From assembly GCA_041661645.1 (NCBI GenBank), contig JBAZUA010000003.1, forward strand, positions 22,841-86,840: 64,000 nucleotides of DNA, in the 5' to 3' direction. Numbering within the stretch: the stretch's first letter is position 1; every line of letters starts with the position of its first letter. Source of the stretch: Minisyncoccota bacterium (GTDB lineage: Bacteria; Patescibacteriota; Minisyncoccia; Phycocordibacterales; UBA6065). This document shows positions 1 through 64,000 of this stretch, one piece after another. Position numbers and translations under genes: made by a program. The notes under the pieces were generated by a model that was given only the letters and a program-made list of their open reading frames with translations, had not been told where the DNA came from and did no database searches.

Positions 1-1033
1 GAATCTTTCCTTGCCAATTCTCTCATGCGTGAACATCAAGGCTGACAAGAATTCCCTGCTTGTGAGGGCGACTAACCTTGATTGTGGCATAGAGATCAGG
101 ATACCAGCTAAAGTCGAGGCTGAGGGCGAAATTGCCCTTCAGGGAGGCGTTATAACATCACTCCTCTCCGGACTTTCGAAAGAGAAAAATGTTTCGCTCG
201 AACTCAAGGATGGGAATGTTCTCATATCAACGGCATCGAACAGAACTTTAATAAAGGCTTTTCCTGTAGAGGATTTTCCATCAATTCCAAAGATCGACAG
301 CTATAAGAGTGTGGATATGAGCCCGAAGATTCTCCTGAAGGGCTTAAAATCCGTTGTCTACAGCGCCTCGATATCGACCGTAAAACCTGAACTCGCGAGC
401 GTTTACGTGTACAAGGATGACTCTGACCTCGTTTTCGTATCAACCGACTCATTCAGACTTGCCGAAAAAAGGCTTAAGATAAAAGAGACCATAGATTTCC
501 CCTCCGTTATCATTCCCGCAAAGAACGTTACCGACATAATCCGCTCCCTCGAGAACAGTGTTGACGACATCAAGGTCGTTTTCGACAAGAATCAGATAGC
601 CTTCGAAGGGAAGGATATGTATCTCATGTCTCGCGTCATTGACGCGACATTCCCTGACTATAAGAACATTATCCCTAAGGCTTTCGTCACAGAGGTTATC
701 GTTCTTAAACAGGACTTCATCGATTCCCTCAAGACGTCTCACATATTCTCGGACAAGTTCAACCTCGTTAACCTCAAAGCCCTGCCCTCAAAGAAGACCT
801 TTACTATCGCCACCAAGAATAGCGATGTGGGGGAGTATGTGAACTCGATTGACTCAAGCGTCTCTGGTGATGACGTTGACATAAACTTTAACTACAAGTA
901 CATCTCCGATTGTTTCCAGTCAATTGACGCCGACAGCCTCTCCCTCTCCATTGCCGGCATGAACAAACCCCTTGTCATACGCGGGGTGTCAGACAAATCC
1001 TTCCTCTGCCTGGTGATGCCGATGAATAGATAG
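1..1033 (+). CDS. dnaN: DNA polymerase III beta sliding clamp, 5' end truncated by window edge
   Basis: 340-aa ORF; PILSNV-like N-region and overall clamp-like sequence; no upstream stop before window start. Confidence 0.85.
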   Translation, partial: NLSLPILSCVNIKADKNSLLVRATNLDCGIEIRIPAKVEAEGEIALQGGVITSLLSGLSKEKNVSLELKDGNVLISTASNRTLIKAFPVEDFPSIPKIDSYKSVDMSPKILLKGLKSVVYSASISTVKPELASVYVYKDDSDLVFVSTDSFRLAEKRLKIKETIDFPSVIIPAKNVTDIIRSLENSVDDIKVVFDKNQIAFEGKDMYLMSRVIDATFPDYKNIIPKAFVTEVIVLKQDFIDSLKTSHIFSDKFNLVNLKALPSKKTFTIATKNSDVGEYVNSIDSSVSGDDVDINFNYKYISDCFQSIDADSLSLSIAGMNKPLVIRGVSDKSFLCLVMPMNR

Positions 1034-1036
1034 GCC

Positions 1037-1288
1037 ATGTTCAATGTTGCCGACTATTTCAAGAAGTTCTCGAAGATAGAGGAAACAACCTTGACCCTCA
1101 ACGGCTTCATACGAAAAGCCCTTAAAGAGGTGTGTGGTATAGATACTGCCAGTTTTGAGGTGAAGAAGGGCGTGATCATCCTCAAGACCAATTCAATCGT
1201 GAAGTCTATTGTCTTCATGAAAAAAAAAGAGGTTCTCGAGCATCTCTCGAAAACCTCTCCCTCCTCAAAGATATCCGACATCCGCTAA
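1037..1288 (+). CDS. small DUF721/DciA-like protein downstream of dnaN
   Basis: 83-aa ORF 3 nt after dnaN stop; position and size typical of DUF721 proteins near dnaN. Confidence 0.4.
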   Translation: MFNVADYFKKFSKIEETTLTLNGFIRKALKEVCGIDTASFEVKKGVIILKTNSIVKSIVFMKKKEVLEHLSKTSPSSKISDIR

Positions 1289-3837
1289 CCCTCCAGTTTA
1301 ACCGAGAAGGTGGTGCTCGCCTCCGTCTCATTGAACACAGAGTCCCAACCAATGACCCGAATGTCGTTGGTCTCCTGTATGTTCGATATGTCTTTTGGGC
1401 TGAATCTGAAGATAAATGGTGCGCTTTCAAGTGTCTCTACGAATGTGCCGTTGATGTATAGGGATGCTTTTTTGAGCGGATACCTTCCTGTGGCCGATAT
1501 GATAGGGGCCATGTTGTTGTTTTTGTCATACGGTTTGGAAGGGTCTATGTTTTGTATGCCTATGTTTGGCTGATTCGCTGCCGTGTGAACGTCGTCGGAC
1601 TGGGTTGGGATAATGGACGAATCTTGGTCTACATAGCCTTGGGCGAGGGCCCAGGCGCGCACAGGGGTCTCCCAGTGGTCAAACTGCGGATCACCTTGTG
1701 GACTCGCTGGTGATGGTCCGAGCGGGTCATTTTTGTTCACCCAATAGAGTATCGAGTGGATTGATGGAACAACACGCTCCTCCTGTGTCTCAATTGGGGT
1801 GAGGCTGGTCGCCAGCTTTCCGGAGATCTTGTCTATAAAGTAGTTCTGACCCCCTTGCCATAGTCCATACATGACCGGCTTCAGTTTTGTCTTGTCGATT
1901 GGATCCTGATCGGTGAATTTTTCGTCGGGGAATAGGGCGAGGGCCTCTTTCATGATAGAGCTCCAGAGTGGTGCCACGATCTGGCCGGCAACCTTCTTTA
2001 CCATCGGCGAGTTGTCGTTGTTTCCCGCCCAGACGCCTATGACGACATTAGGGGTGTACCCGACGGTCCACGCATCAACCGAGTTGTTGGTTGTTCCCGT
2101 CTTCACCGCAACGTCTCGTCCGGGAAAATAGAGAACCGACTTTGGACCGTATGCGGGCGTACGGGCCTCGTTGTCGCTCAGGATGCTTGATATGGTGCGG
2201 GCGATATTCGGTGGAAGGGCCTGGCTCGGCTGCTGAGAGGGGAGTTTCACCTCTTTGCCCGATGAGTCAAGCACCTGCAGCACGGACTTGTAGGGAACAC
2301 GCATTCCATCATCCGCGAACACGCCATAGGCGCTCGTCATCTCGAGGAGCGATATCTCTCCTCCTCCAAGGACCAGGGTGAGACCGTACTGGTCCGCGTT
2401 GGTGAGACTTGTGATGCCCATGTCCTTTGCCAGATCGAGTGAGTCTTTTATTCCGGCGAGATAGAGGGTCTTTATGGCTGGAATGTTTATCGACTGGGCG
2501 AGGGCATCTCGTAGGCTGATTGGACCGCGAAACTTCTCGTCATAGTTTGATGGATTGTAGCAGACTGATGTCGAGGCCATGGGGTTCAGGGGCTTTCCGT
2601 CCATGTCGCACTGGGCGCTAAACTCCGTTTCGAGGTCGAACACCACCGTGTCGGGCGTGTATCCTTTTATGAATGCCTCCGAATAGATGATGGGCTTCAT
2701 CGTTGACCCCGGCTGTCGGTTTGGCGATATCGCGGCGTTGAACTGACCGTCAATATCCTTGTCGAAATAGTCCCGGGATCCGACCATCGAGAGTATCTCA
2801 CCGGTCTTTGGCGCGATTGCCACCAAGGCCGCGTTTTCAGCATCGAAGTTCTCTTTGTTGCTAAGGGCGGTTGCCTTCACGAGCGATTCAGCCTTGTTTT
2901 GGAGGTCGAGATTGAGCGTGGTTATGACCTTGTAACCGTTGCTGTCGAGCGCACCTGTGCCCAGTATTCCCTCAAGATATTTCTTCACAAAGAACACGAA
3001 ATGGGGTGCTCGTATGCCGTATTGGGTCTGAGGGGAGAAGGTGACCTTTTCTGCCTTTGCCTTATCGTATTCCGCCTGACTTATCTGTTTGGTATCGAGC
3101 AGGATGTTTAACACCAGGTTTTTTCGAGCCTCGAGTTTATCCCTATTCTTGCCGTAGGGAGAGAAGTAGGTGGTTGCCTGGGGAATGGAGGCGAGGTATG
3201 TCGCCTGCGCCAAGGTCACGTCTTTCGAGCTTGTGCCGAAGAACTGCTGAGCTGCCTCCTCGACGCCGTACATGTTTCCGCCGTAGGCCGTTTCGTTCAG
3301 GTATATCTCGAGTATCTTGTCCTTGGGGAGCTGCTTGTCGAGCTTTACGGCAAGAACCCACTCCTTGAGCTTTCTCGATATGGTCTTATCGGTGGTGAGG
3401 ACGGTGTTCTTCACCACCTGCTGGGTGATGGTTGATCCTCCTTGGCTGTATCCGCCGCTCGTCAGGTTGGCGAAGATGGCCCGGATGATAGAAGACACCT
3501 TTATGCCACCGTGGGTGTAGAAGTCCCTGTCCTCGATGGCGACCGTGGCTTTTTTTATGTAGGGGGAGATGCTGTCACCGGCCACGACCGTTCTTTTCAC
3601 GGTGTCATGAAGGTCGAATAGCAGCACCTTTCCGGTTCGATCATATATCTTGGTCGACTCCGAAACCCTTCTCTGGTCAAAGGAGGTCAGGTCGGGAAGC
3701 CTGAACGAGGAAACCCAGAATATTCCGATTCCGACGGCGACGCAGGCGATGGAGAGGATGATGGCCGAGACGTCTTTCAGGGTGTGGGACTTGAGATGGT
3801 GAAGGAGCTTTCGATAGAGGCCTTTTTTCTTGTGCAT
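1285..3837 (-). CDS. bifunctional penicillin-binding protein 1A (transglycosylase/transpeptidase)
   Basis: 850 aa; N-terminal TM; GT51 motifs (EDRDFYTHGG, TITQQ), transpeptidase SxxK/KTG region. Confidence 0.85.
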   Translation of the reverse strand: MHKKKGLYRKLLHHLKSHTLKDVSAIILSIACVAVGIGIFWVSSFRLPDLTSFDQRRVSESTKIYDRTGKVLLFDLHDTVKRTVVAGDSISPYIKKATVAIEDRDFYTHGGIKVSSIIRAIFANLTSGGYSQGGSTITQQVVKNTVLTTDKTISRKLKEWVLAVKLDKQLPKDKILEIYLNETAYGGNMYGVEEAAQQFFGTSSKDVTLAQATYLASIPQATTYFSPYGKNRDKLEARKNLVLNILLDTKQISQAEYDKAKAEKVTFSPQTQYGIRAPHFVFFVKKYLEGILGTGALDSNGYKVITTLNLDLQNKAESLVKATALSNKENFDAENAALVAIAPKTGEILSMVGSRDYFDKDIDGQFNAAISPNRQPGSTMKPIIYSEAFIKGYTPDTVVFDLETEFSAQCDMDGKPLNPMASTSVCYNPSNYDEKFRGPISLRDALAQSINIPAIKTLYLAGIKDSLDLAKDMGITSLTNADQYGLTLVLGGGEISLLEMTSAYGVFADDGMRVPYKSVLQVLDSSGKEVKLPSQQPSQALPPNIARTISSILSDNEARTPAYGPKSVLYFPGRDVAVKTGTTNNSVDAWTVGYTPNVVIGVWAGNNDNSPMVKKVAGQIVAPLWSSIMKEALALFPDEKFTDQDPIDKTKLKPVMYGLWQGGQNYFIDKISGKLATSLTPIETQEERVVPSIHSILYWVNKNDPLGPSPASPQGDPQFDHWETPVRAWALAQGYVDQDSSIIPTQSDDVHTAANQPNIGIQNIDPSKPYDKNNNMAPIISATGRYPLKKASLYINGTFVETLESAPFIFRFSPKDISNIQETNDIRVIGWDSVFNETEASTTFSVKLEG

Positions 3838-3905
3838 TGGTTTACGATAGCATCAAACATATGGCCCCACAAGACAAGGAAAAACCCCTATGATACAGTG
3901 TTTAC

Positions 3906-5141
3906 ATGAAATTCTTCAGCAAGAAAAGTGTGGTTGATACTGACTCAAAAAAGATAGAGGAAATCCTTTCGAGGAGCGTCTCCAGCGTTCTCCCATCACG
4001 TGAGGCCCTTGCCACGGCACTCTCATCCGGCAAGAGGCTCAGGTTTTACATAGGGGCTGATGCAACTGGACCAAGTCTGCACATAGGTCATGCGACAAAC
4101 TTCATGGTTTTGGAGAAGATGAGGAGGTTGGGTCATGAGGTGATTGTGCTTTTTGGCGATTTCACCGCCATGATTGGCGACCCATCTGGTAAGGACTCTG
4201 CGCGCAAGCAGCTCTCGCCAAAAGAGGTGGCGGACAACATCAGGAGTTGGAAAGATCAGGTATCGAAGATAGTCTCATTCTCTGGAAGCAACCCTGCCCG
4301 CATAGAGAGAAACAGCAAATGGCTCGGAAAGCTGTCCTTCGGTGATGTGATTGACCTTAGTTCCCAGTTTACCGTGCAGCAGATGCTTGAGCGGGATATG
4401 TTTGATAAGCGCATGAAGGAAAATAAGCCGATCTTCCTGCATGAATTCATGTACCCCCTCATGCAGGGATATGACAGCGTGGCCATGGATGTTGATGTCG
4501 AGATTGGTGGCAACGATCAAACTTTTAACATGCTTGCCGGAAGGACTCTTCAGAAGAGCATTAACGGGAAAAACAAGTTTGTCATCGCAACTACTCTTTT
4601 GGTAAACCAGAAGACAGGTAAGAAATTGATGAATAAGAGCGAGGGCGGTTACATTGCCCTTAATGATTCTCCGGATGAGATGTTTGGTAAGACCATGGCT
4701 TTGCCCGATGAGGTAATTTTGTCCGTATACACTGACTGTACATATCTCTCCAACGAAGAAATAGAGAAAGAAAGGAAATTTATTTTAGGTGGAGGAAATC
4801 CTCGCGATGCCAAGATACGCTTGGCGCAGGCCCTCGTCTCGATCTATCATGGTGATGCTGCCGCTGCAAGGGCGCAGGAGTCCTTTGTCGGTGCGTTTTC
4901 CACGGGCGCCATGCCATCCGATGCCCCGGAGGCTTCAGTCGCCGCAGACGCTCTTTTGGTTGACGTGCTTCTTGGGGCGAAGCTTGTGTCCTCAAAGACC
5001 GATTTCAGGAGGCTTGTGTCAGAGGGCGCCATCAAGGATCTGAAAGGCCAGGGCGCTATCAAGGCTTTTGATGCCAAAGTGACATCTGACATGGATCTGA
5101 AGATCGGTAAGCACAGATTCCTGAAAATAAGCCTAAAATAG
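3906..5141 (+). CDS. tyrS: tyrosyl-tRNA synthetase
   Basis: HIGH motif (LHIGHAT), KMSKS-like (KLMNKSEGG), C-terminal S4-like domain. Confidence 0.9.
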   Translation: MKFFSKKSVVDTDSKKIEEILSRSVSSVLPSREALATALSSGKRLRFYIGADATGPSLHIGHATNFMVLEKMRRLGHEVIVLFGDFTAMIGDPSGKDSARKQLSPKEVADNIRSWKDQVSKIVSFSGSNPARIERNSKWLGKLSFGDVIDLSSQFTVQQMLERDMFDKRMKENKPIFLHEFMYPLMQGYDSVAMDVDVEIGGNDQTFNMLAGRTLQKSINGKNKFVIATTLLVNQKTGKKLMNKSEGGYIALNDSPDEMFGKTMALPDEVILSVYTDCTYLSNEEIEKERKFILGGGNPRDAKIRLAQALVSIYHGDAAAARAQESFVGAFSTGAMPSDAPEASVAADALLVDVLLGAKLVSSKTDFRRLVSEGAIKDLKGQGAIKAFDAKVTSDMDLKIGKHRFLKISLK

Positions 5142-5159
5142 CCCTTATTTTAAGGCATG

Positions 5160-5190
5160 AAAAACACCTCACTTGAGTGAGGTGTTTTTC
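5160..5190. terminator. bidirectional rho-independent terminator
   Basis: aaaaacacctcacttgagtgaggtgttttt: perfect hairpin flanked by A- and T-runs, between tyrS (+) and acidic ORF (-). Confidence 0.7.
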
Positions 5191-5222
5191 GTTCGTGGTG
5201 AGCTCTATGGGGATGGCGGCTC

Positions 5223-5471
5223 TTACCAGCTTTCTTCCTCGTCCACTAAGAAATCCTTGATGGGGTCATCGTCCTCGCCGTCCTCGTCCTTGTTGTCGAG
5301 GGGGTCCTCTATCTCGGCCTCCTCGTCGGCGGTCTCATCGTCATCGCTCGCCACTTTTTTTGGGCTCGGATCGTCCTCGCCCTCCTCCTCAACCTCTTCT
5401 TCCTTTTCGGGCGCGAGGGGTTTCTTTACCTCCTCAACCTCCTCCTTTTTTACGATTTTTTTCTGTGCCAT
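5223..5471 (-). CDS. small highly acidic protein (hypothetical)
   Basis: 82-aa ORF, KKEE-rich N-term then D/E-rich; bracketed by terminator; opposite-strand ORF is Ser-rich low-complexity. Confidence 0.4.
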   Translation of the reverse strand: MAQKKIVKKEEVEEVKKPLAPEKEEEVEEEGEDDPSPKKVASDDDETADEEAEIEDPLDNKDEDGEDDDPIKDFLVDEEESW

Positions 5472-5667
5472 GTTCCTTGTGAATTTCTAAGTGCTATATT
5501 TTTAGCAGATATAGTTTTCTATTGCAATGAGCGGGACATGTGGATAACTTGCTCCTGGGGCCTACGGCCAAAGGCACGGATATTTTCCTGCCGGAAAATT
5601 CCTCGAGCTCGGTCCGTCGGCCTTGCTAGTCCTTTAGCCGTAGGCCCCACTCGCTTGTGTGAAGATA

Positions 5668-6144
5668 TTAAAACTTTTCGATCGCGAAACACGTCAGTCC
5701 AACGGCGATGGCATCGTATTCGTCGTCGTGCTTTATCTCCTTTTCGATGGATATGAGGCGGGGGACCATCGAGATGACCTGCCGTTTGTCGCTCTTGCCG
5801 TATCCGGTGACCGCGACCTTGATTTGGCCTGGGCCGTATTCGTAGACGGGCAGATTGTGGGCGGCTGCCTGATAGAGGATGACGCCGCGGGCCTCGGCTA
5901 CGGCGATGGCACTTTTCTTGTTCTCGCTGAAGAACAGGCTCTCGAGGCAGAGGGCCCGTGGGGCGTATTCGGAGATTACCCGTGCGAGTTCCTTTCCCAC
6001 GAGGCCGAGTCGTTCGGCGTGGGGGATTTTTGCTGATGTCTTGAAGCAGTCCGAATATATCAAAGTCTCCTTCTGGCGGGGGAGCCTTTCGAGCACGGCT
6101 ATGCCGAGGCGCTCGTATCCGGGATCAATGGCGATGATGCGCAT
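5668..6144 (-). CDS. ruvC: Holliday junction resolvase RuvC
   Basis: MRIIAIDPGYERLGIAV N-terminus, 158 aa. Confidence 0.85.
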   Translation of the reverse strand: MRIIAIDPGYERLGIAVLERLPRQKETLIYSDCFKTSAKIPHAERLGLVGKELARVISEYAPRALCLESLFFSENKKSAIAVAEARGVILYQAAAHNLPVYEYGPGQIKVAVTGYGKSDKRQVISMVPRLISIEKEIKHDDEYDAIAVGLTCFAIEKF

Positions 6145-6189
6145 GGGTATATGATAACAAAAAAGCGACCCGTGCCGCTTTCCCGTTTT

Positions 6190-6717
6190 CTATTCTACGT
6201 TAGTGAAGATTTCCTGAACCTCCTCGCTTTCCTCGAGGGCGTCCACCAGCCTTCCGAGTCCTTCCAGATCCTCATCCGATATGTCGACGGTGGTCGTGGC
6301 CTTCCAGCCCGCGCCCTCGCGGACGAATGCCCAGGCGGCGCTGCCCGGGGCGGCCAGAGAGAGGCCGTTGTCTGACAATATGTGCTTCACCTCCTGCGCG
6401 GCTTTGTTCTTGTTGGTCGTGAGGGCCTCGATGAGGAGGGCACAGCCGCCTGGTCCATAGGCCTCGTACATGATTGCCTCGAGGGCCGCGCCTGGCTCGG
6501 AGGCCTTCTTTACGGCACGATCGATGACGTCACTCGTCACGTCCTCAGCCTTGGCCCGCTCGATGAGGGCGCGCAGGGAAGGGGAGTTTCGGTCGCCTTT
6601 GACCACGCGTGCCTCGGCGGATATGAGCTTCGAGTACTTCGAATAGAGCTTTGACTTGGCCCCGTCGGTCTTGGCCTTCTTGTTCTTTATCTGTGACCAT
6701 TTGTTGTGTCCTGACAT
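6190..6717 (-). CDS. yebC: YebC/PmpR family transcriptional regulator (short form)
   Basis: MSGHNKWSQIKNKK signature N-terminus. Confidence 0.8.
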   Translation of the reverse strand: MSGHNKWSQIKNKKAKTDGAKSKLYSKYSKLISAEARVVKGDRNSPSLRALIERAKAEDVTSDVIDRAVKKASEPGAALEAIMYEAYGPGGCALLIEALTTNKNKAAQEVKHILSDNGLSLAAPGSAAWAFVREGAGWKATTTVDISDEDLEGLGRLVDALEESEEVQEIFTNVE

Positions 6718-6768
6718 GGAAAGTATTTTATACGAGCAGCCTGTTTTGTCTATAGTCTTGGATAAAAC

Positions 6769-7812
6769 TTACAGCCCAAGATCGCCCTTCTTGATTTTGA
6801 GATGCCCAAATGCCTTTTCCGTCGCTTTTCGTCCGCGCGGGGTGCGCTCGATGAGGCCGAGCTGGAGCAGATATGGCTCGTGCACCTCCTCGACGGTCGC
6901 CTCCTCCTCGGCAAGCGATGCGGCCAGGGTGTTCAGACCCACGGGTCCGCCGCCGAACTTGTCTATGAGCGTGTTCAGGAGGTCCCTGTCGTTCTGGGTG
7001 AGGCCGAGCTCGTCTATGCCGAGCATGGCAAGGGCCTTGTCGACGATGGCGGGGGAGACGGCCTCTTTCTCGACCTGGGCCAAATCACGGACTCGTTTGA
7101 GCAGGAAATTGGCCGTACGGGGAGTGAATCGGCTCCGCTTGGCAATTTTGTCTGATGACACTGGGTCTATGCCGATGCCCAAGACGCGTGCCGATCTGTG
7201 CACGATCTCTTGGATTTCTTTATCGGAGTAAAACTCGAGCCTGAATGTTCCACCGCTGAATCGCGAACGTAGTGGCGCTGACAAGAGGGCGATGCGCGTC
7301 GTTGCCGCGATGAGGGTGAACGGCGGAAGCTCGAGTTGAATGGTTCGCGCGCTCGGTCCCTTGCCGATGATGATGTCGAGCGAGCCTGATTCCATTGCGG
7401 GGTAGAGGACTTCCTCGATGGTCTTGTTCAACCGGTGTATTTCGTCAATGAAAAGCATGTCGCCCGGTGCCAGATTGGTGAGAATTGAGGCGAGGTCGCC
7501 GACCTTTTCGATTGCCGGTCCGGAGGTCGTCTTTATCTGGGACGAGGTTTCTTTTGCTATGAGATGTGCTAATGTGGTCTTCCCTAGACCTGGTGGTCCA
7601 TAGAAGAGTATGTGTTCGGGCGGATGCTTTCGCTCGGCGGCGGCACGGAGGAGGACCCGGAGGTTCTCTTTTATGGATTTTTGGCCTATATATTCGTCCC
7701 ACGAGGAGGGTCGGAGGGTCTGGTCGAGGAAGAGATCGTCATTTCCAAAGGAGCCTTTGTCTTTTGGGCTTTTGTCGCCATGGGCCTCTGGGTGTGTAGG
7801 GGTACTTGACAT
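6769..7812 (-). CDS. ruvB: Holliday junction DNA helicase RuvB
   Basis: Walker A GPPGLGKTTLA, AAA+ RuvB-like throughout. Confidence 0.9.
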   Translation of the reverse strand: MSSTPTHPEAHGDKSPKDKGSFGNDDLFLDQTLRPSSWDEYIGQKSIKENLRVLLRAAAERKHPPEHILFYGPPGLGKTTLAHLIAKETSSQIKTTSGPAIEKVGDLASILTNLAPGDMLFIDEIHRLNKTIEEVLYPAMESGSLDIIIGKGPSARTIQLELPPFTLIAATTRIALLSAPLRSRFSGGTFRLEFYSDKEIQEIVHRSARVLGIGIDPVSSDKIAKRSRFTPRTANFLLKRVRDLAQVEKEAVSPAIVDKALAMLGIDELGLTQNDRDLLNTLIDKFGGGPVGLNTLAASLAEEEATVEEVHEPYLLQLGLIERTPRGRKATEKAFGHLKIKKGDLGL

Positions 7813-8162
7813 ATGTAACGCTTCGTGCTAAGATAGATACATGTTGGTGATTTGAAAGTCGGTCTTCCAGAGTATAAATCTCTAAGCAATTGAACCTTAC
7901 GGTTTACTAGTTGGTATTCTCGGGACGTTCTGGTTTGCACTCCGGTGCACTTCTGGGGCTATCCTAAGAACCCTGCTTAACTTTAGATGCATGTCTTTAA
8001 GTATTGCTTAGAGATTTATGATCTGGAATGTGAAGAGCTCGCTTCTGCCGTAAAGGTGGGTGCGGGCTTTTTTCTTTCCATATACTACTCTTCTTATTCT
8101 CGCCCGCAACAGTCTTTCAGCAGGGGAACATGCATCCATGTGTAAGTAAAACTTGACGTGAA

Positions 8163-9848
8163 TTACTCTAGTTCGGCGAGGTCGATGACTCGCTCGAGCT
8201 CGTCGAGCGACGTCACTCCCGAGAGCACTTTCATGATGCCGTCCTCCCGCATGTCGGGTATGCCCTGGATGCGGGTGGCCTTCTTTATGTCTCGCTCGCT
8301 TGGGTTGACCTCGACAGCTTTCTCGAGTGCAGAGTCCGTTGTTACGGCCTCATATATGCCTATTCTGCCCTTATAGCCGCTCTTGTTGCAGAGTGTACAG
8401 CCTTGGGCGGCCCAGATTTTGTCCGTCTGTATCACGTCACCAATCGCTCGGTCCTGGATTCCGGCGACCACGGACGCGACGCGGATCCTCACCTCTCCCT
8501 CGAGTGGCATCTCTTTTTTACAGGCGGTGCAGAGCTTTCGCACGAGCCTCTGGGCGAGCACGACATTGATCGCAGAGGTCATCGTCTTCGGATTCACGTC
8601 GAGGTCAATGAGGCGAGGATATGCGCCTGCGGCGGAGTTGGTGTGGAGGGTCGAGAAGACGAGGTGTCCCGTCTCTGCCGAGTCGACGGCGATCTTTGCG
8701 GTCTCCTCGTCTCTGATTTCTCCGACCATGATCACGTCGGGGTCTTGTCGCAGGGCGGATCGGAGTCCAAGGGCGAAGGTGTAGCCCTTGTCGGGGTTCA
8801 CCTGGGTCTGCACGATGCCGGGGAGGTGATATTCGATAGGGTCCTCGATGGTTATTATCTTCACATCCGGCTTGTGGAGCTTTCGAAGAAAGGCGTAGAG
8901 GGTCGTGGTCTTTCCAGACCCGGTCGGACCGGTGTTCAGGATCATGCCGTTCGGTCGAGAGACCTCCTTGAGGAGTATGCCGAGGAGCTTTTCGGGAATA
9001 CCCAGGTCTTCCAGGGGAACCTGAATGGACTTTGGGTTGAGGATTCGGAGCACGATGGACTCATTGTAGGCACCTGGCAGTATCGAAGTTCTGATCTCAA
9101 TGTCGTCTTCGCCGACCTTCACGCTGAAGCGACCGTCCTGCGCCTCGGTCTTGACGTTGAGCTTCAGTCCCGAGAGGAGCTTGATGCGGGAGAGCAGCAG
9201 GCCAAAGGTCTCGAGGTCGAAGTTCAGTATGTCGGTGAGCACGCCGTCGAGCCTGTAGCGCAGTCGCACATAGCCCTCCTCAGGCTCGACGTGTATGTCC
9301 GAGGCTTTTGTCGCAAGTCCGCCAGAGAGGACGATCTCGAGGATTTTCGATATGCGGAAGCCCTTTTTCAGTTTGATGACATCCTCCATTGCCGCCTTCA
9401 CGTCCTCGATGGTGTGTATCTTTCCGATGAAGGTGCGTATGTCCTCGCTCGAGATGTCGAGCGCGCCCGCCTTGGTCTCGGTTGAGAAGGAGAGGTCCGA
9501 ATAGCGCGCCCAGGCCTTCTCGAGGCTCAGGATTGAGGCGATGTACACGACTGTCTCGTATCCCTTGGTCGTTACGGCATCGAGTGCGGCGAGGGTCTTC
9601 TCGTTTGCGGGGGAGAGCACGGCTATCTTGACGCGCTTGCCGACAAGACCGAACGGGGCGATCTTCGCCTCGCGCGCATCCGCCTCGGCAATCACGCGGA
9701 GGGCATCCATGTCTATGTGGAGGGGGCCGAGGTCGATGTACTCGAGGTCCTGTCGAGAGGCGGTGATCTGGGCGAGGTCCTCCTCCTCCCTTTTCCTGAA
9801 TTCGTCGAGCTTTTTATCCTGCTTTTCTTCGTCAAATGAGATAGACAT
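8163..9848 (-). CDS. pilB: type IV pilus assembly / type II secretion ATPase (PilB/GspE family)
   Basis: 561 aa; Walker A GPTGSGKTTT, Asp box, His box, tetracysteine CxxC...CxxC. Confidence 0.85.
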   Translation of the reverse strand: MSISFDEEKQDKKLDEFRKREEEDLAQITASRQDLEYIDLGPLHIDMDALRVIAEADAREAKIAPFGLVGKRVKIAVLSPANEKTLAALDAVTTKGYETVVYIASILSLEKAWARYSDLSFSTETKAGALDISSEDIRTFIGKIHTIEDVKAAMEDVIKLKKGFRISKILEIVLSGGLATKASDIHVEPEEGYVRLRYRLDGVLTDILNFDLETFGLLLSRIKLLSGLKLNVKTEAQDGRFSVKVGEDDIEIRTSILPGAYNESIVLRILNPKSIQVPLEDLGIPEKLLGILLKEVSRPNGMILNTGPTGSGKTTTLYAFLRKLHKPDVKIITIEDPIEYHLPGIVQTQVNPDKGYTFALGLRSALRQDPDVIMVGEIRDEETAKIAVDSAETGHLVFSTLHTNSAAGAYPRLIDLDVNPKTMTSAINVVLAQRLVRKLCTACKKEMPLEGEVRIRVASVVAGIQDRAIGDVIQTDKIWAAQGCTLCNKSGYKGRIGIYEAVTTDSALEKAVEVNPSERDIKKATRIQGIPDMREDGIMKVLSGVTSLDELERVIDLAELE

Positions 9849-9974
9849 GGCACTATTGTAGCCTTTTGGGGCTGTTTTAATACCATTGACAAAGCTGTAT
9901 TATTTAGTATAATAGTATGAGTGGGGTGGCATGTCGCCATATGTACAGAAACTCAGTCTTTTCCTTACTCAGTC

Positions 9975-10469
9975 ATGAAAAATCAAAAACAGTTCCTTGT
10001 CAGCGTGCTTTTGTCAGTCTTCGGCCTCGTGTTTCTTTCGGGATGCACGCCGTTCTACGGCCCCCGGGTCATAGTGCAGCCGCCCGCCCTCAGCAAGTAC
10101 GGGGACAAAACGCCCTCAAGGAACCTCGGTGCAGTTAACATCCCCTTCATGGGAAGCAACTTTACCGCGTCAGGGGATCTTTTGGACGTGCTGAACGACA
10201 CCCCTTATATTCTGGTGGTATCGTCCGGAGCGCCCCATGAGATCTATTATCTCCAGCCCGGGGCGAACTATCGGTTCAATCTAGGTGCCTTTGGAGGGGA
10301 CCGGACCGCCATTGTTTACTATTATTACGAGGTGTTGCCGCAGGATGCACCCCGGTCAGTCGGGCTTAAGGAGTATGTGCGTTCGCGCGGGCCGCGTCTC
10401 AAAAGTTACACGGCAGTGGCCTACGTCGATGACAAGGGCAACGTGTGTATCAGGCGAGGACGTCGTTGA
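9975..10469 (+). CDS. lipoprotein (hypothetical)
   Basis: Signal peptide + lipobox LVFLSGC; start chosen at MKNQKQF. Confidence 0.5.
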   Translation: MKNQKQFLVSVLLSVFGLVFLSGCTPFYGPRVIVQPPALSKYGDKTPSRNLGAVNIPFMGSNFTASGDLLDVLNDTPYILVVSSGAPHEIYYLQPGANYRFNLGAFGGDRTAIVYYYYEVLPQDAPRSVGLKEYVRSRGPRLKSYTAVAYVDDKGNVCIRRGRR

Positions 10470-10529
10470 TGTCTCGACCTGTGTCAGTTCAAGGGATTCG
10501 CTTCACGGCGGATCCTTTTTTGTTGGATT

Positions 10530-11000
10530 TTGATATATAGTATCGGCATGATATCCCGCAGCATCAAAGACACCTCGTCGATAGCCGCCGAGTTCGCTCG
10601 CGGCCTCGAGCCGCGTCTGAATGATCGGGAAGAGGGCGTCCTCGCAACCGTCATCGCCCTGCACGGCGACCTTGGTTCGGGCAAGACTACCTTTACGAAG
10701 GCATTTGCGGCAGCCCTCGGTATCCCTGAAGAGGAAGTCACCAGCCCGACCTTCGTCATCGAGAAGCGTTTCGATATCCACGGCTCGGCCTTTTTCAAGC
10801 GGCTCATACACATTGATGCATATCGTCTGGAGCGGCCCGAGGAGATAGAGAGGCTGGGCTGGAAACAGACCCTTGCCGACAAAGCCAACCTGGTGCTCGT
10901 GGAATGGCCAGAAAATATCGGGTCTGCCATGCCTCAAAACGTGCCCACGATATCTTTCACATTCATAGATGAGAATACTCGGGAAATAGTGTTTAATTAG
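10530..11000 (+). CDS. tsaE: tRNA threonylcarbamoyladenosine biosynthesis ATPase TsaE
   Basis: GDLGSGKTTF P-loop, VTSPTF, HIDAYRL motifs. Confidence 0.75.
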   Translation: MIYSIGMISRSIKDTSSIAAEFARGLEPRLNDREEGVLATVIALHGDLGSGKTTFTKAFAAALGIPEEEVTSPTFVIEKRFDIHGSAFFKRLIHIDAYRLERPEEIERLGWKQTLADKANLVLVEWPENIGSAMPQNVPTISFTFIDENTREIVFN

Positions 11001-11003
11001 GGG

Positions 11004-13391
11004 GTGAAACGACTCATACTCCTCGATTCCCACGCCATACTCCACAGGGCATATCATGCGCTGCCCGATTTCTCGACCGCAGGGGGCGAACCCACAGGCG
11101 CGCTCTATGGCGTCGCCACCATGTTGCTCGGCATCATCGAGACACTCAAGCCTGATTATATCGTCGCGACCTATGACTTGCCCAAGCCAACCCATAGGCA
11201 CGAGGCATACAAGGACTACAAGGCCGGCAGGGCCAAGACCGACGACGCCCTCGTCGCACAGATCATTCGCTCGCGCGACATTTTCAAGGTGCTCGGCATT
11301 CCGATGTATGACAAGGAAGGCTTCGAGGCGGACGACATTCTGGGCACCATAGTCGAGCTGACAAAGAAGGAGCGGGCGGCAGGCGGGCTCGAGGTCGTCA
11401 TCGCGTCGGGCGATATGGACACCCTGCAGTTGGTTTCGGGCGAGACGGTTCAGGTGTATACCCTGAAGAAGGGAATCAAGGACACCGTTATCTACGATGA
11501 GCCGGCCGTCCGCGAGCGATTCGGCTTTGGTCCCGAGCTTCTACCCGATTACAAGGGACTGCGCGGCGACCCATCGGACAATATCATCGGCATCAAGGGC
11601 ATTGGCGAGAAGACCGCGACCATCCTCATCAACACCTTCGGAACGATAGAGAATATGTACAAGGCCCTCAAGAAGGGTTCCGAGAAATTCAGCGCTGTCG
11701 GCATCACGCCTCGCGTCATCGAGCTTCTGACGAGCGGGGAGGAGGATGCCGAATTTTCAAAGGTTCTCGCTACTATTCGCCGCGATGCGCCGATCGATTG
11801 GAAGCTGCCAACCGTGGGCTGGAGGGAGGCGATCGACCTCGATGCGGCATCAAAGCTGTTCGCCGACCTCGAGTTTAGGACCATGTTCGCCCGGCTGAAG
11901 GGTGTGATCGACGGCAAGGCGATGCCCAAGAAGGTCGTTGAGGTGGAAGTTGGCGTAGGGCCTGTCGCCGCGCCTGTCGAGGAAAAGGACGTTTCCGCCG
12001 ATCGCCTGCGCGAGGCGGCCCTCATGCTGTGGCTCATCAACTCGAACATAGGCGATCCAAAGCTGGCCGACGTCATGGCCTTCTCCAAGGCCCAGACATT
12101 TGATGCCGCATGCAAGGTCCTCGAGACCGAGCTCAACAAGAGGGGCCTCACGAAGGTGTACGAGGACATCGAGAGGCCCCTCATCACGGTCATCGATCGC
12201 ATGAAGGAGATCGGCGTGAAGATAGACAGGAAGTTCCTCGAGGACTTGGGCGCCGAATATGGCAAGACTCTGGCCGCCCTCGAGAAGTCCATTTGGCGCA
12301 TGGCAGACATGGAGTTCAACATCGCCTCGCCGAAGCAGCTGGGTGAGGTGCTCTTCGTGAAGCTCGGGCTCAAGTCAAAGAAGAAGACGGCGGGAGGGGC
12401 CCTTTCCACCAAGGAGAGCGAGCTCGAGAAGCTGGCTGACGAGCATCCGATCATCGGCGAGATACTCCAGTATCGCGAGCTGTCCAAACTGCTCGGCACT
12501 TATATAGAAACGATACCGACCCAGCTCGATGATAATTCAAGGATACACCCGACCTTCATACAGACCGGCGCCGTGACAGGTCGCATGGCCACCAAGGACC
12601 CATCGATACAGAACATCCCGAACAGGACCGAGCTCGGCCGCAAGATTCGCAACGCCTTCATCGCCGAGAAGGGCTGGAAGCTCGTCGCCTTTGACTATTC
12701 GCAGATCGAGCTGCGCATCGCCGCCTTCCTCTCGCGGGACGACAAGTTCATAGACATATTCCGCAGGGGAGAGGACGTGCACGCCGCGGTTGCCGCCCAG
12801 GTGTTCGGCGTTCCTGTCGAGAGCGTCACCAAGGACATGCGAAGCCAGGCAAAGACCATCAACTTCGGCGTTATGTACGGTATGGGCGTCACCGCTCTCC
12901 AGAAGAACCTTGGCACCGATCGAAAGGCCGCCCAGAAATTCTATAATGACTATTTCGAGAAGTTCCATGGCCTCGCCGCATATCTCGAGAGCGTAAAGGC
13001 CGAGACTGCCGAGAGGGGGTACACCGAGACGTTCTTTGGCCGACGGCGCTACTTCGACGGCATCAAGTCAAAGATCCCGTTCATACGCGCCGCCGCCGAG
13101 CGCATGGCCATCAACGCGCCGATACAAGGCACCGAGGCGGACATCGTGAAGCTTGCCATGATACGCGTCGACGAATACATCCGCGAGAAGGGCCTCGAAA
13201 AGGACGTTCACATACTGATGCAGGTGCATGATGAGATCGTGCTCGAGGTGCGCGAGGGCCTTGTCGATAAAATATCTCCCGACATCAAGAAAATAATGGA
13301 GGCAATCATTCCGCCCAAGGACATTCACGGCATCGTCATCGTGGCTGACGCGAAGGTGGGGGATAATTGGGGCAGTATGGATAAGTTCTAG
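11004..13391 (+). CDS. polA: DNA polymerase I (5'-3' exonuclease + polymerase domains)
   Basis: 795 aa; N-terminal FEN-like domain, C-terminal family A polymerase motifs (RRxAKxxNFGxxYG, QVHDEIV). Confidence 0.9.
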   Translation: MKRLILLDSHAILHRAYHALPDFSTAGGEPTGALYGVATMLLGIIETLKPDYIVATYDLPKPTHRHEAYKDYKAGRAKTDDALVAQIIRSRDIFKVLGIPMYDKEGFEADDILGTIVELTKKERAAGGLEVVIASGDMDTLQLVSGETVQVYTLKKGIKDTVIYDEPAVRERFGFGPELLPDYKGLRGDPSDNIIGIKGIGEKTATILINTFGTIENMYKALKKGSEKFSAVGITPRVIELLTSGEEDAEFSKVLATIRRDAPIDWKLPTVGWREAIDLDAASKLFADLEFRTMFARLKGVIDGKAMPKKVVEVEVGVGPVAAPVEEKDVSADRLREAALMLWLINSNIGDPKLADVMAFSKAQTFDAACKVLETELNKRGLTKVYEDIERPLITVIDRMKEIGVKIDRKFLEDLGAEYGKTLAALEKSIWRMADMEFNIASPKQLGEVLFVKLGLKSKKKTAGGALSTKESELEKLADEHPIIGEILQYRELSKLLGTYIETIPTQLDDNSRIHPTFIQTGAVTGRMATKDPSIQNIPNRTELGRKIRNAFIAEKGWKLVAFDYSQIELRIAAFLSRDDKFIDIFRRGEDVHAAVAAQVFGVPVESVTKDMRSQAKTINFGVMYGMGVTALQKNLGTDRKAAQKFYNDYFEKFHGLAAYLESVKAETAERGYTETFFGRRRYFDGIKSKIPFIRAAAERMAINAPIQGTEADIVKLAMIRVDEYIREKGLEKDVHILMQVHDEIVLEVREGLVDKISPDIKKIMEAIIPPKDIHGIVIVADAKVGDNWGSMDKF

Positions 13392-13393
13392 CC

Positions 13394-13645
13394 CTATCGA
13401 TAGGCGTCCTTTCGATGTGATATTTCCACAACGAACACGATAAGTTCGTGTTTTATGATTTCATATATGATTCGGTAAGGCCAGACGCGCAGGGATCGGA
13501 GACCTTTGAGGTCCCCGTGAAGCTCTTTGCCCTGAAAAGGCGCTCGACAAAGCCTGTCGAGGGAGACCAGGATGCGGGCCTGGGCGACCCTGTCCAGCCT
13601 AGCGAACTCTTTTCTTGCCGAGGTTTTTATTACCAGTTCGTACAT
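13394..13645 (-). CDS. type II toxin, RelE/ParE family
   Basis: 83 aa; RelE-like pattern (RVWPYRIIYEI...ELIVFVVEISHRKDAY). Confidence 0.8.
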   Translation of the reverse strand: MYELVIKTSARKEFARLDRVAQARILVSLDRLCRAPFQGKELHGDLKGLRSLRVWPYRIIYEIIKHELIVFVVEISHRKDAYR

Positions 13646-13952
13646 AGGCTTTCTTTGGCTTATCGTTCAGCATAAAGTCCTTCTTGAGCTCATCGAGCGT
13701 CGGCCACTTCTTCCATGCGCCAGACTTCCACGCGTCCCGGGTTTCCTTCACGCTCTTGAGGATGTTCGGCGAATCCCGAAGAACCTCCATGGTCTCGATC
13801 CATGACTCGTATTCAGTTGCCGACATGATGACGGCCTTGGGCGTGCCACGTTCGGTGAGGGTGTACACGACGGCGGGGGACACGACCTCCGATACTATCT
13901 CGAAGAGCCTTTTTCGGGCCTCCGTGAGCGATATGATGTTTTTCATATTCAT
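13599..13952 (-). CDS. type II antitoxin, Phd/YefM family
   Basis: ISLTEARKRLFEIV...AVIMSATEYESWIETMEVL; overlaps toxin start by ~47 nt. Confidence 0.75.
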   Translation of the reverse strand: MNMKNIISLTEARKRLFEIVSEVVSPAVVYTLTERGTPKAVIMSATEYESWIETMEVLRDSPNILKSVKETRDAWKSGAWKKWPTLDELKKDFMLNDKPKKAYVRTGNKNLGKKRVR

Positions 13953-14039
13953 GTGTACATAATAGCGTACATGACAAGGGCGCGCAATCGGGCCGTGCGA
14001 GCCAGAGCACCCTTGTGGGCAAAATGCTAAAATCTACCT

Positions 14040-14759
14040 GTGTTATACGTCATTCACGGCACCGATATAGAAACCGCGCGAGCCAAGGCCCACGGCCTCT
14101 TCGAGGCACTCAAGGGCAAGAAGCCCGACGCTTCGGCGGGGACGCTCGCTGCCGAGCAGGTGACCCTCGAGCGCCTCGACGAGCTTACCCAGTCTCAGGG
14201 CCTCTTCGAGAACAGGCAGATCATCTTCATGGATCGCACCCTCGAGAACAAGGATGTTCGTGAGGTCATCCTGGAACGCATCGACGAGCTGGGCGAGTCC
14301 CCGAACATATTCATATTCTTCGAGGGCAAGCTGACAAAGGAGATACTCAAGAAGCTCGAGAAGAGGGCCGAGAAGATACAGGAATATGCGGCCGATGACG
14401 CGCCAAAGGCAAAGCAGGACGGCGGCTTCTTCGCGCTCGCCGACGCCCTTGGCTCGCGCGACAAGAAGGGTCTCTGGGTTCTGTTTCGGGAGGCGATGGA
14501 CAGGGATGCCGCCCCCGAGGAGATTCACGGCATATTGTTCTGGCAGGCAAAATCGCTCGCGCTTGCCGCGCGAACCCGCGATGCCGCCGAGGCGGGCCTT
14601 AACCCATTCGTCTATGGCAAGGCGAAAAGATACGTGTCTAACTTCAGGGTGGGGGAGATAGACGCCCTCGTGTCCCGGCTCGTTCACATATATCACCACT
14701 CCCATCGGGGCGAGGGGGATTTCGAGCTGGCCCTCGAAAAGATGATTCTCGATCTATAA
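14040..14759 (+). CDS. holA: DNA polymerase III delta subunit-like (HolA)
   Basis: 239 aa; C-terminal region resembles delta subunit helical domain; weak N-terminal similarity. Confidence 0.5.
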   Translation: MLYVIHGTDIETARAKAHGLFEALKGKKPDASAGTLAAEQVTLERLDELTQSQGLFENRQIIFMDRTLENKDVREVILERIDELGESPNIFIFFEGKLTKEILKKLEKRAEKIQEYAADDAPKAKQDGGFFALADALGSRDKKGLWVLFREAMDRDAAPEEIHGILFWQAKSLALAARTRDAAEAGLNPFVYGKAKRYVSNFRVGEIDALVSRLVHIYHHSHRGEGDFELALEKMILDL

Positions 14760-14761
14760 AA

Positions 14762-14791
14762 AACAAAAGGCGCCGCATGTGCGGCGCCGAC
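14762..14791. terminator. bidirectional terminator hairpin
   Basis: ggcgccgcatgtgcggcgcc stem-loop between convergent genes. Confidence 0.6.
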
Positions 14792-14806
14792 TCTGATTGT
14801 GGGGCC

Positions 14807-15172
14807 TCAGGTGATGGGGACACCCATCTCGATCGGTGGTTTGCAGTTTTCCCCCTTGTGAGGCGGAACCTTGCAGGGAAATTCTTCGCTCGTGTTGCGG
14901 AACAAGTCGAGGCCGTCGATGGCGCTGACCGAAAACACGTAGTCATTTTCCGGGTGGGACTGGATCGAACCATCCTCGCCGATGCGAGCCTTGGAAATAT
15001 CAAACCCTCCCGATGTGTAGCCCTTGCGCTCCTTCGACTTCTTGTCGTCGGGGACGGCCAGGACGGCCTCCTCTGACAGGGGGAAGCATATCCCGTTGTC
15101 TTTTTGTCTGGACGCGATGAAGAATTCTCCCGCGAGAACCTTTCCGGTTTCCCTACAGATGATTTGGCTCAT
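14807..15172 (-). CDS. hypothetical protein
   Basis: 121-aa ORF convergent with holA, shares terminator. Confidence 0.35.
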   Translation of the reverse strand: MSQIICRETGKVLAGEFFIASRQKDNGICFPLSEEAVLAVPDDKKSKERKGYTSGGFDISKARIGEDGSIQSHPENDYVFSVSAIDGLDLFRNTSEEFPCKVPPHKGENCKPPIEMGVPIT

Positions 15173-15316
15173 GTGTGCTGTTTCTGAAGAACAATCGCAC
15201 TATCCCCGTGCGAGGGTGTCGCGCAAACGTGCGTGACTGAAAAACAGTACGCCCGTGCGGGTGTTTTGTCAAACCACCTTTATCTTTGGGGTTTTTGTGG
15301 TATTATCGGTTTCATT

Positions 15317-15389
15317 CCGCCCATAGCTCAGTCGGTAGAGCAGCTCCCTTTTAAGGAGAGGGTCCCAGGTTCGATTCCTGGTGGGCGGA
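15317..15389 (+). tRNA. tRNA-Lys (anticodon TTT)
   Basis: Cloverleaf: acceptor CCGCCCA/TGGGCGG, D arm GCTC..GAGC, anticodon loop CTTTTAA, T arm CCAGG TTCGATT CCTGG; no encoded CCA. Confidence 0.85.
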
Positions 15390-15465
15390 CACTCATGTGA
15401 TAGGTTCGGAGTCCGAGAAGGCTTCTTTTGGCTTGTGGAATAAGCTCGTGTATTATTGATGCACG

Positions 15466-16107
15466 ATGATCACGGTTTTTGTAGACGAATCAGGGAATCT
15501 CGGTAATGATGGGCGATATTTCGTCATTGCTATTATCGTGCCTCAGAAGGGTAAGAGAATATCGAATTTCATGAAAGCCTTTTGCGCCAAGAATAATCTC
15601 CCAGAGATAAAGGCCTCACAGCTCTCGTTTTCTCAAAAGCAGGAGATTTTCAATAAACTCACCTCTGCCAACGATTATACTGTTTCATATATCGTCGCTG
15701 ACAAGAAACACATAGATAATCACCAGTTGTTTAAAGACAAAAATCTTCTCTACAACTATCTGTTCTCGTTCCTGATTAAGAAAACTATAAAAGGCGCAAA
15801 CGAGGATGTGTGTATTTTGCTTGATAACCACTCAACAAAAACAAAGTCTATTAACTCGCTCTGCGACTATATAAAAATTAAGGCGTTTACCCAATGGAAT
15901 TATCGGAACAATCTTCAAATAGGGTATGTAGACTCAAAGAATTCAAAAACTATCCAAGCGGCGGATGTGATAGCGAATGCGATTTATGCAAAATACATAT
16001 ATGGAAAGGATCATTTTTATAACATGCTGACGATTAGCGAATCTATCAAGTTCCCACAGAGTAAATTCGGCCAAGAACCACCTGTTGGTAACCAACTTGA
16101 AACATAG
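15466..16107 (+). CDS. DUF3800 domain protein
   Basis: VFVDESG N-terminal motif and QAADVIA C-terminal motif typical of DUF3800; low-GC region. Confidence 0.6.
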   Translation: MITVFVDESGNLGNDGRYFVIAIIVPQKGKRISNFMKAFCAKNNLPEIKASQLSFSQKQEIFNKLTSANDYTVSYIVADKKHIDNHQLFKDKNLLYNYLFSFLIKKTIKGANEDVCILLDNHSTKTKSINSLCDYIKIKAFTQWNYRNNLQIGYVDSKNSKTIQAADVIANAIYAKYIYGKDHFYNMLTISESIKFPQSKFGQEPPVGNQLET

Positions 16108-16389
16108 GCTGTTTTAGATTAGTATCATAAGTGACATCAATCTTGTGTGGAGCTTAATGCAAGTAAGTGACGTGTGCCGTCACCGAAGCACAAGTAGTCT
16201 TGAAAAGCCCTGTGGGGCTTTTCTGCTTTATGGGGAGTACCACCTTGATAGGAGTCCTTAATGGCGCTTGTGTTGTTGTTCACGCAACACAAGGGATGAC
16301 GCATATTCTCTAGGGAGTCCAGGAGGGAGGTGTTGGTAAGAAAAAGCCCATATATTCCTATATGGGCTTGGGACAAAACCGTTTATGAA

Positions 16390-16821
16390 TCAAGAGTCAC
16401 TAAGCGTTAGGTAATTTTCATGATTACCCTCGTCTCTTTTGACCAATCCTTTTTCTAATAGACGATGCAGGTCATCGCTACTCATGACAAGTCCATAACC
16501 TGGAGGGGTTTTGCTTACAGCAAGTCGTTTGATCACCTCAATAAATAACGGCTCAGAATGCTTTGAAGGAAATACACAGTTCCAGCAAATCAAAGGGTAT
16601 CCATGCAAGAATATCCTACTATGCCCATGACAAGTTGCCTGCCTTCTCTTGAATTCATAATCCCATTCATAATAGGAGAGAATGGCCGTTCCCTCATAGA
16701 GGTGCATTGCTTTATTTTTGGCTTTAAACACAGTAAGCCATAACTGCTTTTGGAATTTGTTGCCCTGTCCACTCGATGGACCCATTGCTGGCGGGATTTC
16801 CATGGTATTTGTTTTATTCAT
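16390..16821 (-). CDS. hypothetical protein (possible metallophosphoesterase-like fragment)
   Basis: 143 aa; CHGHSRI resembles the terminal GHxH motif of calcineurin-like phosphoesterases but earlier motifs absent. Confidence 0.3.
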   Translation of the reverse strand: MNKTNTMEIPPAMGPSSGQGNKFQKQLWLTVFKAKNKAMHLYEGTAILSYYEWDYEFKRRQATCHGHSRIFLHGYPLICWNCVFPSKHSEPLFIEVIKRLAVSKTPPGYGLVMSSDDLHRLLEKGLVKRDEGNHENYLTLSDS

Positions 16822-16991
16822 ATGAGTTTGATGGGAAACAGACGATCCGCACGATGTGGTATCGGCAAGTCACTCGCATGCTTCCTTTCAAACTCAACTA
16901 CTTCAAAGAACTGGATTCTATGAACCCATAGCGCATGTTATGGACTCAATAAAATAGGGGATTGTGTAAATCCCCTACGAGAGAATAAGGA

Positions 16992-17201
16992 TTAGCGCAA
17001 GGAACGGATATAATCTTCGAACACCATACGTTCCAAAGCTTCCCTGGATCTGATAGAAGGATGTTCTCCTTTCATCCCCACACTCTTCATTAGCACCGCG
17101 TCAGGAGTGCCGGGTGTAGCGATACCACGCAGATAATCAAGGGGTATGCCGTCCTTAAGGGCTTCGCGGTATTCGGTGTGAGCATCTTTGGTGTCTTTCA
17201 T
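16992..17201 (-). CDS. hypothetical small protein
   Basis: 69 aa, 9 nt downstream of preceding same-strand ORF. Confidence 0.3.
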   Translation of the reverse strand: MKDTKDAHTEYREALKDGIPLDYLRGIATPGTPDAVLMKSVGMKGEHPSIRSREALERMVFEDYIRSLR

Positions 17202-17210
17202 GGTCCTGTT

Positions 17211-17771
17211 CTAGCCCTCTACTCCCCACGGAGCCGATGGAACAGGAAAATCGTTCTTCTTGACGAGCAGGACATGGGTCCCTTTCTCAAACAAGTTTTC
17301 TCTCAAGCGAACAAGCTCAAGACGCCTAAAAGAGGAACCGACATTGAGACGTGCCACCGCTCGCATTCCGCCACTCCACTGAAAGATCGAACCGAGAGCG
17401 ATTACTTTAAAATCCACTCCTGCCCGAACTCTTTGCTTGGATGATCCCAGACTCAACAGATCTCCGAATGTTCCGAATCGATCACGCGGAAGATTCACTG
17501 TGATATGTTTTACAATATCATATTCCTCCATTGGTTTTGGAAGCACCCAAGCATCGGGATTCTCCCCAAGAATTAGATGCGACTGAACCGCAAGATCCCA
17601 AGCACCTGTCTGAGAGGTACCAAAGCAGAGCGAGAAGAGAATGCTAGTGTCACACTCCATGGTGCTACATAGTGAAGAATAATTACCAGCATTGATCATC
17701 TCTCTGATAACCTGACTAATGGTTTTGTTAGCCACCACTGAGGCATTGGACTGTAGGTTTTGATTGCTCAT
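17211..17771 (-). CDS. hypothetical protein
   Basis: 186-aa ORF in low-GC islet. Confidence 0.4.
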   Translation of the reverse strand: MSNQNLQSNASVVANKTISQVIREMINAGNYSSLCSTMECDTSILFSLCFGTSQTGAWDLAVQSHLILGENPDAWVLPKPMEEYDIVKHITVNLPRDRFGTFGDLLSLGSSKQRVRAGVDFKVIALGSIFQWSGGMRAVARLNVGSSFRRLELVRLRENLFEKGTHVLLVKKNDFPVPSAPWGVEG

Positions 17772-17898
17772 AGGAAAGTACTATTTCTCCAATATTATGG
17801 ATCAAATGTCAATTATAGTCACAAATGGGGACTACTACCCATCGCATTTTCATACATAGCTTGTGATATAAGGGTATATATGCTATACTATTGGTGTC

Positions 17899-18645
17899 AT
17901 GAAAACGGACAATAAGGAAATAATTGATTCTTTGGAGCTGTATGGATTCTCTCCTAACGAAGCGACTGTATATGTGTTTCTCCTCAAAAAGATCGAATCC
18001 TCGGCTTTTGAGATAGCGAAGGAGTCCGGAATCCCGAGAACAACTGTCTACACCACTCTCGAATCGCTTAAACGACAGGGTTTTGTCTCGCGGTTGAGGA
18101 AGAATAATGTTGCGTATTTCACCCCCGAGAGCCCGAACAGGCTTATCGGGCTTCTTAAAAAGAAAGAGGAGGTTGTTAATTCGATCCTGCCTCAAATTAG
18201 AGCAATTTCATCTCGAAATGTTGATGCACCAACAGCAAAGCTTTTTGTTGGCATAGATGGGATCAAGTCAGGTCTTGAAGATATACTTGAAACCCTCAAA
18301 TCACAGAAAATAAAGCAGATACTTGCCACCTCTCAGCCGGACATGACCAAGCATCTACCTAAATATTTTCCAGCGTGGCTCAAGTCGCGTGAGGATATAG
18401 GTGTGTTCACAAAACTTATACTCTCCCATGACGCGCGCGGGTACCTCTTTTCTAACGAGCTGCGAGAGGTCAGGTATCTACCCGAGAAATTTCCCTTTGA
18501 TTGCTCGGTTACGATATACGGGAATAAAATGGCGTTCTTTTCGCTTCGAGATGATGATGCATATTGCGTGATCATCGAGTCGCGCTCAATTGCCGACATG
18601 CTGAGCAAGTTCTTTTTGTTCTCGTGGGAGATGTTAGGGAAGTAA
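17899..18645 (+). CDS. TrmB family transcriptional regulator
   Basis: N-terminal wHTH (TVYVFLLK...IPRTTVYTTLESLKRQGFV) plus TrmB-like C-terminal domain. Confidence 0.7.
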   Translation: MKTDNKEIIDSLELYGFSPNEATVYVFLLKKIESSAFEIAKESGIPRTTVYTTLESLKRQGFVSRLRKNNVAYFTPESPNRLIGLLKKKEEVVNSILPQIRAISSRNVDAPTAKLFVGIDGIKSGLEDILETLKSQKIKQILATSQPDMTKHLPKYFPAWLKSREDIGVFTKLILSHDARGYLFSNELREVRYLPEKFPFDCSVTIYGNKMAFFSLRDDDAYCVIIESRSIADMLSKFFLFSWEMLGK

Positions 18646-18855
18646 GCTGTCTTTTATGGTGTCCACTATGTCCACTTTCTCTCTAAACGAGACACTGTCT
18701 AAACATGCCTTAGGAGTGTCTCATTCACAGGAATATTAGCCCTTCTGTACCCTAGATGTGACAGTGTGCAACACACGCTCAAAAGTGTCGGATTTGTCGG
18801 ATTTTGACCCGACCTACTTGCCTCATTACGCCTGCACGTCCATAATCAAAACAAC

Positions 18856-18902
18856 CCTTATGGCGCGCCACTTTACAATTTCCGAGACCGATTCGGGGGA
18901 CA
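18856..18902 (+). repeat. 47-nt element, copy 1 (ccttatggcgcgccactttacaatttccgagaccgattcgggggaca)
   Basis: Near-identical (44/47) to copy at 20165-20211. Confidence 0.8.
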
Positions 18903-18942
18903 AGCTAAAACCGCAGATTTATCTGCGGTTTTAGCTTGTCCG
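18900..18942 (+). other. perfect ~19-bp stem hairpin (acaagctaaaaccgcagat / atctgcggttttagcttgt)
   Basis: Seen directly; lies between repeat copy 1 and pilin gene. Confidence 0.7.
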
Positions 18943-19178
18943 AGCCGGAGCGATGTTTTTCGCTTCGAAAAACTGCGAGGTGGGGTCGCGGACATTCCGA
19001 GCGACGGCGATAAATGATCCGTGACGACACTTATGTGAGACAGACCGAGAGGGCTAAGCGTGGCTTTGTTTTCAAAGAGTAAGATAAAGTCGCGAATCTA
19101 TTTAGTGATCAAGAGGGGAATAAGGTGATATTTAGGCATTTACCTAATGGGTACGGGGGAGGTAAAATAGCGATACGT

Positions 19179-19940
19179 ATGAAACCCCGTACTCCTCGAG
19201 CTTTCACCTTGATAGAACTCCTCGTTGTCATTTCCATCATTAGCTTACTCTCGTCCGTGGTTCTTGCCTCCTTGAATTCTGCGCGGAACAAAGGAAAGCT
19301 TGCGGCCATTAAAGGCAATCTTCAAAATATGATTACCCAAATGGAGCTTTCATATTCAGACAATGGAAACTACGGAGGTATAAATGGAGCGGGAACACCG
19401 CCATATCGTCCGAGTACCATTTGCCTTGGGCCAATCGCAGGCATGGCCCGGGCCACATCAAACGGGGGAGCCAAGGCTCGGTGTCTCTCCACCAATTTTT
19501 CAGGTTGGAGCGATGTCAACAAAAGGTGGGGAGCCACAGCCCTTCAATACACCACAACAGCTCCCGTCAAAGCGTGGTCGGCTTCCCCGTCTGGAGTAAT
19601 CGCCTGGGATGCACAGGGGGTGAACTCCTCCGGCGCATTCGTGGGTACTGATGTAACCATGAACTGGGACACGGCAGTTGCCGCTTGTGCCACAGCGGGA
19701 GGCCGTCTTCCCACGGTCGAGGAACTCAAAACGCTCGGCGACGCCCAGTGCGAAGCCCTTGGAAGCACCGACTGCACAGTAGACTCCGCAAGAAATCCTC
19801 CAGGCTTCCAGGCCACCTTCTACTGGTCGGGTACTGGGGTTCCGAGCGATGGGTCTCAGGCGTACACCGTGTACTTATACCGCGGCAGCATGTACAACTA
19901 CCCCAAGGCCAATGGCTACTACGTTCGGTGCGTCCGCTAG
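19179..19940 (+). CDS. type IV pilin / pseudopilin (prepilin N-terminal methylation domain)
   Basis: MKPRTPRA|FTLIELLVVISIISLL: class III signal peptide, Glu at +5; larger C-terminal domain ending in a Cys pair. Confidence 0.75.
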   Translation: MKPRTPRAFTLIELLVVISIISLLSSVVLASLNSARNKGKLAAIKGNLQNMITQMELSYSDNGNYGGINGAGTPPYRPSTICLGPIAGMARATSNGGAKARCLSTNFSGWSDVNKRWGATALQYTTTAPVKAWSASPSGVIAWDAQGVNSSGAFVGTDVTMNWDTAVAACATAGGRLPTVEELKTLGDAQCEALGSTDCTVDSARNPPGFQATFYWSGTGVPSDGSQAYTVYLYRGSMYNYPKANGYYVRCVR

Positions 19941-20164
19941 CATTCCTCGTTCCAATCCGCCGTCTGGCCTGAGATGCCCTTTGAATATGACCACATTCTC
20001 ACTTTCAATTTGAGCAGGGAATGGAGGGACAGAATGAATTTATTGTTATATATCTTTCCTGCAAATAAGATATTGACTGAACCTACCCTAAGGGCGTTTG
20101 TCTTGTCGGACTTTGCCCTGATCAACTTGCTTCATTTCTCCTTGCCGAGCATAATTCAAAGCGT

Positions 20165-20211
20165 CCTTATGGCGCGCCACTTTACAATTTACGAGCCCGA
20201 TTCGGGGGACA
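20165..20211 (+). repeat. 47-nt element, copy 2, immediately upstream of trmH-like start codon
   Basis: ccttatggcgcgccactttacaatttacgagcccgattcgggggaca. Confidence 0.8.
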
Positions 20212-20215
20212 CTTT

Positions 20216-20686
20216 ATGAAGCGAGACATTCGCGTCCTCCTCCACGATATTCGCAGCGTCCATAACGTGGGCGCGATATTCCGCACATCTGACGCCATCG
20301 GCGTCTCCAAGATATATCTGGGCGGATACAGCCCGATGCCCGTGGACCGATTCAACAATCCGCGCGCGGACTTCTCGAAGGCCGCGCTCGGTTCCGAAAA
20401 GACCATGGCGTGGGAAGGCGTTGAAAGTCCCTTGGCGCTGATCTCAAAATTAAAGGAAGAGGGGTTTCAGGTTGTTTCTGTAGAGCAGGACCCGACATCG
20501 GCTGACTATAAGGAGGTGCGGATGGGGGAAAGGGTTCTCGTCATCTTCGGCAACGAGGTAGCGGGCGTGTCTAAGGGGCTTCTCGAGAAATCGGACGTCA
20601 TAGCCGAGATCCCGATGAACGGGACAAAGGAGTCGCTGAATATCTCTGTCTCTGCCGGCATCGTCCTCTATCGCTGGTTCGACTAA
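20216..20686 (+). CDS. SpoU/TrmH family RNA 2'-O-methyltransferase
   Basis: HNVGAIFRTSDA, GNEVAGV, ESLNISVSAGI motifs. Confidence 0.8.
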   Translation: MKRDIRVLLHDIRSVHNVGAIFRTSDAIGVSKIYLGGYSPMPVDRFNNPRADFSKAALGSEKTMAWEGVESPLALISKLKEEGFQVVSVEQDPTSADYKEVRMGERVLVIFGNEVAGVSKGLLEKSDVIAEIPMNGTKESLNISVSAGIVLYRWFD

Positions 20687-21666
20687 TAGGTTATCGCGTC
20701 AATCGAGTTTCCCTTCGGGTCGACGAGCCGTATAACCTCCTGGCTGTTCCTCCAAAGCTCGGATGTCTGGTCAAGGAAGAGTCTCCATTCGTCCTTGTAG
20801 AATCCCTCCGATCCTTCGTTTCTCTGGGCGCAGCTGTTGTAGTTGAGGTTTTGTGTGACGAAAGCCCTGCATGCGGCAGATAAGCCACCTGGGAAAGTAC
20901 CGTTGAACGCTCGGCAGCGTGGAAGCTCCTTTACGAAATCCTGGCAGGACGCCTCCTGATATGGTCCCGACGCCTTGAGTTCGTCGAGGGGCTCGGGGCA
21001 GTCCTGTCTGAGGTCTGGGGTGAACGTCTGGAACTGATTAAGGTATCCCGTGCAGATGTTCACGCGAAATGATGTGCCGATTGGCGATCTCCCGGACGTC
21101 ACGATGGCTCGACTTGCGGGAGGGAGCAGAACGTCGGTGTTGAGATACGGTGCGCCGAGGATGGGGAGGTTTGCGGCCTGGGGCAGGGTGACGTTCGTGT
21201 CATAGGCACTGTCTTTAATCCTCATGCCCGCAAGTGATGTTGTCGCTACTGCCTGTGGTGCGGCCAGTATGCGCAGGTATTCCTCCTGTGCGACGCTTGA
21301 TTTTGCCCCGGCGGTGCCATCAAGGGATAGGGTCTTTGAGAGAAGGGTCGACGAGTGGATTTTCTGCGCATCTGAGGGCTGGGTGAAGAAATCCCTGATG
21401 CTTTGCTCTGCATTCAGCACGATTTCGGCCGGCGCCTTGGGGAGGTTCAGGGTCGTTTTTCCGTCCGATGTCCCCTTGATATAGGCCTTTCCGTACGTCT
21501 CGCCCGTGTCGAGCGGGGCGGGGGCCTTAATGTACGGTGCCTGCACGGGTGATCTCTGGGCACCCCCAGTGAATATCCATATGAGGCCTATTGCTATGAT
21601 TCCCCATATGAACCAGCCGAATTCCTCGTTAAGTCCTTTGAGTATGTCCATGTCCCTAAGTATCAA
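20683..21666 (-). CDS. hypothetical membrane-anchored/secreted protein with Cys-rich C-terminus
   Basis: 327 aa; N-terminal TM helix; several Cys pairs in C-terminal third. Confidence 0.45.
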   Translation of the reverse strand: MILRDMDILKGLNEEFGWFIWGIIAIGLIWIFTGGAQRSPVQAPYIKAPAPLDTGETYGKAYIKGTSDGKTTLNLPKAPAEIVLNAEQSIRDFFTQPSDAQKIHSSTLLSKTLSLDGTAGAKSSVAQEEYLRILAAPQAVATTSLAGMRIKDSAYDTNVTLPQAANLPILGAPYLNTDVLLPPASRAIVTSGRSPIGTSFRVNICTGYLNQFQTFTPDLRQDCPEPLDELKASGPYQEASCQDFVKELPRCRAFNGTFPGGLSAACRAFVTQNLNYNSCAQRNEGSEGFYKDEWRLFLDQTSELWRNSQEVIRLVDPKGNSIDAITY

Positions 21667-22611
21667 TCACGGGCGGGCTTTAAGCAACTTCTGGTGGATC
21701 GAGCAGAAGTGCGCGCTCCTGCCGCCAACCTTGAGACGGATTACCGTCCCCTTGCAGCCCTTCTTGACGCAGGCCGAACCGGTCTTCCTGTAGGCATTGT
21801 GCCTCTCCTGAAAGGCCCCTCGCAGGCCGTCGATGTTTCGATAGTCGGACATGGAGTCTCCGCCAAAGTCGATGCCGCTTCGCAGGGTTTCCCGTACCGC
21901 TTTCAACACGAGTTTCCATTGTGCCCCTGACACGTTTTTTATTCGCTCGAGAGGGTTGATGCCCACGCGCCAGAGCACCTCGTCTGAGTATATGTTGCCG
22001 ATTCCGGATATGACGGTGTTGTCCATGAGGACGGTCTTTATCGCGCCGTTCGGTTTTCGCGAGACGGCTCGAATCAGGGCGTCGCTGTCGAACGATGCAT
22101 CGAGAGGCTCGGGGCCATGGTGTCGCAGGTGTTCGGACTCGTGAATGGTGGCGGTGTCGACAAGCGTCACCTTGGCGAACTTTCTCATGTCCGAGAGCAC
22201 GAGGGAGGTGCCATCGGAGAAGGAGAGGACGAAGTGTATGAATCGATTGAAGGGGTCGTTCAGGGCAACATCGGCCGGTTCGCTCGGCCTCCACGATTCT
22301 CCCTGGGCATCTTTTTTCGCCAATTTTTTATACGCGCCGTGCATCATGTGCCCGGTCATCTTCATGTGTATTAGGATGGTCTTGCCATTCGAGAGGTTGA
22401 TGAGTATGTTTTTTCCACGTCGCTCTGCCTTGTCTATGCGTGCGCCGACAACGCTCTTCCTGAAGGCGATGAAGAACCTCGGATCCTTTATGTTGTCCTT
22501 GCCCGCATGGATCGTACCGCCGTAATCCGTCCAGGCATCGGATATAACGAGTCCTTTGGCGCGGGAGTTTATTCCGTCGACGGTTGTTTGTACCTCGGGT
22601 AGTTCGGGCAT
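21667..22611 (-). CDS. fpg: formamidopyrimidine-DNA glycosylase (Fpg/Nei family)
   Basis: MPELPEV N-terminus (start chosen there), H2TH region, C-terminal zinc finger CxxC...CxxH. Confidence 0.8.
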   Translation of the reverse strand: MPELPEVQTTVDGINSRAKGLVISDAWTDYGGTIHAGKDNIKDPRFFIAFRKSVVGARIDKAERRGKNILINLSNGKTILIHMKMTGHMMHGAYKKLAKKDAQGESWRPSEPADVALNDPFNRFIHFVLSFSDGTSLVLSDMRKFAKVTLVDTATIHESEHLRHHGPEPLDASFDSDALIRAVSRKPNGAIKTVLMDNTVISGIGNIYSDEVLWRVGINPLERIKNVSGAQWKLVLKAVRETLRSGIDFGGDSMSDYRNIDGLRGAFQERHNAYRKTGSACVKKGCKGTVIRLKVGGRSAHFCSIHQKLLKARP

Positions 22612-22618
22612 AAGAAAG

Positions 22619-23893
22619 TTAGCTTTTCGAGGCGATGGAACTTTCGATTTCCTCACGGGCGACCACGGCATCGCTCCACGGAATCTTCGAGTTGTTCGCA
22701 CCCATGATATATGGATCGGTGCCCTTGCCGGTGATGAGCACGGCGTCACCGGTTTTGGCGAGCGAGATGGCGTGGGCGATGGCGGCGCGCCTGTCCATGA
22801 TGACGTGGGGATGGGCCGAAGGCATGGCCTGGGCCATGTCGTCGACTATTTTCCGGGGATCGTCGTCGTAGGGGTCCTCGTTCGTCAGTATGATCTCGTC
22901 GCATGACCTTGCGGCTATCTGGGCCATCTCATCGCGCTTCCACACGTCGCGCCCTCCGCCGGTGTTGCCGAGCACGCAGATGCGGCGGGACTTCTGGAAC
23001 ACGTCATAGAGCTTCTGCAGGGAGTCGGGAGTGTGCGCGTAGTCGACGATGACGTCAAAATCCTGTCCCGCGTCTATCTTCTCGACGCGGCCGCGTATGC
23101 CCGTGAACTTCTCGAGGGCGAGGCGGCAGATCTCGATGTCGACGCCCTGCGTCTCGGCAAAGGTGATGGCCGCGAGCTCGTTGTATATGTTGAACTCTCC
23201 CGAGAGATGCGACTTGATGAGCTTGTGTCGCACCGTCATGTCGAAGCCGTGCTTGAAGATGTTGTACGGCATGGCATCTGCAAGGGAGTAGGGGTGCTTC
23301 TCGGTGAAGTTCCTGCCGAGGAATTTTGCTGCGTGGGCGTCATCGGCATTCGCTACGATGATGGTCTCGCGCTTTCGCGACCTCACCACGGCGTCGGCTA
23401 TCGAGAGCTTGGCGTTTACGTAATTCTCGAATGACCCATGAGCCTCGATGTGCTCGGGGGCGATATTGGTGTAGATGAGCGCGTCGAAGTCGATGAAGCG
23501 ATGGCGTCCCAGTATGGCCCCCTGCGACGTCACCTCGAGTGTGACGTACGAGCAGCCGGCCTTTGCCGCGCGGGCGATGAATCGCTGGACGAAGAAGCGT
23601 CCCGGCATGGACATCTTGTAGAGATTGTCCGTCGACTCGTCGCCGACCTTGAAGCGTATGGTGTTCGAGAGGGCGGTCTTGAAGCCGGCCTCCTCGAGTA
23701 TTGCGTTCACTATCTCGGTGACGGACGTCTTGCCCTTGGTTCCCGTGACGGCGACTATCTTGATGCGGCGGGAGGGGAAGCGGTACCAGAGGGCGCCGAG
23801 GAATGACATGGACAGGTGATATGCGGGACGGAAAAAGTTCATGACGGGGGCGGGGACTGCCTTGCGGATGGGGTGGAGGATTGAGTCGAGCAT
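22619..23893 (-). CDS. Mur ligase family protein (MurE-like UDP-MurNAc-tripeptide synthetase)
   Basis: VTGTKGKTS P-loop, Mur ligase middle and C-terminal domains. Confidence 0.8.
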   Translation of the reverse strand: MLDSILHPIRKAVPAPVMNFFRPAYHLSMSFLGALWYRFPSRRIKIVAVTGTKGKTSVTEIVNAILEEAGFKTALSNTIRFKVGDESTDNLYKMSMPGRFFVQRFIARAAKAGCSYVTLEVTSQGAILGRHRFIDFDALIYTNIAPEHIEAHGSFENYVNAKLSIADAVVRSRKRETIIVANADDAHAAKFLGRNFTEKHPYSLADAMPYNIFKHGFDMTVRHKLIKSHLSGEFNIYNELAAITFAETQGVDIEICRLALEKFTGIRGRVEKIDAGQDFDVIVDYAHTPDSLQKLYDVFQKSRRICVLGNTGGGRDVWKRDEMAQIAARSCDEIILTNEDPYDDDPRKIVDDMAQAMPSAHPHVIMDRRAAIAHAISLAKTGDAVLITGKGTDPYIMGANNSKIPWSDAVVAREEIESSIASKS

Positions 23894-23931
23894 GGCTGTA
23901 GTATGGCGTATTTCGGGGGTTTAAGGGAGTA

Positions 23932-23960
23932 TTGACTTTAGGTATGTTTAGGTGTATAAT
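23932..23960 (+). promoter_or_regulatory. sigma70-like promoter TTGACT-17-TATAAT upstream of DGR target gene
   Basis: Consensus hexamers with 17-nt spacer, about 190 nt upstream of start at 24154. Confidence 0.55.
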
Positions 23961-24006
23961 ATACAAGTAAGGTAAAACAAGCTCTTTTACATCATTTGCG
24001 AATAAG

Positions 24007-24058
24007 TGGCTGCGGAATACAGGCTGTTTGAGGCCAAATCGTCTGTATTCCGCAGCCA
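24007..24058 (+). other. perfect 16-bp inverted repeat (tggctgcggaatacag ... ctgtattccgcagcca), 20-nt loop, in 5' leader of DGR target
   Basis: Seen directly. Confidence 0.7.
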
Positions 24059-24153
24059 TACCGTTAGCCTGAAGCTGATAAGCTCCCTGGTCCCCATTTC
24101 ATGGGTACAAGGGATGTCACAGTCGATGGTCCGCGCGAGGTTCGGAATCTATC

Positions 24154-24732
24154 ATGAGCAATTCTGAAAATGCTACGTCCGCCCAGCTCCTGCAAGTCAT
24201 CGCCAAGTTCGCCCAAACCATTCCCGTCGATGCAGATCGACGGGAGGTGCAGAAGGCGATCGAGGATAATGACGATCCCTTCTGGGTCTTTCTGAAAGAG
24301 CGTTTCGCCAAGAAGGCTGTCGAGGTCGCGAAGGCGGCCAGAGGCGCCCTTGCCGAGATGGTCGCTCTCGGTCGCTACGACTGGGTGAGCGAGCACATCA
24401 ATGAGAAGAACTTTCCTCCGGAAAGTCTCGTTCTCGGCTCGGACCCCAAGGTCTTCCACTTCAATCGGTATATCTCATCGGAAGATGCGATTGCCGAGAT
24501 GGAGAAGAAGGGATATCGTCCAGCGACTCTCGGTGACTTGCTCGATTACGGGGCCAAGAACCCCGAGGAACAGCGCGAGTATCCGATTGTCGCCCTTGGG
24601 TCTGTCGCCGTCCTCGACGATGGTCGCCGCGTGGCTTGCCTCGGCGGGCACGGTTCGGCTCGCCGCCTCAGCCTGCACGGGTTCGATGGCGACTGGGGTG
24701 GCCACTGCCGCTTCCTGGCGGTTCGCAAATAA
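24154..24732 (+). CDS. DGR target protein (variable protein) with C-terminal variable repeat
   Basis: 192-aa ORF; last ~42 codons form VR matching the TR with adenine-specific differences. Confidence 0.8.
   Translation: MSNSENATSAQLLQVIAKFAQTIPVDADRREVQKAIEDNDDPFWVFLKERFAKKAVEVAKAARGALAEMVALGRYDWVSEHINEKNFPPESLVLGSDPKVFHFNRYISSEDAIAEMEKKGYRPATLGDLLDYGAKNPEEQREYPIVALGSVAVLDDGRRVACLGGHGSARRLSLHGFDGDWGGHCRFLAVRK
24599..24726 (+). repeat. DGR variable repeat (VR)
   Basis: 128 bp; 105/128 identical to TR; all 23 mismatches fall at TR adenines. Confidence 0.85.
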
Positions 24733-25074
24733 GTTCTTTGTCTCCTCATGCCTTTGGATCTAGTCCTTTGGCCCTTGGAAACTTTGGACCTCGACCGCGC
24801 TTTCTTCAAGATTGCGCGGTTTTCTTTTGCCCGATACCCTCATATAATATTCTTCGACAGATGAAAAATCCTCGGTCACGGCTTTGGGTAATCTGTCCGC
24901 AACGCTCGGGAGGGGATTTTTCGCGGCTACGGTTTCGAAAAGAGTCTTCCGTGCCTTCGTTCAAAAATAAAGAACAGTTGGTGTGAGACACTATGCGACG
25001 CACAAGGTCGCTTATACCAAAATACAGCCCCGAGAGCACTCGAGGGGCGGTGGGGCAGACGGTATCTCACACAA

Positions 25075-25202
25075 GGTCTGTCGCCGTCATCGACGATGAT
25101 CGCAACGTGGCTTACCTCAACAGGAACGATTCGGATCGCAACCTCAACCTGAACAGGTTCGATAACGACTGGAATGACAACTACCGCTTCCTGGCGGTTC
25201 GC
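25075..25202 (+). repeat. DGR template repeat (TR)
   Basis: 128 bp non-coding template with 31 adenines (23 substituted in VR); identical 3' end (ccgcttcctggcggttcgc) = IMH-like region; followed by GC hairpin ctcccgagacccagtctcgggag. Confidence 0.85.
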
Positions 25203-25642
25203 TACTGCTCCTTTTTCTCCCGAGACCCAGTCTCGGGAGTTTTGTTTGCCAGCTGTCGCCGCCATCCGCCGAGCATTCTCCCGACCTCGAAGAGCTGTTC
25301 GGAAATGGCGGCGTATTTCTTGCCATCCAAGGCCCGGTTGTCCCATGAAAGCTCAACCAAGAGTTTGAGAAGGTCCACTCGCGAGATGCATCTGTCGAGC
25401 AATACTATCTTTTCAGCTATTTGTGAATAGCTTGCGAGGAAGCAATATTCAATCGCTACAAGAAAGACATCATCTATCTTTGTCCCGAGGGTGAATCGAC
25501 TGGCTTTCGGGAAGTGCGCGAGACAATTCTGCCATGTCCCATAGGACTCCTTTAGCTTAAGGATAACGGGGATGAGCTTTGGTTGCGAAAAACTGCGGGG
25601 GGGGGTAACTTGAGGGGTGTGTCCAGGATTCAATTCTGCCAT
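25202..25642 (-). CDS. avd: Avd-like accessory variability determinant (four-helix-bundle / 23S rRNA IVS protein family)
   Basis: HFPK...IDDVFLVAIEY...KKYAAISEQLFEVGRMLGGW pattern typical of TIGR02436/Avd; encoded on opposite strand between TR and RT; true start likely internal. Confidence 0.55.
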   Translation of the reverse strand: MAELNPGHTPQVTPPRSFSQPKLIPVILKLKESYGTWQNCLAHFPKASRFTLGTKIDDVFLVAIEYCFLASYSQIAEKIVLLDRCISRVDLLKLLVELSWDNRALDGKKYAAISEQLFEVGRMLGGWRRQLANKTPETGSREKKEQ

Positions 25643-26608
25643 GCCTACAAAGATATCATTTCCGTGGATAATTTGCTGTGCGCGTGGAGGGAGTTCAGAA
25701 AGGGGAAGCGTGCCAAGAGGGATGTTCAGGAATTTGAGATAAACCTAACCAATAATATCTTATCCCTATATGAGGAATTAAGGGAAAAACGTTATGAGCA
25801 TGGCGGATATCACGCCTTCAATATCTCTGACCCGAAACCTCGCAGCATTCACAAGGCCCTGGTACGAGACAGGCTTCTCCATCATGCCCTGTATCGCAAG
25901 CTCTACCCATTTTTCGACAGGACGTTCGTCTCAGATTCGTTCTCGTGCAGGAATAATAAGGGCACGCACAGGGCAATCGAGCGGTTTACGGCTTTTGGGC
26001 GCAAGGTATCGAAAAACAACACTCGCACGATCTTCGTCTTGAAATGCGACGTGAGGAAGTTCTTTGCTTCCATAGATCATGATGTTTTGTTCGGGATACT
26101 TTCGATCTATATAAAGGATGAGGATATCCTCTGGTTGTTGAAAAAGGTCGTGTCGAGTTTCAATTCGGGAAGGGAAGGGGTCGGCCTGCCGCTGGGAAAC
26201 CTCACTTCCCAGCTTCTCGTGAACATATACATGAACGAGTTTGACCAGTTCGTGAAGCATAAGATTGGGGCGAAATACTATGTCCGTTATGCGGATGATT
26301 TCGTGACGCTTTCCGACGATAAAGAATATCTTGAGAGGGTGTTGTCGCGAATGGGGGAGTTTCTCAAATCAAATCTCAGGCTCGCGCTGCATCCCGACAA
26401 GGTATATATAAAAACACTAGCGTCGGGGGTCGATTTTCTGGGTTGGGTGCACTTTCCGCATCATCGGGTGCTTCGAGGCGCCACGAGGAGAAAGATGCTG
26501 AGGAATCTGGCGAACGATCCGAAAGAGGCAGCCAGGATTTCATATTTGGGACTGCTCAAGCATGGTAATGCCAAGAGGCTTGAGTGCCATATTGGCCCGC
26601 TTGCCTAA
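25583..26608 (+). CDS. DGR reverse transcriptase
   Basis: LPLGNLTSQ (DGR-specific motif 4), YVRYADDFV (YxDD), N-terminal AWREFRKGKR region. Confidence 0.9.
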   Translation: MRKTAGGGNLRGVSRIQFCHAYKDIISVDNLLCAWREFRKGKRAKRDVQEFEINLTNNILSLYEELREKRYEHGGYHAFNISDPKPRSIHKALVRDRLLHHALYRKLYPFFDRTFVSDSFSCRNNKGTHRAIERFTAFGRKVSKNNTRTIFVLKCDVRKFFASIDHDVLFGILSIYIKDEDILWLLKKVVSSFNSGREGVGLPLGNLTSQLLVNIYMNEFDQFVKHKIGAKYYVRYADDFVTLSDDKEYLERVLSRMGEFLKSNLRLALHPDKVYIKTLASGVDFLGWVHFPHHRVLRGATRRKMLRNLANDPKEAARISYLGLLKHGNAKRLECHIGPLA

Positions 26609-26658
26609 AAAGAGGGAGTAATATATGATATAATCATATTAACTTATAGTATAAATCT

Positions 26659-26868
26659 ATGTCCACATTATCAATACCCCTCACTGCCGACCTCGAGGGC
26701 GTGGTCAACAGGCTCGTGAAAAGTGGCTATGGGGCAAACAAGGCCGATGTCGTCCGAAAAGCACTCCGAAAGCTTTCGGAAGACCAGGCTGTTGAGGCTA
26801 TTCTACGTGCCCAGGCGGAGCCGAGCCTTAAGGGTGATTTGAGGGATCTCATGAAGAAGTTCAAATGA
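26659..26868 (+). CDS. type II antitoxin, ribbon-helix-helix (ParD/CopG-like)
   Basis: 69 aa; 4-nt overlap (ATGA) with downstream toxin. Confidence 0.55.
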   Translation: MSTLSIPLTADLEGVVNRLVKSGYGANKADVVRKALRKLSEDQAVEAILRAQAEPSLKGDLRDLMKKFK

Positions 26869-27125
26869 TAGAACTTCTTTTCAAGCCCTCTTTTGTGCGA
26901 ACCGTAAACGGGCTTGAGGAAGCCTTGGTGGAAGAGGTGTTTGAAAAGATTGAATTATTCAAAGACCCCAAGAACCACGATGCTCTGAGGGTTCATAAGT
27001 TAAAGGGACGTTTTTCTGACTGCCACAGCTTTTCTGTAAATTACAGGTTTAGGATTATATTTGAGTATTCTGGAAAGAAAGAGGCGACACTTCTGTTTAT
27101 CGGTGACCATGATATATACAAGTAG
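26865..27125 (+). CDS. type II toxin, RelE/ParE family
   Basis: 86 aa; C-terminal YRFRIIFEYSGKKEATLLFIGDHDIYK typical of RelE/ParE. Confidence 0.7.
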   Translation: MIELLFKPSFVRTVNGLEEALVEEVFEKIELFKDPKNHDALRVHKLKGRFSDCHSFSVNYRFRIIFEYSGKKEATLLFIGDHDIYK

Positions 27126-27146
27126 GCTCTAGGGGAGAGCGGGCTT

Positions 27147-27716
27147 TTACTTACCCAACATCTTCAATGCCTTTTTCACGCGCTCTCCGGTATCCGTGAT
27201 GGTCTGATCAACCTCTTTGAGAGCCTCGCGTGCCTCCTTGTGGCCATAGCCGAGGGCCTTGAGGGCCTCGAGAGCATCCACCTCGTCGCGAAGGGAGACA
27301 GGGGAGCTGTCCTCGGCGGCGAACTTGCCCTTGAGCTCGAGGACGATTTTCTCGGCAACCTTCTTGCCAATGCCGGAGACCTTGGTCAGATGCGATATGT
27401 CATTGGTCGACACTGCCGTGCGAATGGCCTTCACGCTCGAGACATTCAGTATGCCGAGGGCGGTCTTGGGACCGATGCCTGAGACGGACGAGATGAGAAG
27501 CTCGAAGAAATAGAGCTCCTCCTTGTCCAGGAAGCCATAGAGGGTGTGGGCGTCCTCTCGGACGGCGAGATGGGTCCAGAGGGATACCGTGGAGCCTTCC
27601 TTGAGCCTGTCTATGGTCTGACCGGTGGAAAAGACTTTGTAGCCGACGCCGTGCACGTCCACGACGGCCGAGCGCTCCTCCTTGTCTATAATGGTGCCCG
27701 TGAGGTGAGTAATCAT
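27147..27716 (-). CDS. ruvA: Holliday junction DNA helicase RuvA
   Basis: Start chosen at MITHLTG; domains I-II with HhH GIGPKTA motifs, C-terminal domain III. Confidence 0.85.
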   Translation of the reverse strand: MITHLTGTIIDKEERSAVVDVHGVGYKVFSTGQTIDRLKEGSTVSLWTHLAVREDAHTLYGFLDKEELYFFELLISSVSGIGPKTALGILNVSSVKAIRTAVSTNDISHLTKVSGIGKKVAEKIVLELKGKFAAEDSSPVSLRDEVDALEALKALGYGHKEAREALKEVDQTITDTGERVKKALKMLGK

Positions 27717-27798
27717 ATATAGGGACAAGTATAACAGGGAAGAGGGAGACCCGCAGACTTGCATTTTAACGGGTTCGCTGTTAAAGTAACCGCCACAT

Positions 27799-28062
27799 AT
27801 GCCAATCACATCTTCAGCAAAAAAGGCCCTTCGATCGTCAAAGCGCAAGCGAGTGTTTAACGTTCGTAGGCGCGACGAGATCGGTGCGGTCACCAAGGAC
27901 ATTAAGAAGCTCGTAACCGCAGGCAAGAAGGCGGATGCCCTCAAGCTCCTCTCCCAGGCCTACAAGCAGCTCGACAAAGCCGCAAAGACCGGTTACATCA
28001 AGAAGAACGCCGCTTCCCGAAAGAAGTCCCGACTCGCGACCCTCGTCAAGAAGGCAAAATAA
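27799..28062 (+). CDS. rpsT: 30S ribosomal protein S20
   Basis: 87 aa, Lys/Arg/Ala-rich S20-like sequence (KKALRSSKRKRVFNVRRR). Confidence 0.85.
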   Translation: MPITSSAKKALRSSKRKRVFNVRRRDEIGAVTKDIKKLVTAGKKADALKLLSQAYKQLDKAAKTGYIKKNAASRKKSRLATLVKKAK

Positions 28063-28077
28063 TACGGCTCAACAGGG

Positions 28078-28112
28078 CAAAGAAAAACACCTCAATTGAT
28101 TGAGGTGTTTTT
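28078..28112. terminator. rho-independent terminator
   Basis: aaaaacacctcaattgattgaggtgtttttc; same family as 5160 and 63133 terminators. Confidence 0.7.
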
Positions 28113-28128
28113 CTTTGTGGCTATAAGT

Positions 28129-28413
28129 TTATATTACAAGGGAAAGGAAGACTGAGGCATAGAGAAAGGCGCCGCAATACAAGGTGGATGCTATCACGAG
28201 GGGTTTCCAGAGAAGGTATTTGAGATGAGGGGAATGATCGGCAGACGTTCTGTGATTCATATAAATTGAAATAAAAAGGATTGCGCAACTCAGCGCTAAA
28301 GCGAAAATAAAAGAATTGATGGTTATTTTTGCGGTGATGATACTGGAGTAAATTATGGAGAGGATAAAGAAGTGTATGACGCTTGCGAGTATCGTGCGTA
28401 TGTTGTTTTTCAT
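28129..28413 (-). CDS. small hydrophobic membrane protein (hypothetical)
   Basis: 94-aa ORF, two TM segments, AT-rich region. Confidence 0.3.
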   Translation of the reverse strand: MKNNIRTILASVIHFFILSIIYSSIITAKITINSFIFALALSCAILFISIYMNHRTSADHSPHLKYLLWKPLVIASTLYCGAFLYASVFLSLVI

Positions 28414-28592
28414 GGGATTTATTATACTCCAGGATATCGACCCTTACAGGGTCAGTACCCACGATTGGATTTCGCCCTTCGCCCCTGCGGGCTCGGGGAA
28501 ATCTCAATCGGGCTTCGATTCCTACACGGATGCCCAATGGGCATCCTCTCGAGCACCATATGAAAAAATCCCCAGATGGGGATTTTTTCATA

Positions 28593-28667
28593 TGGTGCTC
28601 TCGGTAGGAATCGAACCTACATTGCAACTTCCGCAAAGTTGAGTCCTATCCATTGAACGACGAGAGC
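28593..28667 (-). tRNA. tRNA-Arg (anticodon GCG), CCA encoded
   Basis: Reverse-strand cloverleaf: acceptor GCTCTCG/CGAGAGC, anticodon loop TTGCGGA, T arm GTAGG TTCGATT CCTAC; 38-bp palindrome at 3' end. Confidence 0.7.
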
Positions 28668-28730
28668 GTGCTACTAACTTACAGGAAATCTGGGAAAAGT
28701 AAACGAGGCGGGCGTTCTGCCCTCATTTAC

Positions 28731-29189
28731 CTAGATGCCGAGGCGGTCGAGGAGGACCTGGAAGGGGCTTTCCTCGAACGGCTCCGACTCGAGATGGGTC
28801 TCGAGGAAAGCCCGGAGCATGTCTATCTCGTCGTGGGCGACGGGCACCATGATGTACGGCATGATCACCTTCTGGGAGACGAGTATGAGGCGAGCGCCGT
28901 CGCGGTGGTCCTCGTCGATCCAGAAGGACTTGAGGGACTTGAAGGGGTAGAGGGTCTTCTCTATGAGGACCCCTTTGTCGTTTACCTCCACGGATACGAC
29001 GTTCGGCTTGCGGGCCGCAAAGAGGGCGATGACAAAGGCGCCGATAACGATGACGATGGCGAAGAGGATGTTTCCGAAGATGACCGAGGTGATCGCCGCC
29101 GCCGCCGCCACGATGCCAAGCGCCCAGAACCAGTCCTGGGTCTTCTCCCTGTGCACGTACTCGTGCGTGTGCCAAGAAAACTCTTTCAT
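28731..29189 (-). CDS. hypothetical membrane protein
   Basis: 152 aa with two adjacent TM helices; preferred over overlapping GC-skewed + ORF. Confidence 0.45.
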   Translation of the reverse strand: MKEFSWHTHEYVHREKTQDWFWALGIVAAAAAITSVIFGNILFAIVIVIGAFVIALFAARKPNVVSVEVNDKGVLIEKTLYPFKSLKSFWIDEDHRDGARLILVSQKVIMPYIMVPVAHDEIDMLRAFLETHLESEPFEESPFQVLLDRLGI

Positions 29190-29264
29190 GCCACTAGTAT
29201 ATCACTGACTTTGAGAAAAGTGTCGAGGGGTCTATAATTGTGATGCTTAATCAAATTCAAACTT

Positions 29265-29471
29265 ATGGAACTATTCTTACAGACGTATGGTAGAGATCTG
29301 ATCATCCTGGCGATGATATGGGTCATGCCGTGGAAGGGCATATCTCTTTGGAGGGCGGCGCAGAGAAGGGAGAAGACCTGGTTCATAGCCCTCCTCCTCA
29401 TAAACTCGCTTGCTATTCTCGATATTCTCTATATATTCGTCTTTTCGAGAAAGCCGAATAAAGAAATCTAG
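29265..29471 (+). CDS. small membrane protein (hypothetical)
   Basis: 68 aa, two hydrophobic helices. Confidence 0.35.
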   Translation: MELFLQTYGRDLIILAMIWVMPWKGISLWRAAQRREKTWFIALLLINSLAILDILYIFVFSRKPNKEI

Positions 29472-29506
29472 GGCTCACGGGGGAGGCGGCATGGTAGACT
29501 GGACGG

Positions 29507-29980
29507 GTGCCTGAGTATACAAGAAAACCGAATACGAAGTGCTCGATGTGCGGTAAGCCTGTATATAGAAGGCCCCTTCAGATAAAAGGGGCCAAGGGTA
29601 GGGTGTTTTGCGGACAAGTGTGTTATGGTATTTCCTGCAGGAAAGAGAAGGCTTGCGCCGTTTGCGGGACTTTGATACTGGCAAGCGCTAACAAGAAAAC
29701 CTGTGGCAGGGAATGTGCGAATAGGCACAGGGTCAGTATCAAATATAAGATTGGCCGTCCGAGGGATAAGGCAGAACACTATCGAAGCCTCAAACTCAGG
29801 CTATTGGGAGAGAGGGGTGAAAAATGCGGACGGTGTGATTATGGCAGGATGGAGATCCTCGAGATACATCACAGGGATAGAAACAGAGAAAACAACTCCC
29901 TGGAAAATCTCGAGCTGATATGTCCGAACTGCCACGCAGAGGAGCACTATCTGAAGGGGAGTTGGCTTAGAAACATATAA
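29507..29980 (+). CDS. HNH endonuclease with zinc ribbons
   Basis: HHRDRNRENNSLENLELICPNCH HNH motif; multiple CxxC pairs. Confidence 0.65.
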   Translation: MPEYTRKPNTKCSMCGKPVYRRPLQIKGAKGRVFCGQVCYGISCRKEKACAVCGTLILASANKKTCGRECANRHRVSIKYKIGRPRDKAEHYRSLKLRLLGERGEKCGRCDYGRMEILEIHHRDRNRENNSLENLELICPNCHAEEHYLKGSWLRNI

Positions 29981-29983
29981 AAA

Positions 29984-30071
29984 GGAGGAGTGGCTCGAGT
30001 GGTTGAAGGCACCGCTCTTGAAAAGCGGAACCCGGGCAACTGGGTCGTGAGTTCGAATCTCACCTCCTCCG
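29984..30071 (+). tRNA. tRNA-Ser (anticodon TGA)
   Basis: Acceptor GGAGGAG/CTCCTCC, anticodon loop CTTGAAA, long variable arm, T arm GTGAG TTCGAAT CTCAC. Confidence 0.8.
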
Positions 30072-30072
30072 C

Positions 30073-30453
30073 ATGCGTCTTTTGGCAATCGATTACGGGG
30101 AGAAGCGTCTGGGCATAGCCCTGTCCGACGACAAGGGGATGATGGCGTTCCCTCACTCGGTTCTCCCGCGCTCAAGGGACTTTGTGGAAAAGATTGCCGA
30201 CATCGCCCGACAGAACGCCGTGGACATAATCGTCATGGGTGACTCAAAGAACTATGCCGGCGAGCGAAACCCGATCATGAAGGGCGCGCTTGAATGTGCT
30301 GATGCCCTCAAGGTTCGTGGCTTCAGGGTCGAGCTCGAGCTCGAGCTACTCTCGTCCCATCAGGCCTCGCATTTTCAGGGCAAGACGGCGATGACTGATG
30401 CCGCGGCGGCAAGCATCATATTGCAGAGTTACATAGATCGGATGAAGAAGTGA
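30073..30453 (+). CDS. ruvX: putative pre-16S rRNA nuclease YqgF/RuvX
   Basis: MRLLAIDYGEKRLGIALSD N-terminus. Confidence 0.8.
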   Translation: MRLLAIDYGEKRLGIALSDDKGMMAFPHSVLPRSRDFVEKIADIARQNAVDIIVMGDSKNYAGERNPIMKGALECADALKVRGFRVELELELLSSHQASHFQGKTAMTDAAAASIILQSYIDRMKK

Positions 30454-30468
30454 TAGCATATACACATT

Positions 30469-30885
30469 ATGATTACATACGATGATTTCGCGAAGATTGA
30501 AGTGAGGGCCGGAAAGATCCTGTCCGCCGAGAAGATTCCCGATACCGAAAAGCTCATCAGGCTGTCGGTGGACTTTGGCGTGATTGATGAGCCTGCTTCT
30601 ATCGTGGCGGACGCGGCGCCTGTGGTAGAGGGGGAGGCTGCGGTTCCCGCGGCGATGCCCGTCCCGCGCCGTGACATTCGTCAGATCGTCTCCGGCATCG
30701 CCGCCTATTTCCCTGATTCCTCTACCCTCGTCGGCAGGAAGTGCATGTTTGTTACGAACCTCGAGCCCCGCAAGATAAAGGGATTCGAGTCAAACGGCAT
30801 GCTGTTCGCCGTTTCGACCAAGGACGGAAAATTCTCCCTTCTCGAGCCGAACGCGGATATTCCCGAAGGCACTCGGGCATATTAG
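30469..30885 (+). CDS. tRNA-binding (EMAP/Myf-like) domain protein
   Basis: FAKIEVRAGKIL...GMLFA pattern of CsaA/MetRS C-terminal tRNA-binding domain. Confidence 0.65.
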   Translation: MITYDDFAKIEVRAGKILSAEKIPDTEKLIRLSVDFGVIDEPASIVADAAPVVEGEAAVPAAMPVPRRDIRQIVSGIAAYFPDSSTLVGRKCMFVTNLEPRKIKGFESNGMLFAVSTKDGKFSLLEPNADIPEGTRAY

Positions 30886-30913
30886 GACGCGGCGCGCGTA
30901 TCATATAAACACA

Positions 30914-31528
30914 ATGCCCCCATTTCTCGATCCACAGGTTCTCATACAGGCGGCGGGCCTCGCGGGAATACTCGCCATAGTGTTCTCGGAATCTGGCCTC
31001 TTCTTCGGTTTCTTCCTGCCTGGTGACTCGCTTCTCTTCACCGCAGGGCTCTTCGCCTCACAGGGACACCTAAACATCTTTGCGCTCACGCTCGGTTGCG
31101 TCATCGCCGCCATAGCGGGGGACAGCGTCGGATACATGTTTGGTCGCCGCGTGGGCCCTGTGCTCTTCTCGAGGGAGGACTCCTTCTTTTTTCACAAGCG
31201 GCATATCGATCAGGCCGGCGCCTTCTATGCGAAGTACGGCGCGAAGACGATAGTCCTCGCTCGATTCGTTCCCATCGTGCGCACCTTTGCCCCAATCGTC
31301 GCGGGCGTGGGCAAGATGGAATACAAAACCTTCATTGCCTATAACGTCATCGGGGGAACGCTTTGGGCTGGCCTCATGACGGTCGCGGGCTTTTCCGTTG
31401 GGTCGCTCGTGCCGAACGCCCAGAAGTACCTCCACCTCATAGTCATCGGCATCATCGCCCTCTCGCTTGTCCCCATCATCTTCGAATGGTTCAGGGCAAA
31501 GGGCCATCGTGCCGAGCCGGAGCTGTAG
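30914..31528 (+). CDS. DedA/VTT family membrane protein
   Basis: GFFLPGDSLLFTAGLFA and ARFVPIVRTFAPIVAG motifs. Confidence 0.8.
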   Translation: MPPFLDPQVLIQAAGLAGILAIVFSESGLFFGFFLPGDSLLFTAGLFASQGHLNIFALTLGCVIAAIAGDSVGYMFGRRVGPVLFSREDSFFFHKRHIDQAGAFYAKYGAKTIVLARFVPIVRTFAPIVAGVGKMEYKTFIAYNVIGGTLWAGLMTVAGFSVGSLVPNAQKYLHLIVIGIIALSLVPIIFEWFRAKGHRAEPEL

Positions 31529-31542
31529 TATAATGGTCCTCA

Positions 31543-32607
31543 ATGGACTCATTCATAAAACGCTCGTTCCCGATCCCTCACTTTCTCCTCCCTCCGCGTC
31601 TTTCCGTCGACGTGTGTGACGGGTGCCTTCGATTTTTCGAACTCTCGCGTCGTCCCGACTCCTATTTTCCAAAGAATTTCGGCGTGCTCCCGTTTCCTCA
31701 CGTGCACATGGGTAAGCTTGGCGAGAAGGAGGGTGCCGAGGCCAAGGCGGCCCTTGGATCCTTCGTTCGCGAGCGCGGATACAAGAGGGCCCACGTCATT
31801 GTCCACGAGGGCGAGTCATATGTCTTTTGCGTCACGGTAAAAACGACGGAGCGTCGCGAGCTCAGGTCGGCGATAGAGGCCGTGCTCGAGGAGAACGTGC
31901 CGATCCCGCCCGCCGAGGCGGTCTTTGAGTACGAGGTTATCGATGTCGACCGTGTTCGTGGGGAGACGCGCGTCGCCGTTTCGGTTGTTTCCGAGAAGAC
32001 CCTTTCAAACTATGTGGACGTCTTCAAGTCCGCAGGGCTTTCGCCCGTGTCGTTCGAGACCGAGGCGCGCGCCCTGGCGCGCGCCCTCTTCCTCCCTCAG
32101 GATCGGGCGACGCGCGTCGTCGTGTCCGTCGGCAGGAACCATTCGATGGTTTTCATCACCAAGGGGAGCGCCGTCGTCTTCAGCTCCGCCATCGAGATAG
32201 GGTCCTTCGACATCGAGGCCCAGATAGCCGGGGTCTTTGGCATAAGCGCGGACGATGCGCAGGCCCTGAAGGAACAGAAGGGCTTCACCGGCGAGAGCGA
32301 GGATCGCGAGCTCTTCGCCGCCATGTCCCCGGCCTTCTCGACCGTGCGCGACGAGCTTGACAAGGTCGTCTCGTATTGGCGAGGGCAGGGCAGGAGGGGC
32401 GCTGACGTCGAGGAGATATCTGAGATAGTCCTGTGTGGGAGGGATGGCGCGCTCCTCGGGTTTTCCCGCTACCTCTCCACCCCCTCGAGGCTGCATGTCA
32501 GGCTTGGCTCGGTGTGGACGGGCCTTGTCCTGCCCAAGACCATCGTCCCAGACATTCCGTTCAACGACTCCCTCGATTATGGGGCGGTCATAGGGGGTCT
32601 CGTATAA
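31543..32607 (+). CDS. pilM: type IV pilus assembly protein PilM-like
   Basis: 354 aa actin-like; position upstream of pilN/pilO-like genes. Confidence 0.65.
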   Translation: MDSFIKRSFPIPHFLLPPRLSVDVCDGCLRFFELSRRPDSYFPKNFGVLPFPHVHMGKLGEKEGAEAKAALGSFVRERGYKRAHVIVHEGESYVFCVTVKTTERRELRSAIEAVLEENVPIPPAEAVFEYEVIDVDRVRGETRVAVSVVSEKTLSNYVDVFKSAGLSPVSFETEARALARALFLPQDRATRVVVSVGRNHSMVFITKGSAVVFSSAIEIGSFDIEAQIAGVFGISADDAQALKEQKGFTGESEDRELFAAMSPAFSTVRDELDKVVSYWRGQGRRGADVEEISEIVLCGRDGALLGFSRYLSTPSRLHVRLGSVWTGLVLPKTIVPDIPFNDSLDYGAVIGGLV

Positions 32608-32611
32608 AGCC

Positions 32612-33148
32612 ATGTTCACCTTCCTTCCAAAAGACTATCGGTCAGAGGTCCTGAGAGAGCATCGAACGAGGCTCGTCATCGTGTGCCTGGGAATGCTGGC
32701 GGCCGCGCTGCTCCTCGGGGCGATTCTGGCGTTCCCGACCTACCTCGCGGTTTCCTTCCAGAAGTCCTCTATGATCGCGGAGCAGGCAAGGTCGCAGAAG
32801 GAGCTTGACTCGAGAAAAGGGGATGATGTCACCCTCGAGACCAAGCGCATTAAGGCCAAGCTTGCGGTCCTCTCGCTCGAGGCAAAGCACAGGCCGGTGG
32901 TCGCGACCCTTGAACGCATTCTCGCCCAGCCGAGGATCGGGGTCTCCCTCGCCGGCATCACCCTACACAGGGATGCGGACAAAGGGGTCATCACCCTTCA
33001 GGGCGAGGCGAAGACCCGCGAGAGCCTGGTCGCCTTCTCGAAGAGCCTTCAGGGCGAGCCGTCCTTTTCCAGGGTCGACCTTCCCGTGTCGAGCCTGGCC
33101 AAGAGCGAGAACATTGCCTTTACCATTCGCATAGAGTCTAACTTCTAA
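32612..33148 (+). CDS. pilN: PilN-like pilus assembly protein
   Basis: N-terminal TM then coiled-coil, 178 aa. Confidence 0.6.
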   Translation: MFTFLPKDYRSEVLREHRTRLVIVCLGMLAAALLLGAILAFPTYLAVSFQKSSMIAEQARSQKELDSRKGDDVTLETKRIKAKLAVLSLEAKHRPVVATLERILAQPRIGVSLAGITLHRDADKGVITLQGEAKTRESLVAFSKSLQGEPSFSRVDLPVSSLAKSENIAFTIRIESNF

Positions 33149-33151
33149 CAT

Positions 33152-33673
33152 ATGGATCGCCGCTCAACCCAAATAACCCTCGTGTCCATCTTTTCTGCCG
33201 CCGCGCTTTTGTGCGCGGGTGCCTGGATATTCCTGGTGTACGAAAGCAACTCGTCCAGGTCTGACATGGAGACCATTGCCCAGGGAATAGCCGACTCGTC
33301 CGCGCAGAACTCCCGGGACATCTCGACAAAGGTCGCCCTGAACAATGCCCGGAAGTCGCTCGGCGACATTGACAACGATTTCATAACAGAGGCACAGATA
33401 CCTGATTTCATAGGCACGATAGAGAAACTCGCGAGGTCGCACGCCGTCACTCTCGACATAGGCTCGATCAGCCTTGGCGGAGGCCCTGGAGACGTTGCGC
33501 CGCGCCCCCTGGCCCTTCGCCTGAGCGGATCGGCCGCCTGGAAGGGATGCGTCGATTTTATAGCGTCTCTCGATGCCGCCCACTACGCCATCGACATTGG
33601 TGACGTCTCCCTGAGCGGCGACAAGAAGGGCTGGAATTTCAGCATCGAGATGGTTCAATACGTAACAAAATAG
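33152..33673 (+). CDS. pilO: PilO-like pilus assembly protein
   Basis: N-terminal TM, 173 aa, operon context. Confidence 0.55.
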   Translation: MDRRSTQITLVSIFSAAALLCAGAWIFLVYESNSSRSDMETIAQGIADSSAQNSRDISTKVALNNARKSLGDIDNDFITEAQIPDFIGTIEKLARSHAVTLDIGSISLGGGPGDVAPRPLALRLSGSAAWKGCVDFIASLDAAHYAIDIGDVSLSGDKKGWNFSIEMVQYVTK

Positions 33674-33675
33674 GA

Positions 33676-33984
33676 ATGAAACCCTTTCTCAAAAAAATCC
33701 ACGGCTGGCTCGACGATGTCAGGGGGCTCGGGCGAAACCCCGCCTTCGACTGGCACTTCTCGCTCGGCTGTTTCTCGTTTGGCCTTCTGCTGGTCATCGT
33801 CTTAAGCACCGTCATCTATTTCAGGCTCGGATACGCCGACGTCCCGATTCCCCCCGGAAGCACGAGCGGGGGAGAGAGGGCCTTCAATGCCGATTCGATA
33901 CAGAAGACGCTCAAGGGCATACAGCAGAAGAGGGAGGACGCGGGAAGCGTCCCAAAGGCCGTCGTCGCGGACCCTGCGAACTAG
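33676..33984 (+). CDS. small membrane protein in pilMNO operon (hypothetical)
   Basis: 102 aa, one TM. Confidence 0.4.
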   Translation: MKPFLKKIHGWLDDVRGLGRNPAFDWHFSLGCFSFGLLLVIVLSTVIYFRLGYADVPIPPGSTSGGERAFNADSIQKTLKGIQQKREDAGSVPKAVVADPAN

Positions 33985-34097
33985 GGGTTGTGTTTGATTA
34001 TTTCTCGCGGAGGAGAGTTTTCATCAAGAGTCAATGCAAAAAGTGTAACGGCAACGATATAGACCAGAAGCGCAAGCCAGCCTTGCCATGTTGCTGG

Positions 34098-34107
34098 CCC
34101 CCCCCCC
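34098..34107. repeat. C10 homopolymer tract in intergenic region
   Basis: ggcccccccccccaacc read directly. Confidence 0.8.
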
Positions 34108-34170
34108 AACCGTAAAGCTTGGCTTTGAACCAATGGCCCTGAGGGTTATCTTTTAGATATCGTATGTATT

Positions 34171-36804
34171 CTATGAAGATGCTCGTATGTTTATTTTACC
34201 AGCATTAACATTAAGTTGCCTGTTTCTAAAGAACCACTTTGCGACTTCGATCAGCACAATGTTCAACAGTCCGATCAAGACGACACCGATCACCCAATTG
34301 AGAGGCAACGCCACTGTGTTGAACACTGGCTGCAGTCCGGGTAAATAAATAGCCACAGCCATGAGAACAATACCGACGAGAATACCGCCATTAAGATATT
34401 TGTTTGAAAACAGCGGATACGAAAGAATGCTTCTGTCCAAGCTTCGCACAGAAAGAGCGACGAGTAATGTGTATGTACCAAAAGCGGCAAAGATAAATGT
34501 GCGGACAATTGCCTCGTCATAGCCAAGTTGCATCAGTACGTAATAAATAACAAAGAGCAAGGCGCTGGTCGAAACACCAATGGCAAGGATTAGGAATTTC
34601 ATAATCGGATCGAATAGTTTTATCTTACCTCTCTTTAATGGCTTGTGTTTCAGGCCATCCGGCTCTTTTTCAAAGGCATACGAGACAGCTGGAAAACTGT
34701 CAGTGAAGAAATTAACCCAGAGGATCTGGAGCGGATTCAAAGGTAGTGGTAAACCAGTCAGGAGCGACCCACCAATAAGGATAAGACCGTCGGTAACGTT
34801 TGAAAGCAAGTATACAAGCACTTTGCGGATGTTGCCGAGAATCTGTCGACCTTCCTCAATGGCTGCAACAATGGTCTCAAAGTTATCATCGAGAAGCACG
34901 AGGTCGGCAACGCTCTGTGCTACTTCAGTACCTGAACCCATAGCGATACCCACGTCGGCTTGCTTGATGCTTGGCGCATCATTTACTCCGTCGCCGGTCA
35001 TGGCTACCACTTCGCCCATTTCCTGATAGAGCTTGGCAATACGAAGCTTGTCAAACGGTGTGACGCGGGAAATGACAGACAGTCCCGGTAGTCGCTCTCG
35101 CAGCTCCTCTTCTGATAGTTTTGCCAATTCAGATGCATCCAAAACAGAATTGTCATCAACTTTCATACCAACCTCTTTGGCAACAGCCATAGCCGTTCCT
35201 CGATGGTCACCAGTGAGAATGACTGTTTTAACGCCAGCATCGTGCACTCGGCCTATGGCATGTTTGATGCCAGGACGAATAGGGTCACGGAACGTGATGA
35301 GACCATTGAATGATAAATGAGTGAGCGATAAATCTTTTGAAATTGAAAAATGTTCCGTATGAGTAATCTCTTTTGACGCAACACCAAGAACTCGTTCTCC
35401 AGAAAGTGCCAGGGAATCAATTTGCTCGAGCATCACCCCCTTTTCTTTTGCATCAAGCGAGGAATGACCGAGTAGAATATCAGGTGCGCCAAAAAAGACC
35501 AGAAGATGTTTTCCGGACTCTTTAACCAAAGACACAGAGAACTTTTGAACTGAATTAAATGGCATACTCTGAAGGACGTGTTCTTTGGTGGTGATATCGG
35601 AAAACGTCATCCCTCGGAGACCCGCTGAACGAACGAGCGCCGTCTCCATAATCCTGCCGTTCATGCGCCACGATTCCGGATCATCCTGCGGATTTTCGAT
35701 AAGGACATTTGCATTGGTCAAAGCTCGAGCAATAAGTTTCTGCTCATCAATCTCAAAAGGGATGATCTTGGACATCACCATTCTTGCCATAGTCAGCGTC
35801 CCAGTCTTATCGGTAAGAATGACAGTGGTGCTGCCGAGAGCTTCAGCCGCCACAAGTTTTCTTACTACACCTTTTCGCTTTGCCATTCGTTCTACTCCGA
35901 CGGCAAGGATGACGGTCATAGATATCGGTAGTCCTTCTGGAATGGCGGATACAGCGATGGCGACGGAAGTAAGGAACATGTCGAATGGAGAATGTCCAAC
36001 AAGAATACCGATAGCAAAAACAACCAGTGTCAACGCTCCGAGAGCGATACTTGAATAGATGCTGAAGTTGATGATGGCTTTCTGAAGTGGAGTTTTTTCA
36101 TTCTCAGATGTGGCGATGAGCGAAGCGATCTTGCCAAGTTCAGTGTTTCCGCTCGTGCGGCAGACGATGGCGGCACATACTCCTTGAGTCACAAGTGTTC
36201 CAGCAAAGATCATAGAATTCTGATCCGAGAGTCCTGCTGATTCTGGCGATATGTCCGCAGCTTTTGAGACTGGCAAAGATTCGCCAGTAAGCACCGCTTC
36301 GTCAACTTGGAGGTCGTTCACAAACATAACTCGCGCGTCTGCTGGAACCCGATCGCCCTGTGCCAGTCGGATAATATCGCCCGGCACAAGCCCCTCTGCA
36401 TCAATCTCACGTTCTTTGCCATCCCGAATAACTCGTGCTCTCTGTTTGAGATATGTTTTCAGTTCCGAAAGTGCGCGCTCGGCTTTGTTCTCCTGATAAA
36501 AACCCAGGGCGGAATTGACGATAACAGCAACGAAAATAAAGATTGCGTCTCGATAATGTGAAATAGCCAAAGTAATGATGCCTGCAACAATAAGGACGAG
36601 GATCGGTGGGCTTTTAAGCTGATTGAGAAAGATTTTTAACCCGGCTGCCTTCTTGGAGGTACTGATCGTATTTTTTCCAAACGCTGAAAAACGATCCTCG
36701 GACTGTTGTGCGGATAGTCCCTTTTCTGTATCCGTCTCAAATAACCGTGCCGTCTCTTCGAATGATAGATGCCAAAAGTTTTTGTTTTGTATGTTAGAAT
36801 TCAC
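34171..36804 (-). CDS. cation-transporting P-type ATPase (P2-type, Ca2+/Mg2+-like)
   Basis: DKTGTLT phosphorylation motif, MTGDGVNDAPSIKQADVGIAMG hinge, 10 predicted TMs, 877 aa. Confidence 0.9.
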   Translation of the reverse strand: MNSNIQNKNFWHLSFEETARLFETDTEKGLSAQQSEDRFSAFGKNTISTSKKAAGLKIFLNQLKSPPILVLIVAGIITLAISHYRDAIFIFVAVIVNSALGFYQENKAERALSELKTYLKQRARVIRDGKEREIDAEGLVPGDIIRLAQGDRVPADARVMFVNDLQVDEAVLTGESLPVSKAADISPESAGLSDQNSMIFAGTLVTQGVCAAIVCRTSGNTELGKIASLIATSENEKTPLQKAIINFSIYSSIALGALTLVVFAIGILVGHSPFDMFLTSVAIAVSAIPEGLPISMTVILAVGVERMAKRKGVVRKLVAAEALGSTTVILTDKTGTLTMARMVMSKIIPFEIDEQKLIARALTNANVLIENPQDDPESWRMNGRIMETALVRSAGLRGMTFSDITTKEHVLQSMPFNSVQKFSVSLVKESGKHLLVFFGAPDILLGHSSLDAKEKGVMLEQIDSLALSGERVLGVASKEITHTEHFSISKDLSLTHLSFNGLITFRDPIRPGIKHAIGRVHDAGVKTVILTGDHRGTAMAVAKEVGMKVDDNSVLDASELAKLSEEELRERLPGLSVISRVTPFDKLRIAKLYQEMGEVVAMTGDGVNDAPSIKQADVGIAMGSGTEVAQSVADLVLLDDNFETIVAAIEEGRQILGNIRKVLVYLLSNVTDGLILIGGSLLTGLPLPLNPLQILWVNFFTDSFPAVSYAFEKEPDGLKHKPLKRGKIKLFDPIMKFLILAIGVSTSALLFVIYYVLMQLGYDEAIVRTFIFAAFGTYTLLVALSVRSLDRSILSYPLFSNKYLNGGILVGIVLMAVAIYLPGLQPVFNTVALPLNWVIGVVLIGLLNIVLIEVAKWFFRNRQLNVNAGKINIRASS

Positions 36805-36942
36805 GGTTTATTTAGTAGCGGTGATGATTTCATTTTACCAAAAAACCTTCGGATTATATAGGGAAAAATGATGCTTTCTCAGCAACTAAACGCACAAATT
36901 TTGTAATGTAAAAACAACTCAACTTTGACGGCCTCCGCGCCT

Positions 36943-37050
36943 ACCTTGATTGTGCCCTTGCTCGGTCTCGGAAAAAGTAAGGTGATACCCCATAAGGGTT
37001 GTTTGGGAGATTTTAGAGTATTAACTTGACGCACCTCGGTCTGGGACAAG
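36943..37050 (+). repeat. att-like repeat unit 1 (pseudo tRNA-Arg 3'-end-like gtgcccttgctcggtctcgg ... cacctcggtctggg)
   Basis: About 100-nt unit homologous to unit at 37421-37525. Confidence 0.6.
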
Positions 37051-37397
37051 ATTTGATAATAAATGAAAAAGCTGATAATCTTTCTTCTAGATATTGGGTC
37101 CTTCATTGGATAAGGCAACTTGGCCCTTCTCGCAAGAGTCGGATAAAAGACGCAGTCGTGCTCGCTTCCACCTAAGGTGAGGTTCGAAAATCTTTCGGGA
37201 TTGTCATGTATTGCGCCCTGAACAAGAGCTACGGAGCTACTGCCAAAAAGGTTAGATCTCCTCTAATCGGTTTGTAAGGAGGGGAATTGCCGTAAGGCCG
37301 TCCATCCAATATAGTCCACGCTTGACGTGTGCTCGTCCCCTTAAGCTTCGGCTTGAGGGGACGTTACGTTTTATAGAGTCTCAGCAAGTATTGTGAC

Positions 37398-37525
37398 TCA
37401 CCTCAGTCTGTCTCACTAAAGGGTGCCCCTGCTCGGTCTCGGAAAATATAAAGTGAGACACCGTAATGGTTATTCGGGTGCTTTCGGAATAACAGATTGA
37501 GGCACCTCAGTCTGGCCTAACCTTT
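37398..37525 (+). repeat. att-like repeat unit 2 (cacctcagtctgtctcactaaagggtgcccctgctcggtctcgg ... cacctcagtctgg)
   Basis: 5' 38 nt matches the 3' flank/3' end of tRNA-Arg(TCT) at 38142-38176. Confidence 0.6.
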
Positions 37526-38122
37526 TGCAAAAGTACAAATCTTGCGAATCAGCTTCCAAGTATCGTAGAAATCAAATTCGTCGCGGCGTCGCAGATTCCA
37601 ATCTTTTGACGGATGCAACGTGCAGAGAATCGGTATTCCTTTCCAGTCAATGATTTTGTTTACTCTGTCTTTTAACTTGCCTTTGCCAAGTAAGAAATCA
37701 GCGGCAGTGTTGCCAAAAAGAATGATGGCTTCTGGCTCAAACAATTCTATTTCCTGCAAAAGAAATTTGTTTGCCCAAAACTTTTCAGGATTGCCCGCAG
37801 CATATACCTTTGAAAAATGAGTCCAGTAAAAGGCCTTTAGAAATTCCTCTTTGTGCTTCCTATAGTCAGTTCGAATTTTTAATACTTGTTTTTCGTCGTC
37901 TCTGCCGAAGAAAAACAAAGCTAGTATTCGTTCCTCAAAATCAGAATGTTTGTCAAATAGGTCTTTCAGCTTGTTGGTATCCGACGAGGGATCGGAGCTA
38001 ATGATGAGAAATCTTTGCGTTGGAAATAAGGCGTTTACAACTGGATTGTATCGCCCTGAGCCATCGGGCCCTTTTGTTAATTTGATTTTTCTATTAAGAG
38101 ATTCTAATTCTTTGAATTTCAT
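37517..38122 (-). CDS. uracil-DNA glycosylase superfamily-like protein (tentative)
   Basis: C-terminal ...LFGNTAADFLLGKGK...ILCTLHPS resembles UDG HPS motif region; ORF extends to 38161 but start chosen at internal Met. Confidence 0.35.
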   Translation of the reverse strand: MKFKELESLNRKIKLTKGPDGSGRYNPVVNALFPTQRFLIISSDPSSDTNKLKDLFDKHSDFEERILALFFFGRDDEKQVLKIRTDYRKHKEEFLKAFYWTHFSKVYAAGNPEKFWANKFLLQEIELFEPEAIILFGNTAADFLLGKGKLKDRVNKIIDWKGIPILCTLHPSKDWNLRRRDEFDFYDTWKLIRKICTFAKG

Positions 38123-38168
38123 AAAATTCACAACTTTTAACCATCTCGGTCTCTCTCTCACTAACGTG

Positions 38169-38240
38169 TGCCCTCGGTAGGAATCGAACCTACATCAAGA
38201 CCTTAGAAGAGTCCTGTTCTATCCATTGAACTACAAGGGC
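38169..38240 (-). tRNA. tRNA-Arg (anticodon TCT)
   Basis: Acceptor GCCCTTG/CGAGGGC, D arm GTTC..GAAC, anticodon loop CTTCTAA, T arm GTAGG TTCGATT CCTAC. Confidence 0.85.
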
Positions 38241-38280
38241 ATTGATAGAGAATAGCAGGAAAGCCCTGCGTGGTGAAGCT

Positions 38281-38356
38281 TGGTGCGCCTTGAGGGACTT
38301 GAACCCCCGACCTTCTCAGTGTAAATGAGCTGCTCTACCAACTGAGCTAAAGGCGC
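38281..38356 (-). tRNA. tRNA-Val (anticodon TAC), CCA encoded
   Basis: Acceptor GCGCCTT/AAGGCGC, D arm GCTC AGTTGGTA GAGC, anticodon loop TTTACAC, T arm GGGGG TTCAAGT CCCTC. Confidence 0.85.
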
Positions 38357-38518
38357 TTGGTATATGTGTGTGAAGAGTTCCGCGAGGGTAACAATAGCCC
38401 ATATCCGCCCTTTTTTCAAGGAAGGGCCGTGTTTCCTGGGCCGGGGGCGGCGTTTCTTGCTAATTTGATGCCCGCATGTTAGATTGACTGCCACGTTACC
38501 AATTTAAAAATTCCCCGG

Positions 38519-38953
38519 ATGGAAAGCAAGATTATCATTTCTCCAATAGACATGGCCGCTCGAAAGAACCTCGAATTGAGGTCCGGCGACACCGTTCGCG
38601 TGTGGCAGAAGATCAAGGAAGGCGAGAAGGCCCGCCTCCAGGCATTCGAGGGCCTCATACTGGCCCGCAAGCACGGCAGCGAGGCCGGCGCGACCTTCAC
38701 GGTCCGCAAGACCATCGACGGCGTCGGCGTAGAGAGGATCTTCCCCCTCTACTCTCCCGTCATCGACGAGATCGAGATCCTCAGACGATCCAAGGTAAGG
38801 CGAGCGAAGCTCTACTTCGTCCGAACCAAGGCCGCAAAGGAAATCCGACGACAGATGCGAAACCTCCGAACCGACAAGACCGCAAACACCGATGTCGTGA
38901 AGAGCACCAAGAAGGCCGTGAAGAAGGAGGAGAAGGCAGAGGTCAAGGCATAA
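38519..38953 (+). CDS. rplS: 50S ribosomal protein L19 with Lys-rich C-terminal extension
   Basis: [13 protein letters not shown]...RIFPLYSP L19 signature. Confidence 0.85.
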
Positions 38954-39041
38954 TCTCAACACAGACGGAAAAATCCCGCAAATGCGGGATTTTTCTTTGG
39001 CCGTTCGGCGCGAGATCTTTATGAGAATTTCATGACTGATT

Positions 39042-39749
39042 TTGTATGATGGGCGAATGGGAAAAAGAGGGCCGAGGCCGAAGGGGAAGGTGAATATAAG
39101 GTGGTCGCCCGACTTCGCCTATGCGATTGGGCTTTTGGCGACGGATGGAAGCCTGTCTAAAAACGGCAGGCACATATCCTTCGTATCAAAGGATATGGAG
39201 CAGATTTCAAATTTCATGAAGTGTCTGAATGTCGAGGTTCATATAGGAAAGACGTTTTCTGGATATGACGGTAACTCCGCGTACAGGGTTCAGTTTTCCG
39301 ACGTGTTGTTTTACCGGTTCCTGAATTCGAACGGCCTTTTAAACAATAAGTCGAAAACCATAGGGGAGATAGCAATTCCACACGAACTTTTCTTCCATTT
39401 CCTGAGAGGGTGTTTCGATGGCGACGGGACGATCTATTCTTATTGGGACAAGCGGTGGAAAAGCAGTTTCATGTTCTATGTTTCGTTTGTCACAGCGAGC
39501 CCTCTCTTTATGGAATGGCTCAGACGGGAAATGCGGGAGAGAATAGGTGTCTCTGGACACGTTAAGAGGGATAAGAGGGCATCCACCCAACAGCTCACGT
39601 ATGCGAAATCAGAGTCCAGAAAAATCCTCGCGGAAATATATAAAGATGCTGATGCGACGTCCCTCTCCCGAAAAAGGTTGAAATCCGAGCGAATCTTATG
39701 TATCATGTCCGAACGAGACAAGCTGAAAGGCGAAATCTTGACAGAGTAA
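39042..39749 (+). CDS. LAGLIDADG homing endonuclease (free-standing, two-motif)
   Basis: AYAIGLLATDGSL (motif 1) and FLRGCFDGDGTI (motif 2), 235 aa. Confidence 0.75.
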   Translation: MYDGRMGKRGPRPKGKVNIRWSPDFAYAIGLLATDGSLSKNGRHISFVSKDMEQISNFMKCLNVEVHIGKTFSGYDGNSAYRVQFSDVLFYRFLNSNGLLNNKSKTIGEIAIPHELFFHFLRGCFDGDGTIYSYWDKRWKSSFMFYVSFVTASPLFMEWLRREMRERIGVSGHVKRDKRASTQQLTYAKSESRKILAEIYKDADATSLSRKRLKSERILCIMSERDKLKGEILTE

Positions 39750-39750
39750 T

Positions 39751-39831
39751 GCGCAGGTGGTGGAATGGTATACACGTACGCTTGAGGTGCGTATGCCGTA
39801 AGGCGTGGAGGTTCAAGTCCTCTCCTGCGCA
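39751..39831 (+). tRNA. tRNA-Leu (anticodon GAG), type II
   Basis: Acceptor GCGCAGG/CCTGCGC, anticodon loop TTGAGGT, 13-nt variable arm, T arm GGAGG TTCAAGT CCTCT. Confidence 0.8.
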
Positions 39832-39879
39832 CAAGGGGGAATGGCGGCGGCTGAACTGCCGTCGCCATTTTTCCAAGAT

Positions 39880-39951
39880 GGTGCCTATAGTTTAGTGGTA
39901 AAACTCCGGTTTGTGGAACCGGTATCGAGAGTTCAATTCTCTCTAGGCACC
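39880..39951 (+). tRNA. tRNA-His (anticodon GTG) with G-1
   Basis: G-1 + acceptor GTGCCTA/TAGGCAC + discriminator C; anticodon loop TTGTGGA. Confidence 0.8.
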
Positions 39952-39954
39952 CAA

Positions 39955-39990
39955 GGCCAAAAAAAGTCCCCACAGGGGACTTTTTGCGTC
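39955..39990 (+). terminator. rho-independent terminator after tRNA cluster
   Basis: aaaaagtccccacaggggacttttt. Confidence 0.7.
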
Positions 39991-40059
39991 GGTGGTGGCA
40001 ATTTCCCTCGCTTCTGCTAGTATCCGTCCAGGACAGCAACCTCAAACGCACAAACGCAA

Positions 40060-40689
40060 ATGAACACACCGTCAGTCAGATTCGTCAGCCCGGATGATCC
40101 GATCCTCGTCACGGTCGCCAAGGAAGTCTTTCCGTCCGAGCTCGCCTCGCCGGAACTCGCCGAGGACATCGCCACGATGCTCAAGGCGGCATACGGCGAG
40201 CAGAGGGACGCCGCGAAGCCCCTCCTCGTCGGCCTCGCCGCGCCCCAGATCGGCATCTCGAGGAGGATAATCCTCGTCGACGTCGCGGCGGACGGGAAGG
40301 GGAGGGTCGGGGACCTCCGCCTCTACATCAACCCCGAAATCGTCTGGAGCTCCGAGGAGAGGGCCGAGTGGTACGAGGGCTGCTTCTCGACCAGTCGCGT
40401 CTGCGGCATCGTGTCGCGCCCCGTGAGCATCAGGGTCCGCGCCATCACCGCGAGGGGCGTCCTGCCCGTCGAGGAGGAATACTCGGGCTACACGGCCCGC
40501 ATCTTCCAGCACGAGATCGACCACCTGAATGGCAGGGAGTTCACGTCGCACATCACGAACGACGACCACCTGCACTGGGTGGAGAGGGACGAGTTCCCCG
40601 CCTACCGCAACGGCGAGGGGTGGAGAAACTGGCCCAGGAAGTGCTCCAGGGCGAGGTGGGAGGAGATCAAGGGGAAGAAGTGCTGCTAG
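40060..40689 (+). CDS. def: peptide deformylase
   Basis: GLAAPQIG, EGCFS, HEIDHLNG motifs. Confidence 0.85.
   Translation: MNTPSVRFVSPDDPILVTVAKEVFPSELASPELAEDIATMLKAAYGEQRDAAKPLLVGLAAPQIGISRRIILVDVAADGKGRVGDLRLYINPEIVWSSEERAEWYEGCFSTSRVCGIVSRPVSIRVRAITARGVLPVEEEYSGYTARIFQHEIDHLNGREFTSHITNDDHLHWVERDEFPAYRNGEGWRNWPRKCSRARWEEIKGKKCC
40647..40689 (+). repeat. def 3' end (last 13 codons + stop), copy 1 of a 43-nt duplicated segment
   Basis: 39/43 identical to 55872-55914; similarity continues weakly through downstream terminators. Confidence 0.8.
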
Positions 40690-40753
40690 TTGGCGATTTC
40701 CATATTCAAGGCGCGACCGAAAAACAGTCGCGCCTTTTTATTTACTAAAAACC

Positions 40754-40781
40754 GTTCTAACAACCTCCACCACGGCACCCA
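40754..40781 (+). repeat. 28-nt intergenic repeat copy A (GTTCTAACAACCTCCACCACGGCACCCA)
   Basis: Immediately after def terminator hairpin, 33 nt before next start. Confidence 0.8.
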
Positions 40782-40813
40782 ACGAGTTGACGGATCACCG
40801 TAATTAGCCCATC

Positions 40814-41374
40814 ATGCTTTCTATGAACTTTGCAATACCTGTAAGAGATGGCCTAGAGCTTCGCTTGAGGTCAGAAACGGATGCCGAGGCTTTCTTTGGG
40901 CTCACGGACAAGAATCGTGGCTATCTTAGGCGTTGGCTTCCATGGGTTGACGCCACCGTCACAGTCGAGGACACTCGAAAATACATCCGATCGGTTATCG
41001 AAAGGTTTGAGAAACGAGAAGGCATCGACCTGGGGATCTGGTATGACGGTCAGTGGGTCGGCTCGATAGGTTTTCACTATTGGGATAAGTCCAACAGGAA
41101 AGATACCGTCGGATACTGGCTCGCCGAAGATTTTCAGGGCAAAGGCATCATTACGGATGCGGTCCGTGCTCTTGTTGCGTATGGTTTTCAGACCATGGAC
41201 CTGAATCGCATCGAGATTCTTTGCGCGGTCGAGAACGCCAGAAGCCGTGCGGTTCCAGAACGGCTCGGGTTCAAGAACGAGGGCGTGACCCGGGAGTGCG
41301 AGTGGCTTTATGACCACTTCGTAGACCCAGTTACCTACAGCCTCCTTCGAAGCGAGTGGAAACCGAACAGATAG
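40814..41374 (+). CDS. GNAT family N-acetyltransferase (RimJ/RimL-like)
   Basis: GNAT motifs A/B (QGKGIITDAVRALVAYGF, RAVPERLGFKNEG). Confidence 0.8.
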   Translation: MLSMNFAIPVRDGLELRLRSETDAEAFFGLTDKNRGYLRRWLPWVDATVTVEDTRKYIRSVIERFEKREGIDLGIWYDGQWVGSIGFHYWDKSNRKDTVGYWLAEDFQGKGIITDAVRALVAYGFQTMDLNRIEILCAVENARSRAVPERLGFKNEGVTRECEWLYDHFVDPVTYSLLRSEWKPNR

Positions 41375-41428
41375 TTCAGACCTGCATAGCGAGAAATTGT
41401 TGTGCGGGCTTTTTATTTGCTTAAAGCG

Positions 41429-41456
41429 GTTCTAACAACCTCCACCACGGCACCCA
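41429..41456 (+). repeat. 28-nt intergenic repeat copy B (exact consensus)
   Basis: Preceded by ctttttatttgcttaaag; shares about 60 nt with copy E. Confidence 0.8.
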
Positions 41457-41517
41457 TTTAAGGATTTTCTTAAAAACGGCCTTATTTAGAGGGCTGTTTT
41501 TAGTTCTAACCAAGCTA

Positions 41518-41546
41518 TTGACAAATATAGATATAGGATATATAAT
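41518..41546 (+). promoter_or_regulatory. consensus sigma70 promoter TTGACA-17-TATAAT
   Basis: Perfect hexamers, 17-nt spacer, about 140 nt upstream of 41685 ORF. Confidence 0.6.
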
Positions 41547-41684
41547 ATAAAAAGATAGAACGTTGAATTGCTTCCATATAGTCATAGCCAAAAGGCCTTG
41601 AAATTCGAGGTTTCCTGGCTATGACTAACACTAGTCCTAGTATGTTCATCTATTAGGTGGGCATAAACATCAACTATCAGTTGT

Positions 41685-42125
41685 TTGGAGGACACTACAA
41701 TGGGCAAATATGGAAAAATTAACCTCGATAGCATCGAAGCTGTGATTAACAAGCTTGGCGGAGAAAAAGGGATTGAACTTTTTCTGACGAATAGCACTAT
41801 GGTTGTTCACCGCTCAATCCTTCGGTCGTGGAAAGATGGGCAACTCCCCGAGGAGCTCGTCAAAGTGAAGCTTGCCGACATCGGTGTTCAGTCGGAGCTG
41901 TTCACAGGTGAGGTCGCTAAACTCGCTGAAGGTTGTGGCTTGGAGCTGGCCATAAGCGAAGATCTCAATGTGTTCCAGTATCAGCCTTTCGGTGTAAAGA
42001 TGCTCGTCTACAATGGAGAAAAAAGCTACCGCTATTTCGAAAAGCACGAGCATGGCAGCAGCACGCAGAGCGCCGATCTGCTACGGTTCGGACCCGATGA
42101 CGAATTCTACTTCTTCAAGAAGTAA
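41685..42125 (+). CDS. hypothetical protein
   Basis: 146-aa ORF downstream of consensus promoter. Confidence 0.5.
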   Translation: MEDTTMGKYGKINLDSIEAVINKLGGEKGIELFLTNSTMVVHRSILRSWKDGQLPEELVKVKLADIGVQSELFTGEVAKLAEGCGLELAISEDLNVFQYQPFGVKMLVYNGEKSYRYFEKHEHGSSTQSADLLRFGPDDEFYFFKK

Positions 42126-42237
42126 GCCGCTCTGAGGATACAGCGTTCAACCTCAACCCCGTACCAAAAGTGCGGGGTTAAATTTTTACATGAACTTAGG
42201 AATATGAACGGCGTTGTCATCCAATCTCTCAAAAGTA

Positions 42238-42265
42238 GTTCTAACATCCTCTGCGACGGCATCCC
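42238..42265 (+). repeat. 28-nt repeat copy H (GTTCTAACATCCTCTGCGACGGCATCCC, degenerate)
   Basis: 21/28 match to consensus; upstream of 42340 ORF. Confidence 0.6.
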
Positions 42266-42339
42266 TCGATGTTATAAAAGCCTTGATTCAACTGGCTATC
42301 TAAGGCGAGAGGGAATTGAACTTGTGATATGATTTTGAC

Positions 42340-42855
42340 ATGGATAGATTACCTACAAATGAGCACGAACCAAGAATGGTCGACCTGTTCAGTCTTGAGA
42401 TGGAAGAAAAATTGAAAACCGAAGGAAAGATATATCACAGGAAAATCGAATCGATACGAGGCGCTGAGCAAGCTACGAGACCTCAGACGATAGAGACTCA
42501 TTTGCCCGATGGGACCCTTGAATCAACCGTTGATGCAAAGGAGGGAGAATGGATAATCACTGGATCTAAGGGGGAGAGGTTCGTGTTCAGTCAGAAGAAA
42601 TTTGACGGGCTCTATGACTCTGATGGAAAGGGAGGATTTGTACCCAAGGAGAGAAGGGTGTTTGCCATGGCCAACTCGTCTGGTGGGGCGGTGAGAATAT
42701 ATGCACCATGGGGCACGTCCGAAAAGCCGGCATATCAAGATGGCAGTGGAAAATGCTTCTTTGTCGCCTCGCTCGATGAAAGTGGAAACTTTACGAGTGA
42801 CAGGTATATCATTGGGGACGAAGAGTTGCTTTTGAGTAATTACGAGCCTGTTTAG
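42340..42855 (+). CDS. hypothetical protein
   Basis: 171-aa ORF. Confidence 0.5.
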   Translation: MDRLPTNEHEPRMVDLFSLEMEEKLKTEGKIYHRKIESIRGAEQATRPQTIETHLPDGTLESTVDAKEGEWIITGSKGERFVFSQKKFDGLYDSDGKGGFVPKERRVFAMANSSGGAVRIYAPWGTSEKPAYQDGSGKCFFVASLDESGNFTSDRYIIGDEELLLSNYEPV

Positions 42856-43000
42856 GGGCTGAATATGAGCTCTGTTTAGTAGGAAACAGCCTTGTTTTTT
42901 AGGTGTCATATAAGAGTTGCAAATAAAGGGATCGGGTATAGTATCCAATAAAGGAAAATGAAGCACCCCGCTTCATAAACAGACAGGACCTTAAAAACAT

Positions 43001-43492
43001 ATGAAACTCATGAAGAAAGCGAACCCGAGGAGGCCTTTTTATGATGCGGTCTGGCCAGATTGGTGGCATCACCACGGGAGCAAGATACAGGTCGAGGGGC
43101 GAGACGGAAACATCCTCACCCTCTCTGGTAGCGCGGCAAGACTGAGAATCATAAAGACTCCCAATGGAGGGGGTAACAGATTCATCATCGACTACGAGAT
43201 ACAGCACAGTGCCGACGGAAAGACGGCAAGGACTGTTCCCATGACACGAAATGAGCTCATGGCGGCCTTCCGCCTATCCGATAGGACGGGAGTCTTCGGG
43301 GACGGGCTCATTGAAAGATACGGGGCGGAATCGGCCCAACAGGGAGGATATATCCGGTGGGAAAAATTTCTCAACATACCGTGCCCCGGTACTGGCCATG
43401 ATGGCGACCCGAACATATCCCTCGAAGTGGACGAGCGGATACAGAAGGCGGTCAAAGACCTTCTCAAACGCAAGACCATCAGGGGCAAATGA
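43001..43492 (+). CDS. hypothetical protein
   Basis: 163-aa ORF. Confidence 0.5.
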   Translation: MKLMKKANPRRPFYDAVWPDWWHHHGSKIQVEGRDGNILTLSGSAARLRIIKTPNGGGNRFIIDYEIQHSADGKTARTVPMTRNELMAAFRLSDRTGVFGDGLIERYGAESAQQGGYIRWEKFLNIPCPGTGHDGDPNISLEVDERIQKAVKDLLKRKTIRGK

Positions 43493-43570
43493 AAGTCGGC
43501 CTCGGACAGACAAGCCGGACATCGAAAGGTGCCGGCTTTTTTATTTGAGAATAATACTATTATCGAGCGT

Positions 43571-43600
43571 GGCTCCAACAACCTCCACGACGGCACCCCA
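43571..43600 (+). repeat. repeat copy C (GGCTCCAACAACCTCCACGACGGCACCCCA)
   Basis: After terminator-like ggccggcttttttatttg; same ...CCTCCACGACGGCACCCCAAGAAA tail as copy I. Confidence 0.7.
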
Positions 43601-43644
43601 AGAAAAAGAGCTTGTGACGTATCGCTACGTCACAAGCCCTGTGT

Positions 43645-44754
43645 TTACTTTCGCAACTGTTCGATCGACCGTCTCAAGTTATTCCGGGCAGTACTTTCGT
43701 ACTTGTCTCGGAATAACTCTGTCGAGTAGATCGAAGGACGATCCAGAAAGGACTGGAGGATCTTAGATCGACCTGCGCAGAAGTCAGATTGTGGAACCCA
43801 CTCGTACTCCTTACGGATTCCGACTTCATACGCATCGAACTCCTTCTCTGGTTTTCCAAGGACCATGAGGTCAATGTCTACCAGAATCTGAGCGGCATGT
43901 TCAACCGGAACAGCTGTGTGCCTGGTGGCCACGACCAAATCATTGACCTGTTCACCCAACGAATCGGGCAAACCAATCTTTTTGATAGAGTCTTTAGCCA
44001 ACTTCGCACTCTGTTCCTCGTTATCCTTTGCTTTTTGGTCGTAGACGGCATCATGGAACCAGATTGCCAATGCAATGGCCAAATCGTTTTCGCCTGCCAG
44101 TTCGAGTTCATCGAGCGCGGCAACGATGTGGGCAATGTTGTGGTAGCCTCGATGAGGTTCACTATATCGTGTCAGGAGATCTTTCAGGACCGTTTCCGAT
44201 CCTTTGGGATTTCCCAATGCCGACATGAGTGTTGCCCAGTACTTCTGGGCCTTCCCAAGAATGAATTTCTCCTTGAGCTTGGTTACAACTGCCGCAGGCA
44301 CTGAGCGAGCCACTTGGCACTCCCACTCGGGATCGATTCCGACGTGGCCCTTTACCATGCTTGAACTCACATGCATGAGGTTCGGCAGGCAAGGGACCCA
44401 GACGGTTTCGATCTGTGGGCAGATCCTACGATTTTCTTCGGCCAGCGTCTGCTCGTCCTCGAGGTCTTTGAAGTTTCGCAGACCCCGGACGATGACTTGA
44501 GCGCCGATAGATTCGGCTTGCTTCACGACGTAATGGCCGATGCACACATCAACTGAAACATTCGGAAGCTGTGCTACAGCCGCCTTCGTCATACCCACTC
44601 GCTCCTCGGGAGTGAATGCGTACGTTTTTCGGGAATCCACCGCCACGAGAACGATGAGTTCGTCGTAGAGTGGTGCCATTCGTTCGATGACATTGATGTG
44701 ACCGTTGGTGATTGGATCAAGGCTTGCTGCATATACTGCTTTTCGTGCTTTCAT
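43645..44754 (-). CDS. coaD: phosphopantetheine adenylyltransferase (CoaD) fused to C-terminal HD-domain phosphohydrolase
   Basis: N-term SLDPITNGHINVIERM (PPAT HxGH-like); C-term YHNIAHIV...WFHDAVYD HD motifs. Confidence 0.7.
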   Translation of the reverse strand: MKARKAVYAASLDPITNGHINVIERMAPLYDELIVLVAVDSRKTYAFTPEERVGMTKAAVAQLPNVSVDVCIGHYVVKQAESIGAQVIVRGLRNFKDLEDEQTLAEENRRICPQIETVWVPCLPNLMHVSSSMVKGHVGIDPEWECQVARSVPAAVVTKLKEKFILGKAQKYWATLMSALGNPKGSETVLKDLLTRYSEPHRGYHNIAHIVAALDELELAGENDLAIALAIWFHDAVYDQKAKDNEEQSAKLAKDSIKKIGLPDSLGEQVNDLVVATRHTAVPVEHAAQILVDIDLMVLGKPEKEFDAYEVGIRKEYEWVPQSDFCAGRSKILQSFLDRPSIYSTELFRDKYESTARNNLRRSIEQLRK

Positions 44755-45353
44755 GACTGAACTCCTTTCTGTTGTTTGAGGTTGTGATAGAGATCGCTCA
44801 CTCTATCTTCGAGTTGGTTCAAGCTACAGTCTGTGTGAATCACGAACTGAGCCCGCTGTTCTTTTACCGACGATGGAAGTTGCTGATCAAGTCTGGCTTG
44901 TATCTGAACATCGTCCGTATGTCGGTTGTCTCGCAGTCTTCGAAACTGTTCGTGAGGATTGCAGGTCGCCACAATGATCGCGGCAAACTTGCCTTCACTG
45001 CCTGTTTCAAAAATGATAGCTGATTCCACTACGCAGATTTTGCTATCACCGGCCGAAGCAACTCTTTCATCTACAGTTGCCCAGACCAGAGGATGGATCA
45101 GAGTCTCAAGCAGCCTTTTCTTTTCAGGTTTCTCGAAGATGATCCTTGCAATTGTCTGGAAGTCTGCCTTTTCGTCCAGGAAGACGTTTGTGCCTAAGAT
45201 CGTATTGATTTGTTGTCTGTGGTCGTTGCCCGAGATAATCTCTTTCGCAATACGATCACAGTCTAGAATCAGTACATCCGGGAACTTTCCGAGTAGGGTA
45301 GCTATAGTGCTCTTGCCGCAGCCTATATTGCCCGTAAGTCCGAATGGCTTCAT
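44751..45353 (-). CDS. coaE: dephospho-CoA kinase
   Basis: GLTGNIGCGKST P-loop, CoaE-like. Confidence 0.8.
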   Translation of the reverse strand: MKPFGLTGNIGCGKSTIATLLGKFPDVLILDCDRIAKEIISGNDHRQQINTILGTNVFLDEKADFQTIARIIFEKPEKKRLLETLIHPLVWATVDERVASAGDSKICVVESAIIFETGSEGKFAAIIVATCNPHEQFRRLRDNRHTDDVQIQARLDQQLPSSVKEQRAQFVIHTDCSLNQLEDRVSDLYHNLKQQKGVQS

Positions 45354-45417
45354 AAGGTATCCTTTCTTTTCAAGGTTCTGTTCCGTGTCATCTTCGTCCT
45401 TTTGACAAATATAGTCA

Positions 45418-46212
45418 ATGGTGTATAATAACCGTTATACAAATATGCAAGAGCCACGAAAACACCTCATGGACCTCGGTTTAAGTGATTCAGAAGTCAC
45501 TGTTTATTTGGCTATGGTCTCAGGAGCTCGCACGGCTAGAGATCTCGTTAAAGTTACTCGCCTCAAAAGGCCAACTGTTTATTATGCGCTTGGCTGTTTA
45601 GAGAAACGAGGTCTAACCAGTAAGACGGGTCTGGCGGGTGATAAAAGCTTTTCACTTGAACCGATCGAGAAGTTGTCAGTCATTGCTAAAGAGAAGGCGT
45701 TGGAATTTTCTAAACTCCAGAATCACATCGATGAGATGATTCCTGCTTTGGCGGCAACATCATCTCCGGCCAACCAAAAACCAACGGTTGCTTTCTATGA
45801 GGGAGTAGATGCAGTGAAGAATGCGGTTATGGAAATGCTTTACTGCAAAAGTAAGCGAATTAATTCTGTCGTGCCTAAAGAAAACTTTTTCTGGCAGATC
45901 GGACAAGACTTTGTCGAACTCTTTATTGAGGAAAGAGTCAAAAGAAATATTAAAACCAAGAATCTTTGGGAGGTTCCTATAAACAAAGGACTTATAAAAC
46001 AATACTATGAAGGTCTTTCACAGGTTCGAATAGTACCAGAGATCATGCATGGGAAGTTCCAGACCACTATTTTCCTCTACGACAACAAGACGCTGTATGT
46101 ATCTTCAAAAAATAACAGTTACTGCGTTCTTATAACCTCTAAGGAACATACCGATACTATGCAGGCTTGGTTTGATGGGCTTTGGAGTATTTCAAAGGCT
46201 CACGACAGGTAA
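45418..46212 (+). CDS. TrmB family transcriptional regulator (second copy)
   Basis: wHTH TVYLAMVS...RPTVYYALGCLEKRGL, TrmB C-terminal domain. Confidence 0.65.
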   Translation: MVYNNRYTNMQEPRKHLMDLGLSDSEVTVYLAMVSGARTARDLVKVTRLKRPTVYYALGCLEKRGLTSKTGLAGDKSFSLEPIEKLSVIAKEKALEFSKLQNHIDEMIPALAATSSPANQKPTVAFYEGVDAVKNAVMEMLYCKSKRINSVVPKENFFWQIGQDFVELFIEERVKRNIKTKNLWEVPINKGLIKQYYEGLSQVRIVPEIMHGKFQTTIFLYDNKTLYVSSKNNSYCVLITSKEHTDTMQAWFDGLWSISKAHDR

Positions 46213-46291
46213 AAAGTTGAATTACGCTGAAACTGCCACACTTTGCATGTCAGGAATGTAGATCGTCGCATCATTCCTTTTCTCAAAAATA

Positions 46292-46319
46292 GTTCTAACT
46301 TTCTCTACGACGGCACCCA
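46292..46319 (+). repeat. repeat copy D (GTTCTAACTTTCTCTACGACGGCACCCA)
   Basis: 22/28 match to consensus. Confidence 0.65.
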
Positions 46320-46534
46320 ACGTAATAAGGAGGTTTAGGTGGGGAGAGTGATACGCTGTTCCGAATAGCTTGACAAAAACGAATTTAGTTGCAATATGAG
46401 CATTGCAAGCTCTTTAAATCTATTTGAAAGTAGCCCTCTGTACCCCGCGGATATAGGTGGCTGCTTTCAAAGAATTGGTTATCCAATTCACTCTAGGCAT
46501 TCCGCCAAAAGTTCTATGGCAGCAAGGAGAAACC

Positions 46535-47068
46535 ATGAAGAAGATAGTCAAAACTACTGTCCTCTGGAGATTCAGTCTGGCTCCAGTGGACATGCGGCAG
46601 GATAGACGGGTTTTCGTTCCATCACCTGATGGAAACCGTGCTCAGGATTTAATCCTGGGTGAGATTATTATCGAGTCCTTGTTCAAACCCCACCCGGCTG
46701 GAGGACGGTGCGTGTATGTGAGGGTCAACGGTATTCGTCCTGGCGGTAAAGAGGTATATACCGATCGATTCATTGGTGCGGGTAGAATGTCATGCGGTGT
46801 TTCGGAAAAACGCTATGTGAGCGAGGCCAGTGGCTTTTATTGGTCTTTACATCGCGGGGAGGAGTTCCTTGATGGCGCCCTGAGGATTGGTCAGTTGATA
46901 CTGGAAAAGCTTGGGGCAAAGTGCAAATCAGATTGGCTAACCCACGAGCGGGTGCTCGGCAACTTCACCATCACTCAAAGCACCTACGTTCTCATGAGTG
47001 GCCGTGTCTGGCGACCGATCGAATACTACCTATGTGTGAAAAATGGGTGGGAATGGACTGGTCCTTGA
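46535..47068 (+). CDS. hypothetical protein
   Basis: Start at MKKIVKTT with AGGAGA SD 5 nt upstream; longer ORF from 46457 less likely. Confidence 0.45.
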   Translation: MKKIVKTTVLWRFSLAPVDMRQDRRVFVPSPDGNRAQDLILGEIIIESLFKPHPAGGRCVYVRVNGIRPGGKEVYTDRFIGAGRMSCGVSEKRYVSEASGFYWSLHRGEEFLDGALRIGQLILEKLGAKCKSDWLTHERVLGNFTITQSTYVLMSGRVWRPIEYYLCVKNGWEWTGP

Positions 47069-47136
47069 ACTTCGCCGCCTCATCAATCAATCAGCCCGTC
47101 GCTTCACCGCGGCGGGCTTTTTATTTGCTTAAAACA

Positions 47137-47164
47137 GTTCTAACAACCTCCACCACGGCACCCA
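47137..47164 (+). repeat. repeat copy E (exact consensus)
   Basis: Preceded by terminator gcttcaccgcggcgggcttttt. Confidence 0.8.
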
Positions 47165-47233
47165 TTTAAGAATTTTTATAAATTAAGCTTTTGTGGCTTT
47201 GTATAATTAGTTCTAACCGAGTAGAATTTATAT

Positions 47234-47893
47234 ATGATATCTACACCAAAGAGATCCGAGCAATATGACGACATTGGTAACTCCTACATCTCTGAAAAAG
47301 ATAATTTTTTCAGTCAGATTAGCGATCCTGGCAAAGAGGCCATTCTTGATTTTCTAAGGGGTCAAAAAGATAAGGAGGGGGTTGATGTTGGTTGTGGGGG
47401 CGGGCAAGACACAAAAGCATATTTAAATACAGAAATAAAAAGCATCATCGGAGTTGACCCATCTGATGTAATGGTAAAAGAGGCTCAGAGACTATTGGGG
47501 AGTGACGGGGCTTTATTGGGCAGTTGGACTGATTTGCCGTTTTCAGATGATTCAAAAGACTTTCTGATTGGCAGATTCTCTTTGCATTATGTAGAGGATG
47601 TTTCTGCTGCGTATAAAGAAGGGGCTCGTGTATTAAGGCGAAAGGGAAAACTCATCATGATTCTGCCTGATCCAAAAGCAGACCCTGTTGTAATTGAAGG
47701 GGGAAAAGAGATGGTTAAGACCCCTATCTTTGGCGGCAAGGTGATAGTTACATATCCGAGACACAGAAAAGACGAATATTTTTCAGATACATTCAATAAC
47801 TTATTCAAGCTTATCAATGAAGAAGCATACGCAAGCCCTGAACGTAATTTAGGTTTCACAGATACTCTTATCGTTATTGCTGAAAAAAGGTAG
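47234..47893 (+). CDS. class I SAM-dependent methyltransferase
   Basis: Motif I VDVGCGGGQD; TATAAT at 47202 and GTTCTAACC box in leader. Confidence 0.75.
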   Translation: MISTPKRSEQYDDIGNSYISEKDNFFSQISDPGKEAILDFLRGQKDKEGVDVGCGGGQDTKAYLNTEIKSIIGVDPSDVMVKEAQRLLGSDGALLGSWTDLPFSDDSKDFLIGRFSLHYVEDVSAAYKEGARVLRRKGKLIMILPDPKADPVVIEGGKEMVKTPIFGGKVIVTYPRHRKDEYFSDTFNNLFKLINEEAYASPERNLGFTDTLIVIAEKR

Positions 47894-47943
47894 ATTAAAA
47901 TGTGGAAATACAAATTGTTCAATCATCCATTTTTTTAAACACA

Positions 47944-47971
47944 GTTCTAACAACCTTCACCACGGCACCCA
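47944..47971 (+). repeat. repeat copy F (GTTCTAACAACCTTCACCACGGCACCCA)
   Basis: 27/28 match to consensus. Confidence 0.8.
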
Positions 47972-48056
47972 ATTTATAATTAGCGGTCTCTAGCCCTTCA
48001 TTTAGGGAGTTAATATAAACCCTATTTCAGTGGGGAATGGCCTTGCTTCTTTAGTG

Positions 48057-48085
48057 TTGACAGATAGCTAATCTGGGTGTATAAT
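48057..48085 (+). promoter_or_regulatory. consensus sigma70 promoter TTGACA-17-TATAAT
   Basis: Perfect hexamers; about 90 nt upstream of 48177 ORF. Confidence 0.6.
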
Positions 48086-48176
48086 ATTAAGCAAGTGGCT
48101 CTTTAAAAGAACCTTTGGGTTATTGGAGAAAAAATATGAGGCATGACGCTTCGTATGTTTTCTCACACTAACTCAA

Positions 48177-48650
48177 ATGCAAATTAATATCCCAGTTAAA
48201 GTTACGTCCGTAGAGACCTTCGGTCAAATCACCATAATCGGAGGTCAAAGCGATCTCACCGTCAGTGATTATGATTTTGAGCCTGGAAAGCATAATCGTG
48301 TCGAATATGGACGCTTTCAACATCCGTCTGGCCCAGTGACTTATGATGTGTGCGTCTTCGACTTCCACCCCGGCGTCTTCTGTGTCGGTGGGGCGATACT
48401 CTCTATTGAGTCTGCTGGATGGCAAGTTGCAGATTACACGCATCTGGTTCATTGGCTCAAGGGCAACAACAAGGATGCTTTCGGAGAGAAAGCGGTAGTT
48501 GCGCTCGGCTCGGCCAGTTCGGGTTTTGGCGGATCGACTTTTTATCCCTCGACTAAGATGAGTGGGAATAAAAAGCGGAGAATTTATCCGATTGAATTCC
48601 TATCAGGTATTCAAAACGAACGCATCCTCGCCGTTAGGCCGGTAATCTAG
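48177..48650 (+). CDS. hypothetical protein
   Basis: 157-aa ORF followed by terminator. Confidence 0.5.
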   Translation: MQINIPVKVTSVETFGQITIIGGQSDLTVSDYDFEPGKHNRVEYGRFQHPSGPVTYDVCVFDFHPGVFCVGGAILSIESAGWQVADYTHLVHWLKGNNKDAFGEKAVVALGSASSGFGGSTFYPSTKMSGNKKRRIYPIEFLSGIQNERILAVRPVI

Positions 48651-48671
48651 ACATCCACCAAGTCATTTAAG

Positions 48672-48699
48672 ACAGCCCTCTCACAAGGGGGCTGTTTTT
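48672..48699 (+). terminator. rho-independent terminator
   Basis: cagccctctcacaagggggctgtttttt. Confidence 0.7.
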
Positions 48700-48822
48700 T
48701 CATGCAGGGAATGTTTATGGATGTGTTTATAAACATCCCTGACATTCGACCCAACATTAACTTTTTTCATTTGGTTTAATAACCACAAGGATTTTTCAGT
48801 TCTAACCTGGTAGACTTGATAT

Positions 48823-49728
48823 ATGAAAAATACACAAAATGGTTTTATTGTTCCATTTTCAATAGCCATTATTGGGGTATTGCTAGTAGGAGGGGGTGTT
48901 TATGTTTATCAAAAGAAAGCACCCCACCAACAAAACACGAAAGAAAATTCCGATACTGTGGTAGCAACATCTACTAAAACCAATGACGTTGGTGTGATAT
49001 CAACAAGTACAAAAAGCATGCCAAAAACGTCTTTGTCTCCAAAACCAAAATTCGATCCGTATGCACCAATGATCAGGCCTATCCCTGGTATCCACGGAAT
49101 GGAAACCGAAGATCTTACAAATCTTAAGTATCCCGATTGTTCAGCAGCGAGTACGCGCTCTGAGTATCACCCTGGACCAATTAATCTTACATCTAAAACT
49201 GGATTAATTGTTCAAGAGGAAAAGAATTACTATAACGTTAATGGTACAAATGAGTCACAGATATATTATGAGATATGGAATTGCACCATTCCAGTACGTG
49301 ATATGAATAATGGTGCCGACGCTATTACAGAAAGTTATTTAAATTACGATTTTAAATACGATACGATTAATAACAAGGTTTGCGGTATAAATAATGTAAC
49401 TGTTGGCGTCCATGTATCATATTTACTCCCTCGATGGATTTATGCGAAAGAGGCATCTGGGCCATTACTGAATATATGGAATACATATTTCGTTGCAATA
49501 CAAAAACATGAAGAACACCACGGTTCTATAGCGAAAGAATACGGCAACAAACTATATCTGTATCTGAGTGAATTATCTGCAAGTAAAGCTTGTGTGCCGT
49601 CTTTAGATTCAGTTGAGAGTAAGTTTAATGACACGATTAATGAACTTGATGCTGCCCAAGCGAAATACGATCTAGAGGTAGATCACGGAGTTAAGGAAGG
49701 CGTTTTTTCTCCTTTTGATAACATTTGA
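48823..49728 (+). CDS. membrane-anchored putative Zn-dependent protease (DUF922-like, HExxH)
   Basis: N-terminal TM; KHEEHHGSIAKEYG HExxH motif. Confidence 0.45.
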   Translation: MKNTQNGFIVPFSIAIIGVLLVGGGVYVYQKKAPHQQNTKENSDTVVATSTKTNDVGVISTSTKSMPKTSLSPKPKFDPYAPMIRPIPGIHGMETEDLTNLKYPDCSAASTRSEYHPGPINLTSKTGLIVQEEKNYYNVNGTNESQIYYEIWNCTIPVRDMNNGADAITESYLNYDFKYDTINNKVCGINNVTVGVHVSYLLPRWIYAKEASGPLLNIWNTYFVAIQKHEEHHGSIAKEYGNKLYLYLSELSASKACVPSLDSVESKFNDTINELDAAQAKYDLEVDHGVKEGVFSPFDNI

Positions 49729-49806
49729 TCTCGAGTCTGTGTGGTGAATTCGGGTATGATGAAATTAGGAATGAGAATCGTCACATCATCCTTCCTCTCA
49801 AACACG

Positions 49807-49832
49807 GTTCTAACATCCTCCACCACGGCACA
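49807..49832 (+). repeat. repeat copy G (GTTCTAACATCCTCCACCACGGCACA...)
   Basis: 24/26 match to consensus. Confidence 0.7.
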
Positions 49833-49860
49833 TCGATTTTGACTCTGTTATACTTCAGGC

Positions 49861-50217
49861 ATGCTGTTTGATGCAATACTTTATTTTGTAGTAGGAGGGG
49901 CATTCACCGCCCTTATTGTTCTCTTGGAAGAAAGCGGGTTCAGGCTCCTCTCTGGGCTTGCTGCTTTGGTTCCGGTCTTTACCCTCATTTCATATATTTT
50001 CATTGGTGAATCCAGGGGCGGATATGCCGTCGGTCAGCATTCTAAGCTTGTCTTGCTCGGGACGCTTGTCTCGTGGGTGCCATATATGATTGTCGTCGCA
50101 TATCTCTCTCCGAGGATCGGACCGCACAAGGCGATCGCTATCGGCATGGGCGTATTTTTCGTGTTGGCCACGGCCTTCCTGCTCATCGTCGCTCGATATG
50201 GCCTTTTTCAGGAATAG
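49861..50217 (+). CDS. small multi-pass membrane protein (hypothetical)
   Basis: 118 aa, 4 predicted TMs. Confidence 0.5.
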   Translation: MLFDAILYFVVGGAFTALIVLLEESGFRLLSGLAALVPVFTLISYIFIGESRGGYAVGQHSKLVLLGTLVSWVPYMIVVAYLSPRIGPHKAIAIGMGVFFVLATAFLLIVARYGLFQE

Positions 50218-50479
50218 ACCATCGCCATCAAATCCGGTTTTCCTTTAATTCCCGGTCTTGCCCGTGGTCGCGCCCGCTCGCTTGACTCCCGTTTCGGTAT
50301 CATGTAACATTCAAACATACATTTGAATGTATCCGCGTACTCGAGCCGATCGTTCTCGGGTACCCGGCTTCGGGTCACCTTTTGGCTGTTCTGTGTATTG
50401 GGATAATCACGCTCCTTACGGCGATAACCGGTTTTTGCCCATCATATAGACCCTTCGGTTCCTCGATAAAGAAACATCC

Positions 50480-50926
50480 ATGCCTTCTCATCACCAAGTG
50501 AATATGTCTGAAACTAAAAATAGCCTTCGAGGCAAGACCTTCGCGGGTTTTGGTGCCGTTGCGCTTGTCGCCGCTCTGTTGTTTTTGGTAAGTAGTTTTA
50601 GCGGTCCATCATCTGGCTATAACACAACACTCGGTTCCCAAGAATTTATATCGAGATACAGGGCCACTCCGAACGCCGAGCTTGTGGATGTTCGAACTCC
50701 AGCTGAGTTTGATTCGGGGCACATTGCCGGAGCGGTTGACATTGATTTTGAGGGACCGGGTTTTGAGGCGGCGGTCAAAGCGCTTGATCGGTCAAAGACG
50801 TATTTCGTCTATTGTCATTCTGGAAATAGATCAGGAAAAGCGACGGCTGTCATGCGACAAGAGGGTATCGCCCACATATATCAGTTGCAGGGCGGCGTCG
50901 CTTCCGCTTCGGCGCTAGTACGATAA
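50480..50926 (+). CDS. rhodanese-like sulfurtransferase with N-terminal TM
   Basis: Active-site loop CHSGNRSG. Confidence 0.75.
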   Translation: MPSHHQVNMSETKNSLRGKTFAGFGAVALVAALLFLVSSFSGPSSGYNTTLGSQEFISRYRATPNAELVDVRTPAEFDSGHIAGAVDIDFEGPGFEAAVKALDRSKTYFVYCHSGNRSGKATAVMRQEGIAHIYQLQGGVASASALVR

Positions 50927-50930
50927 ACGC

Positions 50931-51254
50931 ATGCATATAAATGTTTGTATGAAAGAACAAATTAAACAAAACAAAGTAGAGTCGCTGGCAAAAAAGCTTT
51001 TGATTGCCGGAGACTCGACGAGGCTCAAGATCCTATGCGTTATTTTTGATGATAGGAAAGCGTGCGTGTCAGAGATAGCCAAGAGGCTTGATATGGGCGT
51101 CGCCATCGTGTCGCACCACCTGCAGTCTCTGGCAAAGGCGGGGTTTCTTGAATCAAATCGAGAGGGAAGGCAGATTTGCTACTCACTTCTCAGGTCACGG
51201 TTCAATAGCGACCTGAAGGAGTTTATCTGTCGAAATAAGCAGAAAAACACATGA
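50931..51254 (+). CDS. ArsR/SmtB family transcriptional regulator
   Basis: wHTH ...CVSEIAKRLDMGVAIVSHHLQSLAKAGFL. Confidence 0.7.
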   Translation: MHINVCMKEQIKQNKVESLAKKLLIAGDSTRLKILCVIFDDRKACVSEIAKRLDMGVAIVSHHLQSLAKAGFLESNREGRQICYSLLRSRFNSDLKEFICRNKQKNT

Positions 51255-51377
51255 ACGCGACAGGGGTGTCACAAGTTATGGGTCGCCGTCGGTGACAAGG
51301 GGCGGGCGGTAAAGATGGTCAGGGGGTGTCAGCCGGAAGGATTCAGAAAGTCACTATCAAAATAATTAACACAAAAT

Positions 51378-51707
51378 ATGTCCAAAGTCTTAAACATCAA
51401 TGCGGATCAATTCGAAAAAGAGGTGATTCAATCCAAAGTCCCTGTTCTTGTTGATTTTTGGGCGCCTTGGTGCACGCCGTGCAAGATGATGGGCCCGGTT
51501 CTTGACGAGGTGGCAAAAGATGTGGGGGAGAAGGCGGGGGTCATAAAAATCGACGTCAATGATTCGCAAAACATCGCCCTCGCCCAGATGTTTCAAATTA
51601 TGAGCATACCAAGCATGAAGATATTCAAAGGCGGTGAAGTCGTGGGGGAGTATGTCGGCATGAGGTCAAAAGAAGATCTCGTCGATGGGCTCAGGGAGAA
51701 TATGTAG
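51378..51707 (+). CDS. trxA: thioredoxin
   Basis: WAPWCTPCK active site, 109 aa. Confidence 0.85.
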   Translation: MSKVLNINADQFEKEVIQSKVPVLVDFWAPWCTPCKMMGPVLDEVAKDVGEKAGVIKIDVNDSQNIALAQMFQIMSIPSMKIFKGGEVVGEYVGMRSKEDLVDGLRENM

Positions 51708-51903
51708 GCTTAAGTGATGTTCCTTGGTGGGATAGAGGAATACGGCATGAACAAGTGAAATCGCGATAATCGAAGGCCGTTTCTGAGGAGAGATACCCCA
51801 AAGAGGCCAAGGAAAGAAAATACGCGCCCTCGTTGTATTAGGGGTGTGAGGGTTGAAAGATGTAAAAATCAATTTTTCCTTCGTAACTCTAAATAAAAAC
51901 AAA

Positions 51904-52290
51904 ATGAAAAAAATAACATTAGGACTAGGGATATCGGCGGCTATCTTGGGAGTGACGGCTGTCTCTGCTGGGTCCGCCCTCGCGTATAGAGGCGATCCTA
52001 CGGCACAGGGCCCAAATTATTCGACAGAGCGCCATTCTGCGATGGTGAGGGCGCTTGAGGCTGGTGACTACGGCGCCTGGAAGAGTCTCGTGCAAAATCG
52101 AGGTAGGGTTGCCCAAGTCATTACCAAGGGAGACTTTTCGAAGTTTGTGGAGGCACACAACCTTGCCCTGCAGGGTAAAACGCTTGAGGCTCAGAAGATT
52201 CGTCAGGGACTTGGATTGGGCCTGCAGAATGGTTCCGCAAGGACCAGCGGCGGCATGATGGGGCGGATGGGCGGGAATTTCAATCGTTAA
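51904..52290 (+). CDS. secreted hypothetical protein
   Basis: Signal peptide MKKITLGLGISAAILGVTAVSAGSALA; start chosen at internal Met of 51853 ORF. Confidence 0.45.
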   Translation: MKKITLGLGISAAILGVTAVSAGSALAYRGDPTAQGPNYSTERHSAMVRALEAGDYGAWKSLVQNRGRVAQVITKGDFSKFVEAHNLALQGKTLEAQKIRQGLGLGLQNGSARTSGGMMGRMGGNFNR

Positions 52291-52369
52291 TTGGAACGGG
52301 TCAATGGTCAAGCTCCGGCATTCGTCGGAGTTTGATGTACCCATGAGGGATGTGGGATAAAATACACGT

Positions 52370-52912
52370 ATGAGTGAGACCTTAAAGTTTACCGATGAAG
52401 AGATCGTCGAAAAAGTTCGCTCAGGTGATCGGGATCTCTATGCGATCATAATTGAGAGATATAAAGACAAGTTATTGAGATATGCGGCAAATATGCTGCG
52501 GGATAATGATAGGGCGGTTAATCTTGTCCAGGATTCCCTGGTAAAGGCATATATAAATCTCAATGGCTTTAATACCCAAAAGAAGTTTTCCAGCTGGATA
52601 TACCGCATCGTTCACAACGAGGCGATCAACTTGATAAAGAAGCGTCAAAAGGAAATACCGATACCGGACAGCTTTGACTTTGAAAGTGAACAGGATATTA
52701 CAAAAGAGTTTGAGGAGAAGGAGACGGCGATATATGTGGAGAAGTGTTTGGGTGCTATGCCGCTTATATATTCTGAGCCGTTGAGCTTATATTATTTAGA
52801 TGAGAAGTCCTACGCTGAAATAGGTGAGATTCTCAGGATTCCGATTGGTACGGTCGCGACAAGGATGAGCAGAGCGAAAAAATTAATGAAACACATATGT
52901 CAAAAGAATTAA
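52370..52912 (+). CDS. ECF-type RNA polymerase sigma factor
   Basis: Region 2 (LVQDSLVKAYINL) and region 4 HTH (EIGEILRIPIGTVATRMSRAKKL). Confidence 0.8.
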   Translation: MSETLKFTDEEIVEKVRSGDRDLYAIIIERYKDKLLRYAANMLRDNDRAVNLVQDSLVKAYINLNGFNTQKKFSSWIYRIVHNEAINLIKKRQKEIPIPDSFDFESEQDITKEFEEKETAIYVEKCLGAMPLIYSEPLSLYYLDEKSYAEIGEILRIPIGTVATRMSRAKKLMKHICQKN

Positions 52913-53403
52913 AAGACATCACGGACGATATCATGGGTCAGATCCACGACAGGAAGATAAAGATGCGTCCCAGAATGTGTTTCATTGCCGGTTCAATACT
53001 TACCTTTGTGGGACTTGTCTCCTCGGTTGTGGTTTCTGTTTTCCTGGTCGGGCTTATACGCTTCTCGCTCCGATCGCACGGGCCGATGGCTGGCTATAGA
53101 TTGAATCAGGTGCTTTTCAGTTTTCCGTGGTGGGCCCCTGCGCTCGCCCTTGTTGGGCTGGTTGTTGGGATATGGCTTCTTCGCAAGTACGATTTTTCTT
53201 TTAAGGTAAACTTCAGGGTTATAATCGCCGGATTTGTCTTGGCGGTAATTGCTGCTGGTTGGATCATTGATGGTATTGGCTTGAATGATCTCTTGGTACG
53301 GCGCGGCCCAATGCAGGGCATGATGCGGCAATATGTGCAGGATAATAATCCTCAAGGCATGCGAGGCGGTGGTCAAGGTTGGGGTACGAATAGGGGAAAT
53401 TGA
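52897..53403 (+). CDS. putative membrane anti-sigma factor
   Basis: 16-nt overlap with sigma gene; multi-TM protein. Confidence 0.45.
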   Translation: MSKELKDITDDIMGQIHDRKIKMRPRMCFIAGSILTFVGLVSSVVVSVFLVGLIRFSLRSHGPMAGYRLNQVLFSFPWWAPALALVGLVVGIWLLRKYDFSFKVNFRVIIAGFVLAVIAAGWIIDGIGLNDLLVRRGPMQGMMRQYVQDNNPQGMRGGGQGWGTNRGN

Positions 53404-53499
53404 TCTCAGTCGGGAATTGTCTGGGTACGGTGGATCGTGGTATGTCTACGTTAAAACCCAGTACCCGACCCAAAGGATTTTTTTGCTATACTCTGAATC

Positions 53500-55083
53500 A
53501 TGTCTTTGACCGAAGAATCGAAAATGTACCTCGTCGGCGGCGGCATCGCATCGTTGTCCGCGGCCGTGTATCTCATAAGGGATGCGAAGGTGAAAGGATC
53601 CAACATTCACATTCTGGAGGAGTCTCAGGGGATCGGTGGCAGCCTCGACGCCAAAGACCTTTCCTCGTCTGAGGGCTATTCGATGCGGGGAATCAGGATG
53701 TTTGAGGAAAAGACCTATAACTGCCTGTTCGACCTCATGGCGTCCATCCCGTCTCTCAATGCCCCGGGAAAGACTCTGCGACAGGAGTTTGTGGACTACA
53801 ACAGACAGAACAAGACCTACTCAAAGGCAAGGCTTCTCAGGGCCGGAAATGCAATCGACGGAAGACCCTTGGGGCTAAGTGCCGGGGATCGACTCAACCT
53901 CCTTGGCCTGGTCCTCAGGCGGGAGTCCTCTCTGGAGGGTATGGAGATAGGGCGATATTTCACCGCCTCCTTTTTCCGTTCCAATTTCTGGTATGAGTTC
54001 TGCACCGTGTTCGCGTTTCAGCCGTGGCACAGCCTGACGGAGTTCAGGAGATATCTTTTCCGATTCATTCAGGATTTCTCGAGCATCGACACTCTGAAGA
54101 GCATAGAGAGCTCGCCCTACAATCAGCACGAGTTTCTCGTGCTGCCGATCGTCGATTGGCTGAAGCGGGAGGGTGTGACGTTCGCGACCGGCACCAGGGT
54201 TACTGACCTTGAACTCATCTCGACTGCACATGAAAAGAGGGTGGGGTGCATTCATTACGAAAGAGAGGGAAAGGCGGGCAAGATCGCCCTTGGCGATGAT
54301 TTCGTGTTCGTGACCCTCGGCTCGCTCGTCGCGAATTCGAGCACGGGTTCGATGAGTGCGGCACCCTTGTCGAATCTCGACAGGAAGGATGCGTCGTGGG
54401 CCCTGTGGGAGAACCTCTCGAAGGGCCGACCCGAGTTCGGCAGGCCTTCCGTCTTCAGCGGCGACGTCGAGAAATCGACGTGGACATCCTTTACCGTCAC
54501 GTTTCGCGACCCGCTCTTTTTGGATCTCATGGACAGGTTCATCCACAGGGATGTGAATGCCTATGGGGGAGTGAACATCATTGACTCGAACTGGCTCATC
54601 TCCATCGTGCTGTCCTACAAGCCTTATTTTATCAATCAGCCGGAAGGCGTTAGTTTGTGCTGGGGCTACGGATTGCTTTCTGAGCAGAAGGGAAACTTTG
54701 TCCAAAAGAAAATGTTGGAATGCACCGGAAAAGAGATTCTCACCGAACTGCTGTGCCATCTTGGTTTTGAGGAGCACCTTGAGGCGATCATGAAGAGTGC
54801 CGTGTGCATTCCGTGCACGACCCCGTTCGTGACGAGCCTGTTTCTGCCCAGGAAGAGATCTGACAGGCCTTTGGTCGTGCCAGAGGGCGCCGCGAACTTC
54901 GCTTTTCTGGGCCAATACTGTGAGATCCCGCACGAGGTGGTGTTCACTGTCGAGCACTCCGTGCGCTCTGCCCAGATTGCCGTCTATTCGCTTCTTGGTC
55001 TGAATAAGAAGGTTGCCCCGATCTATAGGGGAGTCCGACACGTCAGCATCCTCTATCAGGCCATGAGAACCCTGCTTAGATAG
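53500..55083 (+). CDS. oleate hydratase (MCRA family, FAD-dependent)
   Basis: N-terminal MYLVGGGIASLSAAVYL FAD fold; overall MCRA-like 527 aa. Confidence 0.75.
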   Translation: MSLTEESKMYLVGGGIASLSAAVYLIRDAKVKGSNIHILEESQGIGGSLDAKDLSSSEGYSMRGIRMFEEKTYNCLFDLMASIPSLNAPGKTLRQEFVDYNRQNKTYSKARLLRAGNAIDGRPLGLSAGDRLNLLGLVLRRESSLEGMEIGRYFTASFFRSNFWYEFCTVFAFQPWHSLTEFRRYLFRFIQDFSSIDTLKSIESSPYNQHEFLVLPIVDWLKREGVTFATGTRVTDLELISTAHEKRVGCIHYEREGKAGKIALGDDFVFVTLGSLVANSSTGSMSAAPLSNLDRKDASWALWENLSKGRPEFGRPSVFSGDVEKSTWTSFTVTFRDPLFLDLMDRFIHRDVNAYGGVNIIDSNWLISIVLSYKPYFINQPEGVSLCWGYGLLSEQKGNFVQKKMLECTGKEILTELLCHLGFEEHLEAIMKSAVCIPCTTPFVTSLFLPRKRSDRPLVVPEGAANFAFLGQYCEIPHEVVFTVEHSVRSAQIAVYSLLGLNKKVAPIYRGVRHVSILYQAMRTLLR

Positions 55084-55150
55084 GGGGTCAGCGGGGAATG
55101 AAAAACAGCCCGCGCACTGGTTGTGTGCGGGCTGTTGCTGGTTTCACTTG

Positions 55151-55807
55151 CTAGTCGAGACGATGCAGTTCCGGGGCGACGATAGATTTGGCACTCTTGC
55201 CGTCCCACGATATGCGTCCGCACACCACGTGGTTGGTGATGATTGCCTGCCACTTGTGCTCGGCCCGGTTCACCTTCGCCGCGATGCTGTCGGGCGTGTC
55301 GTCGGGGAGTATCCGCACCTTCTTGCGAAAGAACACCCCGACCTCCGAGTCGTATTCGGACGTGACGAAATGCATCGTCACCCCCGTGTGGGTGATCTCG
55401 CCGCGTCTGTATGCCGCGATGACCGCCTCGTGGACATGATGCCCGTGGAATCCCTTGCCGCAGAACGGCGAGGGGATGAGGGCCGGATGGATGTTGAACG
55501 TCGTCCGGGGATCAAGTCCCTCGACCTGTCCGAGCCACCCCGAGAGCGCCACGAAGTCGGCCCGGGTCTCCTGGACGATTCGCCGGTAGTCCTCCGAGGT
55601 GCGACCCTTGGGGGAGTGGATGAACGGGATGCCGAACCTGTCCGCCCGCTTTCTGACCCCACCGTCCTGGTGGTTCGAGACTACTGCCACGATGGGCGAG
55701 CAAAGCATTCCGTTTTCTGTGGCGAGAACGAGCTTTTCGAAGCCCGATCCGCCGCCGTCCTGGCTTCCTGACGCGAACACGATCAGTCTGGGTGGTGTGC
55801 CTTGCAT
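55151..55807 (-). CDS. formyltransferase, PurN-like (phosphoribosylglycinamide formyltransferase family)
   Basis: NIHPALIP...GVTMHFVTSEYDSEVGV motifs; 218 aa. Confidence 0.7.
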   Translation of the reverse strand: MQGTPPRLIVFASGSQDGGGSGFEKLVLATENGMLCSPIVAVVSNHQDGGVRKRADRFGIPFIHSPKGRTSEDYRRIVQETRADFVALSGWLGQVEGLDPRTTFNIHPALIPSPFCGKGFHGHHVHEAVIAAYRRGEITHTGVTMHFVTSEYDSEVGVFFRKKVRILPDDTPDSIAAKVNRAEHKWQAIITNHVVCGRISWDGKSAKSIVAPELHRLD

Positions 55808-55871
55808 GGTATTGGGTGTGTTGAGGTTGCGATTCTCTGGTCAGACTAGCCGAAGAGGGCCTGAAAATCAA

Positions 55872-55914
55872 CAGGGCGAGGTGGGAGGAGATCAAGGGGT
55901 CGAAGTCTTGCTAG
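55872..55914 (+). repeat. orphan duplicate of def 3' end (cagggcgaggtgggaggagatcaaggggtcgaagtcttgctag)
   Basis: 39/43 identical to 40647-40689; not part of any intact ORF; followed by terminator like the original. Confidence 0.8.
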
Positions 55915-55939
55915 CGGGGAGGAGGGTATTTCAATTCAG

Positions 55940-55970
55940 GGTGCGTTTGTAAAACAACCGCACCTTTTTT
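55940..55970 (+). terminator. rho-independent terminator
   Basis: ggtgcgtttgtaaaacaaccgcacctttttt. Confidence 0.65.
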
Positions 55971-56186
55971 GTTTATTGATAACCAACCTGATGACCTGCG
56001 TAAGGGGACGGTACACTTGACATGCTTGTACTAATAACGCAGTATAATTTTGGAATTGCTTTGATTTGGCGGCTGGGACGGGGATGGTTCATCGAACGTT
56101 GAAATTGGTTGGAGAAGCAAGGGAACATCTCGGCAAACTGGCATGAAGTCAGTCCCGGAATTCGTCCTTTAACTCCAACTAATTCC

Positions 56187-56597
56187 ATGAATCTTAAGAA
56201 AAATTGGCCAATCATCCTGGTCTTCGTTCTATCAATCATCAATCTGATTCTGCCGTCGGGTCTCCCGCATGTGCAACTCTTTTTTGGAATGATTTTTGGC
56301 TTTCTGGTCGGCAGGGTTCTGAATGCTTGGCACCAGCGCAAGGAAAGCAGTTTCGATTTCCGTCGAGAAAAGACGCAAGAGCTTTTGTTCTTGTGCTCGG
56401 CGCAGTTCAGTCAGGTGATCGCGGAACTGCTGACGCTCGAGACGGCGTCGGGAGAGGGGGTTTTGGACGCTCGACACAAGAAGAGGGTTGGTATAGTCAT
56501 CGAGGACTACGATGCCTTCACTCATGCCCTGCGCGACAGTTCCGGTCTGCCCGAGGAGTTGAGGCATCTAGCCAAGGTGTTTCCGCGCAAGGTTTAG
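56187..56597 (+). CDS. hypothetical membrane protein
   Basis: Start at MNLKKNWPIILVF; terminator at 56619. Confidence 0.45.
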   Translation: MNLKKNWPIILVFVLSIINLILPSGLPHVQLFFGMIFGFLVGRVLNAWHQRKESSFDFRREKTQELLFLCSAQFSQVIAELLTLETASGEGVLDARHKKRVGIVIEDYDAFTHALRDSSGLPEELRHLAKVFPRKV

Positions 56598-56618
56598 CCT
56601 CAGCAGTTTCTGTCTTTC

Positions 56619-56647
56619 AAAGCCCCCGCCTTCCGCGGGGGCTTTTT
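56619..56647 (+). terminator. rho-independent terminator
   Basis: aaagcccccgccttccgcgggggcttttt. Confidence 0.7.
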
Positions 56648-56712
56648 ACTTGTCCTCAAGGGGACTCTCGTTGAGTTGACTGTTACATGTCGATGATGTA
56701 GTTTCAAAGAAA

Positions 56713-56883
56713 ATGACCTTAAAGAAAACATCTGACAGACAGCTTGTGGCGCTCCTTTGCTCGATGGTGACAAACGAGTCCAAGGATCCCGCGTTCTACG
56801 TCATACATAAAAAACTCGGACTTCGAAAAAAAGTCGAGAGTGAAATATTGAGGAAAATGCGCCAGGGCCAATCATGCAAGTGA
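56713..56883 (+). CDS. small hypothetical protein (56 aa; below ORF-track cutoff)
   Basis: ATG..TGA ORF followed by hairpin ggccaatcatgcaagtgattggcttttt and repeat copy I. Confidence 0.3.
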   Translation: MTLKKTSDRQLVALLCSMVTNESKDPAFYVIHKKLGLRKKVESEILRKMRQGQSCK

Positions 56884-56906
56884 TTGGCTTTTTATTTGCC
56901 CAAAGC

Positions 56907-56936
56907 GGTTCCGGCGTCCTCCACGACGGCACCCCA
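56907..56936 (+). repeat. repeat copy I (GGTTCCGGCGTCCTCCACGACGGCACCCCA)
   Basis: Shares ...CCTCCACGACGGCACCCCAAGAAA tail with copy C. Confidence 0.65.
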
Positions 56937-57250
56937 AGAAACACGAATCTGTGGCAGTTGTCTCGTACCGTATGTTTAATAAAAATACCCAGCGATTGAT
57001 TCGCGGGGTATTTGCCTTTCGGTCCTCAGACTATGGAAGGTCCTCGTGCACCAGCCTGCCATCGACGCCCATGCCTTCCCGGAGGAGGCGCTGTATGATG
57101 AGCTGTTTGCGCATGCTTATCCGCGTCGGTCCGGGCTTCTTCGTGGTTTTCTGTGTTTTCTTTCTGGTATTCTTCATAGGGTGTGTGCTTGTCTCCGGTC
57201 CCATACTATGCGTTTCGGGCGCTTTTGCAACTCTGATATAATCCCATCAT

Positions 57251-57886
57251 ATGAAAATCACCAAGCTCGGACACTGCTGCCTCCTCATCGAAGCCAAGGG
57301 TAAGAGGGTCATGACCGATCCCGGCAATTACTCGACGGCGCAGAATTCCCTGATGGGCGTCGATTTCGTCCTCATCAGCCACGAGCACGGCGACCATTTC
57401 CACGTTGAGTCGCTTAAGGAGGTTATGAAGAACAACCCTCAGGTGAGAATAATCACCAATCAGAGCGTGGGGAAGCTGCTCGATAGGGAAAACATCCCTC
57501 ACACGATTGTCGGCCACGGCATGATGACCGACATGGCGGGCGTGTCCCTCGTCGGGCTGGGCGTAAAGCATGCAGCCATATACAAATCGGTCGAGGACGT
57601 CGAGAACACGGGATACGTCATCGACGACAGGCTCTTCTATCCCGGCGACGCCTTCACCCTGCCGGGAAGGGAGATCGACATACTCGCCCTGCCCGTGGCG
57701 GGACCGTGGATGAAGATATCCGAGGCCCTCGAGTATGCCTTGGAGGTAAAGCCGAAGAAATGCTTTCCCGTGCACGACGGAAACCTGCGCACTTATGGCG
57801 TGAGCCACAGGCTGCCGACGAACGTCCTGACCTCGGCGGGAATCGAGTTCGTCGCCCTCGAGGAGGGGAGGAGCGTGACCTTTTAA
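57251..57886 (+). CDS. MBL-fold metallo-hydrolase
   Basis: LISHEHGDH metal-binding motif. Confidence 0.7.
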   Translation: MKITKLGHCCLLIEAKGKRVMTDPGNYSTAQNSLMGVDFVLISHEHGDHFHVESLKEVMKNNPQVRIITNQSVGKLLDRENIPHTIVGHGMMTDMAGVSLVGLGVKHAAIYKSVEDVENTGYVIDDRLFYPGDAFTLPGREIDILALPVAGPWMKISEALEYALEVKPKKCFPVHDGNLRTYGVSHRLPTNVLTSAGIEFVALEEGRSVTF

Positions 57887-57892
57887 AACAAT

Positions 57893-58166
57893 ATGAGAAC
57901 CATCGAAAAAAGGTCTAGCCGGAGTACTTCCAGGAGATCCTCGGTGGCAGGAAGACGTTTGAGTTTCGACTCAACGACTTTGACATAGACGAGGGCGACA
58001 CTCTCGTGTTGAGGGAGTGGGATCCGAAGGCGAAGGGCTATACGGGCAGGGCGCTCGAAAAGAGGGTTGGCTATGTCGGCAGGTGGAAGACGGATGATCT
58101 GACCAGGTTCTGGCCAAGAGAGGATATCGACGAGAGGGGGATACAGGTGATATCGCTCAAGGACTA
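57893..58166 (+). pseudogene. ASCH-domain-like gene disrupted by a +1 frameshift near its 5' end
   Basis: ATG frame stops after 30 codons; the other frame encodes EYFQEILGGRKTFEFRLNDFDIDEGDTLVLREW... (ASCH-like) but lacks a start. Confidence 0.4.
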
Positions 58167-58318
58167 GGGTGAATAAAAGCTGCCCCAAGCGCTCCCGTCT
58201 CATTGACTCAACCAAAGATTAGTGTTAATAAGCTAACAGTAGACACTTGTTATTTCACATACGGGTTGGCTCTGAAAGGAAGCCTTGGTGTCCCAAACAA
58301 CACACCTGAAAATCAAGC

Positions 58319-58987
58319 ATGGACTCAAAACTATTCGTCACGTGCGTGAGGCGTCTTCATTCGGTTCAGATCGTCTATCTGACGTTCAGACTCGGACAGG
58401 AGGGCATCGTCGGCCTTCGGCAGTTCGTCTCTCTGGTTGAATCGACGCCCGGCATCCTTGCCGTCGAGCCGGGGCTTTTCCATCTCAAGCGCACGCTCCG
58501 GTCTGGCCCTTGGGAAAACGTCCGGCGGACCGTCATAGTCTATGGATTGGCCCATGCCGATCCCGGCCTTCTGGAACAGATCGCCCCAGGTCTCGATCAC
58601 ATTGCCTCGGTTCAGCACAGAGCGAGCAGGCTCTTCACAAGTAGTCCGTCGGTCAGGCTCGTCGTTGCCGATGCGATACTTGAATTGATTTTGGAACCCA
58701 ATCTTGTGTATGAGATATGGGGATGGGGAGTCGGGATATCGGGGAATTTCAAGGAGATCGATGGCCTGCCGGCAGTCGTGTTTGATCTGTATGACCAGCA
58801 TGACGGAAAGGATCTCCTCAAGATTGCGATTGACGGCTGGTCCGGAAGGATTGGCGTCAACGGGACGTGGGGAGATCGGATGGCAGGTAGTCCAGACGAG
58901 CTCCAGCGGCTTATCCTCTCGGCTCTGGTCGGGCGTCTCGATGCGATGACGGCACCGGGGCAGCCCGTTTCACAGGTTGCACGATAA
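58319..58987 (+). CDS. hypothetical protein
   Basis: 222-aa ORF followed by strong terminator; preferred over antisense ORF. Confidence 0.4.
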   Translation: MDSKLFVTCVRRLHSVQIVYLTFRLGQEGIVGLRQFVSLVESTPGILAVEPGLFHLKRTLRSGPWENVRRTVIVYGLAHADPGLLEQIAPGLDHIASVQHRASRLFTSSPSVRLVVADAILELILEPNLVYEIWGWGVGISGNFKEIDGLPAVVFDLYDQHDGKDLLKIAIDGWSGRIGVNGTWGDRMAGSPDELQRLILSALVGRLDAMTAPGQPVSQVAR

Positions 58988-59025
58988 CCCACCAAGCGGA
59001 AACCCGCTTCGGTGGGTTTCTTTTT
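58988..59025 (+). terminator. rho-independent terminator
   Basis: cccaccaagcggaaacccgcttcggtgggtttcttttttg. Confidence 0.7.
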
Positions 59026-59135
59026 TGTTGACTATCGCGTCCACGAGGACTAGTATCTGGTCATCCCTTCGCCATCACGGCCTGGGCTTCCCGCACGGGA
59101 ATCCGTGCATTGATTGTTCCTTAAAAAAGACTTGC

Positions 59136-59855
59136 ATGAAAGCAACCTTATCGGACCAGGCGGACTCCTCTGGACCCGCCACCATACGACAGATTGCCAA
59201 GCTCAATAGGCTTGTTTCAGACCAAAATCCCACGAAAGAACGCATGCAGCGGGCCATGAGGCTCATTCCTGACTTGCTGAAGGCGGATCTCGGCAAGGTG
59301 AGTCGCTATGACCTCTGCAGGCTCGTTGGCAGGGAGCTTCCGTTCGAGGTCCTCGGCGAGGAATTCACCCAGGACCTCGAGTATGGCACGCCCATCCTGC
59401 CGATGCTCGCGTGGCACTATGATAATGACCTCATCCTCCACAGGAACCTCTTTGATCATATGTCGCGAATCATCATGGCCAACGACTATGATGGCCGCCA
59501 TCAGTCTTTCGGAACCCACAGGTTCTTCATGGTGGGGTGTTGCGACGAGTCTGTTCTCAAGAGCTTCGACCTTCGGCCGGCAAATCTCGACGAGCTCTTT
59601 GCGTCTCGGGAGAACATCGCGTGGCAGAAAGTCAAGGTTTCGAGCCTCTCGGCGAGGCACGGCAACTGCTGGCTGAGATACGAGTATGTGAGGGAGTCCA
59701 TAAGGACCTATTCGAGGCTCAGGATCGTCGATCCCTGTGATGACAGGAGGCTTTACGAGGAGGAATATGACGGAAGCCCCCTCCATGGCTCGAAGTGCAA
59801 CACGCCGACCCTCGTCCGGCGGGTGGTTGACCTGACTCAGGACGATGTCGATTGA
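59136..59855 (+). CDS. hypothetical protein
   Basis: Start at MKATLSDQ downstream of terminator; terminator at 59868. Confidence 0.45.
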   Translation: MKATLSDQADSSGPATIRQIAKLNRLVSDQNPTKERMQRAMRLIPDLLKADLGKVSRYDLCRLVGRELPFEVLGEEFTQDLEYGTPILPMLAWHYDNDLILHRNLFDHMSRIIMANDYDGRHQSFGTHRFFMVGCCDESVLKSFDLRPANLDELFASRENIAWQKVKVSSLSARHGNCWLRYEYVRESIRTYSRLRIVDPCDDRRLYEEEYDGSPLHGSKCNTPTLVRRVVDLTQDDVD

Positions 59856-59867
59856 CGAAGGTCGTCT

Positions 59868-59903
59868 CGAGCGAGCCCGCATCTTCAAGGTGCGGGCTTT
59901 TTT
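59868..59903 (+). terminator. rho-independent terminator
   Basis: gagcccgcatcttcaaggtgcgggctttttta. Confidence 0.7.
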
Positions 59904-59948
59904 ATAAGGAATTCTATGCAAACGAAACCCTCTGATATACTTTCACTC

Positions 59949-60695
59949 ATGAAACTCATAACGCTCAATGCCTGGGGAGGGAGGGTCAGGGAGCCCCTCG
60001 AGAAATTCGTCGATCATCACCGCGACGCTGACACCCTGTGTCTCCAAGAGGTCTATAGGGACCGATATGAGTCGCCCGACAACATTGATCGGTCTAAGGC
60101 GAATTTCAATTTGTATCAGGACCTACAGAAACGCCTCGACGGTCACAATCACGAGTTCTGTCAGATGCTCGGTGGCATATACGGGTTGGCTACGTTCACG
60201 AATGCGGGCGTCGAAGTCATCGAAAGGGGCGAGACCCTGGTCGCCCGGGGCAATTGGCACGAGACTCTCGATCTCAAGAACCGTGACCTTAACAGGAAGC
60301 TGATGTGGTTTGAGGCCAGGATCAGAGGCAAGATGGTTCTCGTCGTGAATACCCATCTCACCCATCGCCCGGAAGGGAAGATGGATAGCGAGAAGCGAAT
60401 TAACCAGTCAAAAATAATCGTCGAGTTTCTCAGGATGTTCGACTGCTCGAAGATCCTGTGCGGGGACTTTAACCTTCTGCCCGACACGGAAAGCATCAGG
60501 GCAATCGAGGCGAGCGGGATGAGGAATCTGGTCAAGGAGTACGGCGTCGAGTCTACTCGCACGGAACTCTATAAAAAGCCCCTCAGGTTCGCCGATTATA
60601 TTTTCGTGTCCCCGGACGTGAAGGTCAATGATTTTAGGGTGTTGCCGGATGTTGTCTCGGATCATTCGCCGCTTTATCTGGATTTTGAGGTATAG
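59949..60695 (+). CDS. endonuclease/exonuclease/phosphatase (EEP) family protein
   Basis: LITLNAWGG, LCLQEV, GDFN, SDHSPL motifs. Confidence 0.7.
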   Translation: MKLITLNAWGGRVREPLEKFVDHHRDADTLCLQEVYRDRYESPDNIDRSKANFNLYQDLQKRLDGHNHEFCQMLGGIYGLATFTNAGVEVIERGETLVARGNWHETLDLKNRDLNRKLMWFEARIRGKMVLVVNTHLTHRPEGKMDSEKRINQSKIIVEFLRMFDCSKILCGDFNLLPDTESIRAIEASGMRNLVKEYGVESTRTELYKKPLRFADYIFVSPDVKVNDFRVLPDVVSDHSPLYLDFEV

Positions 60696-61287
60696 AACAC
60701 GACGCTGATGATTTTCATCAAGACGATAAGCGCCAGCTGAATGGCGATGTTCACGAATATCAGATTGAGCGCCACCGCGCCTAACCCCACGAGAAGGGGA
60801 GACGAGACGAAGAAAAGGAGGATGAGCACGGGCCAGACGTTTTTCATGTCCTGAATCGATGGGCCTAACATGGCGCCGACATTGAGGAAGAGAAGAATCA
60901 TCACCCAGCTCTGCCATTCCCAGGGGCGAATCTGTGCCAGGAGGCCCAACGGGTCGGTGAGCGCGAACGCGTCCTTGAACAGGAAATGATTCACCAGAAA
61001 GAGGAACAGCAATCCGCCGAATATGGGCGCCGACGATATGAGGGGCTTTCCTATGAGGGGAAGCTTTGGTGTACCGTGCACCACGTGCGGTTCTGACGAG
61101 AATACCTTGAACTCGACGACCCTAGCGCCTGTGGCCAGGCAGAGCAGGGCATGGGAGCTCTCGTGGACGAAGGTGCCGACATAATAGGAAAGTCGGACGA
61201 TGCGATGGTTGAGGTATCGCCAGTTGAGCCAGTTGCTCGCGTAGCCGAAGATGACGATGAGGAGAATGACGAGTCCGAGGCTCATGA
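60674..61287 (-). CDS. membrane protein with HExxH motif (putative metalloprotease)
   Basis: Start at MSLGLVILLIV; FVHESSHAL; multiple TMs. Confidence 0.45.
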
Positions 61288-61336
61288 TGGGTACAGGATA
61301 CCATGCCTGGCGCGCTGCTGTTATAATGAATTCACC

Positions 61337-62425
61337 ATGAGCGTCTTTTCGGATATAAGGGCCTTCGTCATGAAGTACGAGAGATACGTGTCTCCCGTAA
61401 CTTTGGTTATGGGCTTCACCTTTGACAGCCTGATGCTCAGGAGGATTGACGTCTTCTTCAGCAACGCCCTCCTCATCTCCTACCTTCTCATTGCGGCCCT
61501 TTCCATCCTGATCCTGAACATATCCGTCAGTCGCAGGGAGGAGCAGGACAACAAGGAGACCACCTTCCATCTGATACTCGTCTTCATGATGCAGTTCTGC
61601 TTCGGAGGGCTTTTCAGTGCGTCTTTCCTCTTCTATTCTCGCAGCGGGTCGGTCATAGCGAGTTGGCCCTTTCTCGTCCTCATCCTTGCCTACATGATGG
61701 GCAACGAGTTCTTCAGGAAGAATTACACCCGCCTGGGCTTTCAGGTTGCGACGCTGTTCTCGGCCATTTTCTCATTCCTCATATTTTTCTTTCCGGTGAT
61801 TCTGAGCAGGATGGATGACGCCATCTTCCTTTTGAGCGGCATAGCGAGCCTCATTATTACGGGTTTCTTTGTCTACGTGCTCTCGTGGTTCACTCCGCAA
61901 AGGGTCAAGAAGGGCACACTCATGCTCGTCGGGAGCGTTCTCGGCATATTCGCCCTGATCAACATGCTCTACTTCACCAACCTCATCCCGCCGATCCCGC
62001 TCGCCCTCAAGGAGCTTGGTGTCTACCAGTCCCTTTCCAAATTTCCCGATGGCTCCTATCTTCTGACGGGGGACAGGCGGTCCCTTCTCGACTCGCTTCT
62101 CGGCAGGGCGACGGTTCACGTTGTTGCGGGTGAGCCCCTTTACGCCTTCAACGCCATTTTCGCGCCGGCCAGCCTCTCGACCGACATCGTTCATGACTGG
62201 CAGTACTATGACAAGACGAATGGTTGGGTTACGTCGAGCAGGATCGGGCTCTCCATAGTCGGCGGGCGAGAGAGTGGCTTCAGGACCTACTCGATCAAGG
62301 AAAATCTGTTTCCCGGCAAATGGCGCGTCAACGTCGAGACTGTTCGCGGCCAGCTCATAGGCCGCCTTACCTTCGATCTCGTCCTCTCTGACGCAACCGA
62401 GCAGCTGATTACCGATGTTCGATGA
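61337..62425 (+). CDS. polytopic membrane protein with C-terminal soluble domain (hypothetical)
   Basis: Start at MSVFSDIRAF; 7-8 TMs then ~120-aa hydrophilic domain. Confidence 0.5.
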   Translation: MSVFSDIRAFVMKYERYVSPVTLVMGFTFDSLMLRRIDVFFSNALLISYLLIAALSILILNISVSRREEQDNKETTFHLILVFMMQFCFGGLFSASFLFYSRSGSVIASWPFLVLILAYMMGNEFFRKNYTRLGFQVATLFSAIFSFLIFFFPVILSRMDDAIFLLSGIASLIITGFFVYVLSWFTPQRVKKGTLMLVGSVLGIFALINMLYFTNLIPPIPLALKELGVYQSLSKFPDGSYLLTGDRRSLLDSLLGRATVHVVAGEPLYAFNAIFAPASLSTDIVHDWQYYDKTNGWVTSSRIGLSIVGGRESGFRTYSIKENLFPGKWRVNVETVRGQLIGRLTFDLVLSDATEQLITDVR

Positions 62426-62491
62426 GGGCTTTTTCAAGCTTTGTGGCCGTGGTATGATGGAGGGATAGTCTTAACGTTAATTTCATTTATG

Positions 62492-63115
62492 AACAAAAAA
62501 GGCATTATTGCTGCGATTGTCGTCATTATCCTCGTAGTCGTCGGCTTCTCCATACTCAAGAAGGGCGACACCGTGTCTCCTACAGGCACGAGCACCCCTG
62601 TCGTCAATTCAGAGGTGCCCGCTGGCGTCACCAAGGCTGACTACACTCCTGTCACCAAGGATTCCACCGATGTGACCCTTTTGGGCAGACTCAAGAAGGC
62701 ATCGGTTGGGGTAAGCGAGGACGGCAGCCGCGTGGCACTCTCTAACGGAACCGGATCATTCTCCATCGAGGGTAGCGCGACCAAGGGAACCGTAACCCTT
62801 GGGGATATCGCCATCGAGAAGGTGAAGGGCTCTCGAAATGACGTCCTCACCACCGTCGCCGTAAACAACGGAGGTTCGACCACCAACACCTACGTCGTCC
62901 TTTTCCAGGATCAGGGCAGCGCGCTCGATGACAAGGCCTACGCTCTCGTAGGTGAGGGGGTTAAGGTCACCGGCATTCGCACTGATGTCGTATCTGATAG
63001 CACCATTGACTACATCGTATCCGTTTCCTACACCGACAAGGCAGGAAAGGCCCATACCAAGATCCTCGTCGTCGAGGCCGGACTCTTCAACGCCTCAAAG
63101 GAGATCAGCCTTTAA
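62492..63115 (+). CDS. membrane-anchored Thr/Ser/Gly-rich hypothetical protein
   Basis: Start at MNKKGIIAAIVVIIL TM anchor. Confidence 0.45.
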   Translation, partial: NKKGIIAAIVVIILVVVGFSILKKGDTVSPTGTSTPVVNSEVPAGVTKADYTPVTKDSTDVTLLGRLKKASVGVSEDGSRVALSNGTGSFSIEGSATKGTVTLGDIAIEKVKGSRNDVLTTVAVNNGGSTTNTYVVLFQDQGSALDDKAYALVGEGVKVTGIRTDVVSDSTIDYIVSVSYTDKAGKAHTKILVVEAGLFNASKEISL

Positions 63116-63129
63116 TCAGGCCTAGGAAT

Positions 63130-63170
63130 AAGCTTGAAAAACGCCTCACTCTGTTGAGGCGTTTTTCTTT
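63130..63170. terminator. rho-independent terminator (bidirectional form)
   Basis: aaaaacgcctcactctgttgaggcgtttttc. Confidence 0.7.
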
Positions 63171-63189
63171 GGGTGCTATAGTCAGTCCC

Positions 63190-64000
63190 ATGCTCATGCT
63201 CGACGGAATAAAGGTTCGGGACTTCCATGTCGGCCGGCTCACCCTGCGGGCCAAGGCCCTTTCGTGCCGGCCGACCCTCGCCTTGTTTCAGATAGGGGAT
63301 AATGCCGAGTCCTCGGTGTATATTCGCCAGAAGAAAAAGTTCGCCGAATTGGTCGGCGCCCTGGTCATCCATCGACACTTCCCGACCGATGTCTCGTTTG
63401 ATGTGGTCGCCCGGGCGATACGCGCTGATAATTTGGATGAGGGCATCCACGGCATAATCCTGCAGCTGCCTGTCCCTCCGCACATTGACGGGGGAGCCCT
63501 CATCGAGGTCATCGACCCTCGGAAGGACGTTGATGGCCTGACCATGGAGAGCCAGGCCCTTCTCGCCGAGGGGAAGCCCCGATTCGTTCCCGCCACCGCA
63601 AAGGCCGTGAAGTTTATCCTCGATTTCTACGGCATTTCCGTGGCCGGCAAGAAGGCGGCAGTCCTCGGCAGGTCAAAGCTCGTAGGTTTGCCTGCATCAC
63701 GCCTGATTCGGTCCATGGGTGCCGATGTCACGGTCTGTCACTCCCAGACGCCTAATACCAGGGAGGTCACCCTCGCTTCCGATATCGTCATCGTTGCCAT
63801 CGGAAAGCCGGGGCTCATAGGTCGCGAATACTTCAAAAAGGGCGCGGTGATCATCGATGTGGGCATAAACAGCGTCATGGGGGAGGCGTCTGCCGGCAGG
63901 AGGCTTGTCGGGGATGTGGATCATGAGGCTGCTGCTGCGGTGGCTTCGGCTATGACTCCCGTGCCGGGCGGGGTGGGTCCTGTGACGGTGCTCTCGTTAT
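63190..64000 (+). CDS. folD: bifunctional methylenetetrahydrofolate dehydrogenase/cyclohydrolase, 3' end beyond window
   Basis: Translation MLMLDGIKV...GRSKLVGLPASRLI...DVTVCHSQT...DIVIVAIGKPGLI...PVPGGVGPVTV matches FolD; absent from ORF track because no stop in window. Confidence 0.85.
   Translation, partial: MLMLDGIKVRDFHVGRLTLRAKALSCRPTLALFQIGDNAESSVYIRQKKKFAELVGALVIHRHFPTDVSFDVVARAIRADNLDEGIHGIILQLPVPPHIDGGALIEVIDPRKDVDGLTMESQALLAEGKPRFVPATAKAVKFILDFYGISVAGKKAAVLGRSKLVGLPASRLIRSMGADVTVCHSQTPNTREVTLASDIVIVAIGKPGLIGREYFKKGAVIIDVGINSVMGEASAGRRLVGDVDHEAAAAVASAMTPVPGGVGPVTVLSL

Follow-up and report, generated by a model that had tools for sequence, protein, structure and literature searches.

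The question raised by positions 24154-26608 of the window (the whole 64,000-nt stretch of DNA that was analysed) was whether they hold a complete diversity-generating retroelement (DGR) and, if so, how its template repeat (TR) would be copied into the variable repeat (VR) of its target gene. The original prediction of a complete DGR was supported, since adenine-specific TR/VR differences, a DGR-type reverse transcriptase (RT) and Avd were all present. The locus is very probably a chromosomal, cellular DGR of the CPR type, arranged as target (VR) - TR - (avd, opposite strand) - RT. Since 35 of 80 related loci have the same target family and layout, it is a further example of a known DGR type. 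The features of the cassette were as follows.

23932-23960, forward strand: sigma-70-like promoter 5' of the target gene (TTGACT-17-TATAAT, agreeing with the consensus at 11 of 12 positions, pattern match only)
24154-24732, forward strand: DGR target (variable protein) gene, 192 aa
24599-24726, forward strand: VR, codons ~150-191 of the target
24750-24790, forward strand: CTTGG/TTTGG motif array, just 3' of the target stop codon
24794-24829, forward strand: terminator-like hairpin of the target gene (ACCGCGC...GCGCGGT and a T-run, read from the sequence)
25075-25202, forward strand: TR, ungapped 128-nt match to the VR
25202-25642, reverse strand: avd, 146-aa ORF, antisense to TR and RT
25597-25605, forward strand: poly-G tract (G9), within the 5' region of the divergent avd and RT genes
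25619-26608, forward strand: DGR RT, ORF open from a TTG at 25583

Comparison of the VR with the TR showed a 128-nt direct repeat of 82% identity, with the two copies ungapped and 476 nt apart as had been claimed. All 23 differences were at TR adenines (16 A>G and 7 A>C), and the re-alignment produced no non-A mismatch and no A>T change over the 128 ungapped nt. The TR has 31 adenines, eight of them unchanged in the VR, which agreed with the earlier count. Given 31 adenines among 128 TR positions, the probability that 23 of 23 mismatches fall at A was 6.9e-15. Every mismatch was located at codon position 1 or 2 of the 192-aa ORF, and 18 codons within the repeat differed (eight AAC, one AAT, three GAT, one GAC, two TAC, two AGG and one ATC). 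A stop codon was out of reach for every A-containing TR codon, and the peptide diversity potentially encoded by the TR was about 4e18. One or two more nucleotides on the 5' side may belong to the repeat; there the TR has AA (25073-74) and the VR has TG. At the 3' end, the identity that had been noted between VR and TR was confirmed as a common 19-nt sequence, CCGCTTCCTGGCGGTTCGC. This IMH-like sequence had two sites only in the window when up to 3 mismatches were allowed (expected 0.02), and the same search found no further VRs in the window. The VR covers codons ~150-191, in line with the predicted hypermutable C-terminal part of ~42 residues.

Two other leads in the window were rejected. A 109-nt direct repeat (18794-18902 and 20103-20211) was considered as a second TR/VR pair, and its mismatches were not A-biased. 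This repeat flanks a DUF1566/Lcl_C pilin-like gene. The UAA-suppressor tRNA called by ARAGORN at 15317-15390 has the anticodon UUU (Lys) under canonical numbering, thus the call was probably off by one base.

The target protein is composed of an N-terminal helical region (residues ~1-65) and a C-type-lectin-like (CLec) domain (residues ~70-192). The suggested CLec fold was supported by structure prediction, in which a C-type-lectin-like fold was modelled confidently with the variable residues displayed on one face. Foldseek searches of the target against PDB and BFVD showed weak CLec matches only (E ≥ 0.03). No family was found in Pfam and NCBIfam for the target and all 120 aligned homologues, no chain was matched in the PDB sequence search, and the protein lacks known domains as well as any recognisable signal peptide or membrane segment. 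The target family, with more than 330 homologues and at least 178 genome loci, is without a Pfam model. Among the 120 homologues, entropy was 2.72 bits at positions of A-containing TR codons versus 0.94 bits at the interleaved positions, and this coincidence of family hypervariability with A-containing TR codons was counted in favour of the DGR reading. The invariant scaffold residues between the variable ones were V160, L163, R170, L172, L174, W181 and RFLAVR. Hairpins equivalent to the one at 24794-24829 were also visible in relatives.

The RT motifs that had been claimed, LPLGNLTSQ (residue 202) and YADD (residue 236), were both present. The best PDB relative of the RT was the Bordetella phage bRT 8ub7 (154 bits, E 4.3e-44), against a maximum of 77 bits among group II intron RTs, with retron RTs no higher. 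The equivalent of bRT Arg74 is kept within KPR(S/L)I, and Pfam RVT_1 scored 75 bits. The top NCBIfam model was group II RT/maturase with 138 bits against a cut-off of 300, and the retron models were far under their cut-offs. The RT is only ~330 aa long, without a maturase or endonuclease extension. Homology with relatives indicated that the start is probably GTG 25619 rather than TTG 25583. Overall, this is a DGR-type RT whose ORF appears intact. Avd scored 45.4 bits with Pfam bAvd (cut-off 40, E 1.2e-11) and 60.7 bits with NCBIfam DivGenRetAVD, which is under the cut-off of 80; its PDB sequence search produced no match. The N-terminal ~23 aa and the C-terminal ~16 aa of the ORF were outside the profile. 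The bAvd homology upheld the Avd-like gene of the original prediction, but its inverted orientation had been missed. The avd ORF appears intact, and its 3' tail overlaps the hairpin downstream of the TR.

The TR-(avd)-RT layout was found in 35 of 80 species-level genome loci encoding the target family, with avd in the same position and on the same strand. Across the family loci, TR/VR mismatches numbered 724 at A and 48 elsewhere, counts that are biased toward A as the scoring of the survey tolerates A mismatches. The A-mismatch pattern was repeated in more than 30 independent loci.

The TR copy had been called non-coding, and the region around it was in fact a conserved structured RNA. The 340-nt "spacer" 5' of the TR contains a promoter-like TATAAT, the probable promoter of a TR RNA, and a structured RNA leader of ~210 nt. 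The features of this RNA unit were as follows.

24843-24848, forward strand: -10-like TATAAT (in related loci, this alignment position has TATAAT, TAAAAT or TACAAT)
24858-25072, forward strand: structured RNA leader, 5' of the TR
24868-24889, forward strand: leader hairpin with CACG tetraloop
24904-24954, forward strand: leader compound hairpin with UACG tetraloop
24969-24992, forward strand: leader strand pairing with both TR flanks
24995-25011 and 25025-25052, forward strand: leader hairpins
25061-25072, forward strand: leader closing strand
25217-25248, forward strand: 10-bp GC hairpin and U-tract after the TR (terminator scan)

RNAalifold with 34 loci predicted 44 pairs, 38 of which had compensatory changes. 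In alignment A4, 88.3% of cells were paired versus 41-45% with the partners slid, and the covariation score was 0.59 versus 0.12-0.18 for slid partners, a value reached by none of 500 shuffles. A covariance model of the leader, built without the window and without its near relative L007, found the window at 24962-25072 only (90.9 bits, E 3e-16). Rfam searches at the gathering threshold over the window, and with E up to 10 over 24700-25700, produced tRNAs and noise only, and no RT-associated, intron or retron RNA motif. Two predicted pairings were discarded. One, between 24880-24890 and 25254-25263, is in competition with the first leader hairpin, has one-sided (wobble) changes only and uses avd coding sequence as its 3' partner; the other, the pair 24877:24880 at the inner end of that hairpin, was an alignment artefact that leaves a 2-nt loop.

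The helices next to the TR comprised a primer-like duplex (24969-24980 with 25213-25200) and a stop-like duplex (24981-24992 with 25072-25061). Changes on both sides were found in 8 of 11 pairs of helix 4 and in 9 of 12 pairs of helices 5 and 6. The leader closing helix stops exactly at the 5' boundary of the TR, and the other strand spans the 3' boundary. We infer from this geometry that the primer/stop duplex topology of BPP-1 is reproduced here from the 5' side. A GC hairpin after the TR was present as described, but with an offset of 14 nt and not directly after it. This hairpin, CTCCCGAGAC-CCA-GTCTCGGGAG at 25217-25239 followed by TTTTGTTTG, resembles an intrinsic terminator, an Avd-binding stem-loop or both. 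The hairpin and T-run had the same offset from the TR and covarying stems in 34 of 34 related loci, and the hairpin was kept regardless of the position of the avd stop codon. No description of a 5' leader or a permuted DGR RNA in CPR was found in the literature searched.

In the proposed mechanism, a dedicated promoter (-10 at 24843-24848) would produce an RNA of ~390 nt, starting with the ~210-nt leader, continuing with the TR and ending at the hairpin and U-tract (25217-25248), and this RNA would be bound by the RT and Avd, products of the divergent genes. Strand 24969-24992 would pair with 25200-25213, just 3' of the copied part of the TR, and with 25061-25072, 5' of the TR. As the leader strand pairs with both flanks, the TR would loop out between two stacked duplexes as in BPP-1. 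cDNA would be primed in cis at about G24980, with synthesis starting at about 25199, misincorporation would occur opposite the 31 TR adenines, and the cDNA would stop at the second duplex. Replacement of the VR by the cDNA via the invariant 3' homology CCGCTTCCTGGCGGTTCGC could randomise as many as 22 codons anew on one CLec-like face, for about 4e18 peptides, never creating a stop.

Two DNA elements were included in this reading. The CTTGG/TTTGG motifs are spaced by 7-14 nt in the window and mostly by 8 nt family-wide, and the array follows the VR, with none after the TR. CTTGG was enriched 12.7-fold in the 90 nt downstream of target-family genes, and a CTTGG-type array was present in 42 of 83 loci, strand-specific and ~57-fold over the remainder of the loci. 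A GC inverted repeat adjoining the VR was not found. The array is a candidate VR-side recognition element that would mark the recipient site. The G9 tract lies 13 nt 5' of the GTG at which the RT probably starts. Of 36 related loci surveyed, 25 had a poly-G tract at this position, as did L016; its length was G8-G14, and such tracts made up 26 of the 31 G/C runs of at least 8 nt in 730 kb of related loci. With its variable length, the poly-G between avd and RT may act as an on/off switch of expression.

The joint reading, which combines a self-contained ~390-nt RNA (promoter, 210-nt leader, TR and terminator) with a permuted BPP-1-like core, cis-priming at G24980 and the roles of the CTTGG array and poly-G, is put forward tentatively, at somewhat under even chances. 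It would place the primer/stop-duplex strand and the Avd-binding tetraloop stem-loops 5' of the TR and not in a 3' spacer, and it would extend to this lineage and probably to the B3 architecture that dominates CPR DGRs.

A rather doubtful but serious alternative is that the leader is a cis-regulatory or independent small RNA, that priming takes place as in BPP-1 from RNA 3' of the TR, which is antisense to avd here, and that the hairpin is Avd-binding only. A published survey, limited to the 40 nt before and the 100 nt after the TR, found Avd-binding stem-loops and up/downstream "stop" duplexes just 3' of the TR in 207 of 278 DGRs, CPR included (bioRxiv 10.1101/2023.10.23.563531), and this agrees with 3' priming, as does a 14-nt sequence at 25253-25266 that nearly repeats the 5' end of the TR. 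The sequence beyond the hairpin is, however, avd coding sequence, so its conservation is uninformative on RNA function, and the T-run after the hairpin was kept even where avd ends upstream of it. The leader was contiguous with the TR in every B3 locus examined, and its helices abut the 5' boundary of the TR and span the 3' boundary; the distal pairs show compensatory changes. The pairs beside the proposed priming site (G24980:C25200, a U:G pair and U24978:A25204) were invariant, so covariation gives them no support, a point in favour of 3' priming; in the window's own sequence, 2 of the 11 pairs of the priming-site helix were mismatched.

It is unlikely that the DGR is intact but silent or very rarely firing, with the VR a selected fixed allele and the cassette being lost. 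Losses at the syntenic site were repeated among relatives and fit this explanation: L004 and L005 had no cassette, the remnant in L006 was the last 9 nt of the RT gene, and L007 had a truncated RT and 12-13 non-A TR/VR mismatches. Some other loci retained the leader alone, with or without a TR. The absence of non-A mismatches in the window, set against those of L007, argues for recent activity, and zero non-A differences over 128 nt were found despite ~20% divergence of the flanking DNA between the window and its syntenic relatives. The RT ORF, the avd ORF and the RNA structure were also all intact. VRs of syntenic relatives differed from the window TR mainly at A positions. For L004 the VR differences numbered 24, 20 of them at A; the remaining four are positions at which the TRs of L007 and the window disagree as well, three of them with the same base. 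An identical VR allele was found in Logan SRR18595301, JGI 3300014208 and ENA ERZ27249449, three assemblies that are perhaps not independent samples, and no variant of at least 90% identity was found in the protein collection. The repeated allele points to fixation, but assemblies give consensus sequence and hence hide minority VR variants. Below-average activity reported for CPR clade 2 DGRs (PMC8144416) is a further point on the side of silence.

An ordinary partial gene duplication with chance or biased divergence, beside an unrelated group II- or retron-type RT, is already contradicted by the data and has a negligible probability: a group II RT/maturase is the top NCBIfam model for the RT, far under cut-off (138 against 300 bits), but the RT is closest to bRT and lacks a maturase or endonuclease extension, Avd is present, no intron or retron RNA family was found by the Rfam searches, P is about 7e-15 for all 23 differences at the adenines of one copy, and the pattern is repeated in more than 30 independent loci.

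As a DGR the element is ordinary, CPR bacteria being known to be rich in exactly such elements, and the genome was already public with these genes annotated as hypothetical. The locus is valuable as a clean, intact example from a large family (at least 178 loci), in which relatives at the same chromosomal position form a natural series of decay and deletion. From the comparative data comes an RNA model of how priming and stopping may work in inverted-avd CPR DGRs without a 3' spacer, and the two conserved DNA elements could bear on target recognition and regulation beyond the Bordetella phage paradigm.

Among known systems, the closest are CPR DGRs of architecture B3 (TR, reverse-strand avd, RT), which are reported to represent 90% of CPR DGRs (Wu et al. 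2018, PMC5758913). The same order was found here, with the TR at 25075-25202 (+), avd at 25202-25642 (-) and the RT at 25619-26608 (+). CPR DGRs form DGR clade 2 and have targets without recognisable domains (Roux et al. 2021, PMC8144416). The present element shares with CPR B3 DGRs a Candidatus Paceibacterota host, a chromosomal location among housekeeping genes (Mur ligase, fpg, ruvA and rpsT), the order and strand of target, TR, inverted avd and RT, a C-terminal VR in a small protein without a recognisable domain or membrane segment, and A-specific mismatches with identical TR/VR 3' ends. No feature tested sets it apart from them. The 5' leader, terminator-like hairpin, CTTGG array and poly-G, for which no description was found in the CPR-DGR papers searched, appear to be features of the class and not peculiarities of the locus.

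The target resembles the solved CLec variable proteins Mtd, TvpA, archaeal AvpA (PMC5006420) and Thermus TaqVP (PMC6328139): its variable residues occupy the C-terminal ~40 positions of a CLec-like domain and have invariant scaffold residues between them. Unlike these, it had no PDB sequence match and combines a compact domain (~120 aa) with a variable helical N-terminal region.

The BPP-1 DGR (mtd-avd-TR-brt) has a homologous RT (E 4e-44), an Avd, adenine-specific mutagenesis of AAY-rich codons and a target of the CLec-type fold, which is predicted here. With the published BPP-1 RNA topology used for comparison (bioRxiv 10.1101/2023.10.23.563531), the looped-out TR would in both cases be flanked by a template:primer-like duplex and, next to this, a duplex that uses the segment immediately 5' of the TR, and tetraloop-capped stem-loops of about 9 bp occur in both. 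Unlike the phage-borne BPP-1 DGR, the present element is cellular, its RNA matched neither RT-10 (Rfam/Weinberg) nor any other Rfam family, its IMH and IMH* are identical, and the VR is adjoined by the CTTGG array instead of a GC cruciform. The DGR RNA of BPP-1 runs from the avd 3' end through the TR to Sp, whereas here avd is inverted between TR and RT and so leaves no room for an Sp spacer 3' of the TR; a BPP-1-type spacer RNA was not found in this interval, which is the antisense avd gene. The strand that would form both duplexes lies 5' of the TR and not 3' as in BPP-1, which amounts to a circular permutation.

The locus, in a MAG that was already public, is a complete and apparently intact DGR belonging to the B3 class typical of CPR. 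In architecture B3 the order is TR-(avd)-RT and avd is reverse-stranded; this layout is reported for 90% of CPR DGRs (Wu et al. 2018, PMC5758913). The features around the 192-aa target ORF (24154-24732) and the TR-avd-RT cassette were as follows.

~24750-24790, forward strand: CTTGG/TTTGG motif array between the target stop codon and the target terminator, with a spacing of 7-14 nt
24794-24829, forward strand: terminator-like hairpin of the target
24843-24848, forward strand: conserved TATAAT, 3' of that hairpin
25202-25642, reverse strand: avd, a 146-aa ORF between TR and RT (Pfam bAvd, 45.4 bits; cut-off 40)
25597-25605, forward strand: G9 run, within the annotated avd 5' end (other strand) and 13 nt ahead of the probable RT start
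26659-26868 and 26865-27125, forward strand: overlapping RHH-like and HigB/RelE-like toxin-antitoxin gene pair directly 3' of RT, both below Pfam cut-offs

The variable repeat (VR, 24599-24726) and the template repeat (TR, 25075-25202) formed an ungapped direct repeat of 128 nt at an offset of 476 nt. The two copies showed 23 mismatches; the TR base was A at all 23 and the VR base was G (16) or C (7), while 8 of the 31 TR adenines were unchanged in VR. The probability that all 23 mismatches fell at adenines by chance was 6.9e-15. VR is the 3' end of the target ORF, and all 23 mismatches were located at codon position 1 or 2, changing 18 codons inside the repeat (8 AAC, 1 AAT, 3 GAT, 1 GAC, 2 TAC, 2 AGG and 1 ATC). 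Stop codons are unreachable by mutation from any A-containing TR codon, and the reachable target diversity computed from the TR codons was ~4e18 peptides. The 19-nt 3' end was identical in TR and VR and had no copy elsewhere in the window, even when 3 mismatches were allowed. The original prediction had described the 128-nt repeat, its 23 A-only mismatches and the 8 of 31 unchanged adenines exactly to the base, and its reading of a DGR was correct, with the TR/VR signature, a DGR-type RT and Avd all present. A 14-nt near-copy (13/14) of the TR/VR 5' end (CTGTCGCCGCCATC) was also seen at 25253-25266 (forward strand), 50 nt past TR within the avd coding sequence, and may be due to chance.

The RT ORF, on the forward strand 3' of TR, matched Pfam RVT_1 with 75 bits. 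Of all solved structures, the RT of the Bordetella phage BPP-1 DGR (bRT, 8ub7; 154 bits, E 4.3e-44) was its best match, scoring double the best group II intron RT (77 bits). The RT of the window carries YADD, the DGR-type LPLGNLTSQ motif and, within KPRSI, a residue equivalent to bRT Arg74. Related RTs start with an ATG few codons ahead of a conserved I/F-x-F-x-H-x-Y-x-D-I, so the RT probably starts at GTG 25619 rather than at the first in-frame TTG (25583). Avd scored 60.7 bits with the NCBIfam DGR Avd model, under the model cut-off of 80. A C-type-lectin (CLec) fold of the target was supported at moderate strength by modelling, and no solved DGR variable proteins were among the top matches.

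At a threshold of E 1e-3 the target family comprised 336 proteins. Relatives occurred in 178 species-level genomes, almost exclusively Patescibacteria. Avd (reverse strand) and RT (forward strand) were found directly downstream, ordered and oriented as in the window, at 35 of the 80 target-family loci fetched. Across B3 relatives, 724 TR/VR mismatches were at A versus 48 elsewhere, under an alignment scoring tolerant of A mismatches. Positional entropy in 120 homologues was 2.72 bits at A-containing TR codons versus 0.94 bits at interleaved scaffold positions. CPR DGRs form their own clade 2, with apparent activity below average and targets typically without transmembrane or other recognisable domains (Roux et al. 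2021, PMC8144416).

A protein identical to the target was present in a Candidatus Paceibacterota MAG, annotated as hypothetical. Housekeeping neighbours were identified upstream (Mur ligase and fpg) and downstream (ruvA and rpsT), and therefore the DGR is cellular and chromosomal. Other elements of the window were also recorded. The probable 5' UTR of the target contains a 24-nt inverted repeat (24007-24058, forward strand; 4-nt loop, 88% complementarity), located after a strong promoter-like site (23932-23960) and before the start codon (24154). A tRNA at 15317-15390 (forward strand) was labelled 'Stop' with anticodon TTA by ARAGORN; a suppressor was rejected, as canonical numbering of the 7-nt loop CUUUUAA gave the anticodon UUU, and it is most likely tRNA-Lys. 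A 109-nt direct repeat (18794-18902 and 20103-20211, forward strand; 81% identity, mismatches without A bias) brackets a 271-aa pilin-like protein (19125-19940, forward strand) with a methylation motif at its N-terminus and an Lcl_C/DUF1566 domain that ends in YYVRCVR. This domain type is often targeted by DGRs; a search for a TR for the pilin-like protein found none.

Loci carrying target-family relatives (numbered L) showed gain, loss and decay of the cassette, for L001-L007 at one and the same chromosomal site.

L001, from a different run: 99.99% identity to the window over 10.3 kb, same VR
L002 and L003, short contigs of other assemblies: same VR, both breaking just past VR
L004 and L005: ruvA directly 3' of the target
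L006, 1034-1047: target terminator running straight into the toxin-antitoxin pair, the junction keeping the RT gene's final 9 nt (CTTGCCTAA)
L007, 7698-8270: truncated RT, with TR and Avd in place; 36 TR/VR mismatches, 12-13 of them non-A
L082, 5619-5900: leader, TR and terminator; avd and RT not detected
L083 and L017: leader present, TR not recognisable

A further related locus, L051, belongs to this series of DGR decay stages. The retained end of the RT gene indicates that the L006 cassette was lost by clean deletion. The RHH/HigB-like pair was present in L006 and absent from L004 and L005; as L006 retains it without the cassette, the pair is independent, an accessory insertion distinct from the cassette in the same target-ruvA hotspot. 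The L004 VR differed from the window TR at 20 adenines and 4 other positions. The L007 TR also departed from the window TR at all four of the latter, with the same base at three, which indicates that the L004 VR was written from a TR of its own. Against these decayed relatives, the zero non-A differences and intact genes of the window argue for a DGR that is active, or was until recently.

The target stop and TR are separated by 340 nt, and this length (mostly 300-375 nt) and the sequence were conserved among B3 loci. The ~210 nt past TATAAT corresponded to an RNA with clear covariation (leader, 24858-25072), in which variable-length insertions were confined to hairpin loops. RNAalifold predicted 44 pairs, 38 with compensatory changes. 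In the 33-locus whole-unit alignment, standard-pair cells were 88.3% versus 41-45% with partners slid by 1-3 columns, and the covariation score was 0.59 versus 0.12-0.18 when slid; none of 500 shuffles reached the observed pairing and covariation values. A covariance model of the leader 3' half, trained with the window and its near relative L007 left out, produced a single match in the 64-kb window (24962-25072, forward strand; 90.9 bits, E 3e-16). A search of Rfam and its RT-associated motifs (Weinberg et al. 2017) gave no match to the TR-region RNA. A GC hairpin with a T-run was found 10-17 nt past TR in 34/34 loci, with stem sequences varying widely between loci. The hairpin was kept whether the antisense avd ORF stopped before, inside or beyond it, which indicates that the hairpin is the constrained element and that the Avd tail merely runs through it. 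Overall, TATAAT, the covarying leader, TR and the conserved hairpin with its T-run delimit a putative discrete promoter-leader-TR-terminator unit (~24855-25248).

Two DNA elements were also conserved. A survey of 36 related loci found a G run of G8-G14 at the same place in 25, and L016 had one too, although homopolymer lengths in metagenome assemblies are unreliable; of the 31 G/C runs of at least 8 nt in 730 kb of related sequence, 26 were at these sites. The conserved position and variable length suggest, as only a lead, a slipped-strand (phase-variation) switch or a regulatory element. The sole other G/C run of at least 7 nt in the window was a C10 run (34098-34107) between a convergent 102-aa ORF and a P-type ATPase gene. 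The CTTGG/TTTGG array was found at 42/83 loci, including loci without the cassette, with a spacing of mostly 8 nt across the family. It was strand-specific, with a ~57-fold enrichment relative to the rest of the loci, and was missing 3' of TR; in the 90 nt that follow target-family genes, CTTGG showed a 12.7-fold enrichment. Since the VR and TR 3' ends are identical, something downstream must distinguish recipient from donor, and the array is a candidate for this; it could equally well function in the 3' UTR.

In the whole-unit fold, leader strand 24969-24980 paired with 25213-25200 (the last 3 nt of TR and 11 nt downstream), with both-side changes in 8 of 11 pairs and the 3 pairs nearest TR invariant. 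The adjoining strand 24981-24992 paired with the 12 nt that directly precede TR on its 5' side (25072-25061), with both-side changes in 9 of 12 pairs. Because a single leader strand pairs with both flanks, TR would be looped out from between neighbouring duplexes, both built on one continuous strand, as a large loop. In the BPP-1 cryo-EM structure, spacer RNA Sp53-56 pairs with TR118-121 as the template:primer duplex, primed from Sp A56, and Sp59-70 pairs with an avd segment just upstream of TR as the 'cPRT stop' duplex (bioRxiv 10.1101/2023.10.23.563531). By analogy, cis-priming is predicted at ~G24980, with the first templated base at ~25199 and a cDNA stop at 25073; with such a start the cDNA would carry 16 invariant nt (25184-25199) available for homing. 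Two leader hairpins (24868-24889 and 24918-24941; ~9 bp, bulged, capped by CACG or UACG tetraloops) resemble published Avd-binding stem-loops (bioRxiv 10.1101/2023.10.23.563531), and the post-TR hairpin is a candidate third. No description of such a permuted, 5'-leader DGR RNA was found in the papers searched. As a DGR the locus is of modest interest; what adds to it is the comparative support for a self-contained, permuted DGR RNA, together with the two conserved DNA elements, all of which are class-wide and directly testable. As in the BPP-1 DGR RNP, one strand would form both of the adjacent duplexes that enclose TR, here inferred from covariation and analogy. Unlike in the phage, where the bridging strand is 3' of TR in the spacer, it is 5' of TR here, and the position of the BPP-1 spacer is occupied by antisense avd.

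Follow-up and report, generated by a model that had tools for sequence, protein, structure and literature searches.

An antisense avd gene in a Patescibacteria DGR of ordinary CPR type, with a covarying RNA domain upstream of the template repeat

Described DGRs differ in where the accessory gene avd stands relative to the template repeat (TR) and the reverse transcriptase (RT) gene. The DGR of Bordetella phage BPP-1 has the order mtd-avd-TR-brt, classified as architecture B1. A comparative survey assigned the order TR-(avd)-RT, architecture B3, to 90% of its CPR DGR set (Wu et al., 2018, Nucleic Acids Res 46:11; PMC5758913); the Bordetella order is the canonical one in the non-CPR 'core' set alone. 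Nothing on the orientation of avd was found in Yan et al. (2019; PMC6642488).

The cassette considered here lies in a 64-kb stretch of Minisyncoccota DNA (64,000 nt, referred to below as the window), in which avd is encoded on the strand opposite to TR and RT. The initial annotation took the Bordetella order as canonical and judged this arrangement to be unusual. The first point stands for the non-CPR core set and fails for CPR DGRs, and the second must be withdrawn: antisense avd is already known and is the published norm for CPR/Patescibacteria DGRs, so that the layout itself is an ordinary finding and the locus one more ordinary example. The CPR/DPANN sequences of the survey reportedly come largely from Paul et al. 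2017, the primary paper on CPR DGRs. In the literature compared, outside which the latter paper falls, no description was found of the 5' RNA domain, of the hairpin in the 3' codons of avd or of the poly-G tract that are reported below.

Components and layout of the cassette

The cassette is a DGR: A-specific mismatches between TR and the variable repeat (VR), an adjacent DGR-type RT and a VR at the 3' end of the target gene are all present. Its order is target/VR, TR, avd on the reverse strand and RT, with no other accessory gene.

24154..24732, + strand: DGR target gene from the list of open reading frames, 192 aa, with VR at its 3' end
24599..24726, + strand: VR, a 128-nt direct repeat of TR, in the last 45 target codons
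24752..24790, + strand: four C(T)TTGG motifs directly after the target stop codon
24794..24828, + strand: GC-rich hairpin ACCGCGC / GCGCGGT with a 13-nt loop and a T-run, read from the sequence
25075..25202, + strand: TR, 128 nt, with A-specific mismatches relative to VR
25202..25642, - strand: avd, 146 aa, ATG start, convergent with the template RNA and divergent from RT
25619..26608, + strand: DGR RT; the open reading frame begins at TTG 25583 and the likely start is GTG 25619

TR and VR are 82% identical over 128 nt, and 23 of 23 mismatches lie opposite TR adenines on the + strand, which identifies + as the template strand. VR ends 6 nt before the target stop codon, and the last 19 nt common to both repeats (CCGCTTCCTGGCGGTTCGC) are GC-rich and IMH-like. 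The target gene matched no family in Pfam or NCBIfam. In 68 loci, C(T)TTGG motifs within 100 nt past VR average 2.25, compared with 0.15 in 4853 background windows; the array has an 8-nt periodicity in related loci, 8 nt being the commonest spacing (49 cases), and it may be a target-site recognition element. The GC-rich hairpin and T-run that follow recur at the equivalent place in the 68-locus intergenic alignment and form a probable terminator of the target gene.

The RT scored 75 bits against RVT_1, is 52-72% identical to the RTs of 77 loci that also carry TR/VR pairs, and contains LGNLTSQ, an instance of [LIV]GxxxSQ, the signature typical of DGR RTs. Alignment with the ATG starts of homologues, across 58 homologous loci, makes GTG 25619 the most likely start codon. 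The gap between TR and RT is 416 nt when measured to this GTG and 380 nt when measured to TTG 25583.

The assignment of the minus-strand reading frame to the Avd family was borne out by profile and fold comparisons. It scored 45.4 bits against Pfam bAvd (PF22296), above the gathering cut-off of 40, and 60.7 bits (E = 1.3e-16) against NCBIfam DivGenRetAVD (NF033474), whose equivalog cut-off of 80 was not reached. Because a search of PDB sequences with an Avd profile returned nothing at E <= 0.01, a fold search was needed. The AlphaFold (AF2) model, with a mean pLDDT of 82, consists of four helices (residues 24-41, 46-72, 75-101 and 107-134), with residues 1-20 and 136-146 predicted to be disordered. 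When this model was compared with the PDB by Foldseek, Bordetella Avd (4DWL) was among the best matches (TM 0.85, rmsd 1.9 A), and further matches were to the Avd chains of the DGR RNP 8UB7 and to S23-family bundles. Judged from its profile scores and predicted fold, the reading frame is a genuine Avd with a four-helix bundle of the Bordetella type; that Avd in this family would form a pentamer that binds RT and DGR RNA is a prediction from family membership. A six-frame search of the 64-kb window with a profile of 42 Avd homologues recovered only this reading frame, and a co-directional avd is absent from the window. The geometry described in the initial annotation was also found: coordinates and strands place avd antisense to target, TR and RT, with the A-mismatches setting TR on the + strand, and the avd stop codon (25202-25204) abuts TR, sharing its last base.

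The divergent avd/RT pair is present in 77 of 80 related Patescibacteria loci, and in 64 of the 80 a TR with at least 80% A-mismatches lies on the RT strand and ends beside the avd stop codon. These loci were picked by Avd similarity, and the sample therefore represents one Avd clade rather than all CPR DGRs. The clade is encoded in at least 539 species-representative genomes, and its named Avd homologues are all from Patescibacteria. Over 6258 nt, an independent Logan contig matches the window at 100% identity; the layout is no assembly artefact. Two near-identical loci, L011 and L018, share 99.03% identity across 2690 nt, with 23 of the 25 substitutions between them in VR, and sequence comparison marks the DGR family as active in nature.

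RNA structure on both sides of the template repeat

Conserved elements flank TR on both sides, and the downstream one lies within the 3' coding end of avd, at the place that had been proposed from the sequence.

24843..24848, + strand: TATAAT, a -10-like box (extended -10), 7 nt before the conserved GACAAATG
24856..25074, + strand: structured 5' domain of the template RNA, 219 nt, recognised by covariation and conservation
24856-62/24891-97, 24870-72/24885-87, 24904-12/24946-54 and 24918-28/24931-41, + strand: helices of the upstream part of the 5' domain
24959-62/24972-75, + strand: helix of the 5' domain with an A-rich loop
24981-92/25061-72 (P1), 24995-99/25007-11 (P2) and 25027-31/25044-48 (P3), + strand: further helices of the 5' domain
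25217..25247, + strand: terminator-like post-TR hairpin (25217-25239) and U-tract, inside avd codons 134-143

The -10-like box, with the consensus TTG.TATAcT in relatives, has the highest information content of the VR-TR intergenic alignment and a fixed 7-nt spacing to the conserved RNA 5' end. With Patescibacteria promoter rules taken as sigma-70-like, we infer that TATAAT at 24843-24848 is the promoter of the template RNA. An A-rich box at 24963-24968 had been a candidate for the -10 element of this RNA, and was rejected when a longer alignment revealed it to be the loop of a small hairpin.

In the 5' domain, 94.5% of cells are paired, compared with 70.7% in shuffled and 34-48% in slid controls, and the covariation score is 0.77, compared with 0.13-0.19 in controls, with up to six pair types per position. 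Helices 24856-62/24891-97, 24959-62/24972-75 and P2 were drawn by eye from the alignments and lie outside these counts. The upstream half alone is 90.9% paired, compared with 42-51% when slid, and G·U pairs exceed A·C by 321 to 41, an excess that places the fold on the TR strand. P1 is a covarying duplex of 12 bp that ends 2 nt before TR, with both of its strands upstream of TR, and an invariant UGG is found inside GUUGGU at 24977-24982. A terminator-like site on the minus strand (25045-25028), considered as a terminator for avd beyond TR, was discarded on recognition that it is helix P3 of the + strand domain. Rfam searches of the whole window at the gathering threshold and of 24700-25700 at E <= 10 returned nothing but tRNAs and chance matches, with no family over the TR flanks. 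One feature at 15317-15390, called 'tRNA-Stop' by ARAGORN, is most likely tRNA-Lys(UUU) when read by hand.

A site of RNA priming was not located by pairing tests against the TR 3' end: the 5' leader of the RNA gave a weak result (z = -2.9) with inconsistent registers, and two internal single-stranded segments gave no signal. The invariant GUUGG at 24977-24981, beside the 5' strand of P1, may be regarded as a candidate for the priming site. Handa et al. (10.1101/2023.10.23.563531) analysed 40 nt upstream of TR, and most of the 219-nt domain lies outside that interval.

Downstream of TR, a hairpin of 10 bp (seven of them G-C) with a 3-nt loop is followed by the tail TTTTGTTT. It recurs in about all of 65 distinct loci, 5-19 nt past TR, and in 59 of the 65 the tail begins with TTTT on the TR strand, so that a GC-rich hairpin precedes a U-tract in the pattern of a terminator, termination itself being a prediction. 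Across the loci its pairs comprise 534 Watson-Crick, 39 G·U on the TR strand and 2 A·C, and the hairpin therefore folds on the TR strand. The avd codons that it occupies are frozen at K134 (AAA, 66/66), T135 (ACT, 54/54) and K143 (AAA, 30/30), and nearly so at E142 (GAG, 30/33). Hairpin and U-tract probably have a double role, in ending the template transcript and in serving as the Avd-binding stem-loop.

Across loci the Avd protein is strongly conserved, and the codon comparisons indicate that it is under purifying selection. Third codon positions are saturated over codons 21-133, with an entropy of approximately 1.8-2.0 of a maximum 2.0 bits, and the only frozen ones are those of the hairpin and of the poly-C tract described below; the saturation argues that no conserved RNA element lies antisense to the body of avd. 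A 3' spacer of the Bordetella type (approximately 140 nt, with primer, Thumb-ring and RT-binding stem-loop) was not found, a U-tract following the first hairpin and avd being saturated beyond it.

The avd/RT junction and transcription of the cassette

With the GTG 25619 start, the coding regions of avd and RT overlap head to head by 24 nt, the 5' end of avd covering the start of RT. Three elements were recognised at this junction.

25583..25611, + strand: putative promoter-like geometry for RT, with TTGCGA (25583-88), a 17-nt spacer containing the G9 tract, and TAACTT (25606-11)
25597..25605, + strand: G9 tract, which reads as C9 in avd codons 13-16 and precedes the RT start by 13 nt
25650..25655, - strand: TATCTT, a putative -10-like box that precedes the avd ATG by 7 nt and is antisense to RT codons K-D-I

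The G9 tract is the sole G run of at least 7 nt in the window. In 584 kb of related loci, 59 of the 62 G/C runs of at least 8 nt are at the avd/RT junction, and a junction tract, whether poly-G (7-13 nt) or (CT)7-17, is present in 72 of 78 loci. Its length differs within the near-identical pair (G10 in L011 and G9 in L018, in 2.7 kb at 99% identity), a difference that could be a sequencing error. For this very locus, a metagenome pattern scan for tract-length variants gave 0 matches, the sole other contig found is identical to the window, and a 99%-identical protein (P0001) has no contig on record with which tract length could be compared. The tract could regulate DGR activity, and it may have another role, such as RNA polymerase slippage.

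On the RT side, TAACTT stands 7 nt before GTG 25619, and the full pattern of tract, TAnnnT, 7 nt and RT start was found in only 21-24 of 58 loci. On the avd side, 34 of 37 loci have TAnnnT upstream of the ATG antisense to RT His20, at a distance of exactly 7 nt. The equivalent of ATG 25642 shares the reading frame of the Avd core in no more than 10 of 37 homologous loci, which makes it a tentative start for the family as a whole. These conserved promoter-like boxes fit the divergent avd and RT promoters that the initial annotation had postulated, and its suggestion that TR is transcribed as a separate RNA overlapping avd in antisense likewise fits the U-tract hairpin after TR and the saturated synonymous sites of avd.

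With good confidence, this ordinary CPR-type B3 DGR can be proposed to have three transcription units besides the target gene. The first would be a stand-alone + strand template RNA of approximately 390 nt (about 24856-25247), expressed from its own -10 box TATAAT and composed of the 219-nt 5' domain, TR, a 14-nt linker, and the hairpin with its U-tract. This RNA would overlap the last 46 nt of avd in antisense, and the hairpin would thereby dictate the C-terminal tail of Avd (KTP....REK). The second unit would be avd, transcribed from the minus strand and starting within the first codons of RT, and the third RT, transcribed from the + strand and starting within the first codons of avd, with the poly-G tract in between; the starts of these mRNAs would be leaderless. 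By analogy with the Bordetella RNA, the modules that recruit RT and Avd would sit 5' of TR, unlike those of the Bordetella TR-RT spacer, which would leave the TR-RT interval free for an avd gene in either orientation.

It is unlikely that TR and RT share instead one long operon-like transcript, which would begin at a promoter upstream of TR and pass through antisense avd, as in the Bordetella TR-spacer-brt arrangement, with the avd mRNA made against it. The functional DGR RNA of Bordetella does run 140 nt past TR and has its Avd-binding stem-loop just 3' of TR, and comparable stem-loops have been predicted for 207 of 278 DGRs with Avd, CPR included (Handa et al., 10.1101/2023.10.23.563531). 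Intrinsic terminators are often leaky as well, and the U-tract hairpin could be an Avd-binding element only, with read-through into RT. However, such a transcript is at odds with the TTTT that directly follows most of the hairpins on the TR strand, with the saturation of avd codons 21-133, which leaves no conserved RNA between hairpin and RT, with the -10-like box that a large subgroup of loci conserves 7 nt ahead of the RT start, and with the position of the large conserved RNA domain 5' rather than 3' of TR.

Much less probable again is that the post-TR hairpin terminates or stabilises the avd mRNA and forms no part of the template RNA. Although the hairpin is found where avd ends, it is part of the coding sequence and comes before the stop codon, and on the avd strand it is followed by A-rich rather than T-rich sequence; furthermore, its 39 TR-strand G·U pairs would become C·A mismatches if it folded on the avd strand, the reverse holding in only 2 cases. 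Finally, that avd owes its orientation to a local inversion, a misassembly or the decay of a non-functional cassette, for which nothing speaks beyond the departure from the Bordetella order, is refuted by 77 of 80 independent assemblies, drawn from many Patescibacteria lineages, in which order and strands are as here, by the identical second assembly, by purifying selection on the Avd protein, by a VR diversified at adenine positions only, and by a near-identical locus pair that differs almost solely in VR.

Comparison with known systems

Simple-sequence contingency loci include the poly-G/C tracts of Neisseria or Campylobacter genes and the repeat tract in the divergent hifA/hifB promoters of Haemophilus influenzae. 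The junction tract of the DGR family is comparable in being a tract of 7-13 (or up to 34) nt that occupies both the 5' coding region and the promoter spacer of two divergent genes. Its length varies between relatives, the 1-nt difference between L011 and L018 representing a single pair and possibly a sequencing error.

The RNA of the Bordetella bRT-Avd RNP offers a second comparison (10.1101/2023.10.23.563531; 8UB7). A stem-loop closely follows TR in both RNAs, and by its position the hairpin here would correspond to the Bordetella Avd-binding stem-loop. In Bordetella a duplex of approximately 12 bp, formed between sequence upstream and sequence downstream of TR, abuts the TR 5' edge ('cPRT Stop'); P1, with both of its strands upstream, would be its counterpart here. 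Next to the Bordetella duplex come a short stem-loop, a single strand that contains A, and then a second, longer stem-loop interrupted by internal loops; the window RNA presents its elements in the same order, namely the P1 5' strand, P2, GAAUAC.. and P3. In contrast to Bordetella, the partner strand of the duplex and the elements that follow it are upstream of TR here, which would make the window RNA a permuted version, and this RNA appears to end after the first 3' stem-loop. Position and order are the grounds on which we infer that the 5' domain is equivalent to the Bordetella RNA.

From these comparisons a bolder reading, somewhat less likely than not, may be put forward tentatively: the RNA of B3 Patescibacteria DGRs would be a permuted form of the Bordetella machinery, to which a hypermutable tract gating the 5' ends of avd and RT has been added. 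The 5' domain of approximately 219 nt, with at least seven helices, would contribute the elements that bind RT, the stop duplex and possibly the primer. The Avd-binding stem-loop alone would remain 3' of TR, doubling as a terminator and overprinted on the C-terminal codons of avd, while the poly-G or (CT)n gate would make the hypermutation system stochastically switchable. A discrete template RNA with a large 5' domain would be a concrete target for in vitro reconstitution of a CPR DGR, and the hairpin would represent a case of dual coding, in which an RNA element sets the C-terminal tail of Avd, its probable binding partner. Together with the junction tract, these features would, if confirmed, carry the model of DGR reverse transcription built on Bordetella over to the lineages with most DGR diversity. 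The antisense avd alone carries little weight; the question of how such a layout can work has brought out features, open to test, of a family with very many members.

At the level of gene order, the cassette shares with the BPP-1 DGR the same four components, A-specific mutagenesis, the Avd fold (4DWL) and a GC-rich identical 3' end of TR and VR. It differs in that avd is antisense within the TR-RT interval, whereas the BPP-1 gene is co-directional and upstream of TR, and in that this interval holds no conserved RNA element besides the first hairpin, whereas the 140-nt TR-brt spacer of BPP-1 contains the primer and the RT-binding RNA. Architecture B3 of CPR/DPANN genomes (PMC5758913) is the closest relative: the order and strands of TR, avd and RT, the presence of one target gene, adjacent and upstream, whose VR is C-terminal, and the Patescibacteria host are the same. 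No difference from it was found at the level of gene architecture, and the window cassette is a plain member of that class.

Cassette layout and its distribution

The window holds a complete diversity-generating retroelement (DGR) cassette at about 24150-26610, consisting of a target gene with a variable repeat (VR), a template repeat (TR), the accessory gene avd and a reverse transcriptase (RT) gene:

24154-24732, +, target open reading frame, its 3' end formed by the VR
24599-24726, +, VR, 128 nt, a repeat of the TR
25075-25202, +, TR, 82% identical to the VR and 476 nt downstream of it, start to start
25202-25642, -, avd, an open reading frame of 146 amino acids
25217-25239, + (the TR strand), post-TR hairpin, inside the last avd codons
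from 25583, +, RT open reading frame, with an RVT_1 domain and an LGNLTSQ motif

All 23 differences between TR and VR lie at TR adenines on the + strand, and LGNLTSQ is characteristic of DGR RTs. The identification of the minus-strand reading frame as avd, made initially from sequence, was confirmed by a match to Pfam bAvd (45.4 bits, exceeding the cut-off of 40) and one to NCBIfam DivGenRetAVD (E = 1.3e-16, under the equivalog cut-off). An AlphaFold model of the protein, with 42 homologues as input, contains four helices (mean pLDDT 82), and the PDB entries matching it best were S23-family bundles, Avd of Bordetella (4DWL; TM 0.85, rmsd 1.9 A) and Avd chains in 8UB7, a DGR ribonucleoprotein. 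The initial description was accurate: the avd stop codon (25202-25204) meets the TR end, and the hairpin falls within the final avd codons. When all six frames of the 64 kb were searched with an Avd profile, no second avd appeared, co-directional or otherwise. An independent Logan assembly, identical to the window over 6.3 kb, argues against an assembly artefact. In homologous loci RT starts at an ATG 6-8 codons ahead of a conserved H-(T/A)-Y-x-D-I-I-S; GTG 25619 has that position in the window and, taken as the RT start, gives avd and RT a head-to-head overlap of 24 nt.

The initial annotation regarded an avd antisense between TR and RT, with separate transcription units, as an unusual architecture. 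Comparative evidence supports the separate units, but the layout is the published norm for DGRs of the CPR (Patescibacteria): in the classification of Wu et al. (2018; PMC5758913), 'Architecture B3' is defined by a core arranged as TR-(avd)-RT, where parentheses denote a gene on the reverse strand. For the window Avd, 192 close relatives share 60-80% identity, and all those with a named lineage are Patescibacteria (Kaiser-, Moran-, Adler-, Lloyd- and Taylorbacteria, Paceibacterota); with each species represented by one genome, at least 539 genomes encode a relative. Gene order was sampled in the 80 best loci: in 77, avd has RT directly upstream, read from the other strand, with 5' ends abutting or overlapping, and one of the remaining three is truncated where its contig ends. 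In 64 of the 80, a TR with adenine-specific mismatches lies on the RT strand and ends no more than a few tens of nucleotides from the avd stop, with the VR 380-610 nt upstream. While the antisense layout is thus already known, the RNA-level organization and the tract at the avd/RT junction may be new, and appear undescribed in the papers examined.

Directly 3' of RT are two small + strand reading frames with a 4-nt overlap (26659-26868 and 26865-27125), whose sub-threshold matches (RHH regulator, 17.9 bits; HigB/RelE-like toxin, 23.2 bits) make a type II toxin-antitoxin pair beside the DGR possible. Elsewhere, ARAGORN called a 'tRNA-Stop' with anticodon tta at 15317-15390 (+). Read by hand, it is most likely a tRNA-Lys(UUU), with CUUUUAA in the anticodon loop, a variable loop of 5 nt and the usual 1-nt junction; a suppressor tRNA would require a shifted register.

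Structured RNA on both sides of the TR

The VR-TR intergenic region, aligned whole for 68 loci, has a fixed order of elements: a C(T)TTGG array at 8-nt spacing, a GC hairpin with T-run, a putative extended -10 box, a spacer of exactly 7 nt, conserved GACAAATG (at 24856 in the window) and structured sequence. The window contains:

24752-24790, +, C(T)TTGG array, just past the VR and the target stop codon
24794-24828, +, GC hairpin and T-run, between the array and the -10 box
24843-24848, +, extended -10 box (consensus TTG.TATAcT), TATAAT in the window
24856-25074, +, conserved structured RNA domain of about 219 nt and at least seven helices, to 2 nt before the TR

C(T)TTGG motifs are enriched 15-fold over background in the 100 nt after the VR of these loci, and the array, which stands where Bordetella has a GC-rich hairpin, may be a target-recognition element. 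The GC hairpin and T-run probably constitute the target gene terminator.

In the TR-proximal half of the 5' domain (alignment A3, 67 loci), 94.5% of cells are paired versus 70.7% when shuffled and 34-48% with partners slid, the covariation score is 0.77 versus 0.13-0.19, and the 12-bp helix P1 (24981-24992/25061-25072) shows up to six pair types per position. The distal half is 90.9% paired versus 42-51% with partners slid, and because G·U pairs there outnumber A·C (321 versus 41), the fold is placed on the TR strand. The domain has no Rfam match at E <= 10, and it would have escaped Handa et al. (preprint, bioRxiv 10.1101/2023.10.23.563531), because they folded single sequences spanning 40 nt upstream and 100 nt downstream of each TR. 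Two of its hairpin loops (about 24874-24883 and 24924-24933) have the motif GGYTACGGCU in common.

The functional RNA of Bordetella begins in avd, 20 nt from its end, and continues through the TR into a spacer of 140 nt towards brt, which holds an Avd-binding stem-loop, a priming adenosine, one 'cPRT Stop' strand and RT-binding elements (Handa et al., preprint). Because this interval is filled here by antisense avd, the gene was searched for hidden RNA elements by a synonymous-site test on 75 avd genes aligned by codon. Conservation of the protein is strong, while third positions in codons 21-133 are essentially saturated (four-fold sites at 1.8-2.0 of 2.0 bits); thus, synonymous-site entropy in these genes revealed no conserved RNA sequence or structure antisense to the avd body. 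Synonymous sites are frozen at only two places, codons 12-15 (a poly-C run) and the 3' end (K134 AAA 66/66, T135 ACT 54/54, K143 AAA 30/30, E142 GAG 30/33).

The frozen 3' patch is the post-TR hairpin, which lies 5-19 nt past the TR in nearly every one of 65 distinct loci, its stem sequences varying freely with pairing kept, and is directly followed by TTTT on the TR strand in 59. With a finder giving G·U and A·C equal treatment, the stems were found to contain 534 Watson-Crick pairs, 2 A·C and, on the TR strand, 39 G·U; this excess of G·U over A·C assigns the fold to the TR-sense RNA rather than to avd mRNA. The hairpin was terminator-like in an independent scan, and its position matches that of the Avd-binding stem-loop predicted immediately after the TR for 207 of the 278 DGRs with an Avd, CPR ones among them (Handa et al., preprint). 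It probably has a dual role, binding Avd and ending the transcript. As a consequence, the hairpin and the U-tract beside it would determine the Avd tail KTP....REK (NKTP....REK), which is conserved and is disordered in the model. Positions 25202-25247 are dual coding, the Avd C-terminal tail being encoded there by the reverse complement of the template RNA 3' hairpin and U-tract.

The avd/RT junction and diversification in nature

If the template RNA is its own unit, RT and avd need their own starts, and the following features lie at their junction:

25583-25619, +, promoter-like geometry: TTGCGA (25583-25588), 17-nt spacer with the G9 tract, TAACTT (25606-25611), 7 nt, GTG 25619
25597-25605, +, G9 tract, the sole G run of at least 7 nt in the window
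7 nt ahead of the avd ATG (25642), -, TATCTT box

The pattern of tract, TAnnnT, 7 nt and start occurs in 21-24 of 58 loci. The avd ATG is antisense to the RT His20 codon, and 34 of the 37 loci having that ATG keep the box-to-ATG spacing. Assuming sigma-70-like promoters in Patescibacteria, these patterns suggest that the RT and avd mRNAs are leaderless, each promoter lying inside the first codons of the other gene. An exact 13-nt direct repeat, CAATTCTGCCATG, occurs at 25524-25536, inside avd and out of frame, and at 25631-25643, covering the avd start codon in antisense (3.5 kb of sequence would yield about 0.1 by chance).

Poly-G (7-13 nt, mode 9-10) or, in one subclade, (CT)7-17 occupies the junction in 72 of 78 distinct loci, and 59 of the 62 G/C runs of at least 8 nt in 584 kb of related loci are located there. 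The tract may be a phase-variation or slippage element. In 36 of 37 loci the reading frame from the upstream avd ATG is open as far as the tract, but only 10 of the 37 have this ATG in frame with the Avd core. A contingency switch, acting through avd frameshifting or RT promoter spacing, would fit this pattern, as would RNA polymerase slippage on the tract or, in many loci, a start codon located beyond it. No paper tying DGRs to homopolymer switching was found in the literature searched. The only other G/C homopolymer of at least 7 nt in the window, a C10 run at 34098-34107, lies between convergent genes and, on the minus strand, just past a TTG, the possible start of a short hydrophobic reading frame of about 46 amino acids.

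Two of the related loci, each from a separate metagenome, share 99.03% identity across 2690 nt (L011:2768-5457 and L018:51-2739, both reverse-complemented with RT on +). Because 23 of their 25 substitutions fall inside the VR, the pair provides direct evidence of natural target diversification by this DGR family. Their sole indel in 2.7 kb is one G in the poly-G tract, which could be a homopolymer sequencing error.

Likeness to the Bordetella RNA

A priming site was sought in the template RNA by testing for pairing between the 5' leader or internal single strands and the TR 3' end, and was not located, the leader signal being weak and its registers inconsistent. The Bordetella TR-brt interval is an RNA spacer, and the TR-RT interval here is antisense avd. 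In the order of its elements, the region enclosed by P1 is similar to positions 59-139 of the Bordetella spacer: the P1 5' strand, the short stem-loop P2 (24995-24999/25007-25011), a conserved A-containing single strand (GAAUACGAUACAG), P3 (25027-25031/25044-25048), a longer stem-loop with an internal loop, and the P1 3' strand at the TR. P1 occupies the place of the Bordetella 'cPRT Stop' duplex. By the position and order of its elements, the RNA described here would be a permuted form of the Bordetella DGR RNA.

Follow-up and report, generated by a model that had tools for sequence, protein, structure and literature searches.

What is the gene of a homing endonuclease doing on a bacterial chromosome, between a ribosomal-protein gene and a pair of transfer RNA (tRNA) genes? 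Most work on homing endonucleases concerns introns, inteins, phages and organelles. The DNA analysed here (hereafter, the window) is a stretch of 64,000 nucleotides from a Minisyncoccota bacterium (contig JBAZUA010000003.1), in which an open reading frame (ORF) with LAGLIDADG motifs follows rplS, the gene for ribosomal protein L19, and precedes tRNA-Leu(GAG). A reading made from the letters alone (the sequence-only reading) had suggested either a recent mobile insertion or a degenerated intron-encoded enzyme. On comparative evidence we consider it probable, at roughly two chances in three, that the gene forms a free-standing homing endonuclease gene (HEG) cassette, a member of a Patescibacteria-wide family dedicated to the site just 5′ of the single tRNA-Leu(GAG) gene. 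All features described below are on the forward strand, and positions are counted from the first letter of the window.

Locus layout and encoded protein

An ORF of 235 amino acids that starts at a TTG codon (39042–39749) exists, as the sequence-only reading had stated. The ATG at 39057, which gives a protein of 230 amino acids (39057–39749), is the likelier start, because the identical database protein P0001 begins there, as do all homologs, in which M1 is invariant. Two LAGLIDADG motifs are present in the one polypeptide: motif 1 (AIGLLATDGSL; 39123–39155, amino acids 23–33), which aligns with motif 1 of I-Tsp061I and has its catalytic Asp codon at 39144–39146, and motif 2 (FLRGCFDGDGTI; 39399–39434, amino acids 115–126), with the catalytic Asp codon at 39423–39425. 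In the family protein alignment D30 and G31 of motif 1 are invariant, as are D121, G122, D123 and G124 of motif 2, of which D123 is the catalytic Asp. Across the 85 unique family ORFs, 83 of which are full length, the catalytic Asp is kept in at least 76 for motif 1 and in 84 for motif 2.

Both motifs had been named from the letters, and the profile search proposed as a check bore them out (Pfam LAGLIDADG_3, E=1.5e-9). A sequence match to Protein Data Bank (PDB) entry 2dch (I-Tsp061I; E=5.8e-8) covers both motifs, the endonuclease PHROG 4645 is matched at E=9e-30, and a protein search found 2154 homologs. The AlphaFold model (pLDDT 89.6) has the secondary-structure order of a tandem alpha-beta-beta-alpha-beta-beta-alpha fold. 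With few exceptions its top Foldseek matches are homing endonucleases or maturases of the LAGLIDADG type, natural or engineered (best match 2dch, E=7e-12); inteins that contain a homing endonuclease and the domesticated protein WhiA are also among them. Given the agreement of Pfam, PDB, PHROG and AlphaFold/Foldseek and the number of homologs, the LAGLIDADG assignment is not a chance match; an NCBIfam search of the endonuclease matched no family. The ORF encodes an intact, two-motif, single-chain LAGLIDADG enzyme that is probably catalytically competent.

The gene stands alone. Pfam searches found no Hint or intein domains at the locus, and Rfam searches found no intron RNA at gathering thresholds, nor a group I intron or other intron-like RNA at E≤1 within 38400–40100, in agreement with the earlier statement that the gene is embedded in neither an intron nor an intein. 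Upstream, rplS (38519–38953; Pfam Ribosomal_L19, E=1.3e-35) is followed by an intrinsic-terminator hairpin with a T-run (38968–39002) that contains a 13-bp perfect inverted repeat (38968–38980 and 38983–38995). Downstream are tRNA-Leu(GAG) (39751–39832), the presumed target, a terminator-like hairpin 3′ of it (39842–39864) and tRNA-His(GTG) (39881–39952), a neighbour that lies outside the element; both tRNA genes were identified by ARAGORN and Rfam. The distance between the two tRNA genes varies widely among relatives. The position between rplS and tRNA-Leu(GAG) is as had been described, with one correction: the gap between the stop codon and the tRNA gene is 1 nt, not 2 nt.

Two promoters are predicted at the locus. 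A consensus scan places one for the endonuclease gene (ATGAGA-18-TATGAT, 9/12 matches) at 39021–39050, ending 6 nt 5′ of the ATG; other family members have TATAAT ~6–10 nt 5′ of the ATG. The predicted tRNA-Leu promoter (TTGAAA-17-TATCAT; 39678–39706), the best promoter-like site of the region (10/12), sits within the final ~20–24 codons of the endonuclease ORF and aligns with the −35 and −10 elements of empty-site relatives in invariant alignment columns. Such embedding is found in 56 of 78 family loci, with the −35 element always inside the ORF. Instead of leaving a downstream spacer, the ORF runs through the tRNA promoter, and its stop codon falls either just short of the tRNA, by a few nucleotides, or within it. 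If the promoter inside the ORF is the only one of the single-copy tRNA-Leu(GAG) gene, a simple deletion of the cassette would silence an essential tRNA, and the cassette might be hard to lose for this reason, a form of addiction that we propose only tentatively. The idea that copies of the promoter flank the insertion in the window as direct repeats was rejected, as a repeat search gave it no support. Resemblances of the −35 region to a T-loop and of the N-terminal codons to a tRNA were too weak to support an origin from either.

Empty sites, carriers and site fidelity

The gene is one that most relatives do without. We surveyed 68 loci of related GTDB species in which rplS is followed by tRNA-Leu(GAG), found by a scan for L19: around 55 are empty, with a spacer of 0–183 nt and no ORF between rplS and tRNA-Leu(GAG), in 5 the gene is intact, and in 2 there are 5′-truncated remnants that cover only amino acids ~150–221 of the endonuclease. 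Only ~7–10% of the related species carry the gene, and intact copies, truncated remnants and empty sites occur side by side among close relatives. The closest relatives of the window by L19 identity are empty (L009, 89%; L012, 83%; L010, 81%), and carriers elsewhere have empty neighbours with L19 identities of 100% (L078/L073), 97% (L039/L052), 96% (L020/L031) and 95% (L072/L082).

The boundaries of the insertion are clean by both DNA alignment and blastn. In the comparison with L009, the closest empty-site relative, blastn homology extends over 38167–39002 and picks up again at 39749; the insertion as seen in DNA (39003–39748) is represented there by 106 nt. The rplS terminator hairpin is conserved in the DNA alignment of empty-site relatives. 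Comparison of these loci shows that the majority layout, which is also the ancestral one, is rplS, terminator, tRNA promoter and tRNA-Leu, and that a minority of species has a ~0.7-kb cassette between the terminator and the tRNA promoter. The first three homolog loci all had the order rplS, endonuclease, tRNA-Leu, which had made a universal, domesticated gene a candidate; we rejected this because the unbiased L19 scan found most relatives empty. The comparison of orthologous rplS–tRNA-Leu regions that the sequence-only reading had recommended thus finds a gene that is not universal (~55 of 68 loci empty). No within-population polymorphism was found in the three contigs with the exact L19 of the window (the window, L173 and L174), all of which carry the gene.

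Where the gene occurs, its position is fixed. The 69 unique metagenomic loci of the family are all free-standing at the tRNA-Leu site, with a complete and uninterrupted tRNA-Leu(GAG) directly downstream in every one, and rplS is upstream in 50 of the 53 loci with enough sequence; the anchor is therefore the tRNA-Leu gene and not rplS. All five distant relatives sampled, from the 246 clusters at profile E<1e-30 and the 4058 at E<1e-10, also adjoin tRNA-Leu genes (CAA, CAG, GAG and UAA). The family is large, apparently undescribed so far, and always at the tRNA-Leu(GAG) site. Neither the tRNA-Leu anchor nor the overlap of the ORF with the tRNA promoter had been noticed from the letters.

Pseudo-tRNA box, inheritance and competing explanations

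In most carriers, the sequence 5′ of the endonuclease gene includes a further feature, the pseudo-tRNA box, which is a conserved duplicate of positions ~14–42 of tRNA-Leu. It is present in 76 of 94 carrier loci (~80%), always 13–34 nt 5′ of the ATG, and is essentially missing from 75 non-carrier loci. Its consensus matches tRNA-Leu except for a 1-nt insertion at the centre, and it lies at the left end of the cassette, where it overlaps the promoter of the endonuclease gene itself. One locus (L170) retains the full 5′ half of the tRNA, the first 13 nt of which match its own tRNA at 12 of 13 positions. A hairpin in the RNA or DNA of the box was considered and set aside: a stem of at least 5 bp is kept in only about one-third of boxes, so there is no consistent structure. 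The window has no recognisable box in its usual place (the 39021–39050 region), and no pseudo-tRNA duplicates were found in the distant relatives L175–L179. Taken by itself, the copy in the window is an ordinary family member that lacks the oddest feature of the family.

The functional tRNA genes provide hints about the target and about immunity. Genes for tRNA-Leu within one mismatch of AATTGGTAGACGC were found in 0 of 89 carriers compared with 22 of 63 non-carriers, counts that ignore phylogeny, and the tRNA-Leu genes of carriers are always at least 2 nt away from the box core. A canonical tRNA-Leu(GAG) gene would contain AATTGGTAGACGCACTACCTTGAGGTGGTAG.

Under the favoured explanation, that of a free-standing cassette dedicated to this site, the enzyme would recognise the conserved segment of tRNA-Leu genes from the D-arm to the anticodon arm and would cut cassette-less alleles that are taken up from, or that meet, a donor. 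Double-strand-break repair would then copy the cassette in, and carriers may be shielded by D-arm substitutions in the tRNA-Leu that they themselves encode. The pseudo-tRNA box may be a homology arm, an uncleavable operator for autoregulation, or both. A more ambitious proposal, which we put forward only tentatively, combines these elements into a new clade of LAGLIDADG cassettes specialised on the tRNA-Leu of CPR bacteria. Taken jointly, the universally conserved D-arm of tRNA-Leu would be the recognised feature, the pseudo-tRNA 5′ half would act as a decoy, operator or homology arm, addiction would apply, and the clade would diversify by isoacceptor switching (GAG, CAA, CAG and UAA).

How long has the gene been resident? 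In a syntenic relative, the nearest homolog (L169) is found at the corresponding site with 80% amino acid identity, and the pair has a dN/dS of ~0.09 at a saturated synonymous divergence (dS ~1.4), which together argue for long residence under selection. The earlier suggestion of a recent mobile insertion was thus half right: the gene is an insertion relative to the usual rplS–tRNA-Leu layout, most relatives being empty, but L169 and the dS value contradict its recency. The best reading is that the copy in the window is an old resident that no longer has a recognisable box yet remains under strong purifying selection; such selection would fit a host-beneficial function equally well.

Nearest neighbours by endonuclease sequence are usually near by L19 too (median rank of 2), which argues for mostly vertical inheritance over short time scales. 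Some pairs are discordant: L001 and L003 share 73% identity in the endonuclease, 55% in L19 and 48% in an RluA-like protein; the window and L015 share 86% in L19 and 49% in the endonuclease; and L072 and L078 share 91% and 61%, respectively. The Mantel correlation of endonuclease and L19 distances is weak (r=0.15; Spearman −0.09) and is no proof of horizontal transfer, because the host-marker control (tRNA-Leu versus L19) also gave r ~0 and nearest neighbours agree. We found no co-conversion signal. Alleles of tRNA-Leu do not follow those of the endonuclease, and the tRNA-Leu allele of the window recurs in empty loci (L022, 1 nt different; L032, 3 nt different).

These observations bear on several rival explanations. 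The protein could be a domesticated LAGLIDADG protein with a host role, for example as a DNA-binding regulator that controls transcription of tRNA-Leu(GAG) through the tRNA-like box and the promoter embedded in its gene, having ceased to be a mobile nuclease. The low dN/dS (~0.09) would suit such a role, as would the high conservation across the family (mean column identity of 62%, the conserved basic N-terminal tail included), the absolutely fixed position with its overlap of the tRNA promoter, the conserved box over the promoter of the gene and vertical inheritance in the short term; WhiA, a domesticated LAGLIDADG fold, is among the fold matches. We nevertheless regard domestication as unlikely, given that so few related species carry the gene and that sisters with 95–100% identical L19 lack it, that truncated remnants occur, and that the tRNA is essential in all relatives and evidently needs no such factor. 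In addition, both catalytic Asp residues are kept almost universally, unlike in WhiA, and Pfam searches found neither WhiA domains nor a helix–turn–helix (HTH) domain in the endonuclease.

The remnants and empty sites also show that loss happens, as would be expected of a relic, with a single acquisition in an ancestor of the clade, purely vertical inheritance since then, loss in one lineage after another and no homing at present. Congruence of nearest neighbours with L19, the sharing of the gene at the same site by the window and L169, and the lack of strain-level polymorphism in the three contigs of the species are in keeping with this history. A non-mobile selfish nuclease should decay, however, whereas 83 of 85 ORFs are intact with catalytic residues and selection is strong (dN/dS ~0.09); carriers occur one by one amid close relatives that are empty, a pattern that would take very many independent and precise losses; and the endonucleases of L001 and L003 are far closer than two housekeeping neighbours, those of the window and L015 far less close. 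A relic is thus quite unlikely. We consider it very improbable that the enzyme was orphaned from an intron or intein, or is an RNA maturase, left over from an intron in tRNA-Leu or a neighbouring gene. Its closest solved structure is the archaeal rRNA-intron endonuclease I-Tsp061I, insertions that encode LAGLIDADG proteins are known in CPR rRNA genes (PMC11270868), and the pseudo-tRNA box is evidence of an earlier interruption, near position 42, of a copy of the tRNA-Leu gene. Against this, even permissive thresholds yield no intron-like RNA, all 69 loci have a complete, unbroken tRNA downstream, the box reaches past the anticodon loop to ~position 42, which is no known tRNA intron position, and Hint or intein domains are missing. 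The earlier idea of a degenerated intron-encoded enzyme is not supported on the same grounds, namely the lack of intron-like RNA and a family that is free-standing in all 69 loci.

If the cassette explanation is true, a large chromosomal family in genome-reduced CPR bacteria is aimed at tRNA-Leu genes, and a selfish gene has become bound up with the signals through which an essential host gene is expressed. The family would represent a new natural class of meganuclease specificities, for which conserved tRNA sequences are attractive and well-defined targets, and would provide a marker with which to trace how uncultured Patescibacteria exchange DNA.

Comparison with known systems

Free-standing HEGs of fungal mitochondria, such as that of Allomyces atp6, bring a replacement copy of the gene end that they displace. 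The tRNA-Leu family resembles this type in having a partial pseudo-copy on one side and the functional gene on the other, and in an endonuclease ORF that is fused to or overlaps host sequence; the Allomyces type involves organellar protein-coding genes with a duplicated 3′ end, whereas here it is the 5′ half of a bacterial tRNA gene. The intron-encoded GIY-YIG enzyme I-TevI represses its own expression: the operator that it binds is similar to its homing site and lies across the promoter of its gene. The role proposed for the pseudo-tRNA box, which the enzyme would bind, follows this model.

In its two-motif monomeric fold and acidic catalytic residues, the enzyme of the window is like the single-chain LAGLIDADG enzymes I-Tsp061I, I-DmoI, I-SceI and I-AniI, although identity to them is only ~20%; the best match, in sequence as in structure, is I-Tsp061I (2dch). 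Enzymes of the I-Tsp061I type have their genes in rRNA or organellar introns. The gene in the window is free-standing at a bacterial intergenic site, and its product, unlike theirs, has an additional N-terminal tail that is basic and conserved and, at the C-terminus, a helix whose codons consist of promoter DNA. WhiA-type proteins have degenerate motifs without catalytic residues, a C-terminal HTH and a near-universal distribution in their lineage, none of which applies to the gene in the window.

Within the CPR, LAGLIDADG genes occur in insertion sequences in 16S and 23S rRNA genes (Tsurumaki et al. 2024, PMC11270868). The two cases share the radiation, the superfamily and the targeting of highly conserved RNA genes; the rRNA insertions sit inside the 16S and 23S genes (PMC11270868), whereas cassettes of the tRNA-Leu family are external to the tRNA gene, and the main text of that study does not mention tRNA genes. 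Phage T4 encodes SegB, a free-standing homing endonuclease, within its cluster of tRNA genes; the recognition site of SegB includes a conserved tRNA motif, HEG-less relatives exist, and the gene spreads along with flanking tRNA DNA (PMC2330249). The window shares with it a free-standing endonuclease gene among tRNA genes and the existence of HEG-less relatives. SegB is a GIY-YIG enzyme of a phage with demonstrated activity, whereas the enzyme of the window is a LAGLIDADG protein encoded on a bacterial chromosome, with predicted activity. The site of SegB is the T-psi-C motif, whereas that of the tRNA-Leu family would be the D-arm and anticodon arm; and the pseudo-tRNA box and the overlap of ORF and tRNA promoter, both absent from SegB, are features of the tRNA-Leu family.

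A free-standing LAGLIDADG gene beside tRNA-Leu(GAG)

The ORF that the sequence-only reading had placed at 39042–39749 (+) is present, with a TTG start. We take the in-frame ATG at 39057 as the start of the gene (39057–39749, +) because the resulting 230-amino-acid product is identical to a database protein (P0001, from a ‘Candidatus Paceibacterota bacterium’ MAG) and collinear from Met1 with all homologs in the family alignment. Both proposed dodecapeptide motifs, AIGLLATDGSL (39123–39155, +) and FLRGCFDGDGTI (39399–39434, +), proved genuine on the basis of profile, structure and fold matches. The product matches Pfam LAGLIDADG_3 (E = 1.5e-9) and PHROG 4645 ‘endonuclease’ (E = 9e-30), its best solved relative is the archaeal intron endonuclease I-Tsp061I (E = 5.8e-8 over both motifs), and the AlphaFold model predicted from the family alignment has high confidence (pLDDT 89.6). 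The best Foldseek matches of this model in the PDB were nearly all LAGLIDADG homing endonucleases (the first being 2dch, E = 7e-12), with bI3 maturase, inteins containing homing endonucleases and WhiA also among them. The N-terminal tail, MGKRGP(K/R)PKGK (amino acids 1–11, 39057–39089), is near-invariant across the family and modelled as disordered (pLDDT 68); it has the appearance of an AT-hook-like basic arm and may touch DNA beyond the core site.

The neighbours are as previously described: rplS (38519–38953) on the left, tRNA-Leu(GAG) (39751–39832) on the right and tRNA-His (39881–39952) beyond it. The ORF does end just before tRNA-Leu(GAG), with a measured gap of 1 nt rather than 2 nt. 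Rfam searches of the window at gathering thresholds, and of 38400–40100 at E ≤ 1, revealed no intron RNA family, and no intein domain was found in the window. The gene thus stands alone, and the earlier suggestion of a degenerated intron-encoded enzyme was not borne out.

Several other features of the window and its relatives were recorded. Compared with the syntenic locus L009, about 6.7 kb of extra DNA of lower GC content (0.43–0.47) lies between two conserved blocks at ~31500–38160. Within it are an ORF resembling P-type ATPases, which has a DKTGT motif (34171–36804, −), and a UDG-superfamily gene (37517–38161, −); the segment may be another insertion. A GC-poor block (0.43–0.47, with flanks of 0.53–0.58) at 15000–19000 begins right at a tRNA gene, as is often seen with integrated elements. 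This tRNA (15317–15390, +) was called ‘tRNA-Stop’ (anticodon tta) by ARAGORN; however, its anticodon loop, CTTTTAA, is that of tRNA-Lys(UUU), a G27–A43 mismatch lets the program slip register by one, and the Rfam score (68.8 bits) is that of a normal tRNA, which makes an ordinary tRNA-Lys, not a suppressor, the most likely identity. In L169, the closest carrier relative of the window, a large serine recombinase (Resolvase and Recombinase domains, 521 amino acids) and several small ORFs (L169:3886–6606) directly follow tRNA-His, where the window has def; this region is probably a mobile element integrated using the tRNA-His end.

Occupancy of a fixed site and overlap with the predicted tRNA promoter

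Homologs are numerous (2,154 detectable; the best 120 are full length, with 54–81% identity; 246 clusters at E < 1e-30 in a profile search), and all those with a named source are from Patescibacteria/Paceibacterota. Scanning metagenomes with this family's alignment added 80 loci. After removal of duplicates, tRNA-Leu(GAG) lies directly 3′ of the gene in all 69 loci with enough sequence, and rplS lies 5′ in 50 of 53 (the exceptions being L139, L146 and L160); the anchor is therefore the tRNA, not rplS. Between the stop codon and the tRNA the median distance is 6 nt (range −36 to +32). Of 85 unique family ORFs, 83 are full length, and the family retains the catalytic Asp residues. Five sampled, more distant members of the protein clade (profile E values of 5e-61 to 2e-37) all adjoin a tRNA-Leu gene: L175 and L177 are downstream of tRNA-Leu(CAA) and tRNA-Leu(CAG), respectively, L176 is upstream of tRNA-Leu(GAG), and L178 and L179 are upstream of and overlap tRNA-Leu(UAA). 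Gene callers often run these ORFs across or into the tRNA, producing spurious N- or C-terminal extensions. Bacterial tRNA-Leu isoacceptors share a AATTGGTAGAC D-loop, which would explain a clade specialized on tRNA-Leu genes.

To sample relatives without selecting for the endonuclease, we compared the L19 protein (encoded by rplS) of the window with one genome per species in GTDB, which yielded 80 Patescibacteria loci (61–89% L19 identity). Among the 68 loci in which rplS and tRNA-Leu(GAG) stand in this order on one strand, around 55 are empty, with spacers of 0–183 nt and no ORF, 5 carry an intact endonuclease gene (spacers of 750–783 nt), 2 retain remnants (L066 and L043) in which only the part coding for amino acids ~150–221 is left, and a few have spacers of intermediate length. 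The two remnants are cut at almost one point (HMM positions ~150–221 left), which could reflect a recurrent deletion endpoint or shared ancestry. The nearest relatives of the window by L19 are all empty (L009, 89%; L012, 83%; L010, 81%), and every carrier has empty neighbours of almost identical L19 (L078 versus L073, 100%; L039 versus L052, 97%; L020 versus L031, 96%; L072 versus L082, 95%). Homology between the window and L009 extends to 39002 and resumes at 39749, with 746 nt in the window in place of 106 nt. Since most relatives in the scan are empty, the gene is not universally present; it is an insertion polymorphism confined to one fixed position. The side-by-side occurrence of intact, decaying and empty states is the pattern expected for a homing endonuclease gene.

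At empty sites, the rplS stop codon is followed by a terminator hairpin and T-run, TTGAAA, ~17 nt, TATnAT, 10–40 nt and then tRNA-Leu. In carriers, this promoter falls within the 3′-terminal part of the endonuclease ORF. The version in the window (TTGAAA-17-TATCAT, 39678–39706), which scores highest among promoter-like sites of the region (10/12), lines up column by column with those of empty relatives, and we therefore conclude that the ORF reads through what is predicted to be host promoter DNA and stops at the tRNA. Throughout the family, AAG TTG AAA AT...GC TAT AGT codes for a conserved C-terminal peptide, RKRLKI..LAIVG. A promoter-like site with its −35 element inside the ORF occurs in 56 of 78 carriers; of 63 empty loci, 44 show the same pattern ahead of the tRNA. 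In carriers, tRNA transcription presumably starts from the site within the ORF.

A pseudo-tRNA box and a possible target

Most family members have a highly conserved sequence, AATTGGTAGACGCTATTACCTTGAGG(T), upstream of the ATG. Allowing five substitutions and one indel and counting matches outside any tRNA, we found this box in 76 of 94 carrier loci, where every copy is on the coding strand and ends 13–34 nt before the ATG; it is essentially absent from 75 non-carrier loci (four marginal or artefactual matches). Its consensus corresponds to tRNA-Leu(GAG) positions ~14–42 (the D-loop and the anticodon arm with its GAG anticodon), except that it has one additional central nucleotide. Its conservation equals that of the real tRNA, whereas its flanks are less conserved. 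One locus, L170, retains the whole 5′ half (GCGCGAGTGGCGAAATTGGTAGACGC...), the first 13 nt of which match its own tRNA-Leu at 12 of 13 positions, which identifies the box, by sequence comparison, as a genuine tRNA-Leu 5′-half pseudogene. L170 is the sole locus of 64 to keep tRNA positions 1–13; its complete pseudogene (L170:2930–2985) is separated from rplS by an extra 256-amino-acid ORF (L170:2114–2884), probably a membrane protein (weak Pfam matches only). The box overlaps promoter-like hexamers of the endonuclease gene. No consistent hairpin was kept across boxes, so conservation is at the sequence level; a variable centre of ~4 nt separates two conserved blocks, a layout resembling that of LAGLIDADG targets. 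Upstream of the gene in the window and L169 there is no recognizable box, at most a ‘TATGAG’ trace, and the copy in the window is a plain, box-less family member.

A functional tRNA-Leu with at most one mismatch to the box core AATTGGTAGACGC occurs in none of 89 carriers versus 22 of 63 non-carriers, 10 of which match exactly (Mann–Whitney p = 4e-12, not corrected for phylogeny). This pattern, although only suggestive, fits an enzyme that recognizes the canonical tRNA-Leu D-arm, with carriers having resistant alleles.

Inheritance, mobility and known systems

On short time scales the gene moves with its host: for 55% of loci the nearest relative by endonuclease is within the three nearest by L19, and the window and L169 share the syntenic site. 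Between them the endonuclease has dN/dS ~0.09 and dS ~1.4 (adjacent rplS, ~0.10 and ~0.41), which points to strong purifying selection and long residence in the lineage of the window. The gene is intact and free-standing, inserted upstream of tRNA-Leu(GAG), but the proposal that the insertion is recent is not supported. At greater depth the two histories appear to decouple, as in L001 versus L003 (L19 55%, RluA-like neighbour 48%, endonuclease 73%), the window versus L015 (86% and 49% for L19 and endonuclease) and L072 versus L078 (91% and 61%). A global Mantel test gave a weak correlation (r = 0.15), on which we do not rely because its host-marker control failed as well; horizontal spread is likely but not proven.

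In the minority of related species that carry it, the cassette of ~0.7 kb (an optional pseudo-tRNA box, a promoter-like site and the endonuclease ORF) fills the interval from the rplS terminator to the tRNA-Leu(GAG) promoter. We consider, with a probability of roughly two in three, that the gene is, or until recently was, a mobile homing cassette targeting the tRNA-Leu locus. At tRNA-Leu(GAG) loci that lack the cassette, the enzyme would cut within or close to the segment of the D-arm and anticodon arm, the carrier copy would serve as the repair template that installs the cassette, and D-arm substitutions would make carriers immune. The box may provide the left homology arm, may be an operator that overlies the promoter of the enzyme without being cleavable (compare I-TevI autorepression), or may do both. 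More speculatively, the element is perhaps stabilized: with the tRNA promoter contained in the ORF and tRNA positions 1–13 missing from the box, simple deletion or box–tRNA recombination would inactivate an essential single-copy tRNA.

A domesticated regulator is an unlikely reading: the first three distant homologs on long contigs all have rplS, endonuclease and tRNA-Leu(GAG) in this order on a single strand, which suggested a conserved, domesticated gene, but the mostly empty relatives in the L19 scan counter this. Purely vertical descent as a relic would accord with the shared history of the gene and its host over short time scales; against it stand the decoupled pairs and the retained catalytic residues, and we regard it as about equally unlikely.

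The homing-cassette reading has its closest functional precedent in phage T4 SegB, a GIY-YIG endonuclease whose free-standing gene lies among clustered tRNA genes and whose 27-bp site contains a conserved tRNA T-psi-C motif (PMC2330249). LAGLIDADG enzymes of CPR bacteria are known inside rRNA insertion sequences, in a study whose main text does not mention tRNA genes (PMC11270868). In the literature searched, the coverage of which was incomplete, we came across no account of a free-standing LAGLIDADG family linked to tRNA-Leu. Phage relatives are remote (25–28% identity). The enzyme class and the concept of a free-standing homing endonuclease gene are already well known; the chromosomal tRNA-Leu specialization, promoter overlap and pseudo-tRNA box appear to be new variations.
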